Assembly (NCBI GenBank): GCA_051294905.1
Contig: CM119382.1
Span: forward strand, 9,300,001 to 9,364,000
Reading direction: 5' to 3'
DNA from: Botryllus schlosseri
Lineage: Eukaryota
Length of the DNA stretch: 64,000 nucleotides
Shown here: positions 1-64,000 of the stretch, piece by piece
Numbering within the stretch: the stretch's first letter is position 1
How the letters are laid out: every line of letters begins with the position of its first letter
The notes under the pieces: model-generated
Databases searched by the model: none
What the model was told of the DNA's origin: nothing
Seen by the model: only the letters and a program-made list of their open reading frames with translations
Made by a program: the position numbers and the translations under genes

Positions 1-2406
1 ATTGTATTGAGGTAAGTCGTGCGTACAAGGACAGCTGCATTTCCTGCGATAGAAGGTTATTACGAAATAAGTTTTATCGCGCAACCGATGGACTGAAACC
101 CTCAGTCGCGTGCCGACCACCGACCCAAATGACAGGAGTACAAAAATTCCGCGCTGATCATTGTCATTCGTGCAGATATGCCAAGCTGTCAACAATCGAG
201 CATGGAAGTCCGATAGTGAGACCGTTATGGTGGGTGAATCGTGAAGACTCGGTGACATATACTGTGGGCGATGAGTTCCTTATTGGAGATGAGGTTCTAG
301 TTGCACCGATTGTGCACGAAGGAACGACTTCTAGGGATATTTATCTTCCTGGTCCAGAAGGGTGGAAATGGAAAGATCAAAGAACGGGAGAGGTAAGTTA
401 TAACGACGTGGCTACTATAGTGTCAATTGTCGCTTAATTGCACCTTCTGAATTTAACAAAGTTTCTTCAAAAGTCTCCGTAGCTTTCACATATCACTTGT
501 CCGAAACGAGTTGTATAGGCTACGTTTAAACAGTTCGTTATAACACTTGCACCACTCTGACGCTATACGCTAGGGCAGTGGTGTCAAACATACGGCCCGC
601 GAATCAATTCTGGGTATATTGAAACATGCGTATATTATCCAGCACATTTGTACCAGATGTAAAGTTTTTTTTTATGAAATATTGCCATTAAGTGATCCCT
701 CAAGACAGCCAATGTCGAGCAAGTCCCTCGGCCACACACACCCGACTGCGGTGCTCGTGTATCACTCTATAGTTACCACTAGGAACAAGTCGGTGACTTT
801 GCACCGAATTTTGAGATGGCAAAAAGTGTACACTGAGTTCGTGGGAAAATGGACCAAACGTAGACCAAGCGAAAACCCCAATGCGGTACCTACGCAGTTT
901 ACATGGAGAATATATTGGTTTAAAAAAACATAATTCAAATATCTGTGGTAGCACTGCGGTGTCACATACAACTCAAAAGGTCCCCAGACCCCATACAAAC
1001 CCGAATCGCGATTTAATAATAAGAATACAAATTCCCACGTCCGCGTTTACATCTCTTGTCTTCTTCACTCCTCATACGCAGACCAGATTACGACTAAAGC
1101 AAAGGGAGCCTGCCAAATTATATCGTCGTTAGAGCCATTGTTTTAGCGGTTTATATCTGCATTCAATCAATCATTGTGTTTTTATCAATTCCATTGTTCG
1201 CGAATAAAGGTATCTTGCTAGAATAAAACCTCTATGATCCGTGGCACAATCACAATGTAATATACTATTATCTATATATACTTGAAATAAAGTATTCAGG
1301 TGAAAAGATAGGGCATGAAGTAATATTTTGAAATCAGTTGACTGGTGCGGCCGGCGAACGATTTGAAGGTTTGAATCCGGCCCGCGGCGCGATTTGAGTT
1401 TGACACCCCTGCGCTAGGGTTACCATATTCTGGAATCGGGAAGGAGGACACTTTTCACAAATCATAAAAGCTAGTTTACCGATATTTGAAAAGTGCTGAT
1501 TTTGACTTATTTAGTGGAAATTTTGTTGTGTTGACTAAAAAAAAAAAGATAATCACTTTGACTCAACTCCCGAATGACCCGCTCTAACGACCCCGTCACG
1601 CATTTCGCGTTATTTATGTTGATGTGCTGTTGACCCTGTACATTTAGTATGAAGGACATCTAGCAACCCTACGCTAGCCCAAACTAGACCATGAACTCCC
1701 TCCCTCACCATACAAAAATACGTCCCACACTTCTAAATAAATTTAAATTTTGATGTTTTATTCCTCTAGTACTAACTAATAGAAAAGCGCCCAAATTATT
1801 GCTCTCTGGAAATGAGATATATAATTCTAATGTATCTAGCGGACCGGGCGCGGGGGGAGGGGGGTAGCGTAGTGATGACAATAAACGTATACCCAGGCTG
1901 CCTCCTCCCCCACGTTGCTGTTCCTTACGGCGACAAAAAAGCCCAGAAAAATGCCCGATGAAAGGACGCACTCACAAGAAATGGAAAGTGCAAGAACGAG
2001 CCACGGAATAGAGTTTAACATCGAAAAAGAACTGTAACATCGAGCCCTAGGTCGAGGTCGATGCCAGTTTAAGATAACGCAACTGGTCGTTCGGCATTCT
2101 CCTATTTGTTTATTACGTCGCATTGTGTATTATCGCATTGTACATTGTGCGTGTCGTGATCAGATGAAAACGTAATCTGACGAATATTGATTAATGACCG
2201 ACAGAAAATGTGTCACGGACCGGCGTTCGAGGATCACTGGTGTATCGAATCTTGGGTGTATTTGACCCGATCGTATTCTGCACTGGTCCGATAACACCAT
2301 ACTGTTTCAGATCTACTCATCGTCACAGTGGCTTTCAGACTACGAGATTCCTCTGGAGGAGATTGCGTTCTTCAGCGCCATCAAGCCCCCAGAAAATGAC
2401 GCATAA
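1..2406 (+). CDS. MYORG: 3' end of a glycoside hydrolase family 31 gene, MYORG/NET37-like (last three exons; 5' part outside window)
   Basis: Exons <1-11, 176-392 and 2311-2406, with GTAAGT donors at 12 and 393 and CAG acceptors at 175 and 2310. Phases are consistent (2, 0). Translation: IVLRYAKLSTIEHGSPIVRPLWWVNREDSVTYTVGDEFLIGDEVLVAPIVHEGTTSRDIYLPGPEGWKWKDQRTGE|IYSSSQWLSDYEIPLEEIAFFSAIKPPENDA*. The PIVRPLWW, DEFLIGD-LVAP, RDIYLP and DY-I-LEEIAFF motifs match the GH31 C-terminus of the MYORG type. Orthologue versus paralogue cannot be decided here. Confidence 0.85.
576..1411. mobile_element. Non-autonomous hAT (Charlie-like) DNA transposon
   Basis: TIRs CAGTGGTGTCAAAC (576) and GTTTGACACCCCTG (ends 1411), with subterminal CGGCCCGC motifs. 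Perfect 8-bp TSD CGCTAGGG at 568-575 and 1412-1419. No intact transposase ORF. Confidence 0.9.
1415..1671. mobile_element. Degenerate TAGGG-type hAT MITE (same family as 4098-4488)
   Basis: Left end TAGGGTTACCATATT...GAGGACAC; right end CTAGCAACCCTA. Internal GTTGACTAAAAAAA is shared with 4098-4488. No clean TSD. Confidence 0.7.
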
Positions 2407-2492
2407 AGAAACGGAATTTGCATGAGTCACGTGATCATACTGGTGTTGATTTGAATTTATTGGAGCTTGAATAGTGGGGGTTATATAATTCC

Positions 2493-2498
2493 AATAAA
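2493..2498 (+). promoter_or_regulatory. Probable polyadenylation signal of the GH31 gene
   Basis: AATAAA 87 nt after the TAA stop at 2404-2406. Confidence 0.55.
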
Positions 2499-3569
2499 AT
2501 ACTTGTGTCGGAATATATCCGAAACCAATACTGACGATTGGGTTTGTTGAGCAGTAAGAAATTTACGCAGAAATTTGTTTAACAAGTTTGATCACTGATA
2601 CGAGACAAAAGTGGTGAGAATATTGCAAACGATGACATGATTTACCCTGATAAATCGATTGTATTACTACGTCCACTGCAGAGGGCTCAGTACAGGACTA
2701 CTTGCTTTTTCAGAGCATTCAAGTAGGTTTTGCATACTTGCAGTACTCACTCAGAAGGTAATGTTTTCTACATGAACAGTGAACACTTATCTAGGAAAAA
2801 CAACCTTCTGCTTACAATTTCGATATCGATATGTATAAACTAGTTTTGGGATCAGTTTGTATCACTCTTATGAGTGAAATTGGTATAAGAACTAAGTACA
2901 TGAATATCCCTGTACCACGGCAACAGAATATAGTTTCAAAATTAGCACCTATTTTTCGTGTCGACAGTCAAATGTCGTGAAGATAGACTACATCCGCGTC
3001 AGCGGTGTCTTACAAAAGCCTAGAGGTGGGCCGTGCTATAAGTCGGCAGTTACGGAAAATAAGAAGAATATCGGCCTGGTGTAAATGACCATGGTAGTCG
3101 ACAAACACCATGAATACCCCAAGAACAAACAAACAGACTACATCATTCTATTTCGAACGTGGCCACTTCTTGATTACCACTAAAAGTATGCGACCCCTCG
3201 AACAAATCTACTCTTTAAACTATACTTAATTGAGTAGGCCTAGGCCTACTTTTCAGGCTGTAATTTCCCATTGAAGTAGTTTTGTGATGTCTTGGAAATC
3301 GCTCCATCTTGTAATTGAGTAGAGATTTAGTGCATTATTATTCGTCCTCTATTTGAGTAGCAATTGACCATTTTGACAATCGAACCTCTGGTCCGTTTTG
3401 ACTCGCCAGTATTTCATCCCGCCATGTTGTCTGTCTTTTGTCTCGTGCACTGGAGTTGTATATGCTCGACGTGACAGAATTCTCGACAATGCGACCGCGC
3501 TCGTGTAAAGATACGCACAACAGGCAGGTTTGTTTTTGTGAACTGCTTTGTTGTAGTATGACACTCTCC

Positions 3570-3996
3570 CATGGCTTGTAATTACTCAACTCGTTACTTC
3601 GTGTGTTGGGTCGACTTGTACTCGAGTCATTATGCATGACTGGACCAAGTAATTTGATTGCAGACATTTCTATTTATGACTTGATACAAGAATCGTGCAC
3701 CAGGACTGATAATTGATAAATAGGCCTAGAAACAGTTTAAATAAATTTCTTAAGAGTGAAAAAACTGAGCATTTATGAATGCGAGGCCTTCGATATCGCC
3801 CAAAAACTTCAAAAAGTAAGTTGGACATGACTTGAACTCAATAATGAATAGTGAACAAAATTACTTTTACTCGCACTCGAGTCTCGACATTATGACTCGG
3901 TGCATGGTGAGTTGTAAATGACTCGAATAGGAGTAGAAACTATAAAAGTAAGATTGACTTGTGACTCGGAACTGTGTGAGGTTGGCTACAACCCTG
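3570..3996. mobile_element. GACTCGA-rich MITE, copy 1
   Basis: Ends CATGGCTTGTAA and GGCTACAACCCTG, with many GACTCG sub-repeats. Flanks CACTCTCC/CACTCGCG (6/8) suggest a decayed 8-bp TSD. Collinear with 10363-10800. Confidence 0.75.
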
Positions 3997-4097
3997 CACT
4001 CGCGCATTTTGATTGGTGGCTGGCCACTGATTCCTAACTGCCAACAGCTTGAGAATGATTCATTGTACCCCATCATCCATGGTTAGACACCTTTACT

Positions 4098-4488
4098 TAG
4101 GGTTACCATATTTTGGAAATCTAAAAAGAGGACACTTTTTTCAGAAATTTGAGACTTGCAAAACCGGAGAAGAATTCTCAAAAATCGGTGAATTTTTCCC
4201 ACTTTGTGATCGGTTGACTAAAAAAAGGGCAATTTTCACGCTCAGAGCCCAAAATACCGTTTCTTCCTCCACATTGCCGGGTGGTTGACTAAAAAAAAAG
4301 GTCAACTTTTCGCCCAGCCGGAGCGTCACTTCTGTGCTAATTTACGGCGTACTCGTATTCTGCTCTAAATATGACCTAAATTTTCAGAAGAGGACAAAAT
4401 CTTAAAAAAGAGGACAAAAAGGCGTCCTCCGAGGACACTTTCAAAAAAGGGGACAAATCCTCTTAAAAGAGGACGTATGGTAACCCTA
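4098..4488. mobile_element. hAT-type MITE
   Basis: Perfect 13-bp TIR TAGGGTTACCATA/TATGGTAACCCTA. Perfect 8-bp TSD CCTTTACT at 4090-4097 and 4489-4496. Repeated AAAAGAGGAC subterminal motifs. Confidence 0.92.
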
Positions 4489-4735
4489 CCTTTACTTACG
4501 TCCACTTTTCCATCTGTAATCGGACGTATTAATAAGCACCGTCCTCTATTTGCTTGTTGTAAATATGCATGTATGGTTGTATACTGTCTAAACCAGGCGT
4601 CACCAACTCAACATTGATCGCATTTCCAAGAGAGCCAGTATTCCAACTTGGTAGGCGCCGCCGGCCAAAACTTGGCAATATCGAAAGGCAAAGGTTCTGC
4701 GATACTGCTATTGTCACTCAATGCACTCTATAACC

Positions 4736-5001
4736 CAAGGGTCGGGAACCTTTTCTATATACCGGAAATCTTGTGTCGACTAATAAAAGGTCATCGCTTT
4801 GTCTCGACTCCCGCATCACCCATTTTTTACGTCAGGCTACTTCTGGGGTGTTGACTAAACATTTTAAAGATTTTACTCCCGCGCAACCACCTTTTAGTCC
4901 GTAAATTAAGGTCTTCCATATGTTCCCGACCTCTGCTATAACCTTTTTACGTTCAGTATATGTCCTGGTGCTACATGCGGCCCACGAGTTAGTGAGCCCT
5001 G
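4736..5001. mobile_element. Degenerate Charlie-like hAT MITE
   Basis: Left end CAAGGGTCGGGAAC; right end GCGGCCCACGAG...GAGCCCTG followed by GTCTAAAC, a Charlie-type target. The left flank matches only loosely. Confidence 0.45.
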
Positions 5002-5363
5002 GTCTAAACAGTAGCTGTTTGTAACTAAATGATTTCCCAATCTGTTGCTACAGTCTGCTTTTGCCAAATATACCCATAGGTATTCTATAATAGCGGCCTG
5101 GAAGCAGTGTGTCTACCATACCCCCCAAATACGAAATACTCATACATTTATGATGCCGATGTATTATTATAGACGGCAACAATATAACACATCACACATG
5201 CAAATATCAGATCGATTACAATATGGTACGCCAGTCCCCGTTTCCAGCCGTGTCTTTAAAGAACGCTCTCATCTGAAATGCATCGCACCAGTATGAAAGT
5301 CAAAATCGAAATTATCCTTTACGGCTTCAGGCTTGGGGCGCACGGTGGGAGCAGATCTACAAT

Positions 5364-6670
5364 TTACTTCATAAGAAATGGAGGCCGATGAATTACGGAA
5401 TCAAGGTTGACAGTGTGTCCACTACATGGGGTGGGAAAAAATTAATTCAGCAGGATGTAGACATGAATACTGTTTAGCTACGAGAGGTCGTCAGAGTAGT
5501 CAGGCTTCCTACTCAAGTAGAAGCAGAAGTGATGTCTTCAAAGTTGCAGTAAAAAGTGGCATGGAAAAATAGAAAAAGTTGCAAATATATCTATATTTAT
5601 AGCAATTAGACGACATCATGGTACCATAGTAAAGCAACGGCCAGCAGCGTAGCTATGGTAAAAGTTTAAATTTGAGGACACAGGAGGGTACTGTAAAGCC
5701 CCAAAACATCCATCGAAACTCACCATTGCCTTGCCATGGGAGCGCCAGTCACTTCCAGACTAGCGAAAGCAGACGTTTCCCCGTGTACATTCCTGGCGAC
5801 ACATCGATAAGTGCCAACGTCCTCTCTCCCACAGTTCTGGATTTCCAAGGACACAACCCCTGCAAAGAGAATGGTGAATTATATATGACACGATCAGCGT
5901 AAATAACAGGAGAGCACAACGCTTAGTAATCACTAATCACATTGGGTAAGATATGTCTTGAAAATAATTTCAAGGGCCAAGCAGGTTAGTAGTAGAAAAT
6001 TGATAGCAAATTGAAAGTACCCTATTTGAAACCTCAGATAACTGACTGGGCTTACCGTCGACATCGGAGCTATTGTACTTTTCACCATCCACAAACAGCA
6101 CCATGCCATCTTTGTACCATTGAATAGTAGCGGCAGGAAGAGCCCTGACGGCGGCTGTGAATTTGGTTTTCATACCGACGTGAACAACGTGCGACCTGTT
6201 ATAAAAGGAACGAACAATTAGATAACGCTCAATCACAGAAGACCAGGTCTGATGAGCAGGGATGGTCACTGCATCCCTTTTGTGAGTGGAATTGTCATAA
6301 GAATAGTGTGATATAGCCCCTGCAGCTAAAAATATTTTGAAAGATTCAATTTATTTATAGTGGCATTAGTCATATTGTGTCAGTACGTAAAATTAGCCAA
6401 TAGGCATGGTCGAAATATACCAAATATTCATTAATGTGATTTGGAATGACATTATATTCTTTATGGTCGGATAAAAGGTGTATATTTGATCTTTCCACAT
6501 CTGTCTTAATGTTGTGACATCATACTGAGGGATACTCGAATACTCCAATCGACTCAAAGCCTAAGTCTCGATTCAGAATCGACTCATGCCTAGTGATAAC
6601 TGGCAACCGCTATGGAGCGGTCGTTCACTACCCACCTCATTTTAAGCTGAAATTTCGGGGATCCGTCGGA
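5364..6670 (-). CDS. TTN: Titin M4 Ig domain and apparent C-terminus
   Basis: Exons 6636-6737 (part), 6056-6195, 5724-5859 and putative last exon 5364-5421. Translation: SPKFQLKMRSHVVHVGMKTKFTAAVRALPAATIQWYKDG...GVVSLEIQNCGREDVGTYRCVARNVHGETSAFASLEVTGAPMARQ|CGHTVNLDSVIHRPPFLMK*. M4 is well supported; the last exon (acceptor TTTTTCCCACCCCATGTAG, TAA at 5364-5366) is less certain. Confidence 0.75.
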
Positions 6671-9600
6671 GGATTCTTTGATTTCACACGGCTTTTCAGG
6701 ACGCAAGTTTGAAAATCGGATACCTGACTTCTGTATTCTGAAAACAGACAAAAAATTACAATAATCCACGCAGTCAATAATGGTGTTATCAACAGAGGAC
6801 AGTTGCGATCTACAGCCAGCTAAATTTTAACACACACAAAGCGACAGTATATATAGCAGTATAACATATCTCACCTTGCGGGTGGCCTGTGCGATTCCGG
6901 TATGATGGTATCGGAAGACGTCGATGAAGAAGATGACAAGGTACGTTTCCTGAGCATTAGATCACTCACAGGTCTGGTGAGTTCCTCGAATTGGAAAGAT
7001 CTGAGAATAATCGGTGGGATAACATAACAAAACAGGTAGTTATCAATGATAAGTACAATATGTGCATCAGTCTTCACATAAGTTTGAATAATGGACACAA
7101 GATACATTGAATCCACCGCAACGGAATATGCTTCAATAGTTATCTTTAAACATGAAAAACTTATGAGATTCATATAGCCATTGAGTATATCGGGTTAGAA
7201 TTATATGATATAAGAAAACGCCTGTAAGTACACACAGACACAATGTCTATATTACCTGCCCTACATTTGACGTTACCTCTTACGGATTTGGGCTCCATTT
7301 TCCGGCCTCGATTTCGACATCTTTTTCTTGGATCTGAGAGCGGAAAGTTGACCCTCGATCTCTTGTTCGAGCTCGCTGTCGCGGTCGTTCGCTTTCTGTC
7401 GCACTTTTTTCAATCTCTTCTCGTACCACGACTCGACCGTCTTTTTCGACTCTCTGTTTTCGGCGTGAGAGTTTTGACCGCAACCTTGGTACTGCGATAT
7501 CTTGCCGGAGAGCGACCGAAGTAGATCGCTTTCTTGGATGGAATCTAGAGTTTCCGACCTGCGTGTATGGATTGCGTTGGGATGAAGTTCTATCTTCGAT
7601 TCAAGAGTCAAGGGACTAAAATGATGGATAAAGGATAGGCACATATACACACTGACCTCATGTTGAGGAGCAGGGAAATAATCTTTGAGCGTTTAGAACA
7701 GTGATTTTTAACCTTTTCATTGTTGCCGCTGAATTGATAATATGAAAATGTTCCTCAACAACCTCTAAATTTGGTAAGGTTATTACCAAAAAAGGCTCCC
7801 TTCGCCGATACCTACTCACGGCCTATTGGGGTGCTGATTACTAAAAACAGGTCAACATCAACACCTTTGCAACCATAAGAAAAAAGGCAAGAAAGTAAAT
7901 ATACTACCTTAATGAACACATCTGGCTTCGTAGCATATGAACAGCCTACCTCGATTTGATATCGCTGTCAATAGATCTGTGCCTGTCCATCAATTTCTTC
8001 AAGGAAGTAGAAGGAGCATTTTTCGTCGGCATTTCATACGAAGGAAGCGGGTCGACATTTTGCCTTTTGCGCAATCTGTGAACGTTTCATTGGTAATACA
8101 CCACTGATTTTGTAAACATTTGAAGAGATTCTTGGAGGTACAGAGTACATTCATATTGAAATAAACCGGAATATTTTCGGCTGACACTCGTCAGGGGTAA
8201 CCGTCAGCAATTAGTAGAGACTTGGAAAGAACATCGCATATCAACAATCGTATCACAAAATATGACGTCTACCTGTTGCGACACGTGATTTGATCGCTAG
8301 TGACCTCTTCTTCGGCAAGGTATTCGATGCTCGACTGCTCCAGCAGATATTCGTCGACCGGCTTCAAATACTAAAATGAAATCCAGATTTAGACTCAAGC
8401 ATAGATTACAGGAGACGGAATAGATAAATTGCTTGAAACATCCTGGAATCACAACAGACTTTGGTTTAATGTTGGCATGTGACCAACAAACAGAGTTGGT
8501 CAAGGTAATCAGCATTGGTACTCAAGCATAAGTAGAAGTAACATTGCTGCAATTTTTGAAAATATTTCACGTTTACGTGATAGAAATTCTAGTTCGCACA
8601 GTTCTTATGACAATTTCACTGAGAACGATGATGCAACATAGCCATAAACTACTTTCTAAATTCCTCAATGCCTCAATGCAAGGAGTCACCTTTTCATCAT
8701 CCTTCATCGGACGGAAGAATTTCCTCCTGACAGCAGGCGGCGTAACTTTCCGTTCCGACATACCCTCGTTTTGCTCGTGCTTTGGAATCTTTTCCGTAGT
8801 CATCCTGTGCCCGGGCACTAGATACGCAGTATCGGGCAGGATATGCCGTTTGACGCGGTGCGATTTAACACTTGGCTGCTGGGTATCATGGGCGATGTAC
8901 AGCTCATTCGACAATTTAACCTTGACAGAAAATAGTGCCAGCGAATAATCCAGACATATTCTTTACTTGTGGTGATAGAAAAGATACCTTTTTATACCAC
9001 TTTGATGCGCTACGCGGCTCGTACATCATCAATTCTTTATTCCATTCTAAAGCGTGATCGTCATGTTCCAAGAGTGGTGGCATGACATACGGCATGCTCG
9101 CGGTTAGCTTCTCTTCTTTGATACGTTCTCTTTCGGCTTCATCCTCCAAGCTTATCTCTTGTACCGTTTCGAGCTCCATGAAACGCATGTTCGACGAAGC
9201 CGTGGCTAAAGCCTGTTGGGCGCTCTCGGGCAGATTGTGATCGTAGTTTTCGCCTTTCAACGCTGCCAGAATATCTGCTTTCTTGTAGCCTTGATCTTTC
9301 TTTGGCCGGGAGTCACTGAAGCAAAAAAAAACGATGTACAGAACTTGGGCAAACGTAATATTGTAATATATAACAGGGAACAACTGCATCTTTGTAAGAT
9401 TTTTAGTAATTTATAATCAGTGTGAACTATGTTAAGACCAAAGTGGTCACAGCGGTTCATAATAATATTCAAGCACGAGAAGTGACAATTCGAAAAGCAT
9501 GTTTAAAGCACTTCATGTAGAAATAGGATATAGAACGTTTTATAAAGTACCAGAGTAGCTTGAAAAAGTAGTTCGGAACATTGTGTCACAGATTTTTTTT

Positions 9601-12600
9601 ACTAGCAATAGCCCAAGGTCCAAGGTTACTGCCACAAGCATCTTTACAAAATTCTAAAAGCATAAAGTAATTCAAGTTTGCAAACTGTTGAAGTATTGTT
9701 GCTTGTAGATACAATAGTAAAATCTCCCATACCTAATGCTAATACAAGAGAACTCAAAAGTATAATGACCATGGTTAGTGGTTGCTATCCAAATGTACTG
9801 TTCTATTACACAGGTGCGGCATACCAGACTCGCTACACTTACTCTTTCATGTTTTTCTTCAAAGGTTTCCTGATGGAGAGGGTAGCTTTACTGCTGGCAG
9901 AGCCTGCCGCATTGGTAGCAGTGACTTTATAAACCCCGGCGTCAGGCTGAAACACATCTTTCACAGACATGTAGAACGACTGCTGGTCTTCCCAGACCAT
10001 CTCGTGATGAGCGTCAGCTGTCAATCGCCTTCCATCTTTCTCCCTGCGATCAGAGACGCTCAAAAAAGTGACTACAACAAATCGAAGCGGCACTTACCAA
10101 ATTAATTCCGGTCTGGGTTGACCCGAGACTCGTATTTCAAATTTCGCGACCTGACCCTCGTGGACAAGCTGATTGGTCAAAAGTCGACGGAACGACGGAC
10201 GCAAAATGACCTCGTCCTTGTCCACTTTTTCTGTTACAGAGCAAATCATGAAATTAATGAAAAAGGTATGTGATAACCAGAGGTGATGAAAGTAGTCAGT
10301 GGGGCTACTCAAGTAGAAGTAGAAGTTTAGCAGCAAATTTCTACTCAATTACAAGTAGAAGACATGGTTGTAATGACTCGAATCGAGATTTTTTGGTGAC
10401 TTGACTCGAGTCCGTTTTTTTATTGACTCGACTTGTACTCGGGTCATTGTGCATGACTCGGGACTGGGACGGCCAAGACAGACATTTCATTGTAACTTCG
10501 AAGAATAATAAAGTTACCACATTATTGGTCTATCAGTCCCGATACTTGGAAAACAGGGCTAGAAACTGTTAAAACTGAGGCATATTACAATATTATGAAT
10601 GTGAGACATTCGGGATCACTCGAGCAGAGTTAAAAAAAGTGGGTTGAACCGGATTGAACTAAAAGCTGAACAGTGAACAAATGACTTGGACTCGGACTGG
10701 ACCCTCTACTAGCTGACTTGGACTCGGGCTTGACTCGAGTCAAAACTATAAAAGTGAGAATGACTTGTGACTCGAAACCTGTGACTTGGTTACAACCCTG
10801 CAAGATATCACTAAGAAACCCGAATCTTGATAACTTTTAACAACAATTTAACAGTAAGAGGCCACTTCATAAATTGCAGGACATATCTATGCGACTAACG
10901 CAAACTGAGGAATGACACTGGAAATAGGTAGATATTTGACAATATATCCGCTTACCGTGACACATGGGATATTTCATGTGATTCTAATGGCAATTTTAGT
11001 CGTAAAAATGATGCAAACTTATCACGAAAACCCAGGGTGTGAAAAGTAAATATTTTTTGCATAGCCACTGTTCAACTAGAAGTAGAAGTACTCTAAAAAC
11101 ACTTGAATAGACATGCCCAGTACTCAAGAAGTACTATGTGTTCCGAAAAAGTAGAATAACCTCGTTGTTGACCACTTCTGATAATAACAGTATTAATCAA
11201 ATTTTTCTACATACTCTTCACAATCAAGCCGGCCTTGCAAGTGTCATCCCCATAGCTGTTGCGAGCAATCACCACAATATCCCCGGCATCATCATGATCA
11301 CATTCACATATCGTGAGCTTGTAAAGGCCAGGCTCCTTATCCTCTTTGTATTTTTGATCGTCCGGTGCGAAGTGAAGACGTTTTCCGTTATGATACCAGA
11401 ATATGATTGGAGTTGGGTGGATAGTCACTGTAATATTGTGTGATCAGAAAATGCTGCTGCTACAGCTAACATACACATTCCTTGACGGTGGTATGATTTT
11501 TAGTGATGATACCCGTACCATAGATAGCTCAAGAATGAAGGAAGTTCATAGAATATTCAATAACTAATGTTCAATGTTCATTGATGCAACTAGACCATAT
11601 AATTCATACTTTAAAGTTGATTCACAATTTAATAACTGCCGCACAGCGGTGGTTACAGTACCTGTAACTGTGAAAGTCACATCACCGCCCTCAAACACAG
11701 TGCGGTTGTACAGGGGAAGAGTAAACTCTGGCGAATGCCGAAGAGATCTCATAACATCCAAGCCTGTGCGCTTGAGAGCGTTCTTGTGCTTTGCGAAGTA
11801 AAGACTGCGGGGTGACCGCGTCCATTTTCTGCCAAGATTTCACAGTTTTTCATTCAAACGACGGATGTATTGAGAAATCTATCATACCCTGATTTCAGAT
11901 GGACGCAAAGTTCACACTGCCTCGTGGTTGATCCGAAAGAGTTTTCCACTTTGCATCTGTACGTGCTATCGTCGCTTTTCTGTATGTTCGTTATGAGAAG
12001 CGATATAGTGCAGTTTTCCTCGTCCCAGGAGAATTGATATTTATCGTTCTCTTCAAGACGAATGTTGTGTTTGAACCTAGAAATTAGAGATATTGCAGAC
12101 CGGCAACAGGGCGGTACCTTTTGCTCAAATAATGCAGATGCTGCTGTTGGAATCAAAAGTACCTTTATCGGAAGTACAAAGTTAAAAATATATACCAGGC
12201 TGCAAGTATATAAGACTCAATTTTTGATATTGACACCATTTTTCTGGAAGAATCGAACTGTCAGAAGACTTGGATCATTCGTTTTTTGAATTTTCGAACA
12301 AAATATTATAAAACTTAACCTATTGCATATATAGGCTATATTTAGGCTGGTGCCAAAATCAACCCCACACTCACACATGTCTCACAATCACTGTAGTAAT
12401 GGTCTTCAGTTTACTGAAACTGTAATCATTCCGGTATTCTTGGTAATATAATGAAATACTCCTACTATTTCTGAATACTGCAGCAGGTCTGCCTACTTTC
12501 ACTTCACAGGCCTAGAATATTCCTTCTCACTTACTTTGAAATCTCTATTTCTACTTGCACTTGAGTAGAAATTTATGAAGTTACTTTTAGTTCTACTTGA

Positions 12601-15600
12601 GTACCCATGATGACTACTCAGGTGCGAAGTCACAATTACAGAATTACAGGCTTTTAAAATTCAAGTTCCCAATGCCTACCAAGTTATATTTTCATCCCCT
12701 TCTGGATCGTAGATCGTGAACTGCAGCAACGCATCACAACCCTCTTCCCCAAACTGATGACACATAACCCCGAGTCTGGGGTTCATGTCGACGCTCTCGA
12801 TTTTGAGCTTTGCGACCGACTTTCCTTTGTATGATCTCAGCGACCCGCCAAACGCCAGACGTCCGAGCGATATGACCACAGTGGACGTCTCCAAGATTTG
12901 GTTTGCTTTGAAAAATTTACGATGTAGTATCGTTGGTATCACTTGCTCTCGCTTTGCGGTTTTCAAATCTCCGTCGGCGTGACAGCTTGTCTCCAGCCAG
13001 GGATGACGCAAGGCGTCTTCCGCAGACATACGTTCTCTCTTTTCGCGTGCCAAAAGCCTACGGAATTAAGAGAATGTTATGTTTGTATGCCATAATACGA
13101 TTATAGGAATAGGGTGTATTTTCTTTCCCCGATGTTTATTCATCAACTCATGATATACATACACACAATATGCGCATATGCATGCAGTTTAAACATACTT
13201 TCTGAGGAAGTATTACAATACAAATTCGCCTACCTTTCTATGAAGTCCAGAGCTTCGTCAGAAATGTCGCTCCAAGTTTCGTGATTGAAATTCCACTCGG
13301 CTTCGGTAACATTTTTCAAGGTTTCGTTATCGTTTTCTCCTTTGAAAGGAGACAGTCCAGAGAGCAAGACGTAGGTAAGCACACCCACGGACCACATATC
13401 GGTTGCACGCCCGATGGCGTCATTCAAGATAACTTCTGGCGCACAGAAATCAGGCGTTCCGTACGCGATACGTAGCGTATCACCCGGTTTCAATTGCCGG
13501 GACACTCCAAAATCGACTAGCTTCAACACATCACTCTTCCTTGTTTTGAAAAGCAAGTTCTCCGGTTTGATATCCAAATGCGCGATGTTGTGCGCATGCA
13601 AGAATTCCAATGCCTGATAAATCAATCAGTCTTGAAATGCAACACAAATTTCATGATGGAATACATACTTGACATATCTGCCGTGTAAAATCTATACAAA
13701 CGTTTTCCGTCAAGTCAAATACGTCGCTGGTAATCCGTTCAAACAAATCGCCGCCAGACACAAATTGCATGATCATAGTCTGCAGAATAATAAATTGTAC
13801 GTAGGAAAGTATGTGAGGATGTATAGCACTTGAAGGAGTGGTGAAGTAGTAGTCTAATTTGAGACAGTATTGCACTCCCAGCAAAAGTATACTACTATCC
13901 ACGTGGTGTTACCAAGTTAATCTCTGTCATCTCTGGGCAGCCTTTACTGACACTACAGTGTAAGCTGTAGTAAATTTTCGATGGTAAACATTTGTGGTTT
14001 CTGGAGACCGGTCAGCTAAAATAAATCAATTTCAAACCAGTCCGTGGAGCAAAAACGGTTGCCGACAGCTGTACTAATAGACTTGGAGAGCAATAGTCCT
14101 GGAAATGATTAGAATTCAAAATCTTTTTTGAATTTGAATTTTAAACTTGGGACCTTCATATACTTACTGAATAGCTATTCGCCTATATATGAGTGATCAA
14201 GCATCGAGATATACCACAACAAGCACAACAACAAAGTCATTAATGTTCATGCTGAATCAGACAAAAATGTGGATGTAAAATGATATCCAAATATATATAC
14301 TGTACACTACACAGTTGTCAAAGCTCTTTTCATTGCTGTCAGGGTAATTTGATTGGACTGACGAAAATCTCACAAATAAATTGCAGTTATACAGTATTAT
14401 AATCCTCACAATTTATTTCACCTATGATATCCCTCGAAGCAACAAACACTCACGGTTTCGTCTTTGGTTTCAAAGACTTCGTGCAGCATCAGCAGATTGG
14501 GATGCTCCAGCTGTTTCATGATTGCGATTTCCCTTGCGACAGCGGCTTTGTTTGCATCGTCGTCCAATTTTACGATTTTCGCGGCCCAAATTTTCTTTCC
14601 GGCTATTTCCTGAGCGCGGTGCACATTGCCGAAAGCGCCGCGACCAAGTTCCTCCAGGAGGTTGTAGCGCGTCAGAACGTTAACGTCACGATGAATCTAA
14701 GATAATTCATTGTGGTTATGGTCTAATTATAAGATACTAGAAATGTACTTTATTGCGAATTAATTTTTCTCCTTACACAAGGAAAATAAGAAGTTTTGAC
14801 TGTTTTATCTACTTCGTAGGAGTTTCCTTCCATTCTAGGTTACATAACAGCTTTTTCAACAGTGCAGAGCTAATATTCGAGTCATTGAATTCGAACTTCA
14901 GAAAAAGTGACCCAAACAGACTAATAATATATTCTTCATCATGTGGGGAACAAATTGAATGAAAGTTTAGCATCAAAGATCTTTAGTTCATTGTGTCCTC
15001 GCAAGGTTAAGGTTAAGAGCCAAAAGAGAGAGAAAGAACAGTTCATTTATGCCAGTTATATCTGCCTGTGAGGCTGCGTCTATGGGAGAGTCTCTGAAAA
15101 AGTGGTGCTGGGAATAATGGTTATTTGATCCTTGGGTAGTGACGGCTCTAATATTCTCCAATATTTGGGGGTAGCATGAAGCATAAAACAGTGTTTGGAA
15201 TATTAACAATTCAAGTAATGAAACGGCCAGCCAAATCTTACAAAAAGCTGGTTAGTCTGGAAAAAGTTGTGCCACCCTAGATCTCGGAAAATTCTCATTA
15301 TAATAATACATTCATGTACCTTGACATTTCTAGATACACAATCCTCGCCGACATCCACCATTTCGTCATAAGTAGCCGCCATAGTCGGATCTTCTTTTGT
15401 GGTAACAATACCAGTCGGCACAGACGGCACGCTCCTCCCACATTCGTTCACCGCACAAACCCTGAACTGATAACTGGTTCTCCCGGACAGACCACATACA
15501 GTATAATGAGAAGTGCTCGAAGAAGACACCTTAATCCAACGCCCGCTAAACGCCATCGATTTTTCGATAACGTATTTCAACACCGCTTTGCCTCCGTCGT

Positions 15601-18600
15601 CTTTTGGCGGATTCCAAGACAAATCGACAGCGTCGCGAGATATGCAAGACACCTGCAGCCGTTCTGGTTGAGAGGGTACGTCAGCAACAATCAGTTCCAC
15701 GGTTGCTTGATCGCTACCAAATCGGTTGTTTATGGTGATAGTATAGAACCCAGTGTCGTATCTCCAAGCATCTTTGATAGTCAGCGTTGTTGTAGACGGT
15801 GTAGTTATGATTTCATATCCACTTACTTCAGAATTGATAGCCTTGCCCGATTTAGTCCAAGTTACTAATGGAGCAGGGGAACCTTCGATAGGCACTTTCA
15901 ATACGACACGTTCGTGAATTTTATACCAAATCGGCTCTTCTGACATATATTTCGGCACCAACACTTTAGCCGGTACTTGTATTATGACTCGTACCGTATT
16001 TGTGACGTATCCTCCGACATTAAAAGCTTTAACCGTGTACGGCCCTTCGTCATTTGCATTTGCTTTCGCGATGGTCATGTAATAATTGTTTCCTCGTCCG
16101 TACCTCATGCTGTGTTTAGAATCTTTTACGATTTCTCGCGTGCCCTTGTACCATTTGATAATCGGCTTTGGATGTCCCGTTACTTTGGCATATAACGTAA
16201 CATTTTGTAGAGGTTTCGCGACTACATCGCGCATTCTCTCTATCAGCCTCGGCTTTGTGATATGCACGTTGTCCTTTATTGTGATAGAGGATGATACCTC
16301 AGATACATCTGACGTTCCGAATTGATTCTGTGCCGATATCCTGCAGAAAAACATGACACCTAAAACACCACAAACAGGATCTCTATACTCTTGGAATATT
16401 TCATTAGTGCTGTGTTGTTATTTAGTTATTTTTGTAGATAAATTTGGCTCTGTTATACATTAACTGTGCTTTGTTACATGAATATCACATGTAACATACC
16501 TGAATTCGTAGGACAAGCCCGGTTTCAATTGATATATGGGGCACACTGTTTCTGTAATGGTATTCTTGGTGGCGATTCTCCATTCTGATTGCTCCGTATC
16601 TTTGATTTCGATCAGATATTTTTTGACATGTGCCACATCTGCTGATGCCGGCTGACTCCAGTTCAGCAAACATGCATCCGCGGTAATGCCAACAACCTAC
16701 AAATAATCAATGTAAAATCGATCGTCTGAAATATATTAACGTATCCTACCGATACTTTGCTCGGAGGCAAGGGTTTTTTGCCACGCACGTCGTAGGTGCA
16801 TTTTTGGCTGGCGCCGCCAGTTATCTTCGCAGATTGCTTGATTTCCACAGACTCGCTGAGTCCACCTTCATTCGCCGCCATGATTTGAACCCGGTAAGAA
16901 CCTTCTTCAATCGCCGTCACCGAGTAATGGGTGAATCTAATTGGATTGGTGTTGCATCTACGCCACATATCCTCATCCTAGAGCAAATTACGTTTGCACA
17001 CTTCAATCGACTGAGAGAAATATAATATTGGTGGCTAACGTTAATAAAACATTGGTATATATGTAAATGATGATGGGTATGAAGCAATCATTCCGTACTG
17101 GTTTGATACACAAGGGTATTTATTTTTAAATCCAAAGATCTAATCCACTGAAATTCTTATATTTTCGTCAGATCGAGGTAAATGCCAATTTGTGAACTTG
17201 CCTTCTTCATTTCAATAAAATATCCCGAAACTTTATTCTCGTCGCAATGCTCTGGTTTATCCCAAGCCAATGATATTGTATTTTCAGTAATTTCCACAAC
17301 TCTTGGATTTTGTGGTGGTGACGGTGGTTCCAGCTGGTCCCGACATAAAACCACTGCTGTCTGCTCGCTTGGCCTGGGAAACTGATAATGAAAGTGACTA
17401 GAAAAACATTGCGACTAATCGTAGCTTACCTTCCCTCTCCAATTTTATTGATAGCAATGACACGGTGCACGTAGCTGACACCTTCAATCAGTCCGTAACT
17501 GGTGAACCAAGTCTCTTTGACGGGAGTATGAGTTGCCTTTGTCCATCTCTTTCCCTGATAAAGTAATCCACAATTAGTGAATCCTTCACGTTGTAAATTA
17601 ATATTGCATATATCATACTTTGCATAAGATAAGTATATATATATGTCTGACAATATTACACCAACCATGTTCCTGATCATTCTGTTTTCAGTTTTCTATG
17701 AGGGGGTTCGGGAGACAGTGTTGAACAAATGAGTTATATCATAATACAGGGCTACAGCTCTGCCTGCCTTGAGTTGGCTATATATATCCAGAATTAGCAG
17801 AAAATATTTACTCCAGTACGAATATTCACACAATTTCAATTCAATATAATTTATTGCTAAAAATTTTATCATCCGGCGTTATTTACAAGTCAAAACTTGA
17901 AGTAGTTATGTACAGTATTCATTATGTAAAGACGATAGTAACCAATATATGCGTTTAACTGCGTGCACTAAAACAACACCTTCATACAATAGCTCACTCC
18001 AGCCAACCAGTTGTATGACGGGGCAATAGGCAATATCACTTTCTTTAAGGAAGATGACTCAATCAAAACTACTGTATGTCAACTTGAAAGCGGCCAGCAA
18101 GATATGCTTGATCTAGAAATTTTGTATTAATGTGTATTTGCTCACATTTCTCGCCTTTCGTTCCACTACATATCCAATTATATCCGCCCCTCCATTATTA
18201 ACAGGCTCCATCCAGTTAATCGATATCGAATCTCTAGTGACCTCGGTGACTTTAGGACATCCAGGCGCCCCTGGTAAACCTGAAAAAATTGACACTCAAC
18301 TGTCACGATATCGCAACGAAATGTTACTTTCTTGGATCAATCAATTCAATAAACGTGAAATTAATCAAAAATACAAACTGTTGGACGTACTAAATTCGTA
18401 TTTGGCAGTGACACTGTCAGATAGAAGAGGCTGACCGACACCAAATCGATTTTGAGCCGAAACTCTAAAAAGATATTCGGCGTTCTCCGATAGCTTTGTA
18501 ATCTTCATCATATTTCTAAAAAATATGAAGCATATACGGTAATACTGCCGGCTACAAAGAACAATATAAAATTATCACCTTGTCACAGTATCGCTTACAA

Positions 18601-21600
18601 CAGTCCAATTTTTCCCGTGCCTTTCTTTGCGTTCGACAATGAAATTTGTAACCGCAGCACCCCCATCGAACAACGGACTACTCCAGCTCAAGTGTACAGA
18701 ATCTCCGGTGACATCGCTGAATTGAATTGGACCAACAGGAGACGATGGAACGTCTTTAAAACAAATGGTTATGAGATAACATGTCATGGAATTTGATCAA
18801 TAGTAATACTCCAACCCTATGCTTTGAAAAAGAGAGATTATGAATAATATGGCTATCATACCAAGCACTGTCACATTGAAATCAATTTCCGAGTATCCTT
18901 CGCAGTTGGTTGCGTTCAGAATATAATTTCCACGGTCTTCCACATTACATTCTTTGACTATCAGGGTAGCCAAGCCATCTTCACAAATCAAGATTGCTCT
19001 GTAATACAATAGACATTGAATATGCACCAATTGGTGATGGTTAAACAATAAGTTGTGTGATATTGAATTATTTTACTCATGTCAGTGTATATAGTAATAT
19101 AGAAATGCTATAAGTCACCTCTTGTGAATAATTTCTTTATCATCAACACGCCAAGCACAAGTTGGCAACGGACGACCAGATACTGCGACCTCTAAGCAAA
19201 TATCCTCTCTCGCTTTTACAGAAACATGCTTTGAAGCATTGTTCACAATCTTCAACGTGGGTTTTGCTGAACATAGACACGTTACATAGTATGAGTTGAT
19301 TTTCCACAAGATATAGAGTTAGTACCTGGCTGTAATTTGACGGTGATGGCGGATAATATTTCTTTGGCTGCACTGTAGCCGCATGCGTTCTTTGCTTTCA
19401 CTCGGAAATGATATTCTTTGCCTTCTTTCAGTCCGCTGACAGTGTATTTGTGATGGTTAGTGGATGTACAGCTCTTCCATTTGTCAGATCCTACAAGGAC
19501 GAATAATATTAGTAATGCGATTAATCACACACGAGACTACATTTGTTATAATTCCTTCTCTTCTCGGGAAGGGAATAATCTTCTATGTTGGAATCAAGTG
19601 ACTTAGTGCATTTGTGATTTGGTATCTAATACATCCATGACACATTGCTGATTTTCAATAGCACAGGTGCAAAATTCAGGTTCACAGTTCCAAGTTCTGT
19701 TATTCGTAATTGAAAAATAACTAAATATAGTTTCTAATAGCTTAGCATCATAGCATATAATCAACATATTTTGGTGATCACAATCATCAAGTAGCAGATG
19801 CAAAGTGATAAATTTCGAGAAAACCAACCTTTTTCTTTTGCATCCAGCTGATAACTTTCTACTGGTGATCCACCATCTTGCTGCGGGCTCTTCCATTGTA
19901 TAGTCACACTAGAGTTTGTCACTTCGGTAGCCTGAATCAGCACACAACTTTAGTATGAACGGAAAGGGTGAATTGCCAATAGCTTACTTCAATGCTAGAA
20001 GGTGGTGAGGGTGGTTCACAGGCTAGTACGGGTTTGTCGGTGTCAACGGTATCTCCTAATCCAAATTCGTTCTCAGCAGACACTCTGAAGCAATACCATA
20101 CTCCTTCTTGCAAGCCAGAGACACGATACGTGGTCTCGCGGCACCTGTCAAAATAATATGAACATACAGAATCCCCACTGCGTCTTATTGCCTTTTCTGC
20201 CTAGTTCTATTGCTGTTGCACATTTTTTACATTTATATTGCTGCTGTACAGTTGAAAATGCTTTTTTTCTTGCTGCTGCATAATTGAAAATGGTTTTCTT
20301 CAATCACTTTGATAGGAATTTGTTTATAATATTGTTTAATGATATACTCCAGTGATTCTTAACTAAAGGCTCCTCAATATTTCCTTCACAATCCTTATAA
20401 CTTTAGATGTGAATAAATAAATCACAGATACAATATTGTGAGACAAATACATTGAATATATCGCACTCAGTTCAATGAGAAAGATTATATATACATCATT
20501 TTGAATGCTTATGATTGTATGGAGAAATGGTAATAAATTAATATTACTCTTTTTCAACTGTGTTCCAAGTACGTCGAGACTGCTCTCTTCTCTCTACAAC
20601 ATAGCTTTTGATTACACTTCCCCCGTCAATCAGCGGTGGTTTCCATGCCAATAAGACGGAGTTTCGATAAACTTCTTTAACTTCGATAGATTCAGGTTTT
20701 CCAGGCGAGTCTGCGCGAAAAAGATATCATTATATAGAGAGATCATCGCGTAGAATCTACGTGCGGATATTACCTAAAACTTTGACGGTAATAGTCTCCT
20801 CTTTTGAAGACGAAGTATTTCTTGCTGATATGGTATATTGTCCAGCGTCAAACCGATTTGTCCTGTCAATCACCAACGATGCTGTGTCTCCGTGGTTTTC
20901 GACAGTTGATCTTTGTTTGAATGTACCGTCGTCTGGAGTTTTAGACCATGTCACAGTAGGTTTTGGACGACCTGAGACATCGGCCGTCAAACGCATTTGG
21001 CGTCCGGCTTTAAGAACCACAACGCTTTTCATCTTATCAGGTAGTGTAATGCAGGGATCGATCAAGATATCTTTCGATGTAACAGGGTCTGGAATCTATT
21101 AAAAACGCATTAGTATGACCTGTTGAAGAGGTTTTTGTCCACGGTTTGAATACCTTGGAAGGCATGTCGCTATCACCGATGTCGTTTACGGCGAATACAC
21201 GGAATAGATACTCTTTGTTTTCGGTCAACCCTCTGGCCGTGTAATCAGTCCCTTTGACGTACTTTGATTTGTGGGCTCTGTTGAAATTTAGAGGTATAAT
21301 AATGATAATGTCATATGGATGTGTAACGTATAAAATTTTCCGCACAGATTGTGGACTCAAATGGTAAATCACAAATTCGATTCTCTCCTATCAAGCCCAA
21401 AATTAGATATTGTCAGTAATCAACAATAGTACGATTCCAGAAATTCAATACTACTACAGCTGCGATAGCAGGAGTGCGAAAATTCCTCTTCAAATATAAC
21501 TCAAAAAACATCGGAATTTATGACCATTGAACCCAATCTTAATATCATATTTAGATACGGGTGAATTTCAATTTCCCTAATATGCCTTAATTTGAGCTCA

Positions 21601-24600
21601 AATGAAATCAGCAAAAGGTTAAGTTTTATGTGGATTGTGTGAAATATGAATCACACACTATGTGATACAGCATGTTGCATACAATACCTCTTCCATTCCA
21701 TATCTTCATCGGGTGTAATTTCCTTAATCTCCACAACATACCCGTGTATGCAAGACCCTCCATCATAACTAGGAGGTTTCCACGCTAAGCTAATGGTCGA
21801 TCTTGTTGTATCGACAACGCGGAACCGATCAGGCGTGCCTGAGAATGTTTTTGTGATAACAATACTGAAAAATTATTTGATGAAATCTTGTATCCACCTG
21901 GTTTGAACTGCGGTTCTTGAACTACAACGGGAGCCGTGGGTTCGCTGTACGGTCCGGCGCCGGCAACGTTTTCAGCACATACTCTGAATCGCAACACCGC
22001 TGAATGCCGCAGATTAGTAATCTTCATTCTTGGTTCTGTGATCTCCTCATTTCTACCACATCTGTATGGGCACAGAAAATATAACACGGATGATATTTCA
22101 TGTTTCAGGATAATGAATAACAAGCTGCCTGCTTCTGACGTTATTCAAATGTAACGTGGACAATGGGCATACAGTACATTGATGAGCCCTATTTACATGA
22201 TAAACGTAGTTATTAAACACAAAGCCAACTAAATTGCATGTTACTCACAAACAATCCCACAGTATGAATCACAATGACACAGATACAAAAAACCGGATAC
22301 TCCAATTTCCCAACCCAATCTCAATTCATATTAAATCGACATAGGAGACATATGAATATACCTGGTCCAAGTATGACCCTCAATTTGCCTCCTTTCCACA
22401 ACATAATTAGTAATCGGAGATCCACCATCGTCGACAGGTCTATCCCACATGAGAGTGACGGAATCTTTACTGGTTGTGACGATCTCAGGCACATCCGGTG
22501 CATCAGGAGGACCTATGGTGATTTGAAAATAGTATCACCTACTCTACTTAGATGTGAACCAGATCAGGCAATACCAAATTGGTTTTTGACTACACAGCAC
22601 TCAGACAAAAGCGGCGGGCTAGCACCATATTTGTTAACAGCCGACACTCTGAAGATGTATTCTGCGCCTTCTATAAGATTCTTGACGAGGCATCGGTTGG
22701 AAATGTGTTTGTCATCAACAGTAATCCAACTGAAAAGAAGTTCATAGTCATCTATGAAGTGGTAAAGAACAGTTTTTGATTTAGTATATGCATATTAGAG
22801 AATAGAGTTATTGAACATGAATGAAACTTCTTACGTTATTCTGGATATATCTTTCTTTTCAATGACATAATGTGATATCTCAGCTCCACCATTTTCCTCT
22901 GGTACACTCCAAGATATGCAACATTGGTTGCTTGATATATCAGAAATAACCATAGGACCCGACGGCGCCGATGGTACATCTGACAGATAAAAAGATACAT
23001 GTAGAGCGCAACATTTCATTTGGTATATTACAAAGCAGTCGTACCAAGTATCTTGACGTTGACCGTGACCTTTTTTGTGCCCGATTTATTCATGACACAC
23101 AAGGAATATCTCGCTGAATCTTCTCGATGACAGTCTTTGATTGAAAGTACGGTACTGGCAGATGTGCCAACTATTTTCACCCTATCTGTATTTTCCAATT
23201 CCTTTTCACCTTTGTACCAATGAACCTGCATATTAAAACATAAACGTCTTAAAATGATCTTCATAAAATCAGCCATTTGTGTAGTGAGAAAAAATACGCT
23301 AAGCACAGAAGGCGTAAGTAGCAAACTCATATACAGTACCCGTCACATGAATTAAATACTTACATGGGGTTCGGGTTTTCCATAAATTAATGCTTCCAAT
23401 TGCAGCACATTACCCGCACGTATCCACAACACATCAGCCATGAGTCTACTGTCAAGGTCGATCATAGGTGGAACTAAATTGATCAGTAATATAACACATC
23501 GATCAGCACACATCAAACGCAGTACAACATTACCGTTATCTGGTTGGCATTGAATCGGACCAAGTACTTCCGACGGTAAACCTATCGTCCCAATAGCATT
23601 TTTAGCGGTGACTCTAAATTCATATTGGTCACTAGGTGCCAATCCACCCACAGTAAACAAGCATTCGTCGACTGCGGAGAAGTTGCATTTGAGCCAACGA
23701 CCATCCGGTACATGGCGACGTTCGACATTGTATCTTTCATATCAAAGATAATTTGAAATACCCTGTTTTCGAATCTAAAATATCATATACGAACCCAACA
23801 ATTTTACATCCTCCATCTGCGCTAGGTGGCTTCCATTTCAAACAGATCGACTGCGATGACATGTTCACTATTTCAGGAGTGCCAGGCATCCCGACAATGC
23901 TGACGGCCTTCACATATTCACTCTCGTCACTTGGTTTACCGATGCCGGCTGCGTTTTCAGCGATAACTCGGAACTTGTAAGAAAGCCCTTCTTGCAGACC
24001 TTTAGGAAAACACAATGTCCGTGGTAACATTGAAAAATATTATCCCATATTTGTCAATACCGTCAACAGTAGCACTTTTGCAAGAGATTTTATCTTCAAA
24101 TACACGTTGCCATATCACTGAATGTTCTTCCTTCTTTTCAATATGGAAGCCAATCACGGGGCTTCCGCCATCTTGGGCAGGGTCTTCCCAAGACAGAGCC
24201 ACCGTGTTACAGGTGGCACCCATTATGCGGGGGACTCCGGGCTGCTTGGGTGTGGCTAAATTAGAACACGTCACTTTGAATTATGTTATATATGTGGAAC
24301 TGACGCCTGGGCTATACAGTTCTGTGAACATTACTTGATACAAAAGTCGAAAGCAAGGTTATCATTACAATGGACATTGCGTCAAGGTAAAAACGGAAAT
24401 AAACTTACTAAATTGTGCATCTGCTCTGCAAATCTCAGATAGCAGTGGTTCTCCAAGTCCAAAACGATTTTCGGCCAGCACTTTGAATTGATATTGAGTG
24501 TAGCGAGCAAGATTTTTCACCTGTCACCAACAAACATTGAAGAAATAAAGACATTATTCAATGTAAACGGAAGGGTGGTAATGACTCGACTCGAGTCACG

Positions 24601-27600
24601 ATTTTTTGGTGACTCGACTCGAGTCATTTTTTCAATTGCATGACTCGAACCAAGTCCTATGAGTTGAGGTTAGGACGGCCAAGACAGACATTTCATTGTA
24701 TCACCGAAGATTTGTAAAGTCACCACATTACTGGTATTTCGTCTATCAGTCCTGATACTTGGAAAATAGGGCCAGAAATTTTTGGCAGTACCTCCACTTG
24801 AGTAACAAAGATGACCATTTTGACCATCTCCGATTTACCTTGATAGAAGTTTTAGTGGTACATGTCGTGTAGTTAGACCAAGTGGCACGTCCAAACTCTC
24901 TGAAGTCCACGCTGTAATTGGTGACGTCACTTCCCCCGTCTTCAGAAGGAGGTCCCCACGACAGTGTGATTGATTCTGAGTTTACGTCAGAAAACAGTAT
25001 AGGTCCGGTCGGGGGTCCTGGTTTATCTAGAAGACATTACAAAGATATCACCGTCGAATTCCAGTAATGGGTCAACAAAATTCATAAACACATACCAAGC
25101 ACAGATAAGAGTATTTTTGCGTCACACCCTCCATGCTCATTTGATAAATGAATAGTGTACACCCCACTGTCGGCTTTCTGCGCATTTCTTATGAGCAAGT
25201 GTACAATCTCTTGGTCGGATGTCACACAGTATTTTTCACAACCTAAAATTGATAGTTTGTTATATTTTCCATGATATATCAGCACGTAGAGACAGTAAAG
25301 CACATTACCTTTCAGAATAGCGCCGTTGAATGACCAGACAGCAGTTGGCAAGGGGATGCCACATATTGGTATTCGAATGCTTGTGTTTGATCCAGCGCGG
25401 CATGATACAACATTATCATATATTGAGGACAAATCCAAACTTGGTAAAACTGATCATAAAACATGGAGCATTTTGTCACAAAACTAATGATATATATAAG
25501 ATTGGTATTGTTACCTATTTTGTCTTTGGTAATCACTGTCGAAAATGCATATCTCGGCTCGCTAAGCCCAGCCTTGTTACGTGCTTTCACCCTTAATTCA
25601 TACTCAGTCATAGGCTTAAGCTTTGTTATTTCGTAACAAAGACAGTTAGGCTTCGTGGTAGCGCATTCAAAGAACTTATCCGATCCTTTTTCCGCAATCT
25701 CCAACACATAACCGGTGACTCGAGACCCACCATCGTGTGACGGTTTTGCCCAATTGACGGCTATCGATGTCTTGGTTACATCACAAATATTCAACATCAA
25801 AGGAGGAGATGGTATCTCCATTACTGTGATATCATCGGATAGTTGCTTTGGCACGCCTACGCCGTATTCATTCTCCGGAGTGACTCGGAAAGAATAAGTT
25901 GATCCTTGAAACGAATAGAAGTCATTCATCATTTGCACATATATAATTACAGAAACGTTTGCATGAAAAGTAAACTGTAAGGCACACACCTTCTTGCAGT
26001 CTTTCGACTTTGTAAGTAGTACCAGCACAGTTGGTTGTCACAGTTTGCCAGCTACGTCGCGATGCTTCTTTCTTTTCGACAACATAACTTCTGACGTGTG
26101 AACCGCCGTCGTTTAGTGGAGTTTTCCAAGCCAAAACAACGTAATCTCGATTTACTTCTTGACAAATAAGGTCTTGAACGGGACCGGGAGAATCTGGAAT
26201 AGGTTTTTGTTTTGTTTTCAAACTGTGCTACATGGTGAAAATGGTATTTGCTTGACAAGGAAAGAAGATATGAAGCTACTACTTAAACCCTCGACCTACT
26301 GATTGAGAACCCGAGAGCTATATCTCGTATAATGTACACTAGGGTTGTTCAAAATAACCTTTTTTTTCTGGATTCTGGGGATTTACTGATTTAATTGTTG
26401 CCTAAATAAAAACGCTGCACACTAAATATGGCTCGACTCCAACTGGTAGATGTGAACGCACAGCAATTTATTATGAAAAAACTTTAAAAAAAACTTTAAA
26501 ATTTTATTGCCAACCCATGAAATTGTTAAGTTGTATAAAAGCACGATGCTTACCAATTTTTGCTCACTTCCAACTGGTATGAGCGAAGTAATTACAGTTG
26601 AAAATTTTTTGTTCAGTTTTTTTTTGATAATAAAATAAAAATTTTCAAACTCTTGTGCTCAATTTGTTGTGCAGAGTTTTTTTTAGGCGACCTAACAATT
26701 TAATCAGTGAATCCTCAGAATCGGAAACAAATTTATTTTTGAACAACCCTAATGTACACAGACGAGATCATGAATGAATCGTTTCACAACAAAATTCATG
26801 CAACTATGAAAAAAACATGCTGTCAGTGTTGACAATATGATAATCTGCACTTATTATGGGTGGTATACCTTACTAAATAAAGTATGCAAGAGACATTCAA
26901 GAGATTGATTGCTATCGCTATATCAAAACAGCTTGATTCGCTGGTGTCTCTAAATAAAATGTACAGGTGTCTTAAAATCGCCTTCAGCAAATATCATCTA
27001 AGAATGAACGGAGCAGAACTCTTACCTAGCACTTTCACATTCAGTCCGATCGATCTCTCGCCAACGCTATTCTCAAGAGACACATAATATTTCCCACTGT
27101 CTTCCCGAGTGGCATGGTTCACCAAAAGCACCGTCTCGTACGTCGAAGTGTGAATTTCCGCCCGTTCGAAGAGAGAATCAACCCCCTCTTTCCGCCAGAG
27201 TACTTTCGGCCGGGGCCGCCCGTGATAACCCACAGCCAGTCTCAAAGGAGCTCCGGCCCGGGCCACGTACGTGCATTTAAAATCAGCGTCCACATTGAAA
27301 TCAGGTGTTTCAAGTCTGTCGCACGCCACAAGCTGGAATTCCGTGTCAATAATTGTTATAGTCATATATGATTATCATCATATTCTTCAAATCCGGGGAG
27401 CAAAGTGGCCCCCTAACGAAAATTATTAGATTGAAGTAAAATTTTAAAATCTCAGTACTTGAATAAAATTGCTATTCTCACGCAATGCAAGATGATGATG
27501 GACTATATAATTGCGGTACATGAAGAATTGGAAATGGTTTTAGAGGTAGAGTTAATTAAAAATAAAGAATCGAAATGACAGAAGTTGCGCAATGATTTTC

Positions 27601-30600
27601 ATGTCTATGTGTAAATTAGTCCATTGGCTCATTCAAGGTTTTCAAAAGAATATACAGGATTTCTAATAAATTGATTTTTTGGACCATGTCGAATCGAAAA
27701 TTTCCCGAAACCTTCAGTATATGCTTCACTTGTTCTTTGTTTATTATTACAGTCATCATATATATACTATTATAATTTTAACTGACATCAGTAAAATTCA
27801 ATCTGTCAAAAACATACTTTCCCGCTTGCATCGGTGGGTTCGCTGACCCCGGCGACATTCACAGCGCACACTCGAACGCGATACTCTCCGCCCGGAGTTA
27901 AATTCGGAATTATGTAGTCGCAGCCTTGCACCAGTTCTTCGTTGGCCCGGATCCAATTGTCAGAACTCTCAGATTGGTCGTCGTCCCCCTCTTCACTTGG
28001 CATATCTGAGATACGAAATTGAAGGAACTTATTTTATCATGTATACAACTATCGTAAAGACCATTGGTTCGCAGCCTATACACCGTGCATGACCGACTAT
28101 CCTTCAGCATATATATTACAAAAATATGTAGAATTACCGTGATGATCCACGGCCATTGTTTCGATCACGTATCCAACGATAGGACTACCGCCGTCAAATA
28201 TTGGGGGTGACCACACCAAAGCGATTGTTGTATTTGTTGAATCAGTGGCTCTCACAATCCCGGGTGAGTCGGGTTCGCCTGCAATAAGGAAACAAGGTTA
28301 GGAAAGTGGAAGCCAAACATTTCAGTATAGAGTAAATGAAGAAATTCAGAGAAAAGATAGAAATTTTCTGTTCTTACATACATACACACACATCTCTTCC
28401 AGCGAACTAGAGTTATGGTGGAAGAAATTGGATATACCTAGCTGCGCTTAGTCTATTGAACTGTGTAAGTAAACATAGTGGAAGTTGCCCGTAGTACTGT
28501 TGATTACATACCTAAAAGGTTTATGCAACTTCTATAGTACTTGCAATACTCACAAACCGGCTCCCTGCATATGATATACGGCGAAGCTTCGCTCGGCTGA
28601 CTCAATCCGGCTGCATTTTCCGCATACACCCGAAATTCGTACTTGTTATTATGCACAAGATCAGTCACGGTAAATGTCAGATCCAATGTAGCGTCTCTCG
28701 TCACTTTAACCCATCTTGAACTTTTCCGTTCTTTTCTCTCGATATGATAACCGGTAATGGGGCTACCGCCGTCATTACCCGGTGGCATGTACGATATTGT
28801 GATGCTGTCTTCGTCAGCCGTGACACAAACTGGCTGTTCGGGAGCATCCGGGATTTTATAAGACACCTTGATGGCGACAGGACTTGACACCAGCCCAGGT
28901 CCGACTCCAAATTCATTTTGCGCAGATATGCGGAATTGATATTCCCGGTTTTTAATCAATCTCGAAACAGTGTAGGATTCAACGGTACAATTGGCCGACA
29001 CCTTTACAAAAGGACAAAAAACATGAAAATTTTTATTCTAAACCCTTCACTTTGATTACTTACAAATGACCAGCTCAATCGAGACGTTTCCCTTTTCTCG
29101 ATGACATAATTTTCTATCGAAACGCCCCCCGTATCTGAGCACGGACTCCACGCTAGCGCCACTGAATCATTCAATACGTTGCTGAAAGTGATCGGTCCTT
29201 CCGGAGCATAAGGTTTATCCAAAACTTCGACGATGCATTCCATGCTGGTAGCCGAGCAAGGATTGCGGGCGTATACTTCATAGCAGCCTCTGTCGACGCG
29301 AATTACGTCTTTGATAGCGAGCGTCGTTCCTTTGTCATCGACATGAATGGAAACCTGGTAACAATGATAATATATTCTAATTCGTTCTCAAAGTGGGCAA
29401 TATTTCCCCCTGCGTTACAATTTGGAGACATAGAGGATGAAAATGTTGCAACATTCAGTGAATTAACCGTTTGGTTTCTTGCTGATTTTAAATATAATCG
29501 ATGGATGTTGTTGGAAAAGCAGCTCAATACTTCATCCCAGCTCGAGAGAGGTGAATAAGATCAAATCGGATATATTTGCTTCAATTGAACTCGTGGATGA
29601 ATTCTCTCAACATTGTAGCAATGCATCATTGAAGTGCATCCATAACTACTTTACTTGGCAATGTTAGTTATGCAAAAATTAGTATTTCAGCATCAAGAAC
29701 TGATAAAGCAGGAGTGGTATACGAACAAAACTATTTGAGTAAGTGAAACAAGTAGAATAAATTTACTTCAGCACTACAGGAAAGTGCAAGTGCTTTGTTA
29801 GTAATGACCTCTGGGTTTTATGGGGCGATGAAGATTCATAACGGAGCAGTATAAAATAGTTTGGAAGTTCTGTTCTAATTGAACACAGGTTTACACACAA
29901 CAAAGGCACATGGGATAAATAGGCGACCCTAGACCAGTGCTGTGTATTCAGGTTTATTCACTGAATAATATTAAGTCGCCCACTATCACAAAAAACTCCA
30001 AACCTGTGAATTCGGAGTAAGTTCCTTCCCGTCACGAAGCCACTTAATTTTCGGGCTGGGCTTGCCAGTGACGGCAGCCTTCAACTTCAGATTTGCACCC
30101 GACCTAATCGTCACCCCATCCAATATTGATGCATCCAATAAGATAGAAGGAGGTTCTATCAAAAGCAATATTACCAAGATTAAGAAAAATCAATGATAAA
30201 AAAAACACAGGCGACGTACTGAAATCGTCTCGACATACGACCTTCGAACTTGGTTTTGACGGTCTGCTCAGTGTTCCAGTGGTATTGACCGCTATCACTC
30301 TGAACTCATATGTGTCACCAGTATTTAGGTCAGTTATCAGGGCGTCGCAATCTGGTATCAGTTTGTAATTGCATTTTAACCACCGAGCTGTTAAACCTAG
30401 ATAGATTCAAATTTTAGAAAATCGTTTGTATTACTGCATTCATAATATACTACCACATCTTTTCTCGACAGTATATCCTTCGATTTCCGAGCCCCCGTCC
30501 GACGTAGGCGGTGTCCAAGACAATTTGACGGAGTCGCGTGTCGAATCGAGACACGTGGGACAGCCCGGGGCACTGACAGGGTTATGGGCCCGTACAAAAT

Positions 30601-33600
30601 CACTGGCCTCGCTAGGTTTGCTGAATCCGGCTTTGTTAACGGCGAATATTCTATACTGATACTCCAGGCCCTGAAAGCAAGAAAAAAGTATTAGAAAGAG
30701 TCTTTATTTTAATCCTAAAAATAGATAGATGATACAGTAGAGCAACTTATACACAGTATTTGATATCTATCTTGGAGGTAAAAAAGTCTAATCATATCCG
30801 CATCAAATAAGTAAACTACACACATGAATCTGCCGTAAAAATGATATCTAAAATGAAATAATAGTAGCAAACATATAAAATTAGACACAATGTCATGGCT
30901 GAGTAGGGTAACAGTGTTAGTATCAGGATAAGAGGTTATCAAATAAGTCTATATTAAATGTATTCTATGCTGTGGTAGTGAATTTGAAATGCTTGGTCTT
31001 TAGTAGTCAACCGATCTCTTGGCCAAGTTACTATTAAGCCTGGAATAGACGATCCGTACGAAGCGCATGCGTTTAGTGGGATTGGTGAGATAGTGAGATT
31101 ACGTCATCGCAAGGGTAGTAAACAACATGCGCTCAGCCGTGACTTTCACGTATCGGTGATCATCACCTGCACAGTTGGGATTGTTGGGAATATTCACAAA
31201 TGTTTATTGAGCCTGACAATATTGTCGCTTTGGTGTTTGAGCTTGAGGGTTCATTCGTTTAGAGAAGTATGCCCCGTTTCAAAAAAATGGGTAAAATCTC
31301 AAGCCTTAGTAATAAAAATGTTGATATTTTAGGTGTTCTGGCTGCTTTTATGTCTTCCTACGTTGGATTCTGAATATCGATGTGTACAATGCCGAGTATG
31401 CAAAGACTCCGCATACTTAACATATCTCCAAGTCCATATCACAGAACAATATCAAGCCAACTTGTATTCCGGGCTACCTTGTTATAGTAGTCTGAATTGG
31501 TGTGCTTGTACGTACAGTTCTATACACAGCGGCAATTATATTCTCGTCTTCTATATATTCATTTTGTTTTACAACTGAAAATAGCATAAAATCGCATGGT
31601 TAATCACTGCAACTTCAGAAAGTGCGATGTCCGATCACTACAGGCCTGCCAACGCAGCTGAGCGGATGGAAAATACGCGTGAAAGGGAACGCGTGCGCGT
31701 TCTCACACTTTTGCTCTTTCTGCTCCTCATTTTTCCTCGTCCCTCTTCTCTCTCGCACGCATCCGTTTGAGAAGAGAAATAAGGAGAGAAAGAGACGGAC
31801 GCGTTTACGGATCGTCTATTCCAGGCTTAAGATGGGGCAGTAGATCACACAGTAGAGTTCAACTTATTTGAAAATTATATATAATTCAAAATCTTACCTC
31901 TGTGAGATCACTGGCAGTTATTTCTCGCTTTTCGACCGTAGTCTGTGTAATGCGTGTCCACAAAACGGCGTGCTTTTCCTTACGGTCGACGTGGTACCCA
32001 ATAATTTTCGAACCCCCGTCAGTGTTGCAAGCGCCCCATATCACATTCATTGTGTGTGCCGTGCTCTTGATGACTTCCGGTTGCGGGGGTAGGCTCGGGA
32101 CCCTTGCGTGAAGACAAAAGGTTTGAAATATAGCCAATAATGAAGTTGGTAAAATACTTTGAATAGTCTATTAAAATCTTGAATTCATCTTAATTCAGAA
32201 AGTTCTCAGATCATTTCTCTAGATCTGAACTCATAAAACCGTTCCATCATTGGTAATAGGGTTGCAATTTATATCATTTTTCTGTTTTCGAGTTTAATAC
32301 GTTTACAATTTGCCTACCCAGTCTAATTTGTCAGCAAAGAGATTTCGTTTATCCTATGAAATTGCTCCACAATATGTACTATTTGCGTATACATTACATC
32401 TATTGTATTCGTGAGTGCACAATTTAATATGATATCATAATCTGTGATTGCTAGTTTTGTTAAAAAAGATGCAATTGAAATTACATTTATTATAGGAGTT
32501 GGTAACCCTTGAAAAGTGTCGGATTGAAAAGTTGTGGGTGAATAAGTCCAATACAGTATATTATAAATGTCCTCATTCCTAAGCCTTTCCTAGTAGTAAT
32601 GTTTAGTTGATTAGGAACACATCATCACAGCAACCTGGATTGAGGCAATCAAGTCCACACTTAATCAATACTCATACCTGAATGGATATCTTGACACGAC
32701 TCTATCAGACAACACAAATTCTCCGAGACCATATTTGTTTTCCGCCGCGACCCGGAACACATATTCACATCGCGGTGCCAGCCTGGTCACATTCAAGCTC
32801 TCTCCTACGCAATTGGCCGTGACCGCGACCCACGAATCTGCACCAGTCTCTCTTTTTTCCACGACGTAGTTTGTGATGTCACAACCTCCGGTGTCTTCGG
32901 GTGAGGACCATTTTAGGAGGACGCTGTCTGCTGTGATATCGCCGAATTCGATAACGCCTTTGATCTTCTTGGGGACTCCTGCATTTGAAAAGTATAAGGT
33001 GAATGATATTTGTTGATTCTGAGATAATATTTTGAAGTTTCTCAATTTTACGTTTTATATTCGTATTTTCTTGAAATAAATCCCGAAATTGTAAAGATAA
33101 TAGCCCACTTTTCAGGCCTTTTGAAACCAGAATGAACATGAATAGCGAGTGAATAACTTACCATAGACATTCACAGTCATGCTGACTTCCTTACGACCCG
33201 CGGAATTCTCCATGGTGAAAAAATATTGCCCGGAGTCGGACCTTGCGAGATTGCACAACTGCAGATATGCAACATTCTTCGCTCTTTCGATCATGACATG
33301 TTCCGTAACTGGGATAAAAAACGTGCGATATGACATCGTAAAAGATGCGCAAAGCCAAATGTTTGTGGCCATTTGTTGGAACAGATGTAGCGTGGCCCAA
33401 ATCTATGAACTTAGTTGTAATCAATGGATGTTTTATGAAATAACACACATATCGCTTGATAAAGACCTGGTATTTAACCCAAAACACCGAATGAGGAAAA
33501 ATTGAGAGAGTATTGAGAGATTATGGCTTGAACAAGAATCTCTGATCTAGTATTAGTTAAGGCATAATTGCTACTATCAATGCTTCAATTCATAAAACAC

Positions 33601-36600
33601 ACACCTTTGAGAGGAATTCTGTTTTTGCTCCAAGACACAACAGGGCTCGGTTTACCGTAAAACGGAATTTCAAACTTGACACCGCACCCCTCCCTTGTGT
33701 CGATAACGTCTTTGACGAGGCTCAAATCAGCCTCCGGCGGTATCGTGATTTCTCTGATTCCGATTGGCCCGATAATTTCCGCATCACCGATCCCAGCCTC
33801 ATTTTCAGCCGTCACATGAAACTCGTATCTTACGCCGCTTTTTAATTTGTTGATCGCGGCTTTGGTTTTCTTGCCGTTTGAAATATCCGTCCATTTGTCA
33901 GAGTCTTTTATGGTGTATTTAATGATGTAATTACTGACTGGAGATCCACCATCGTCTTCAGGTTTTAGCCACCCCAATATTACCGACGAGTTTGTCATGT
34001 CGAGTATTCTCAAATCTGAGACCACGCCAGGAACAACTGAAAATATGCAATAATGTAGAGATGTTTCGTACGTTACACAATTGCGATATTGCGTACCTGC
34101 TGCCACTACTGGTTTTGATAATGTAGGCAGTCCCAGTCCTTGGGCGTTTTCGGCCATTACACGAAATACATAGGTGGCGCCGGTTTTCAAGTTACAGGCC
34201 TGTTGCATCAGAATGACATGACAATGAAAATGCCAATGTGCCATTTAAATAACCGAACAATGCATTATCAACATTGTGAGATTATAATTTGATATTGAAA
34301 AGGAAAACTATAGTATTTAAAAAAATCTCTCCGCCCTGGTTAATCGAAATTTCATGCCGGTAACATCATATTTGGTGATATATTTGTTGATATACAATGC
34401 TGTTTTCAATTCTTTACTAGTTGCTAACGATTACCAGATTACAAAAATATTTGGCTTTATTTCAGTATGAATATATTACTTTATTGTCTTCATTTAACAA
34501 GATAAGGAAATAATATATATTGAGAGCTTATTGAGAGGTTGCAGACCAAAGAAGTATATGGTAATATATACTTTGCTATTATTCCGATGTTCTAAGACTA
34601 ATAGCTTGCTAGATGATACTTGGCAGATTTATATCGCTTTCACAAATTCCAAGGCATATACATGTATCTTCTCATTGCTTGGCATTTGCAGAATACTTGG
34701 GACTTACTTTAAACGCAGTTTTTCTGCAGTCGCAAATTAACGGAGTCCAAGATCTCTGAGAAGTTTCCTTCCGTTCAACGGTATAACTCTCAATCTCCGA
34801 ACCTCCGTTATTTAAAGGCGCAGTCCAAGTCAACGCAACAAAATCACGTTTGCGATCTTTTACAATCACACTTTCAGGTCGATCGGGCGTGTCTGCAATA
34901 TCGCTTTGATTCAATCAAACAAAATAATCAGAAACACACGTGAAACATTACCGAGTATTTTCACGTTCACAAAAGTATCCACGGAACCGCAAGCATTTCT
35001 CAAACTGAGAAAGTATTTCCCGGTATCGTCACGGCTACAATCTTGGATCAGAAGAGTGGTTTTTGCATTCTCATTAACAACTTTGCATCTGTGTTCTGCC
35101 AGTCCCATACCCTCACCTATACCAGCAATTTGTAAGTTGGTTGATCGAACCTTATTAATAAATATGAAAGAAATATTTTCACCTCTCGACCACGATATGT
35201 TGGGAAACGGGCTTCCTTTGATTCCGACCGTCAATTTCACTTGACTACCGGCTTTAACAGTTAGAAATTTCCTCACAGCTGGGTCTATTTCATAGTCTGG
35301 CATTTCGAGACGGGCCTCTGGTTTCACAGCCTCTAAAATTTATTGTAACAAATGTTAATGTTTATTGTAACTAGAACTGCATCGTCGGTGTCACTAACCT
35401 TCTAATGTAACCGGGTCTGATATTCCACTCTTGGTAATAGCGGAGACTCGGAACACGTAAAAATTCTGATCCACAAGGTTTTTGAGCTCAATAGTGGTTT
35501 TAATTGTGTTGCTAACTAATGTCGTCCATGAATCTTCTTCCGTTTCTTGGGAACTTTCGTACTTGTCATTCGCATCAACAATTTTAGATTCTATCATATA
35601 TCCAATGATAGGGCTTCCACCGTCCCATTCCGGCTTCGTCCATGTCAGCGTTATTGAGCCCTTGGTCGTATCTTTTACACGGATATTTTCTGGTTCATCA
35701 GGCGGTTCTAATGAAGACATGAATGTTAATTTACTATCATTTTGGATATACTGAGATCTATGCCTAGCAAGTTTAGATGCGGCATTGTGTCATTATAATT
35801 CATGGAAACTTCAGTTAATTAAATGGTTATTCCAAATTTAGTCTAGCTCGTAATTATGAAGCCAATTAGGCACAATCAATGCCGTCATATTCTTACTGCT
35901 ATGTGGACAAGATCATCACAGATTGACAGAATAATGTGTTAGCTTTGAGTTAAGATAATTTTTGACGATACTCAATTCTATTCATAACATGATATCGGTA
36001 AAATAGAATGTTATGGCGTGATTATAAGGTAGATTGCTTACAACAATGAAACATGTCTCAGATATCTGCAAGTATTCCATGATGGGGCACATTAAAAAAT
36101 TACAATATGTTCAGCCATTACATTCTTACCGATTGGTCTTGTCATCATGACAGGGACGTTACTGCAGACACAAGGACCGATTCCTGCTTTATTTTGGGCA
36201 GCGACTCTAAATTCATACTCTTTGCCAGTGATGAGACCGACTGCGTGGAACCTGAATAATATAATTTAAATAAATCACGACTTTATTCAGAGTTAGAAAT
36301 ATAAAAATACAAATCCTTATCTCAAGGAAAATTTTGGCCATTGATGAACACATGACCTGAATTGAGCTTATTCCAAATACAAATTTTTGCAGTCAACTTA
36401 TAGTAACACGTAAGGAATCCAAGATTACAAATCAGATCTATATTTGGAGTCAAGATTCAACAGGATTCAGTATCCAAGATTTTACATCACAAAGCAGTAC
36501 TGAGGCAGACAATAAAGATATCCAAACACAATTTCATGTATTTAAATTCAAGCGAAGTTGATAGTTTACCCACAAAATTAAAAATCTACTGGACTTGACC

Positions 36601-39600
36601 TAAATCCAAACACACAATTCATTTCTAACCATAACTCCTTAATCAGTTTCTTGGAGCATTGTATCCATCGATTTCCTTTCATTTCTTTCCTTTCCAAGTA
36701 ATATCCTTGAATCCGTGCTCCGCCGTCAGATGCTGGCTCTTTCCAATGAACAACGCAAGAATCCTCCAGCACGTCGTCGATTTCAATAGATTCAGGCGCA
36801 CCGGGCTCAGCTGTGACAAAAAAGTTTCATTCATAATATAAAATTATATAGAATCATATAATATAAATTGAATAGCTAAATACATATTATTATATTATGA
36901 GCTTCTAATGAAATCCTACCAAACATATTCCGTGCTGTAACAGTGTCAGAAACCAGTGCCTCCCCCTCTCCACAGTCATTGACAGGCCGTATTCGGAACT
37001 TGTATTCATTTCCTTTGATTAGCGATTTCGCCGTGAACTGACAATCTTCTTGACGTTCCGCTATTGTTGACCATGAAACTCTCGCCATGTCTCGCTTGGA
37101 CACCACATAGTGAGTGACCTTTGAACCTCCGTTGTCGATCGGTGGATCCCAGTTGAGTGTTACTGAGTTGTTGCTGATATCGGAAAATCGTACGGGTCCG
37201 GTCGGCGGGCCTGATTTGTCTGGAAATATGTGTGGAATTACATGTTGCCATAGTTAGTAGTGGTAGTCAGGTAGTCAAACTAGTATAGTGGATAGGTATT
37301 ATGAAGTAGCAAAGTAGCGTAACCTGTATATTGTAGATACTGCTGTGCTATACTTCACTTGTGAATCAACCTATTTTGTGAGATCTTGAACCAAAGAGAT
37401 TGCTCAATACAGATTTATTAGTAGTTGTTTCAGTAAGTAGCGTTATCTTGAGTCTAAATTCTATCTGACACAGTCTCGCAGTTTTGCACTCTCTCAAACG
37501 AGAGAGTGACGTCATACAGGGACTGCGTCATTAAAAACTACTATAGCATGCACAATCTGTAGTACGTGATGTATTTGTGTAGTAAGCTCCATGCTAGATA
37601 TCGGGCGTGTTAACTTAAGACCAGAGTGTTCGAAAATATATTTACTTACTGTGATACGAGGGCTATTACGCATGGTTCTTATGACAATTTCACTCCTAAT
37701 GTGATGCATACTCATGCCACAACTACTTTTCACTTTTGAAAGTCAAGATTGCAAAAGGAAAGTACTCTGAGAAAATATATGTATGTATGTACTTTGCTAA
37801 GAACCGCCTCTGTGTGTAAGGCACACATTCCTCATCATTAGAATTAGTTTGGCTTAATGGCAGAAATGGATTTCATGTGATGCTGTAGCTATATGCTTCT
37901 ACACTATATACAAGTTGACTGAGGATAAATTACAGCTGAACTGACGGCATTACCAGCATATAAAAGTACAAGGCGAAAAAGTTTTGTAGATTTGAAGACG
38001 AAACATTCGCGATTTCTTACCAGAAACCAGAAGTCTGACAGTAGCCGTTTTCTCCCCGCAATCGTTGGTGGCGGTCACTGTATAAATTCCGGAATCACCT
38101 TTGCTGCAATCCTTGATCAAAAGACTGCTGTGATCGGGAGCGGAATCGACGGACATTCGGAAATTTTCCATGATCCCACAACCGTCACGAGACCACGTCA
38201 CATTCGGCACGGGCTCACCGCCGACACCAACATGCAAACGCACAGCGGTACTAGCCGTGACTTTGATCCCTTCCCGTAAATGCGGGTCGACGTTGATCTG
38301 TGGGGGTTCTGAATAAACGGGTATGTCATATTTTTTCAATCCACACCACTGTCACAAAACCCATTGGCAAAACCCGGTTTGTAATGCCAATTATTATTCA
38401 TCAGTTAGATCGTTAAGGCATAGCTATATTATTTGTGATGCCACTAAGCGAGCTGATCCACCCACAATTATCTATGATGTGATGTGGAAAAGGCATTACT
38501 TCTTTTGTGGTCTCATATGGTATATATTTTCCATATTATCCATATTGTTATGATACTTGAATACTCAAGATCGAATCACACAGCCCCAGTGCACAGCACT
38601 CACTCATGTTATCTTCGCACTTGAATTCACCGGTGCTTTCTGACGGCTCACTGAAAATACCAGCCTGGTTTTTCGCGATGACGCGAAATTCGTATTCTTT
38701 CCCAGCTTCTAAACCTGGAACAGTACGCAAGAGAATTCCTTAATGACTGTAGCGATGTAACAATATTTGCAACCATAAACACTATCATGTGTAAAAGCAG
38801 TAAAATTTCAAATTTGGAATTGCGCGGTTTCCCGGAGTCGGAATTAAGATGAATTTGGTTTGTAGCATTTTTTTAGGCAGCGCAACATTATAATCGATAT
38901 GCAAGTGAAGTTTAGACTTTTCTTTGAACAGTCATATCCGATAAAATCCATCCAAATAAGTAGGTTTTGAGGTCTTGCGCATTATTTTTTGCTTTGAAGA
39001 TGAAATAATAATTTGGCAACATTGTGTGTAATTGCGTATGTTCGGGACAATTTTATTATCACTCGTTACCAATTCTGTTAATTAGACACAACGTAACAAC
39101 GTAACTTTAGACAGCTTATTACTATATCATAATATTGTTTATTATGAGATGACGGCGAAAAAATTCAATTATGGAAAAAAATGGTAGAAAAGTGTTTTAT
39201 TTGCCGCAAAACTAAAGCATTTCACTTCAACAAAATGTGTGCCATAGCAGAATAATTGCTGTACTTGATTGATTTAAACTTTGCCTTATGCTACTTGAGG
39301 AAAAACTACAATAACCAGAGCTAATTAAAACAAGACAAAGAAACATTTTATCAATTTCCGCACAACCAATGTCTCTTGAATCAATGCGAATAATATTGTG
39401 ACTTTTTGAGGCAAATACCCACCCGTAAGAGTATACTCCCTGTCCGGTATCATATTGAACGTGGCTTTAGTCCATCGTCCGATAGGAGCTTCTCGCATTT
39501 CCACGATATAACCGACGATCCTTTGTCCACCGTCATACTCTGGCTTGTCCCATTGCACAGTACAAGACGATCGACTGTGACAAGCATGGAAGTCACTACT

Positions 39601-42600
39601 ATTATAACATAAGGAGAAATTAAAGTAACAAACCTTAGATCTTTAACGCAAACATTGGGAGGCGGGTCCACTGGATCTCTAGTGAAGATACCATCACAAA
39701 GTCGACTAGCTTTGCCACATCCAGCTAAATTTTCGGCGATGACCCGTATTTCGTATTCCACACCCTCTCTCAGACAGGACGCTTTGAATTGCGTCGTTTT
39801 CACCGAAATTCGATTCAGTCTCTTCCAACCAGACACATCCCGCTGTCTGCATTCTACGTGGTAACCCGTTACGGGATTGCCACCGTCGTTTACAGGTTCT
39901 TGCCATTTGACGAAAACGCTTTCTTTCGATAGAATTTTCACGGTGACACCGCCAGGAGCCACAGGGGCCTAAAACGCAAGATTATCATGTATATACTATC
40001 TCTTACAGTTAATACCAGATATTGTGAATAAATATGATTGGTGGTGGTATAAGTAATCATCTGTGATAGTCCAGTAGAATTAGAAGTAGCGATTTTACAG
40101 TACATATAAAAAAGTATTCTTGGCCTAGGCTTGCCGAAAAAAAAGTGTTAAGTAAAATTGGAGGTAACCTAAATACAAAACCATTTGTCTAAGTAATGAA
40201 AGTAATCATAACCTACTTGAGTACTTCATTACTGGCCACCTCCTATTACGAATTTGATTTATCAAATCAAAATTTCATAATTATTAGTAAACGATGAAGG
40301 ACACGGCAGAAAAAAAAGACCCACCTTGTATCCCAATTGTGGTATAACTGTCGGAGTTTGAGTAGGAGTACCAGACCCGAATCTGTTATTCGCACGGACC
40401 CTAAAAGTGTATTCTTGCCCCTTCGTAAGACCGATACACTTGTACGTATTGCGGACCACAGTGCAAGATATTTCCTTCCATTGCGGTTCTTCCGGTGTTC
40501 GATAATCGACGGTATAAGATCTGTGGAAGGTTATCGAAATGAAATTTTCGACGAAAATTTTTTCAAATCATTATTATCGATACCTTATTGCACAGCCTCC
40601 GTCTACTGAAGGCGGACTCCATGTAAGTTCTACAGATTTGTTTGTAATGTCTGTGGCTTGAAGATCTGATATTGGTCCCGGTTTTTCCAAGACGATCACT
40701 TTCACGGATGCGGATTTAGTTCCAACTGTGTTGGTCGCTATCACTTCATAGACACCAGCATCGTTCTGTGACAGTTAATTTAAATTACATTCATTCGCAT
40801 ATCTATGAGCATTGTGCATGTGTATTCTGATGTAATTCGCAAGGGCAAATACTACAATATGCATAAATGTTCTGAATATACGATAATGGAACCAATAACA
40901 CAGCAATGACAAAATTTCTAATTGTGGAGAGTCATTGGTCCCTTCAACTATGTATAGTTACAAATATTCCAAACAGAATATTGATTAATTCCACTTCCGG
41001 ATGGGTGGAGAGAAAATGGAGGTAATACTGATCTCTATAGGTGACAAAAAACCACAATATTGACATGACAGCTATCAAATTTTTAGACCCAAGTTATTTT
41101 ATAATGATTGATGCACACTGATCCATTCCAATATTATGACAGGTTGATGTATTATGATATTAGCATCTAAATGACACCACAATCCTACCTGTGACATGTC
41201 AATGACTTTCAAACTAGTGACACCGACTCTGTCACTATCAATTGAAACCTGTTGCCCTTGCAACAAATCAACGTCATCCTTCCTCCACAATATGCTCGGC
41301 AGTGGTTTTCCAGAATAAGGAATCTTTGTAGATGGCAGGATTAGAAAATGATTTGATCGCAACAATATAATATCTTATACCTCGAGCGTCAAAGGTGCGC
41401 CTGCTTTTACGTACAACAGACCGTGCGCGATGGAGCAAGAATCTATCGTCGGCATTAAAAAGTTATCTTGAACCACGATCACCGAAGTCGTATCTTTGGG
41501 ATCTGACATTCCGGCTTCGTTCAACGCCATCACACGGAACGAATATTCGGAACCTTCTTTCAAATTTTTGATCACCGTTTTTGTGTCTTTCACAGTGCCA
41601 CGTTTTACCCATTTCTCTTGTTCTCTCTCCAAAGACTGTAATTTGAATTGTATGATATAGGATATTCATTCATTCGAGAACATATTTATCAGTCGAAAAC
41701 ATCATAGGATTGTGACACAACGAAAAGGAGTCGAAAGGGCTTGTAGCAGTCTTTCAATCAGACACCTACCTTGGCCTGTAACATGTAAATAAGATACATA
41801 TGCACATTGAAAAATAACAGAAGATAACAGAAAAGGAATGTGATGGTAGGCAAAATCGATGTCAGATCTTGGTCCGGTAATCTCGAGAGCTGACAAGTTT
41901 TCATTTAATTCAATCTGCTTGCATTTTGACCTGACACATTTGCTTACAAGGGCTACTAAAAACGTGTTTAGGCTAATTTGAGACCGTAGCCATCTATAAG
42001 ACAAATCCATAAGTACAAAGCAGGTGGTTAATTGTACCAAACTACGCAAAAAAGATTTTAGTAACCTGTTAGCATTAAAAGAAAGTATTAGCATCATGGT
42101 AATGGTGACTGGCCTGAAATCTAAAATCACCAGCATATGTTACATAGAACCACTGCGTCTTTTGCGCGACTATGTAATGCTAAGCCATAAAAGGAGAAAT
42201 GCTGAAATTTTTCGTTACTTTCCACGTGAATGACTTACCTCAACAATATACCCCGTAATGGGGCTGCCCCCATTATGTTCTGGTTTTCCCCACTGTAGAG
42301 TAACCGACGAGCGATCGATGTCAATGGCTTCAACTCTGTTAGGTGAGGTAGACACTTCGCATGCCTTTGTTGGTCTCGGGGTTTCTATGTATTCTCCCAT
42401 GCCTTGTTCGTTCTCAGCGCAAACTCTGTAATTTGAGTATTGTATTGGCAGTCTTATTTACAGTCATATTGGAATGTGGAGAAATATTAGTATTGGTCAA
42501 TGGTATTTGATAATATAAAAGATGTATTCTGCAGAAAAAAGTTGATTACAATGATTGGAATTATAGTAATTTCGAAAACAGACCACTTTGGAACCCATAA

Positions 42601-45600
42601 TTTTACATTTAGTAGACATTCCCTGCAATGAATACTAGCCCAAATCGGTCACAGAAAATCTGAAATATCTACGCACTGATAAACTAAGTATATCTTCCCG
42701 GAATCACCAAAATATCAAGTTATTTGCCAAAAATTTGATAATCGGCCTATCATGAACATATACCAACGCTATATGTAACATGAAATTTAAGTCGTTACCT
42801 GAAAAGGTAGCTTTTCCCTTCACCTAGTGATACCTTTACGAAGGTTTTCTCGCAAGATGGAGTGATAGTAGACCAAGTGGTACGATCTGTTTCCCGCTTT
42901 TCGATGACATAATTTGTAATGTGAGATTCTCCATCATTTTCGGGAGCCTTCCAGTACAGCATAACCGAATCTTTACAAACATTCTTCACCTAAGCAGGGA
43001 GCAAAAAAGGCGCGCATGAGAGAGCAGCGATCAAATTGTTGAAAGAAATATGACAGCAATTATTACTTCGAGATCTCGACAAGGTCCTGGCGAATCCAAC
43101 ACTCTGACAATGCAGCTTCCGGTGGCGGTACCAGAGTCGTTTTTCAAAGTCACAGTGTATTTCCCGGTGTCGTCTCTAGTAGCCACGGACTTGTAGAGCA
43201 TAGTACGAAATTCGGTGGTATCTAACTCCAAGCCATCTTGAAGGTCCTTGTCATCTCTGGACCAAACAGCTTCAGGCGCCGGTTTGCCACGGATTGAGAC
43301 AAGTATTCTGCAAATCCCATCAATTTAATGGTCAAGTGTAATAGAAGAGTATGATAGAAGGGAAATTGGAGAAATGAAATCGTTTCAAGGTACAACAGCG
43401 GAAGAACCTTTCAGAAGAAGCAGCGTCTCTCATCACCTGATTGGTTTCCCGGCTTTTATAGTTAAATTTCTGATTTCATCCAAAATTTCAGGAGGTTCAA
43501 ACTTATCGATGATCTCAACGCTGGCGGGCGTCTCGGTGTAATCGCTTAATCCTTCTTCGTTGAAAGCAGCTACTCTGAAGAAGTAGCTTTCCCCAGTCTG
43601 TAAGTTTACAGAAAGTAATATTTGAAATGGCAAATAAGTACTAAGTAGTGGTTAGAGATTGCACAAATGACGAAACTTTGACGCATATCAAAGTGTTTTA
43701 GCGGATAGCAGATTGTATTTATAAAGGATTATGTTTGCATTGCTGGATTTGGCTGAATATCTACCTAATATTCAGACTTAAATAAAGTATTGCAAGATTG
43801 ATCTAACACTTGGTATGCTCATAGATTTAGCAGTTGGCAAGGACTAAAATACTGACTTAAATAGCTACGTAACACCAGTAATGAATCAACTAGATTGACA
43901 GTATCACGACGAAAGTTTACAATCACGCCAAAAAGCAATCGCCATTGAAATTAATCTCAAAAAATTTCTTTTCAATTTCTTCCATTGAGTCTTACACAGG
44001 TCGAATTCTAGCTGATGGTTAATGACTTTTATCCCAAAAAAACACGGGAACACATTGGCATCAGCCATGGACAACACAAAAATACCAGTAACAGCCTCAT
44101 ATTTGTACAGTGGTCGATTACCATAGCAAATAAAATAGTGAAATTATCAATTCATAAGTGGACATTCAATAAGGTTTGAAATCTGTCAAGATCTTATATA
44201 TACCACTCAAAGAAAAAAACACCAATCTTAGTAATCAAAAACTGCCTTACCACCAAATTAGCGATGGTGCAACTGCAGGATTTCACTCCAGACTCAGGAG
44301 TGCTTAATATCCACCCCTCTGGCTCATCGTCATCGGTTTCGCGCATTCTCTCTACCAGATACCCGAGTATTTCCGAACCGCCGTCGTCCTCAGGCGTGGC
44401 CCACGTCAACGAAACCGACGCAGACGTGGTATCGGTGATTCTCGGCGTGCCCGGAGCGTCGGGGATATCGATGGGATCTCGACATAGTGATGGCGCGCAT
44501 GGTTCGGAAGGTTCACTCAAACCAGCTTCGTTCTCGGCAATGAGGCGGAATTCGTATTCGCGACCTTCTTTCAGTCCGGTTACTTTATGTTGCAGTGCCG
44601 CGATTGGTCTTAATATAGAACGAGAGTTAAAGTAAAGGCATGAGACTGAATTATATTCGATATCATTTAAAATGGATGTGATGCTGTAATGTACTTAGAG
44701 CTTATTGATGTGAACATATCAGAAGGTCCTCAAGTGCAGGTCTACAAGAAAACGAATGAATACCACCATCTACTCGACATTGTACAACACAATGTATTAA
44801 TTGTAATCAAGTAGTGATAATGCCTAATCGCAATACACGTCAAATGTAACACTAATAGAGGAATATGCACCTCTTCACTGGTCTTCTCCATCTTTTAGCG
44901 GACTTGATTTTCGTTTCGATGATATAACCGGATATAAGTGTCCCGCCATCGCACTCTGGGGCGGTCCATGATAAGACTGCAGAATCTTTGGTCACACTGG
45001 TCACCTTCAATAACATATGGCAGTGATGCCTCAAACCGTTCCAGAAATTTACCAAAGAAAGATATTGCTAGCTATATATCAAGGATTTGTCCAAGTTTAT
45101 CAACGATAAAGAGTCTCTCTCTCTCAAATGATATAATAGATGATATTGTCATATAATATTCAATGAGTACAAATTTCGCTTGCCTCCAAGCTTGGAAAAG
45201 CATCCAAAGCACTTACTTTTGGGGGAGCTGGAAGTCCCGGAACATTATAAGGATTCTTAGCCACGACAGGCTTGGATTCCAAAGGCACGCCGACTCCCAG
45301 TTTACTAACGGCCATCACGCGGAATTTGTATTCGTTATTTTTCAAAAGCCTCTTCACCTGTACAACACATGAACGTAGTTAACAGTAAAAGAAAACAAAA
45401 CATTACAGTAACATACTGTATAAGAAGTTTCCGTTACATCAGTAGCAAGGAAGCTCCACGCCACACGGGATGTTTCCCTTTTTTCGATTAAGTAGTGAGT
45501 CACGGAGGCTCCACCATGATTCAAGGGTGGGCTCCAGGTTAATTTGCATTGGTTTGTTGTAACCCCTGTGATTTCCAAGGGTCCAACGCAAGGTCCTGAC

Positions 45601-48600
45601 TTGTCTTGAACTACCACGGTAATCGTAATCGATCTGAATAATGAAAATAATTCGATTGTATTGCATTGCATGAGATAATTGGTATTGGAACAAACCTTGA
45701 CCCTGCACAATTCTCCAAAAATAATTCATATTTCCCCGAGTCATTCCTGGTAGCATCCTTGATCGTCAGCAAAGTACTACATTCCGTATTATCAATTGCA
45801 ACTTTCCAGTTATTTTCAAGCTCTTCTTTGTTAAACATCCATATAATTTTCGGTATAGGCTTCCCGAATACGGCGGCAGAAATTTTCACATTGTCACCAG
45901 GCTTACTGAAGACAGTATCTCTCAAATTTGGATCAAGGTCTAACCGTGGTGGTGTAAAATCATCTTTGCATTTGACAGGGTCAGAAGCGTCGCTAGGTTC
46001 TGATATTGAACCGGCTGCATTTTTCGCGGTTACTCTAAACTCGTAATCTTCTCCTTCAGTGAGACCCGTCACAGAGTACGCGCATTGTAACACGTTGCTG
46101 AAATTACACCTCATCCAGCGTGCTTGATTTGCGGCAATGCACTCTACGATGTATCCGGTGATTTTGGCGCCGCCGTCGTGCTCTGGCTTTCTCCATTTCA
46201 AGTCGACGCTGTTCTTTGTGACGTCTGTGATCTCTAAGTCTAGCGGAGGTGAGACCTGATCGATTGCTAGAATAGTATCGCTGGCCTGGCTTGGTTTGCT
46301 TTTGCCTGCAGCGTTTTCAGCCACGACTTGGAATTCGTAAGCGTGCCCGCTCTGTGAAAAATGATGCAATGTTATTAAATACAGAGCAGTCGTTGGTTAA
46401 TTCTAGCCGTGGTAATATAAAAGAAGCAGTAGGATGAACTAATTTCATAGTAGTATTTTGAAGTTTATATATATGAGCTATAATGGGGTGTGCCTAAATA
46501 TTCACTGTTTAGTTTTCAGAATATCAATGCATCAATAGAGATGGTCAAAGTCGTCAGCATTAGCAGTAAAGTTGGAGTAATGCCATAAATTTTTACTCAA
46601 TTAGTACTAGAAAAGGTGATTTGCATGAATTTTAAAAATTTCTTCAAGAAGAAGTAGAAATTGAAGGCCTTGGGTCGCAAACATTTAACAGTTGACTGAT
46701 GGCTGAAGATACATCTCTGCAACTAATGAAAATTACTGATGACACTGCAAGCAGGTGCCATTGAGTAAGTAGTAGAAAAGTCCTACTCCAATACTTCAAA
46801 AAGTAGGATTACTTTGTTACTGAGCACCTGTATCGATTATAATAATTATCGTGACCTTTGCGATTTCAATATCAGCACTACAGTTAAACGGCTGAACGCA
46901 CGTTATCTGTACCACAATCATTACATTTCATTATTTACCTCCAGCCCTTTCACGGTGTACTTGGTCTCTAGAATATCCATATTGTTTGCTTTACTCCAAA
47001 ACAGACCGTTCCTCTCCTTTACAGCAACATGATAAGCAATCACCGGGCTGCCGCCATCGTGAGTAGGCTCATGCCAAGATAGAGATATACTATCGCAAGA
47101 CACACGAGTTGCCTACGTAAAGAAAACATGTTACGAAAACTATTCCAACAATCCATATCATGCGTCATACCCGTGGAATACCCGGCGACCCAGGCTTATT
47201 GAACGGGAATTTGACCACTATCTTTTCAGAGCATACGTATGGACCGCGTCCGAATCTATTCTCAGCAGCTACTCGAAACTGATAATCTCTGCCCAAAGTC
47301 AGGTTTGCGATCTGCAAATTACACACAGGTATGGTTGAGTCTGAAATCATTGGTTTACCCGACAATTCTTACCTTAATCCTTGGCCTCACCGCAGGAGAA
47401 TATTCCATCCATTTTTCCGAGCCTACCTCTTTGTATTGCACCGGATAGTGTGTGATTTGGCAACCACTGTCCTTGGCAGGCGGCGACCATTTCAATGTTA
47501 CGGAATTCTGGGTGACGCTTTCAATGAGCAAATCCGATATTTCGCAGGGCTTGTCATATACATTTAGTTTCACCTCGGCTGTAGAGCAAGGAATCGTAAT
47601 GAATATGTGCATCTCATCTAAGGCTTCAAATGCAATTCTTGTAATGACTTTCTACTATGATACCTTAGGCCAGATTGCGATAAAAGATTTGACTGAATTT
47701 GCTAAAACCGCCTAATCGAACAAATATAGAGGTTTACATCTGTGAAATTGAGATTATGCAAGTATTATATGTTAACTGTATTACTTTAACTTTCAATCAA
47801 GGATCAGAGACTTCAAATTTGTATCATATTAATCAATGGATCATATCCAGACTGGTATCAACGCCCACCGAAAGTTATCACGCCAAACACATAATTATAA
47901 CTTACCTGTCATAAAACCGGCAGTATTACTGGCCGTGATGCTGTAAATCCCGGCATCATTCAAGGAACAATCCTTAATATTCAAAGTGGTGTGAATCTCA
48001 TCGTTAACGGTCGACACTCTTGAAGTTTGACGCAAATTTTGCCCGTTCAACTTCCACACGATGTCGGGAAGTGGCTTGCCAGAAGTAGGCAACGTCAGTT
48101 GCAGAGCGCTTCCCGCCTTTTTGTTGATTCCGTCTTTAGGAATATCTCTGACACACACGGACGGCTCTTCTACTAAATCTTTGACCGTTACTAGTTTTGA
48201 GAGCGTGGCAGGCGTGCCGAGACCCTTGTCGTTCTTTGCTCTAACACGGAATTGGTATTGGCGGCCTTCCTCCAAGCCTTTGACGGTGATTTTTAATTCT
48301 TCGACGGTTTTATACTGCTGCCAGTTGTCGAATCCGGCGAGAACCATTTCCACTACGTACCTGGATTTCATACCAAAGAAAATGTATAAAGTCGCTCCAG
48401 GAGGTGCAGAACTTCCATATACAATTGAATAATTGTTCATATTGAAATAAACCAGAATATTTTGGGCTGACACTCGACAGGGGTAATCGTCAGCAACTAG
48501 TAGAGAAATACTATATCTTTGGAACGTGTGATGCTATGCATCAAGATAACCTTAATACAAATGAGTTGTATATACGAGAGATTCTTAAACTATGGTGCAT

Positions 48601-51600
48601 GGACTCCTTGAGGGTCTGCATACCTGAATTAAAGAGTTTATGAAATGCCAATGTTGACGCTACAACTATGAACCATATAACTACACCACTCTTGTAAGAT
48701 ATGTAATTATTTTTAGCCTATGTCCAACTACCGACTTATTTTCAGGATTCACCACAGGTCCCGATAGCCACACGAATGATAGGAATGCTGATAATTACAT
48801 TTCGAGTCAGTGTTTAGGCAGCAAAGACATCAAGGACAAAAATATGTCCTTTTCTTGCTTCGATAGGTAATCTGGCCGTATCGAGGACTGGGCCAAAGGG
48901 ATGACATTTTTTTATTCATCGGGTATCTTTTTAGGCATCAACAAAACCAGATGAAAAGTGACAGCCATTTTGTTACTTGTCTGACTATGCTAACTTTATT
49001 AAAAACTGAAGTCAGTATTGAATACAAAATCTGAAACAAGCACACAAGAAACCTACCCTTTAATATCGCTCCCGCCATTACTAAATGGTTTTGTCCACGC
49101 CAGAGACACGGAATTTTTTGTAGAATCCACCAATTTGATAGTGCCTGGAGCACCTGGTTTTGCAGACACCAATATCGGTATCTTAGTCTCACACGCAGTA
49201 CCGATTCCCTGAGAATTTTCGGCTGACACACTAAAATGCATAAGACAATGATAGCAAATTCGTGCAGGATACAAGGCAATGAAAATCATACCGGAAGAAA
49301 TAGCTGTCTCCCTCATTCAAATTAGTCACGGTAAATGTACTAGAAGCGCAATCGTCTGATATGGTAACAAAAGATCTCCTGGAACATTCTCTTTTTTCTA
49401 TGACATAATTTGTGACGGGTGAACATCCGTCGTAACGAGGGGGTTCCCAGTTCAGTATGATCTCGTTTGCCGCTACGTCTTTCACAATCAAATCTGTAAC
49501 CGCTCCTGGGCTGCAGATAACCTACGAAAAATTGATACACTGGTATACATAATAAATGTATACTGTATATTGTCGGATCCTACATGTACCATTGATAGAT
49601 TTCTCTATCTCCTTTCCACATTATGGAGTGGAGAGTTTGCCATGAAGACCAAAGTATCAATTCACATCACAATTCAATTAAATAACTCAGTTACGATAAC
49701 ATTCTTACAGACGATACAAATCAGTATTTGCTATCAATATCTTACGATTTTTCTTCACAAATATGAATGGACTTGGCCATGGAGATCAAAGTATAAATCT
49801 ACATCACAAGTTATTTTTAATATTTCAATATTCACAAATATATATCGTGACAGTCACATATTTAAAGAGTTCTAACAATCCATATACACAGCAACCATCT
49901 CACCTTGACTTGAAACACAAATTCTGCGTTTCCTTCTGTGTTTTCGATTGTCGCAACGTAAATGCCAGCATCTTCTCTCTCCGCACACACAAATGACAGT
50001 GAAGTAAAACAGTCCGATGTTTCAATAACACCGTGATCCTTGATGTTGGTCTGAAAAAGTACCGGTTTTAAAAGCGAAAAGAATTACGAAAGAAATGTCA
50101 ATACCTCCTCTCCAGACTTTATCCAAGAGACGGTAGGACTCGGCCGTCCGATGAATGACAATTGCATTTTGATTGGATCACCCGTTTTTGCCAAAATATT
50201 TCTTGCCGTGGATTCGTCAATGATAAACTCTGGCGGTTGAAACACGTCCATACAAGGGATGGGGTTTCTGAAAAGAATAAACAAATTTCATATACGAGAT
50301 TAACCGAATTAGGATTTGATTTTGTGTAAGGTGCCGGCAGCATCACAATGCATACCAAGGAAAGGGAAGGAAAGGACGTAGCTTATTTTTATCCTTGATG
50401 TTTTTACGGCATATACACCGACTCATGATACACATACACACGATCTGCGCACATGCATACCATGAGTGCATGATGTGCATATGCCGCCGGACAATAGGGT
50501 GCAGATATAGCCTTTACGGCTTTCTAGATCATGCACCGTCCCTCCATGCTATCCCAGTAATGCGTGAGCGCAAAGCAGGGAAGCCATGGATACCAGTGTT
50601 ACTAATCAGGTCTTTGGTCTGACCCGGCCGGGAATCGAACCCATGACCTACCGATCAAGAAGCCGGACGCTTAACCATTACGCTATCTTGTCGGATCGGA
50701 GTGTCGGAACCAGGACAAATCTCCCCTGGCATAAACCTCAAACAGCAAATTAACACACCTTGAACCAAGCTACTGTATTCAATGATACAGATAGAACTGT
50801 AATTATACCTGAGTGTAATGTATGCTCCAGTACCAACTTTATTAACCGCAGCGACTCGGAACAGATAATTAGTCCCTTCTTTAAGATCGATGACATTGAA
50901 ATCATAATCAATTAAATGCTTCGGTCCAGACACTTTCTCCCAAGCCAACAAAGATTCATTATCTTCTTCACAATCCGAAATGTCACAGCAATCTTCCTCT
51001 TCTAAGGATGCCTCGGGGAGTGTCTGCTCGATTGCTTCCACGATATACCCGAGAACGTCACTGCCCCCGTTTAGAATAGGAGGATCCCAAGACAAAAGCA
51101 CGGAGGACCTGGTGGTGTCTTCGACTGAAAACAGGGACGCAATGAATTGTAGTTTAAACTTATGATACTTTCATCGCAACAGATTAAATTATGTATCGTT
51201 TTTGTTGTTTTGTTGTTGTGTTGAGTCACACCTAACCGTAAACCTATTCATTGCATTCATACAGTTATTATAAAGGAACTTGCACGCTACTGTAAACATT
51301 TTGCAAAAACAAGTTTATAAAGCAATTTCACAGCATACACTTTGTCTTATTGTGAGCATTTGGGTGAGAATCATTCTTGTGCATGGTACTATAATGATTA
51401 TGTGTTCATATAATTTTAAAGTGTTGGATTCTATAAATTTGCAATTTCTGTAAACAAGAATACTTTTTGTGCTAGTAGCTGACAGTTCGAAAATATTTGG
51501 GTTCATTACAATATTAACATTTAGTCAATTGTATACTGAAGTTCTGTACGTCCAAGTGTTATAATATATGCAATATTGCAATATATGTTGTGATGAAAGC

Positions 51601-54600
51601 AATATAAGAGCTGTGTAACACGAATCCAGTTATTAAAAGTGAGATGGAAAACTCATACCTCGCAAACAAGCGGGCGCGTCCGGTGGGTAGATAGGGTCTT
51701 GAGCTATGACAAGTCCTGTCAAGTCTGATGCTTGACCAGGACCGGCCGCATTCAAAGCGTACACCCGGAACTCATATTCCTGCTTGTACACCAATCCTCC
51801 AACACGGCAACTTAGATCTTCGACAGGCTCTTTTGTGACCCTACAATGGCCGGCGTGAGACTATGCATCAGAAACCGCGTACAATTTTAACTCACGGCAG
51901 CCATTTCGGGCCTGTTTTTGCTCTCTTTTCGACCATGTAGCCGGTTATTGCCGCACCGCCATCGGACTTGGGTCTTGACCAGAACAGAGTCACCGATTCT
52001 TTTGTCACAGACGCGATTTCCGGTGTAGGGACTTTGTGAGGGGTGGAAAAAGGATTCATAGCAACGATATCACGCGATTCCAAGCCTTTTCCGACGCCAT
52101 GTTTGTTTTCGGCGGATACACGAAATACATACTCGTTGCCAGCGATTAGTTTTGCTGAATAAAATATTATTAATAATTATCGGCAGCTCTGAAACATTCA
52201 TCTGCTCAAGAAGTAAAATGCACAATATGATACATGAGTGAAAATGCGAAATGGTGAACAGTTATGTCATATTTTGGGAGGTCATATTTTGCGGCCCATG
52301 ATCTCATAAGAGATTTTGGAAGAGCGCCAAGTAAAGCATTTTGCAATGCTGAAATTGATGTCAGTATCAAAATAATGTTGCTGTTTCAGAATAAGCTATT
52401 CACCTGTTTAGCTGAAACGGTATCGGCAGATGGTAACAGCATTCAACCGAGGGAGAATCAGCTAATAAGAATGGGTATATTGCTTTGACATGCAATGACC
52501 CAAACTCTGCCAAGAATGAGACGCGTAGAAAACGACTTAGGGCTTTCCCACAAGATCAAACTTTAGGAGGATATAGTCTTTCAGCTAGTAACGTGTCGCG
52601 CTAACACAAATATCAATTCCTTAGTCACTAAAACGCGTTGTCAGCTATCTGGCGCAGCTTATATTTCAAATAAAATGAAACTTATGATCATGATATTTCT
52701 TGTTGTGTATGTACTTCTTTAGAAAAATATTAATACTTCTGTGGTATATGTATGCCCGTTGTACTGACGTAAAGTTTTAAAAACGTAGTTGCGCATCTGC
52801 GTGGCCTACTTTGTCTCGATATTGCATTTTTGCACCCAGCAGCCTCTACGAAATTAGGACTGTGGTCCGTGACTTGCTTTGAGTTGGCGACCCCTGAGTT
52901 AGATGGATGTCGAAACAACCAAATTACAACTTGGCTGATCATTCAGATGCGGAAGCGTATATTTATCAATCGTGAAGTGTTTGCGCCAACGTGACATATT
53001 GCATTTGAAATATATAAACATATATCTATTGAATACAATTCAATTTAATAATCAGAATCATCGGTTCTAATATTTTCATCCGCTCAAGACATATAGTGCA
53101 CAACGCGATGTAATGAACAGATACGGGGTTATCGAAAAAACGAATTGCGTTCTCTCAATCTAACATCCACCTTGGCCTATTGCCCGACGTAACAGGGTTC
53201 AATATTGATCTGTCGGCTGTCTATCATTTTTAGACGTTTTGTGAAGGTTTCAGAGTTCAGAGTTGGCCGGCACAATATTTTCGAAATGGAAATTGAGCTA
53301 AGGTTGGAAACCACTGAACAATGCTAACTACCCACCGGAATGGAAACTGCTAAAACAAAATACATACTGATATCATAGCTTGTATCCTTCACGCTAACGC
53401 TGACAAGCACCCACGCGAGATGACACGTTTCGCGTTTCTCCACTATATAATTGATGATGTCATCACCACCATCATCGACAGGCGGATTCCAAGCGATTGT
53501 ACAACCATCGCAAGACAAGTTCGAGATCGTAACCGGTCCAGCTGGGGCACTGGGTCTGTCCAGAACTTTGACATTGACATGCAGACTCCTGCGTACAGAT
53601 TTAAAAGTAACGCATGAACTTGAAAAAAGAATAGTAACCAAACTCACTGTGTCCCAGCTACATTTTGAGCTGTGACCTTATAACACCCGCTGTTCGACCT
53701 TTGTACTGCAGGAATTATCAGTGATGAGTACCCGCCAACACTTTTCGAGGCTAAGTCGGCGTTTTGCGATAATCTCTCATCCTCTCTCATCCAAGTCACA
53801 ACCGGTTCTGGTTTTCCTAGGAATAGGAATAGTACAAGACTTTATATATTTTTGTCCTTGATGTTTGTACGGCATATACACCGACTTATGTTATACATAT
53901 ACATGATATGTGCATATGCATACCATTTGTGCATGATGTACATATGATGCTGCACAAGGAAGGTGCAGATATAGCCTAAGATATAGCCTAAGTCACCCCT
54001 GCATGCAATCACGGAAATGCTGAGCATCAATTACCAAGTTTTACTGGTCAGGTCTTTAGTCTTACCCGTACAGGGATTGAACCCATGACCTACCGATCAA
54101 GAATTCAGGTGCTCCTGCATTACGCTATCTTACCTCTGATGCCAGCCTCTAGTTTGAGAGTATCTCCCGCACGCATGGTTACAAGCTCGGCGAATCGAGC
54201 GTCCATATCGATTTTCGGGGCAATGTGCTCGTTCTTTGCAGTCACGGGGTCCACCGTCATGGCTGGAATGCTGATTGAGCCCGCCGCGTTCTTGGCGCAT
54301 ACCCTGAACTGGTACTGGGTGCCTGTGGTGAGACTGTCGACTAGATAGCTGGTGTCCGAAACGTTTCCGAAGTTGCATTTTTGCCATCTCCCGACAGGGT
54401 ACTCCATTTTTTCGATGATATATCCTTAATACAGGCAGAGGAGGTTAGTACCGGACAGACTCCAGGGCACCCAAATGAAAGTGTGAGGCTTCTCTCGACA
54501 ACACGAAATCTGTCGTCTCGATAATTCTTCGCGAAAACAGAATTAGCCAACAATTGTTTACCAATGGCATTAATTTATATTGGTATTGATATACGATATT

Positions 54601-56587
54601 GTCAAAACATAAGGATGATTTATTTGCTAGTGCACCGTATGAAATTACATCGATAATACATTATATAAACTAATATTCTAGTAATTGTTGAATTGACAAA
54701 GGACTTATCAGGGAATACCATCATAGAGACATTTTCTTGATAAAAATATGAATCACCCACCGGTAATTTTCGCACCGCCGTCATACTCTGGCTTTTTCCA
54801 ACACAACATAACATTTTCTGCAGTAGTCTCGACAACTTCGAGATCTATTGGTGCGTCGACGGCGTCCTTGGTAAGGGCGGGATCAGAAACTTTACTGAAT
54901 TTACCTAAACCAGCCATATTTTCGGCAACAATGCGAAATTCATATTCCACACCTTCCTTAAGACTTGTCACCTGATATAAAGAGATTAAAATTAGTCTTA
55001 GTCATAGTGATAGTCATATAAATACGGCATTGCAACCTTGCTTACCTTGTAGGTGTTACTTGTGACAAGGGACTTGTTGGCTTTCATCCAGTTTTTGGTG
55101 TTTTTCTCTTTACGGTCGATGTGATATCCCATGATTGCTGAACCGCCATTTTTAACCGGAGCAGTCCACTTGATCGTTAGACTTTGTCGGCTACTCGCTA
55201 TCACTTCTGGGACGCCCGGTGATCCCGGAGCCTGATAGGACATATTTACGTCATTTAGGTGTTTTAATAAATGTATTCCTATGACGGATGTTGTGATGAA
55301 AGCAATTTGAAATTCTGTACCAGGAACCAAATGTATAAATAAACTACTTTGTATTGCATCAACCCCAGTACATTACAAGTCGAGATTAAGCTAACGCCAT
55401 ATCCCTGCTTAGAGACTGGAATATTATCTAGACTTGTGAACACTCCCCAAGATGCTCCAAGGCCATTAATTGAAAAGGTTTTAAGCAAAACGTATTGCTC
55501 TATTTTAAGTCGGCAGAAGTAAATTGAAACGGGTAATCCGGCTTGTTGTAAATCAACATAGCACTCAAAATGTAATGAATAACATGTAAATAATGATTCA
55601 TAATCATCATTAGCGTCAATATAGCAAATTTTAAGAAACATTAATAACTACAATTGTACTTTTGCATAAAATCTGTACCAAACCAGTAGACATAGTTAAC
55701 AAATGTTCATTCTCACTGCACATAAAATTATACCAATATGGTCCTTACCTTGAATGGAAAATTAACTTTCACGGTAGCAGACTCCAACGCCTTCCCGATG
55801 CCAAACCGATTTTCGGCCCTTATTCGGAAGCTATACTGTGCTCCAGTACGCAGTCTTTTCATTTTCAGCGTGGTACGCGCACTCGCACCAGTCACCATTT
55901 TCCATTCTTTCGCCTTATCGTCCTTATCTCTGATTTCAACGAGATAACTGCTGACAGGACTGCCGCCGTCTGAATGCGGAGCCTTCCAAGCCAACGTCAG
56001 AGAATCGTTTGTGATTTCTGAAAACTCGACGGGACCCCGTGGTATTGCCGGACGATCCAATACTCTTATAATAACCGGGACAGATTTACTGCCATGCTCA
56101 TTTTCCAGGAGAAGAGTGTAATGCCCGGAATCTGTAAAAGTGTCGTGTGATAAAATTTCTTAATCTTGCGGAAGCTAGGGTAACAATTCACTGTCGATGT
56201 TAGCATCTTTTATCATAAGTTTTGCGATGTTGTCGCAGACATCAACATTTGTTCTACTCGTCATCTTCACGTCTTCAGTTCCGAGTTTCCATGTTGCTAC
56301 TGGTATTGGCTGACCTTTAAACCGTACCTATAATAAAGTCAAAGCATATTGACGATTGATTTGAAGATTATGTAGATGTAAAATTGTGAGTATTATTCTA
56401 CATCAATGTTAATAATGGAATATATCTTGCGACATTTGAAGAAGTAACCACAAAATTTTATCAGAATGTATTCTCTACATTGCTCTGAATTGAATTAAGA
56501 TATAGTGCTAAATAGGACTTTCATATCTCATGCTTGTTGCGAGAAATATAGAAGAGAAGTGTCGTATGGTTAATGCGCTCCTATTTG

Positions 56588-56618
<31 letters not shown>

Positions 56619-59600
56619 AATGACTTGATCTGACCTAATAAGAACATTTTTCATTTGCAATTAGTTGACGAAACACAATGCGTTGTGGTAATGGTACCAA
56701 ACAAAATCAGTGTGAACTACGGGTCCGTGTCAATGAGTCATGCCGTCGCGGTAGGTTGAAAGAACCAGGCCATTCTCGCATTTGAAGCCTGATGAATTGC
56801 GAAAGAATACAAGCCAACTTTTGGAGTCAGCTCATACGAAGAAGATAATAGACGCATAAAGCTTTCTTTCTGCCTTACTGCGTTCAATTTTATGGGCATG
56901 GAAGTCATGCTATTATTGACACCCAGGTTCAATTGTGGTCAGTCAAGTTATTTCATATCAGTATAGATGTCGAATATACTTTACGTCTCTACTTATTATT
57001 TCAATCTGTCCCGATAATCCAAGTATAAATATAAACACACCTCTGCTGTGATACATCTTCCTGCTTTTCCTTCGACGATTTTCTGCGACAGTCCGTCTAA
57101 TTCAGCGTCAGGCGGCGATATTTGTTCCGCAACCAGTACGTAGTCGGACATGGTTATGGCAGGACTGAATCCCGTGCTGTTCTTAGCGAGAGCGCGAAAC
57201 AAATACTGTTGCCCATCATTCAAATTTCGGACGGTACATGATAATAGATTGGGCTTCAGGGACACCGCCTTGGACCACTGATCAAAACCTGAGAGAATTT
57301 TTTTAATATCAGCAAGAGCCATAAGCAAGGTATTAGGACTAATGCATTCATTAATCTCAAGTCAAACATGGAAAAGTTTCTATGGCAATTCTGAAGTATT
57401 GCATGTCTATTTTCTCACCTTTCTTCTGCTGTTCAATAACATATTCCACAACCTCGCTACCTCCATCATAATCAGGTTTCGACCACTGTAGCTTCACCGT
57501 GCCTTTGGATATCTCGCTACAGTACAGCGACGCAGGAGGGCCCGGTTCTTCGGAAACTTTTATCGGAATTTGAGTAACGGATGGGTCGCTGATGCCATGA
57601 TCATTTTCGGCCATCACTCTGAGAATAGAACAAGGTTCAGTATTAACCAGTGCCTAATATACATGTAATAAGCTTCAAAAGTATATATTGATCTACGATA
57701 TGTATAATTTATAAGAATTATGTGCTTACAGTACCCAATATTAACTAGAACTCTTGGAAAGCAATGACCTTAGTAGTTTCAGCATTAGTTGAAAGAGTCA
57801 AGCGCACAACTCATTTCATAAAGATTCATTTCAAGAATTATGGCATCAACCGTGGTATCTTAAAGTTGATATGTATCTCTGTGTGTCATGTAAACATGTT
57901 ATTACACAAATACAAACCTGAAATAATAACTGAACCCTTGGTTGAGATTGGTAAATTCAAAACAAGTAGATCGCCAGCAAGATTCAACGGTAAGCCACGA
58001 CTTTCTGGTGGACTCGCGCTTCTCAAGAACGTAACTTTTCACAGGCGCTCCACCGCAACTTAGAGGTTCCTCCCAGGACACAGACACAGAGATTCGGCTG
58101 ACTTTGGATACTTTAAAACTCTCAGGAGTACTCGGAATGTCGATTACGTTCACACTGGTTGTAATCGATGACATGCCGGCAGTGTTCTTAACAAGCATTA
58201 TGTATTCACCAGAGTCATTGCTTGTGATATTTTTAAAGGAAAGTGTTGATTGTCCGGCGCAAGTATCTACTGAATAACTCTCAGACGGGATATTTTCAGG
58301 CACCAGCCACCTGGCTGTCGGGTCGGGACGTCCATGAAAGACATGGGATATCTTCAACGTTTTCCCAGCATATATCGTCAATCTTTTACCCTCCGTTTCA
58401 TCACAAACAATGACCGGAGCTTCTGGGCAATCTTCAGGTTTCACTGCTTTCGATGACAATGCGGGCAACGATTTTCCGACGCTGTTATGGGCATAGATAC
58501 GGAACATAAAGAACTTTTCCGACTTCAAATTGGAAACAACGCAACTCGTGGTACGCAATTGCGTTTGGTTAAAAGCTAAAATCCAGGTCCAGTTTTCTTC
58601 GTTGTCTTTGTAATCTGAATCCGAATCCAGTTCAGTGTATTCTATGGAATATCCTGTCAGATTAGCGCCGCCGTCGTAAGATGGTTTCTTCCATTTCAGA
58701 GATATCGATGATGAAGTCTTATCAAACACCTCGGGTGCACCTGAAAAAGGCAAATATAAATCAAATGTCGAAATATATTTCGGTGGACTTTGTTACAAAA
58801 ATGATAGGAGAATGACAATTTGAAATTGGCGATATCGCAATTCTAAAATCGTAACAATGCAACTGGTCAACTTCGTCCAGATGCATTGTTGTCATACAAA
58901 AGAAACTCAGTGCCGATGGCTCGTTGTTTCACGGCACTGAGATTGTTCGAAACAATGTTAATTTTCATCTTTGATAGTGAATTTGAGGCGGTTCCATTGA
59001 CCTGACTATATTACAATTTACATTTAGGTAGTAAGTGCTAATGAAGGCTTAAATCAAGACCAATTGTGTGTAGCCAGCTATAAGATCAATGAAGATGAAT
59101 TTTATGTTATTTTCAACTGTTTATTCGGTGAATACAGGCATAATGATGGAGGGGTTAGGTGTCTTTCAGAAGGTTGAGAACCGCTGCATTGAGTGTAATA
59201 AGTCCATTAATTTACCTGGTTCATCTGGTTCACAGACGGGATCTTTCAGAGCAAAATATCCAGTCGGCTCACTCGCGGGTCCAACCCCGGCCTTATTCTG
59301 CGTATATATCCTGAAATTGTATTCTGTCGCAGTGGACAATCCAGAGATTTCGTATCGGAGGCCGGCAATCAGATTTCTGGAAGCTTTAATCCATCTCGGA
59401 GATTTTTTCGACTGATACTCAATGATGTAGCCTGGGTGAATACATTTTATCCATCAAATCATCTAAATGCAGCTTTTATCGTAAATGACTTGCCTTCTAT
59501 GTCACAATCACCGCGATTATGCGGTTCCTCCCATGTCATGTTGCAAGCCCCGTCCTCAATATCAGATACCAAGAGTGCTGTTGGAGGCCCAGCTACAGTG

Positions 59601-62600
59601 AAATGATCCACAGCTCTGACCGGATCGCTCTCAAGCGCCAATCCTGCTCCAAATTTGTTTACTGCTCTCACCCGGAAAACATATTCGATATTACGCAACA
59701 GTCCGGTAACCTAAACAGAAGAGCAAAAATGGTTAAGTAGTCAGCCTTATAACTCGAGCTTCAAACATACATTTATTTACCCAGACTATTTCGTGCGATT
59801 TTCATGACAAATTCACTCAAAATAGGGACATAACTGATGCTACAGCTAATTTCTATCTTTCAATTTCTCTAATAACTGTTCCAGTAATCTGGGAATAATC
59901 TGAAAATATCGTAAATCAATCTTGGGCTGTTGAGGAATCATAGTTTAGATGCCGCAGTGGAATTAGTCTAAATCAGGGTTTATTAGAGTATGGGTCATGA
60001 CTGCACCAGAGCAATCTTTTAATACGCATGTGATATTAGTTAATTTCTTGCAACAGAAAGTTTTCTTCATTTGTAAGGTCACTGTGCTGGTAACTCTAGA
60101 GATAATTACGCCAATAAGCGAGACATGGTTACGAAAATATAGCTCCATCATGAGAATGTGCCGATCTTTGTATTACACAGCTATGACGCTATGATAATGT
60201 TTGTCCGACATTAGCTTTTCTGGAAAGCCCAGACTTGTGCATCATAACAGGTATTTTGAGGCCGACCATGGGCCACGACACTTGCGGACATGAAGTTTTG
60301 ACCAATATGCGAAAAAATGCGGTGTCAATAAAATCGGCGACGACAAAAACTTAACCGAAATTGATGGCAGCTGGCTGGCCAAAAGCTTCGATATTGATAT
60401 GTCCAATTGGGGAAATGGTCGAAACCGAATCGTCCTTGTAATTTAAGCCTCGTTGTACAAATGTGGACAGCATGGACAATAATGCATCCCAATTTGTAAT
60501 TGTGTGTATTGTAGGTGTGTATAGGGCGTATCACAACAGTGTATTTTCACGCCATAGTAGCACATGACGTAGACTTCCTATTGCGATTATATCGAGCATT
60601 TCTAAACTCGTGCAATAGCAAATTCGAGATGAGACTTCATGCAATCTACTGAAAATACGTAGAATAAACTGTGTATGAACAATATATCTCGTACGAAGAG
60701 TTCACGACAGTAACGAAGAGGACAATCTCTCTCAGTTAAGTACCAGACAGTGCAGCCTATACGCAAGGACATCTACTTGTCTGAGTTCTACTTACAGAGA
60801 CATAAACCCAAAAACTGTTCATCTCTCTCGTTGTCTTAGTATTTAGACTTGATTAGTAAGTGGTATTGATTGGCTAAATGAATTGCTGTTGTTTACACCT
60901 ATACGTTTTCTATTTACTTCCGCTTCATTGCATGTTCGCTCCCTCAAGCAAGGGATGCTGCAGGTGTGTATAGGGCGTATCACAACAGTGTATTTTCACG
61001 CCATAGTAGCACATGACGTAGACTTCCTATCGCGATTATATCGAGCATTTATAAACTCGTGCAATAGCAAATTCGAGATGAGACTTCATGCAACCTACTG
61101 AAAATACGTAGAATAAACTGTGTATGAACAATATATCTCGTACGAAGAGTTCACGACAGTAACGAAGAGGACAATCTCTCTTAGTTAAGTACCAGACAGT
61201 GCAGCCTATACGCAAGGACATCTACTTGTCTGAGTTCTACTTACAGAGACATAAACCCAAAACCTTATAAGTTACTGCAGTATCACGCATGTTTCATAAA
61301 ATTTCGTTGCGTATAACTGATTGTATAAACCTTCTCTATTGCATGCATACCTGTAAAAGCGTGAGTTACTGACATTAAAAATACATTATTTCAATCCATG
61401 GCTCGCGAGATACCAATACGACTCAGAGTTGGGTCGCGGTCTAAAAAGTGCAAGAACAACTGGTCCTAAGTCATAACTCCTTGAGTTAGCAGTGCAAGTA
61501 AGCATAACCTACTCTAGTGCTGTGAAATAGTAGAAGTACTTCTTACTGACCACCTCAGCGTAAAAGCACAGGGAATCGAATGAGCACAGGCATGAACAAA
61601 TCAACATGTTATTTCCAGCCACATCGTTGAAAGGAAACATACTTTGCATCGGCTATCCTCCACTCCATCACATACTGAAATCCAAGCCAACTTTGACGAA
61701 TCTCGCTTTTCCACGACATATCCTGAAATCTTCGATCCGCCGTCTAACAAAGGAGCTTGCCACTCCAACACGCATTGCGCCGACGTGACAGACGACACTT
61801 TCAAAGGCCATCCGCATTGCCCGGGCGGCGATAACACCTGCACGTTGATTCCGATATTATGTTGACCGCCGCTGTTGGACACTTGCACACGATACACGTC
61901 GCTATCTTCTAGACGGCAATCTTTCAATTTGAGCAATGTCTCACAGTCTGCGGTCTGAAATGGAATACCTACTTGTCAGTACACGTGATTAGTTGTTGCA
62001 GGTTACCTCAACGTTCTCAATATCAAGAACAAATTACCATTTGTAGTAGGGTTTGAGTACTTCAATCAGAAACTACCATTAATTATAATGGCTTCAGTCA
62101 ATTAATGAGATACAATAGCAGTTATATTACGATTGATAATTATAATTTCGATGCTTCTTCTCCATCCTGGCGCCTTGAACCTCGAATATTATCACAGTAT
62201 ACAAAACATATAGCACTAACCAAAGCATGTGGTGACTTTTCTGTGAAGATATGATCAACTCACAGTATTGTCACAATGTGTAATATCATATGTATCATAA
62301 AAAAATATCAAATTATCTTGAATGCGATGCAATATTCTCTTTAAAGTCGCCTAAAACGTACATATTCGAACTTTCCACATCATCCGTACTGTTGTGATAT
62401 CATAAAGCGAGATATTGCAACACTCGTACGGAAGCCTACCCTGAATTAGGAATCAAATCACTAAGATGTTGGATTTTGCAAGCCTTTATATGTAGTGGTC
62501 TGCAATGAAACACTAAAATCTCATACCGATCACCACACATAGACTTAAATATCACTCGTTTACTTGTCACTCTGCGCAATTTGATTAAGCCCGAACTTAC

Positions 62601-63808
62601 AATCCCACATGGTGATCTTATACTTACATTGATAGATATCTTGTTGCTTGAATTCAGAACAACACCACCTTTCTCCCACATCACTTTCGGTGCCGGATTT
62701 CCCTTGAAATACGCTTTCAACGTAACCGAATGCCCAGATCGCACGGATATCACATCTCTGTAGTCGGCGTCGACAAACACACGTGCCGGAATAACGTCGT
62801 CCTTCACCAAGACGGCATCGGTAGATTCTGACGGCATGCTTACACTACCCGCTGCGTTTACGGCGACAACGCGAAACTCGTATTCGTTGTTTTCCGTGAG
62901 ATTGCCAATATCATATTCGCAATGGATAACCTGGAATGTGAGAAACCAAGTTGGTAAATTAAATCACATTTGATCATGGTGGTTTGATATCGTTCATTTT
63001 CCATAGCGGGAAAATTGAAAAGAGCGTATAGTTATTCATTCTATATGTAAGCAGAGTAGAATTATCCATTTATCAGATTTTTATACATTCAATAACTAAT
63101 ATTAGAACACGTCGTCCAATATTCAATGATTTTTATGTATTCTATGTTGCGGGAGCAGCAACCAGCGTACTTTAAATGAATCTGTCCAGCATGCCAGTGA
63201 TTCCGGTAACAAGCGCACCTAAATCTGCTATTATTTACGCAAAACAAAGCCTTTTAGTTATCCTGAAAGAATAGAAACTGATTCCAATTTTGCAAATTTT
63301 CACTCTTTGATTTTATACAATACAATGTGACAGCAACTTGAACAATAAAGTGACATTGAAATATAGTGGCTGCTATAACCTGTGGTTATAAGTAGTGAAG
63401 TACTTTCTACTCTTGTCACATACTCAAGTAAGTTTTGCCATACTCACTCAAGGTTTCGATGTTAGACTATTTCAACTATGCGTTATTTGAGCAAAACTAG
63501 GCCTAGAATAGTAACTTTGAAATAGTTACATCTATTTGAGTACCAAGGGTGACTAAGTTTACCACCAGGTTCACTACATGGTTTTATTCGCCGCACCTTA
63601 TTGAAATTAGCTTTCATCCAGTGCCCATCTGGAAGATCCAGTTTCTCCACAAAATATCCGGTAATTTTGGCACCGCCGTCATATTCTGGTTTTGTCCACT
63701 GTAGAGTTACGCTGGAATTGGTAATTTTCGTCGGCACAACGTCTCTTGGCGGTTCAATCGGATCTCGAGTCATCACCGGGTCCGACATCTTGCTTTTCTT
63801 GCTGAGAC
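5364..63808 (-). CDS. TTN: Titin/connectin, 3' portion (A-band C-zone to M-band); 5' part extends beyond the window
   Basis: 114 exons traced by hand; every exon length fits the flanking intron phases and no internal stop was seen (25,004 nt, about 8,330 codons). Domain order: 72 Ig/Fn3 domains in 11-domain super-repeats, kinase, then four Ig domains with titin M-band signatures (RSYKGKSVAKLKIES; PEFTLPLYNRT; RPSFRRLL...FEIRVSG). The 11-domain repeat and M1-M4 identify titin rather than twitchin/projectin. Confidence 0.96.
6671..9860 (-). CDS. TTN: Titin M-band is2-like unstructured insertion between M3 and M4
   Basis: Exons 8988-9315, 8690-8920, 8273-8370, 7950-8075, 7277-7558, 6875-7000 and 6636-6737, all phase-compatible. 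Charged low-complexity sequence with motifs SMPYVMP, PRSASKWYKK, YLKPVDEYL and EELTRPVSDL. Confidence 0.85.
8150..8220 (-). repeat. 71-bp dispersed repeat, copy 1, with hammerhead-like core motifs
   Basis: 66/71 identical to 48436-48506, same orientation. The minus strand contains CTGACGA-GTGTCAGCC-GAAA-ATATTC. Confidence 0.8.
9843..12780 (-). CDS. TTN: Titin M1, M2 and M3 Ig domains
   Basis: Exons 12680-13057 (3' part), 11888-12076, 11662-11828, 11215-11427, 10098-10230 and 9843-10043. I-set motifs: DDSTYRCKVENSFG; PEFTLPLYNRTVFEG...DDAGDIVVIARNSYG; RPSFRRLLTNQ...DAGVYKVTATNAAG. Confidence 0.92.
10277..10362. repeat. TACTCAAGTA/AGTAGAAGTA dispersed repeat family (probable MITE remnants)
   Basis: GAGGTG..AGTAGTCAG and CTACTCAAGTAGAAGTAGAAG. 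Related motifs at about 5485-5530, 11075-11155, 12470-12630, 40030-40242, 46760-46830, 61480-61557 and 63385-63430; some end in TTACTGACCACCTC-like sequence. Boundaries are approximate. Confidence 0.55.
10363..10800. mobile_element. GACTCGA-rich MITE, copy 2
   Basis: Ends CATGGTTGTAA and TTACAACCCTG, with GACTCGAGTC palindromic sub-repeats. Shares internal sequence with 3570-3996 and 24571-24778. Confidence 0.8.
12781..14696 (-). CDS. TTN: Titin kinase domain and C-terminal regulatory tail
   Basis: Exons 14454-14696, 13669-13779, 13234-13613 and 12680-13057. Motifs: LGRGAFGNV, WAAKIV, REIAIM, HLDIKPEN, LVDFGVSRQLKPG, YGTPDFCAPE, DMWSVGV, HPWL. The tail IPTILHRKFF...GRLAFGGSLRSYKGKSVAKLKI matches the titin CRD. 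Confidence 0.95.
15320..16809 (-). CDS. TTN: Titin P-zone: Fn3-Ig-Ig-Fn3 (A167-A170 equivalents) plus kinase N-linker
   Basis: Exons 16750-16977 (3' part), 16500-16696 and 15320-16340. KVTGHPKPIIKWY, VPAKV, NRFGSDQATVELIVADVP and TKEDPTMAATYDEMVD match A168-A170 and the NL segment. Confidence 0.92.
16810..21059 (-). CDS. TTN: Last, truncated C-zone super-repeat (7 domains: Ig-Fn-Fn-Ig-Fn-Fn-Fn)
   Basis: Exons 20774-21095, 20548-20710, 19988-20144, 19829-19931, 19326-19490, 19119-19266, 18862-18998, 18579-18753, 18391-18515, 18146-18279, 17430-17554, 17202-17373 and 16750-16977. Confidence 0.9.
16978..17201 (-). other. GC-AG intron in titin
   Basis: Donor AAG|GCAAGT at 17201 joins EMKK to DEDMWRRC in phase 0. 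No GT donor in the correct phase precedes the intronic stop. Confidence 0.8.
21060..27309 (-). CDS. TTN: C-zone 11-domain super-repeat (5th complete repeat in window)
   Basis: Exons 27026-27332, 25990-26193, 25515-25904, 25309-25449, 25096-25242, 24839-25026, 24409-24520, 24061-24255, 23795-23999, 23534-23733, 23364-23473, 23045-23225, 22835-22979, 22575-22729, 22362-22512, 21898-22061, 21688-21838 and 21154-21277. Confidence 0.9.
24571..24778. mobile_element. GACTCGA-rich MITE, truncated copy 3 (left part)
   Basis: AGGGTGGTAATGACTCGACTCGAGTC start; GGACGGCCAAGACAGACATTTCATTGTA...GATACTTGGAAAA matches about 10468-10560. Confidence 0.75.
26340..26751. mobile_element. MITE with long imperfect TIRs (hAT-type TSD)
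   Basis: TAGGGTTGTTCAAAA / TTTTGAACAACCCTA, with inverted similarity extending about 90-100 bp. Perfect 8-bp TSD ATGTACAC at 26332-26339 and 26752-26759. Confidence 0.92.
27310..35304 (-). CDS. TTN: C-zone 11-domain super-repeat (4th complete)
   Basis: Exons 35183-35332, 34952-35116, 34708-34892, 34097-34199, 33605-34036, 33162-33308, 32678-32978, 31898-32102, 30454-30670, 30220-30387, 30004-30155, 29064-29354, 28554-29001, 28138-28278 and 27818-28005. Confidence 0.9.
35305..43497 (-). CDS. TTN: C-zone 11-domain super-repeat (3rd complete)
   Basis: Exons 43437-43597, 43067-43307, 42799-42989, 42239-42425, 41381-41635, 41189-41323, 40584-40765, 40325-40520, 39634-39968, 39423-39574, 38604-38714, 38021-38308, 36920-37219, 36630-36810, 36130-36251 and 35399-35707. 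Confidence 0.9.
43498..50237 (-). CDS. TTN: C-zone 11-domain super-repeat (2nd complete)
   Basis: Exons 50105-50267, 49904-50050, 49292-49521, 49057-49230, 47906-48360, 47373-47578, 47171-47311, 46939-47112, 45696-46351, 45417-45633, 45217-45357, 44871-45004 and 44251-44608. Confidence 0.9.
48436..48506 (-). repeat. 71-bp dispersed repeat, copy 2
   Basis: 66/71 identical to 8150-8220. CTGACGA at 48487-48493 on the minus strand; the GAAA motif is mutated to CAAA. Confidence 0.8.
50238..58423 (-). CDS. TTN: C-zone 11-domain super-repeat (1st complete)
   Basis: Exons 57918-58740 (3' part), 57419-57618, 57041-57288, 56192-56327, 55749-56131, 55046-55231, 54761-54971, 54134-54424, 53648-53816, 53368-53588, 51896-52154, 51659-51840 and 50809-51124. 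Confidence 0.9.
50383..50688 (-). mobile_element. tRNA-derived SINE, copy 1
   Basis: Minus-strand head AGATAGCGTAATGGTTAAGCG (A box)...GGGTTCGATTCCCGGCC (B box), then GGGTCAGACCAAAGAC...CTTCCCTGCTTTGCGCTCA. Body is homologous to 53846-54131. Confidence 0.85.
53846..54131 (-). mobile_element. tRNA-derived SINE, copy 2
   Basis: Same head (AAGATAGCGTAATG...GGGTTCAATCCCTG) and same 3' body (plus-strand TCCTTGATGTTT.TACGGCATATACACCGACT) as copy 1. Short related fragments at about 13130-13185 and 48827-48845 (opposite strand). Confidence 0.85.
56592..56618. repeat. (AT)n microsatellite
   Basis: About 13 uninterrupted AT units in a titin intron. Confidence 0.95.
58424..63808 (-). CDS. TTN: Partial C-zone super-repeat (positions 6-11: Fn-Fn-Ig-Fn-Fn-Fn)
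   Basis: Exons 63597-63808, 62628-62930, 61643-61954, 59494-59710, 59216-59431 and the 5' part of 57918-58740. The position-7 signature (W.KANF...AVNAAGSVSMPS) recurs every 11 domains. Confidence 0.9.
59432..59493 (-). other. GC-AG intron in titin (62 bp)
   Basis: GAAG|GCAAGT...CCCAG|GCTAC gives CDIEGYIIEY. The nearby GT donor is out of frame. Confidence 0.85.
60510..61263. repeat. Pair of about 300-bp direct repeats (60510-60814, 60959-61263) with an unrelated spacer
   Basis: Offset 449 bp; I count 5 substitutions between the copies. The spacer 60815-60958 is not duplicated. Confidence 0.9.
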
Positions 63809-64000
63809 CTGCATGATAACAATCAAGGCATCGGGCAAAAAGCAACAGCCATTTAGTGTTTCAATAGTGCAAATCGAAATAAGCGCAAGATAGAATGTTT
63901 TAACAAAGTTGAAGGAAAATTGAAAATGATGCACAATATCATCCCTGTAGTGCATGAGATATATCAACTTTAGAGTCGGTATTGTAAGAGAAATTCAAAA

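Follow-up and report, generated by a model that had tools for sequence, protein, structure and literature searches.

Structure of the kinase locus

The window, by which we mean the whole 64,000-nt stretch of Botryllus schlosseri DNA analysed here (CM119382.1, 9,300,001-9,364,000; positions are given in window numbering), lies wholly within or beside a titin gene. It encodes one protein kinase, which is not contained in a single open reading frame but is split over four minus-strand exons with GT..AG introns. The exon upstream of the kinase encodes an Ig-Ig-Fn3 module and an N-terminal linker, and the last kinase exon leads through a C-terminal regulatory tail into M-band-like Ig domains (Table 1). 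Transcript contigs from run X1 span all four junctions listed in Table 1 and continue past 12680 into the following exon. These contigs are the only informative RNA; the bulk runs X4, X6 and X8 had almost no reads on the stretch. The gene model and its expression are established.

Table 1. Positions of exons, domains and motifs of the kinase region in the window.
Feature	Position	Strand	Basis
Upstream exon: Ig-Ig-Fn3 (= titin A168-A169-A170) and N-terminal linker	15320..16417	minus	open frame from 16417 analysed; Pfam I-set x2 and fn3; RNA junction 15320/14696
YD anchor motif of N-terminal linker, Tyr-Asp (TYDEM)	15370-15365	minus	translation
Kinase exon 1: Gly loop, beta-3, helix-C Glu	14454..14696	minus	translation; Pfam Pkinase positions 1-72, E=4e-14; PDB alignments to twitchin and titin kinase; RNA junctions
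Gly loop GRGAFG	14645-14628	minus	translation
beta-3 AAK	14585-14577	minus	translation; Lys codon 14579-14577
Helix-C Glu of REIAIM	14531-14529	minus	translation
Kinase exon 2: beta-5/hinge to helix E (TMIMQFVSGG...TRQICQ)	13669..13779	minus	translation; splice sites; RNA junctions 14454/13779 and 13669/13613
Kinase exon 3: catalytic loop, DFG, RQLKPG, P+1 loop, C-lobe to helix I	13234..13613	minus	Pfam Pkinase positions 110-241, E=3.9e-35; best PDB match human titin kinase 1TKI, E=3.2e-43
Catalytic loop HLDIKPEN	13580-13557	minus	translation
DFG	13514-13506	minus	translation; RQLKPG immediately follows
P+1 loop YGTPDFCAPE	13463-13434	minus	translation
Exon with kinase end, C-terminal regulatory tail and first half of M1-like Ig	12680..13057	minus	translation; PDB phmmer; RNA junction 13234/13057
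Tail helix R1 LHRKFF	12927-12910	minus	translation
Tail LGRLAFGGSLR: Leu at -2 and R-7x-R (R-LAFGGSL-R)	12867-12835	minus	translation
Tail strand GKSVAKLKI	12825-12799	minus	translation
M1-like Ig, second half (FKHNIRLEEN...CELCVHLKSG)	11888..12076	minus	splice sites; X1 contig from 12680; Pfam I-set; PDB including titin M1 2BK8, 6YGN
Next M-band-like Ig, begins PEFTLPLYNRT	11210..11839	minus	two ORF pieces, boundaries approximate; Pfam I-set; PDB titin Ig matches

Relationship to titin and twitchin

The order of elements around the kinase is that of human titin (1TKI, 4JNW, 6YGN) and medaka TKb (9QJ2), namely A168-A170, linker, kinase, tail and M1, and the kinase belongs to the same fold family. 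Positions 5-304 of the titin A168-A170 structure 2NZI align collinearly with residues 56-353 of the upstream exon (E=2.8e-71), whereas twitchin 3UTO matches this exon through its Fn3 domain only. When the tail exon was compared with the PDB by phmmer, titin kinases alone were matched (6YGN, 8.6e-17; 1TKI, 3.2e-11; medaka 9QJ2, 4.2e-9), and no twitchin match was found at E≤0.01. The window kinase further resembles the human and medaka titin kinases in the YD motif of the linker, in RQLKPG past the DFG position, and in the R-7x-R motif and G-x-SVAK-x-K strand of the tail; YD and R-7x-R are also common to twitchin. The M1-like Ig is followed by an Ig whose PEFTLPLYNRT start is common to human titin, and a PPEFTLPLYNR start is also found in relatives L004 and L008. 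A preliminary description of this DNA had claimed titin-type flanks (RQLKPG, the tail and M1-M4); of these, RQLKPG after DFG, the tail, the M1-like Ig and a following M-band-like Ig were found again here.

A twitchin- or projectin-type gene that is not a titin orthologue would make the canonical kinase uninformative on the history of titin kinase. In its favor, the kinase has a raw identity of 46% to vertebrate titin kinase, slightly below the values for twitchin (48%) and TTN-1 (48.7%), and Aplysia twitchin gives the best PDB score with the N-lobe exon (kinase exon 1). However, in an ML tree that included the tails, the window and five relatives from other assemblies were sister to 15 vertebrate titin kinases with support of 99/96, and a kinase-only tree gave the same sister relation with 98/91, the protostome sampling of these trees being thin (three twitchin and two TTN-1 rows). 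Grouping of the window clade with twitchin was rejected by an AU test (p=0.0225). The low raw identity to vertebrate titin kinase is explained by the long vertebrate stem, so raw identity was rejected as a test of orthology, which is shown by the tree and the flanks only. A tree had also been suggested in the preliminary description, which took the gene for titin rather than twitchin; in the tree built here the kinase groups with vertebrate titin kinases and not with twitchin, TTN-1 or MLCK, and the A168-A170 flank and the tail agree with it. A twitchin-type gene is therefore very improbable. These comparisons support the view that the gene is a titin/connectin orthologue, of which the window would hold the C-terminal A-band/M-band part.

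From Ciona and amphioxus, titin genes that encode A-band repeats together with a kinase are already on record (Hanashima 2012; Ohtsuka 2011, both cited in PMC12198301), and ascidian connectin is reported to adjoin the WNT cluster (PMC12198301). The window very probably belongs to an ascidian connectin/titin gene of that reported kind. No discussion of the catalytic motifs of an ascidian titin kinase was found in the searchable literature, beyond whose reach the papers of Hanashima and Ohtsuka lie.

Catalytic motifs and the regulatory tail

The window kinase carries the full canonical set of motifs: GxGxxG, the beta-3 Lys, the helix-C Glu, HxD...K..N, DFG and APE. This is what had been claimed for it, and translation of the minus strand found each motif in the region given, with the DFG at exactly the position given; the human titin kinase residues quoted for comparison were likewise seen in PDB alignments (...tymakfvkv, hfdirpen, iefgqa and ftapeyyape). 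The signature of titin pseudokinases includes theta-x-K, E-F/L/M-G, Gly/Ala at position -2 of the tail R-7x-R, YD, R-7x-R and [R/K]H[R/K]RYY (Dorendorf, Gravenhorst and Mayans 2026, PMC12862963). In the window its degenerate elements are absent, with AAK in place of theta-x-K, DFG in place of E-F/L/M-G and Leu in place of a small residue at -2. In comparison with the human and medaka kinases it can be seen that, first, A-x-K stands for Met/Leu-x-K and DFG for EFG, ELG or EMG; secondly, the catalytic loop has Lys and not Arg, and the P+1 loop has GTPDFC and not TAPEYY. In the tail, the residue at -2 is Leu instead of a small one, and helix R1 reads LHRKFF instead of [R/K]H[R/K]RYY and is preceded by an insert of about 8 residues. 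Helix R1 of the relatives reads L/RHRKFY, RHRKFH or LHCRFY; here as in the window, His, basic pair and aromatics persist, but not the exact [R/K]H[R/K]RYY motif. Because of the R1 variant and the insert, the window tail may dock differently.

Twitchin kinase (C. elegans 1KOA/3UTO, Aplysia 1KOB) likewise has canonical motifs, YD, R-7x-R and Leu/Ile at -2, and autoinhibition by flanking tails is likely to be common to it and the window kinase. In contrast, twitchin is not the closest clade, its tail has no detectable similarity to that of the window, and its P+1 loop is GTAEFAAPE where the window has GTPDFCAPE. Nematode TTN-1 kinase (P0148, P0067, P0087) shares the canonical motifs and a GTP-x-FCAPE P+1 loop with Cys, and has a bulky Ile at -2; however, it branches outside the twitchin and titin kinases, and its tail, which ends in ...GRLAKRGAIF, lacks the second R-7x-R Arg. 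The kinases of twitchin, TTN-1 and projectin, which are active, are marked by Leu or Ile at -2 (PMC12862963). Canonical motifs are necessary, not sufficient, for activity, and the active-kinase state put forward in the preliminary description is a prediction from sequence.

The five relatives, which are presumably tunicates, and the window give six full-length sequences with 61-73% identity, among which 119 of the 256 kinase columns are invariant. GRG-x-FG, A-x-K, the helix-C Glu, HLD-x-KP-x-N, DFG and GTPDFCAPE are kept in all six, as are YD, R-7x-R and the Leu at -2, and the partial sequences P0151 and P0152 agree with them on the motif states. At this protein identity synonymous sites are saturated; between-species dN/dS was therefore rejected, and within-species differences were used instead. 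The window differs from the transcripts at 39 sites, 27 of them synonymous and none in the motifs. An exhaustive search of representatives with kinase exon 3 found no tunicate, amphioxus or cyclostome titin kinase; its best single-domain matches were 54-57% identical, and multi-kinase proteins dominated the ranking. A metagenome scan with the C-lobe alignment added further copies from the L004 species and one nematode TTN-1-like locus, and nothing else. One fragment of the same clade, P0145 (read without its N-lobe), no longer has the Lys of the catalytic loop or the DFG Phe, so that at least one lineage or paralogue can do without catalysis.

It is possible that a true titin orthologue keeps canonical motifs and yet serves mainly or only as a scaffold, the role proposed for vertebrate titin kinase, the motifs being kept for nucleotide binding or fold stability, or the tail never being released in vivo. 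The conserved autoinhibitory elements (YD, R-7x-R and the GKSVAKLKI strand) would suit such a role, as would the collinear A168-A170 module, which in human titin recruits MuRF1 (PMC4042850), and P0145 is a clade member that was able to lose catalytic residues. However, a pure scaffold would not need every catalytic residue to stay fixed in six lineages whose kinases differ at over a quarter of their positions. Among the fixed residues are Lys and Asn of the catalytic loop, Asp of DFG and the P+1 loop GT. Moreover, kinases that carry the signature of the window kinase, namely those of twitchin, TTN-1 and projectin, are catalytically active (PMC4042850, PMC12862963). We therefore regard a scaffold role as unlikely, while giving it more weight than a twitchin-type gene.

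Loss of catalytic residues among chordates

For the vertebrate side, the sample consisted of bony vertebrates (teleosts, reedfish, frog, reptiles and birds); a word-indexed search seeded with the reedfish titin kinase gave bony vertebrates only among the 120 matches listed, and no cyclostome or shark. In these fragments the first residue of the beta-3 x-x-K is Met in 100 and Leu in 16 of 116, and never Ala (0/116). The DFG position reads E-x-G in 111 of 120 and D-M/V-G in the other 9, with D-F-G in none (0/120), and the residue at -2 is small (Ala/Val/Ser/Gly). Substitution A34M and/or D147E abolishes the activity of twitchin kinase (PMC4042850), and the size of the -2 residue varies inversely with that of the leading residue of A-x-K (PMC12862963). 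The preliminary description had treated four positions as one set. All four are indeed canonical in the window, but they do not form one package in vertebrates: only theta-x-K and E-x-G are general there, birds have Lys in place of the catalytic-loop Arg (HFDIKPDN), and the P+1 Tyr is largely limited to mammals (PMC12862963). It had also dated the conversion to the vertebrate stem. The sequences agree that the catalytic residues were probably lost after the tunicate split and before the bony vertebrates; this holds as a bracket only, and "stem" is tighter than a sample of bony vertebrates allows. In the ML trees the stem branch of the vertebrates (0.69-0.74) is about three times longer than that of the tunicate-like clade (0.25-0.30).

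The reverse history, in which titin kinase was already degenerate before tunicates and vertebrates parted and sea squirts later reacquired Ala-x-Lys, DFG and the Leu at -2, draws at most on the co-variation of tail and pocket residues, which makes coupled changes conceivable either way (PMC12862963). It requires at least three coordinated reversals, however, and the outgroups of the tree (twitchin, TTN-1 and MLCK) are all canonical, whereas a single change on the vertebrate stem accounts for all rows. Such a regain is very improbable.

Preferably, then, the window encodes the kinase of a titin orthologue that has kept the ancestral catalytic machinery and a twitchin-like tail gating, the loss in vertebrates having followed the split from tunicates; we put the probability of this reading at roughly two in three. 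The kinase stands where it does in human titin, between Ig-Ig-Fn3 (A168-A170) with the N-terminal linker and the C-terminal regulatory tail with the M1 Ig, and retains the ancestral set of Gly loop, Ala-x-Lys, helix-C Glu, H-x-D-x-K-x-x-N, DFG and GT-x-x-x-x-APE together with a bulky Leu at -2. Most likely it works as twitchin kinase does. At rest the tail would block the active site: the short helix R2 would bring the Leu at -2 up to the small Ala that Ala-x-Lys contributes to the ATP pocket. Of the two R-7x-R arginines, the first would clamp the hinge and the second would pair with the Asp of catalysis, while the substrate groove would be covered by the GKSVAKLKI strand. If the tail is drawn away or shifted as the sarcomere works, normal ATP/Mg binding would follow and phosphotransfer would become possible. 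ATP binding, catalysis and the mode of tail release in the window kinase are predictions from its motifs. In vertebrate titin kinase, canonical ATP/Mg binding would have been lost through Ala to Met/Leu, Asp to Glu and the shrinking of the tail residue to Ala/Val/Ser/Gly, after the tunicate-vertebrate split and on an unusually long branch. A stronger version, in which sea-squirt titin has a truly active, tail-gated kinase, the turn to a pseudokinase belongs to vertebrates only and came in a burst of sequence change, and tunicates may have repeated the loss independently at least once (P0145), seems to us evenly balanced between right and wrong.

Whether titin kinase phosphorylates has been argued over for decades, and tunicates are the sister group of vertebrates. 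In the current view vertebrate titin kinase is a pseudokinase, whereas in protostomes the kinases of twitchin, TTN-1 and projectin are active (PMC4042850). This dichotomy between vertebrate and invertebrate kinases was put forward in 2014 from protostome proteins; the newest survey covers teleosts and mammals only and terms titin kinase "specific to vertebrates" (PMC12862963). The known picture is refined, not overturned: the dichotomy of 2014 now extends to a true titin orthologue, and titin-type flanks together with a full active-type signature in a tunicate orthologue date the loss to within the chordates, later than the divergence of tunicates. An independent lineage also backs the proposed co-variation of the beta-3 residue with the tail residue at -2. 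With the window kinase, tail-gated catalysis in titin itself could be studied on a tractable protein from a model animal whose muscle is simple. If the reading is true, it would be a natural "active titin kinase" for substrate finding and for force-activation tests, both of which are unsettled for the vertebrate domain.

Gene structure and expression of the kinase

The region at 12781-14696 was found to be not a single open reading frame but four exons with GT..AG introns on the minus strand, which, when joined, give one uninterrupted reading frame of kinase plus regulatory tail. All the motifs listed in a preliminary description of this DNA are present in it, and the DFG was placed at identical coordinates.

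Exons and motifs of the titin kinase (window positions)
Feature	Position	Strand	Evidence
Kinase exon 1	14696-14454	minus	Pfam Pkinase, E=4e-14
Kinase exon 2	13779-13669	minus	splice sites
Kinase exon 3	13613-13234	minus	Pfam Pkinase, E=3.9e-35
Exon 4, tail	13057-12680	minus	splice sites, translation
Gly loop GRGAFG	14645-14628	minus	translation
AAK (beta-3)	14585-14577	minus	translation
REIAIM, helix-C Glu	14531-14529	minus	translation
HLDIKPEN	13580-13557	minus	translation
DFG	13514-13506	minus	translation
RQLKPG		minus	translation
YGTPDFCAPE	13463-13434	minus	translation
GGSLRSYKGKSVAKLKI (listed in the preliminary description)		minus	translation

In transcript contigs from a run labelled as the same species, the junctions 15320/14696, 14454/13779, 13669/13613 and 13234/13057 are all present, and the contigs run on from 12680 to a next exon starting at 12076. 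Since the RNA contigs join all the exons, the gene model is confirmed: the titin kinase of the window is expressed and correctly read. Window and transcripts differ at 39 exonic positions (27 synonymous, 12 nonsynonymous; 9 and 4 respectively in kinase exons 1-3). The motifs are free of differences, and several of the replacements lie close together in the variable linker ahead of helix R1. Four of the 12 replacements are found in a five-codon span of this linker's 'CHADGD' insert (12972-12984, minus strand), which is missing from vertebrate titin kinase; the insert region is locally unconstrained.

A few reads of another RNA run (X4) partially overlap 13148-13181 in the exon 3/4 intron. Both their ends continue into unrelated sequence, which points to a short, repeated element rich in CA/TG and not to intron transcription. 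Past the apparent 3' end of titin (1-5300), only short open reading frames occur on both strands.

Orthology to titin

The exon preceding the kinase codes for Ig-Ig-Fn3 and then a linker that bears the Tyr-Asp anchor (Pfam). Among solved structures, it matches human titin A168-A169-A170 from end to end (2NZI positions 5-304, E=2.8e-71), whereas Fn3 is the sole part matched by twitchin 3UTO. For exon 3 the best structure match is human titin kinase 1TKI (3.2e-43), with twitchin next (1.7e-40). The tail exon matches titin kinases only (6YGN, 8.6e-17; 1TKI, 3.2e-11; medaka 9QJ2, 4.2e-9), with no twitchin match at E<=0.01 among solved structures. On the 3' side of the kinase lie an M1-like Ig and then an Ig starting PEFTLPLYNRT, an opening common to the window gene and human titin.

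To find relatives in assemblies and metagenomes, exons 3 and 4 were run as queries in word-indexed protein searches, and contigs were then looked up. Five more full kinase-plus-tail sequences, spliced by eye, were obtained (contigs L001; L002/L003; L007; L004-L006, with further copies L013 and L021; L008-L010), as well as the partial protein matches P0151 (82% identical) and P0152/P0208 (95% and 89%). In the kinase, the full relatives share 61-73% identity with the window, and all six sequences agree in 119 of 256 kinase columns.

Trees were built with IQ-TREE (LG+C20+F+G4) on 45 rows: six tunicate-like, 15 vertebrate titin kinases (including reedfish, frog and reptiles), three twitchins (ostracod and nematodes), two nematode TTN-1, MLCK-type rows and an obscurin/SPEG-type outgroup. 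The tunicate-like sequences form a clade (100/99) whose sister group is the vertebrate titin kinases (100/100); this pairing has support of 99/96 with linker and tail in the alignment and 98/91 from just the 256 kinase columns. Twitchin is the next branch in both trees; TTN-1 follows it only in the linker-plus-tail tree, the kinase-only tree placing MLCK-type rows between them. When the tunicate-like clade was forced to join twitchin, the tree became 10.8 log-likelihood units worse and was rejected (AU p=0.0225). The stem of the vertebrate kinases is long, 0.69-0.74 substitutions per site versus 0.25-0.30 for the tunicate-like stem. Because of this long stem, the window kinase is in raw identity no nearer to vertebrate titin kinases (mean 46%) than to twitchin (48%) or TTN-1 (48.7%), and the N-lobe exon has its top structure score with Aplysia twitchin. 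Orthology to titin rather than twitchin, as first proposed from the flanks, holds.

The gene architecture varies among the relatives. In four of them a single open reading frame of >2500 residues (L001 2348-9874, L002 2228-9820, L004 2433-10034, L007 2072-9628) starts in A-band Fn3/Ig domains and continues across linker and kinase N-lobe; the same stretch is broken into many small exons in the window (13234-64000) and L008. An intron directly after KPG-D/E-G, between DFG and the P+1 loop, is present in all five relatives (L001, L002, L004, L007, L008) but absent from window exon 3, so it was either lost in the window lineage or gained in the relatives.

Motif states and the conversion to a pseudokinase

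All six tunicate-like kinases carry GRG-x-FG, the helix-C Glu, A-x-K (AAK, AIK or AVK), HLD-I/V/L-KP-E/D-N, DFG, GTPDFCAPE, the linker Tyr-Asp and the two-arginine tail motif R-7x-R, with Leu at -2 of that motif. Among vertebrate fragments, x-x-K begins with Met in 100 and with Leu in 16, never with Ala; at the DFG position 111 have E-L/M/F/I/T-G and 9 have D-M/V-G, and D-F-G does not occur; residue -2 is one of Ala, Val, Ser and Gly. In the catalytic loop most fragments have Arg in place of Lys, although birds have Lys (HFDIKPDN), and the P+1 residue is variable. These features are identifiers defining the titin pseudokinase according to Dorendorf, Gravenhorst and Mayans, and include volume compensation between the beta-3 residue and residue -2, where Leu or Ile marks active twitchin, TTN-1 and projectin kinases (PMC12862963). 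Twitchin kinase loses its activity through A34M, D147E or the two combined, but not through A34V (Bogomolovas et al., PMC4042850).

The preliminary description had placed pseudokinase conversion at the vertebrate stem. Since every outgroup in the trees carries canonical motifs, a single change on the branch to the sampled vertebrates accounts for all rows, and the conversion therefore came after the tunicate-vertebrate split. As the sampled vertebrates are all bony (cyclostomes, cartilaginous fish and also amphioxus being absent), 'vertebrate stem' gives the conversion an upper-bound bracket and does not date it. The preliminary description's four positions, the same four mutated in human titin kinase in PMC4042850, did not all change together.

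One titin-kinase C-lobe fragment from outside the window (P0145; Logan SRR25569779, 1520 bp contig) falls within the tunicate-like clade in a quick tree (SH-aLRT 99), where its branch is very long (1.41). Its motifs are HLDIQPAN, DLG and YSTLEFSAPE, versus HLDIKPEN, DFG and YGTPDFCAPE in the others; catalytic residues may have been lost independently in one tunicate lineage or paralogue.

Proposed working and significance

Judged from its sequence, the window kinase most probably works like twitchin kinase, as a CaMK-group, non-RD kinase kept off by its own tails. Tail helix R2 would occupy the ATP pocket, with its Leu packed on the beta-3 Ala, the two tail arginines would grip the hinge and the catalytic Asp, and the GKSVAKLKI strand would cover the substrate groove. 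Once the tail was freed, plausibly through M-band strain as proposed for titin and twitchin, ordinary ATP/Mg binding and phosphotransfer would become possible. We infer nucleotide binding, catalysis and tail release from sequence features; a mainly scaffolding role with nucleotide binding retained is still conceivable. The prediction that this domain is an active kinase is well motivated.

Titin/connectin genes with a kinase are on record for Ciona and amphioxus, as cited in PMC12198301. The dichotomy between active invertebrate kinase and vertebrate pseudokinase was proposed in 2014 on the basis of twitchin, TTN-1 and projectin. The 2026 survey of 320 teleost and 139 mammalian sequences (PMC12862963) names no tunicate, amphioxus or lamprey in its text and supplements. 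In the non-subscription literature searched, no paper brought ascidians together with titin kinase, or tunicates with titin, kinase and pseudokinase. The window kinase usefully refines a story already known and gives experimenters a good handle on titin kinase.

What the first reader, a model, noticed from the sequence alone, without database searches (positions are those of the whole stretch)
16765..16830. Seven domains (A160-A166 equivalents) are missing; last super-repeat fuses directly to the A167-like Fn3
Seen: after five complete 11-domain repeats the last has only 7 domains, followed by Fn-Ig-Ig-Fn-kinase, giving four Fn3 in a row. The junction (KITGGASQKCTYDVRGKKPLPP) lies inside one exon (16750-16977), so no skipped exons can hide there. 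Established/recalled: human titin has C11 (A153-A163) then Ig-Ig-Fn-Fn-Ig-Ig-Fn (A164-A170). The YVHRV...PPQNPRV domains match A158-A159, and ITETV...KVTGHPKP matches A167-A168. Inference: at about 4 nm per domain the kinase sits about 30 nm closer to the C-zone, predicting different bare-zone/thick-filament geometry. Either this lineage deleted the block or vertebrates gained it.
Basis: partly seen in the sequence, partly recalled or inferred. Interest (0 to 1): 0.72.

Follow-up and report, generated by a model that had tools for sequence, protein, structure and literature searches.

The report
Sea-squirt titin lacks seven domains
In this sea-squirt genome the giant muscle protein titin has cleanly lost seven consecutive domains just before its kinase. 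Other sea squirts, fish, amphioxus and invertebrate twitchins all keep this block, so the loss is a natural test of titin's proposed role as a ruler for the myosin filament.

Summary
The window carries the 3' part of a titin/connectin gene on the minus strand. My spliced model has 71 Fn3/Ig domains and then the kinase. The order is a partial super-repeat, five complete 11-domain super-repeats, a 7-domain stub (Ig-Fn-Fn-Ig-Fn-Fn-Fn), then Fn-Ig-Ig-Fn-kinase.

The junction lies inside one 228-nt exon (16977-16750). The reading frame is open, there are no Ns, and no domain remnants or flanking repeats.

Best-hit mapping to seven tunicate-type sequences and two fish titins is colinear. Domains D56-D67 match A148-A159 and D68-D71 match A167-A170. 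Exactly A160-A166 (about 690 residues) is absent.

Ciona savignyi titin, seven further tunicate-type sequences, fish, amphioxus and twitchins all have Ig-Ig-Fn-Fn-Ig-Ig-Fn before the kinase. So this lineage deleted the block; vertebrates did not gain it.

Both breakpoints lie in inter-domain linkers, and D67 is not a chimera.

Three things remain unproven. I found no independent read or transcript support. I could not check for a second titin copy elsewhere in the genome. The structural consequence is inferred: about 27 nm, or roughly two myosin crowns, and no material for the titin-beta loop.

The parts
21081..58417 (-). Five complete 11-domain C-type super-repeats (D6-D60, Ig-Fn-Fn-Ig-Fn-Fn-Fn-Ig-Fn-Fn-Fn). 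D1-D5 upstream (63734-58442) are positions 7-11 of an earlier repeat.
   Evidence: Domain order from the spliced model. Position-specific best hits between repeats.
16828..21056 (-). Truncated last super-repeat, D61-D67 (Ig-Fn-Fn-Ig-Fn-Fn-Fn). These are positions 1-7, equivalent to A153-A159.
   Evidence: D62-D67 best match positions 2-7 of the other repeats. D61-D67 map one-to-one to A153-A159 of tunicate and fish references.
16828..17312 (-). D67, an Fn3 equivalent to A159. It is split by the GC-AG intron 17201-16978.
   Evidence: A159 scores 93-100 bits against 54-65 for the runner-up. It is A159-like along its whole length and is not an A159/A166 chimera.
16750..16977 (-). The single exon that carries the junction: second half of D67, the linker, and the first nine residues of D68.
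   Evidence: Translation is open. Splice sites seen. Titin Fn3 C-terminal half found in PDB chains.
16762..16827 (-). A 22-residue stretch between the profile ends of D67 and D68, against 9-12 for other Fn-Fn pairs here. It holds GGASQKCTYDVRGKK. The part YDV..PLPPSKVS resembles the A166/A167 linker HDVPLSPTQPKAS of other tunicates.
   Evidence: Gap lengths. Linker comparison.
16283..16761 (-). D68, an Fn3 equivalent to A167. It spans introns 16749-16697 and 16499-16341.
   Evidence: A167 is the best hit in all nine references, 64-85 bits against 54-64. It shares the signature G-x-x-x-D-x-C-x-L-x-W-x-Q-P. It is the most diverged Fn3 of the set.
15404..16252 (-). D69 Ig, D70 Ig and D71 Fn3, equivalent to A168-A170, inside the 1,021-nt exon 16340-15320.
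   Evidence: PDB 2NZI titin matched over query 30-327 and chain 5-304, E 2e-71. Pfam I-set x2 plus fn3. One-to-one mapping.
12700..14696 (-). Titin kinase exons, downstream of D71.
   Evidence: Kinase motifs in open segments 14696-14421, 13625-13233 and 13065-12679. Pfam Pkinase E 1.5e-36.

Best explanation
This is a genuine, lineage-specific, in-frame genomic deletion of about 2.1 kb of coding sequence within the titin gene of this ascidian.

The deletion removed the last four domains of the final C-zone super-repeat (equivalents of A160-A163, Ig-Fn-Fn-Fn). It also removed the first three P-zone domains (A164-A166, Ig-Ig-Fn). The break points lie in the linker after A159 and in the linker before A167, so no domain is truncated or chimeric and the protein stays readable through to the kinase.

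Shown here: the absence of the block, the one-to-one orthology of the flanking domains, the presence of the block in other tunicates and in outgroups, and the intact reading frame.

Inferred: the rigid titin segment between the last full super-repeat and the kinase is shorter by seven domains. At 43 nm per 11 domains that is about 27 nm, close to two 14.3-nm myosin crown levels. The segment proposed to form the titin-beta bow-tie loop in mammalian heart (starting at A158) is mostly gone. The thick filament of this animal is therefore predicted to have fewer crowns next to the bare zone and a single titin conformation there. This resembles what was reported for the engineered mouse lacking A164-A167.
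For: Domain order and exon-internal junction.

Colinear one-to-one mapping D56-D67 to A148-A159 and D68-D71 to A167-A170, with large margins, in P0010, P0167-P0170, P0172 (Ciona savignyi titin H2YFD6), P0173 and fish P0221 and P0238. Pairwise BLAST gives two colinear blocks that leave about 700 subject residues unmatched.

All eight tunicate-type references have ...IFFIFFFIFFF-IIFFIIF-kinase. In a maximum-likelihood tree they form one clade with the window, apart from fish and amphioxus, with support 89/93.

IIFFIIF precedes the kinase in 52 of 64 kinase-bearing relatives retrieved. These include mosquito, crinoid, acorn-worm and rotifer twitchins and amphioxus titin.

D67 is A159-like throughout. 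No remnants, no Ns and no repeats at the junction.

A167 next to the scar is unusually diverged, 33-36% against 66-68% among the other tunicates. This fits changed constraints after loss of its neighbour.

Background for the structural inference comes from PMC12981300 and PMC10665186. It covers 11 domains = 43 nm = 3 crowns, the titin-beta loop from A158, and the mouse lacking A164-167, which loses the beta conformation and has thick filaments about 43-50 nm shorter per half.
Against: The evidence comes from one assembly only. No close relative of this species and no transcript was found in the protein collections, so the junction has no independent read or RNA support. I could not inspect the rest of the genome for a second titin copy. 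The branching order within the tunicate clade is unresolved, so the age of the deletion is unknown. All functional consequences are extrapolated from mammals.
Confidence: 0.75

Rival explanations
1. Assembly artefact or rare structural variant. The species really has the seven domains, and the assembled haplotype dropped about 2.1 kb or more.
For: The gene is highly repetitive, which is where assemblers fail. There is no independent sequence of this species to compare with.
Against: The break joins non-homologous points, an Fn-to-Ig linker and an Fn-to-Fn linker, not two alike repeats. D67 is not a hybrid. There are no flanking repeats and no Ns. The frame is kept, splice sites are canonical, and a novel linker has evolved. 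A167 beside the scar has diverged far more than its neighbours, which takes evolutionary time.
Confidence: 0.12
2. The block exists elsewhere, either as alternatively used exons outside the window or in a paralogous titin gene that supplies the canonical P-zone.
For: Earlier scan notes list titin features on other pieces of this genome. It is unclear whether those belong to the same gene.
Against: The junction is inside one exon, and the flanking introns are 224 and 53 nt, so no cassette can sit there. Exons far away cannot be spliced between two halves of one exon. Other chordates outside teleosts have a single titin gene according to PMC12198301.
Confidence: 0.08
3. The short form is ancestral, and vertebrates (and others) gained the seven domains.
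Against: Ciona savignyi and seven other tunicate-type sequences, fish, amphioxus and protostome, echinoderm and hemichordate twitchins all have Ig-Ig-Fn-Fn-Ig-Ig-Fn before the kinase. The window nests inside the tunicate clade.
Confidence: 0.02

Closest known systems
Vertebrate titin, end of C-zone plus P-zone (A153-A170) and kinase
   Same: Both have 11-domain C-type super-repeats with position-specific conservation. A153-A159 and A167-A170 have one-to-one counterparts here. A168-A170 match the solved human fragment 2NZI end to end. The kinase follows A170.
   Different: A160-A166 are absent. As a result the last super-repeat stops at position 7, the first Ig-Ig tandem of the P-zone is missing, and four Fn3 stand in a row.
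Titin of other tunicates (Ciona savignyi H2YFD6 = P0172; unnamed P0010, P0167-P0170, P0173, P0212)
   Same: They fall in the same clade. Flanking domains are 40-63% identical.
   Different: They keep the full IFFF-IIFF-IIF-kinase order. In the unnamed sequences A148 to the kinase start is one uninterrupted reading frame of about 2,500 residues, whereas here the region is cut by 23 introns.
Engineered mouse lacking titin A164-A167 (PMC12981300)
   Same: It removes part of the same region, including the first Ig-Ig tandem. It therefore gives the best available expectation: loss of the titin-beta conformation, a C-zone shifted by about 43 nm and shorter thick filaments.
   Different: The mouse deletion is four domains (about 16 nm), includes A167 and keeps A160-A163. 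The natural deletion here is seven domains, keeps A167 and also removes the end of the last super-repeat.
Twitchin/projectin of invertebrates
   Same: They have the same Ig-Ig-Fn just before the kinase, and in them too Ig-Ig-Fn-Fn-Ig-Ig-Fn precedes the kinase.
   Different: Their body is built of Fn-Fn-Ig units, not 11-domain super-repeats. The window's gene is a titin, not a twitchin.

Membership tests
Chordate titin/connectin (A-band to kinase part) | 11-domain C-type super-repeat Ig-Fn-Fn-Ig-Fn-Fn-Fn-Ig-Fn-Fn-Fn, repeated | tested here: met
   Five complete copies, D6-D60.
Chordate titin/connectin (A-band to kinase part) | Domains at the same super-repeat position are more alike than domains at other positions | tested here: met
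   All-against-all domain BLAST: for most Fn3 the best hits are at the same position, for example position 7 at 42-54% identity.
Chordate titin/connectin (A-band to kinase part) | Serine/threonine kinase directly after the last Fn3 (A170) | tested here: met
   Pfam Pkinase E 1.5e-36 at 13625-13233. Kinase motifs at 14696-14421.
Chordate titin/connectin (A-band to kinase part) | A168-A170 (Ig-Ig-Fn) orthologous to the human fragment | tested here: met
   2NZI matched end to end, E 2e-71. The tandem 3LCY, which I recall as A164-A165, scores only 66 bits.
Chordate titin/connectin (A-band to kinase part) | Complete P-zone Ig-Ig-Fn-Fn-Ig-Ig-Fn (A164-A170) before the kinase | tested here: not met
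   Only Fn-Ig-Ig-Fn is present. 52 of 64 retrieved kinase-bearing relatives have the full pattern.
Chordate titin/connectin (A-band to kinase part) | Last C-zone super-repeat complete (positions 8-11, A160-A163) | tested here: not met
   D61-D67 cover positions 1-7 only, and the next domain is the A167 equivalent.
Twitchin/projectin | Body made of repeated Fn-Fn-Ig units without 11-domain super-repeats | tested here: not met
   The window shows the 11-domain pattern. Twitchins P0002, P0008 and P0020 show IFF units. The tree places the window with tunicate titins.

The most novel reading that the evidence does not exclude
This ascidian assembles working striated-muscle thick filaments on a titin that lacks the whole A160-A166 segment. 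That segment includes the first P-zone Ig-Ig tandem, which the mouse-deletion paper (PMC12981300) describes as conserved from twitchin to titin and essential for thick filament arrangement. If so, its filaments should be about two crowns (roughly 27-29 nm) shorter per half near the bare zone and should have no titin-beta loop. That would be a natural experiment on the molecular-ruler model and on what the loop is for.
Probability: 0.35. Interest if true: 0.75.

Novelty: new variant of a known kind. Interest (0 to 1): 0.6.

Why it matters
Titin's A-band part is thought to act as a template that sets thick filament length and crown register. The P-zone pattern Ig-Ig-Fn-Fn-Ig-Ig-Fn is one of its most conserved features, from twitchin to human titin. 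A 2026 mouse study reported that removing only A164-A167 abolishes one of two titin conformations and shortens the filament by a whole 43-nm repeat.

This is a chordate that has lost seven domains of the region naturally and keeps an otherwise intact gene. The deleted length is close to two crown spacings.

That gives a comparative system, this species against Ciona, to test three things: whether filament length and bare-zone geometry follow titin's domain count, whether the beta loop is dispensable, and how neighbouring domains adapt. Here A167 is strongly diverged.

Tried and rejected
- **Chimeric Fn3 from unequal crossing-over between A159 and A166.** Rejected. D67 scores as A159 in every 15-residue block up to its last strand.
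- **Hidden or decayed exons.** The six-frame profile scan of 14500-21000 found nothing above 2 bits outside exons.
- **Repeat-mediated collapse.** Only two short chance repeats in 15000-19000, none at the junction.
- **Alternative register (last Ig-Fn-Fn-Fn = positions 8-11, so only three domains missing).** Rejected by the preceding Ig-Fn-Fn and by position-specific hits.
- **Independent sequences of this species or close kin.** The 340-residue exon found nothing above 37% identity. The junction ORF found no candidate.
- **P0225 (EukProt), which seemed to lack part of the P-zone.** It is a fish-like model, 65-80% identical to fish titin, with skipped domains. It is not a second case.
- **Hanashima et al. 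2012 on Ciona connectin.** The paper is not held, so I could not check what was published on the Ciona A-band.
- **My first splice scoring.** It missed a GC-AG donor and mis-set five inter-domain junctions. These were corrected by hand. Two Ig domains still carry likely unremoved in-frame introns. This does not affect the region at issue.

Full report
**What is in the window.** The window has no Ns. Its minus strand carries a long series of open segments with Fn3, Ig and kinase motifs. I trained Fn3 and Ig profiles on the window's own long exons and mapped all hits. I then chose splice junctions by profile score plus splice-site matrices learnt from the clear cases. GC donors were allowed, and five junctions were corrected by hand. 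The resulting model has 91 exons and 7,122 residues without a stop. It holds 71 domains between 63734 and 15404, and the kinase exons follow at 14696-12700.

**The observation.** The domain string is F I FFF, then IFFIFFFIFFF five times, then IFFIFFF, then F II F, then the kinase. The exon 16977-16750 is 76 codons, phase 0 at both ends. It reads from the middle of D67, through the linker GGASQKCTYDVRGKK, into D68. The intron upstream (17201-16978, 224 nt) has a GC donor with the classic AAG|GCAAGT context. The intron downstream is 53 nt. Neither can hold a domain. A six-frame scan of 14500-21000 found no profile match above 2 bits outside the exons. No repeats flank the junction. Pfam independently gives I-set x2 plus fn3 for the large exon 16339-15320, a partial fn3 for 16696-16502 and Pkinase for 13625-13233.

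**Register.** "Ig-Fn-Fn-Fn" occurs twice in a super-repeat, so the stub could in principle be positions 8-11. It is not. It is preceded by Ig-Fn-Fn. In an all-against-all comparison of the window's own domains, D62-D67 best match positions 2, 3, 4, 5, 6 and 7 of the other repeats. D68 matches no position in particular.

**Orthology of single domains.** An exhaustive profile search with the exon 16339-15320 returned 150 giant relatives. Among them is P0010, a 2,504-residue single reading frame on a 228-kb ENA contig. Its order is FFIFFFIFFIFFFIFFF-IIFFIIF-kinase. Domains are numbered back from the kinase as in human titin, with A170 next to the kinase. On that numbering the window's D56-D67 hit A148-A159 in order and D68-D71 hit A167-A170, each with a wide margin over the second-best domain. 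For example, D67 scores 99 bits against A159 and 64 against the runner-up, D68 scores 80 against A167 and 63, and D71 scores 135 against A170 and 79.

A search from P0010 found more references:
- four sequences 79-84% identical to it (P0167-P0170);
- Ciona savignyi titin H2YFD6 (P0172, 66% identical, full coverage);
- P0173 (65%) and the more distant P0212;
- fish titins (41-42%).

All eight tunicate-type sequences and the two fish titins used (P0221, P0238) have IFFIFFFIFFF-IIFFIIF-kinase. The window's mapping is the same against P0010, P0167-P0170, P0172, P0173 and the two fish titins for every Fn3. Against the distant P0212, and for the weakly discriminating Ig D64, a few best hits go elsewhere. 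BLAST of the model tail against P0172 and P0173 gives two colinear blocks that end at D67/A159 and resume before A167, leaving about 700 subject residues unmatched. D69-D71 match the solved human fragment 2NZI over its whole length (E 2e-71); I recall that entry as A168-A170. The other Ig tandem, 3LCY, which I recall as A164-A165, scores far lower. The missing block is therefore A160-A166. The alternative A159-A165 is excluded.

**Nature of the break.** A multiple alignment of D67 with nine A159 and nine A166 sequences shows it is A159-like in every block up to its last strand. So this was not an in-register recombination between two Fn3 domains. After the last strand comes GGASQKCT, which has no counterpart. 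Then comes YDV-RGKK-PLPPSKVS, which resembles the A166/A167 linker HDVPLSPTQPKAS of other tunicates. D68 keeps the A167 signature around the first tryptophan. Both ends of the deletion thus lie in linkers, and the frame is kept.

**Polarity.** Of 64 kinase-bearing relatives retrieved, 52 have IIFFIIF before the kinase. Named examples are twitchins of Anopheles, a crinoid, an acorn worm and a rotifer, and amphioxus titin-like protein. The twelve exceptions break down as follows:
- six are all-Ig, obscurin-type proteins;
- three have a domain-sized gap that my profiles missed;
- one is a truncated hagfish entry;
- one is a fish-like mis-predicted model;
- one, P0204, has one Ig fewer and was not followed up.

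In a maximum-likelihood tree of the eleven shared domains (A153-A159 plus A167-A170), the window groups with Ciona savignyi and the seven unnamed sequences. The group stands apart from fish and amphioxus with support 89/93. The window's own branch is long, and the order inside the clade is unresolved. The block was therefore present in the tunicate ancestor and earlier, and was deleted on the window's lineage. An earlier scan note names the genome Botryllus schlosseri. I did not verify this.

**After-effects visible in sequence.** A167, now abutting A159, is the most diverged Fn3 of the region. It is 33-36% identical to other tunicates, whose A167 copies are 66-68% alike among themselves. Its neighbours lie at 41-62%. 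The spacing between D67 and D68 is 22 residues, against 9-12 for other Fn-Fn pairs.

**How it most likely works (inference).** In mammals 11 domains span 43 nm, which equals three myosin crown levels (PMC12981300). Seven domains are then about 27 nm, close to two crown levels. In cardiac filaments one titin of each pair is proposed to form a bow-tie loop starting at A158 (PMC10665186). The mouse lacking A164-A167 shows a single A168-170 epitope stripe instead of two. Its C-zone is shifted by about 43 nm and its half filaments are about 50 nm shorter. The authors stress that this segment is conserved from twitchin to titin. By analogy, the ascidian titin cannot build that loop and should template fewer crowns next to the bare zone. 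None of this is tested.

**What limits the claim.** I found no sequence of this species or of a close relative in the protein collections. The junction therefore rests on one assembly. I could not search the rest of the genome for a second titin copy, and earlier notes list titin features on other pieces. I could not read the one paper on Ciona connectin structure. The features of the scar argue against an artefact: non-homologous ends, a kept frame, a new linker and a diverged neighbour. I put the real-deletion reading at about 0.75.

Noticed in passing
window 23883-15320 versus L001:2001-9515: The stretch equivalent to A148 through the start of the kinase is one uninterrupted reading frame of about 2,500 residues in seven other tunicate-type sequences. 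In this window it is cut by 23 introns (median intron in the whole model 156 nt). This points to massive intron gain in this lineage.
   Followed up: partly
window 17201-16978 and 59493-59432: Two GC-AG introns with the donor context AAG|GCAAGT. A GT-only splice search mis-models both exons.
   Followed up: yes
window 59216-58442, 51671-50258, 44451-43517, 36145-35325, 28258-27330, 21830-21081: The Fn3 at super-repeat position 11 carries an insertion in all six copies (profile span 94-113 residues against 86-90 elsewhere). The insertion is visibly rich in Asp/Glu in at least four of them.
   Followed up: no
window about 35175-35096 and 25290-25235: Two Ig domains (D39, D53) contain 20-26 extra in-frame residues that look like short in-frame introns my model did not remove.
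   Followed up: no
window 61221-61039 and 60772-60605: Two near-identical ORF-like copies, about 450 nt apart, inside the 1.9-kb intron 61642-59711. Probably a repeated or mobile element.
   Followed up: no
window 16761-16283: The A167-equivalent Fn3 next to the deletion is far more diverged from other tunicates (33-36%) than any neighbouring Fn3 (41-62%). A167 is well conserved among the other tunicates (66-68%).
   Followed up: partly
protein P0204 (ENA, 3,930 residues): A twitchin-like protein whose kinase is preceded by F-I-F-F-I-I-F, one Ig fewer than the usual pattern, with no domain-sized gap. It could be another natural P-zone variant or a gene-model error.
   Followed up: no
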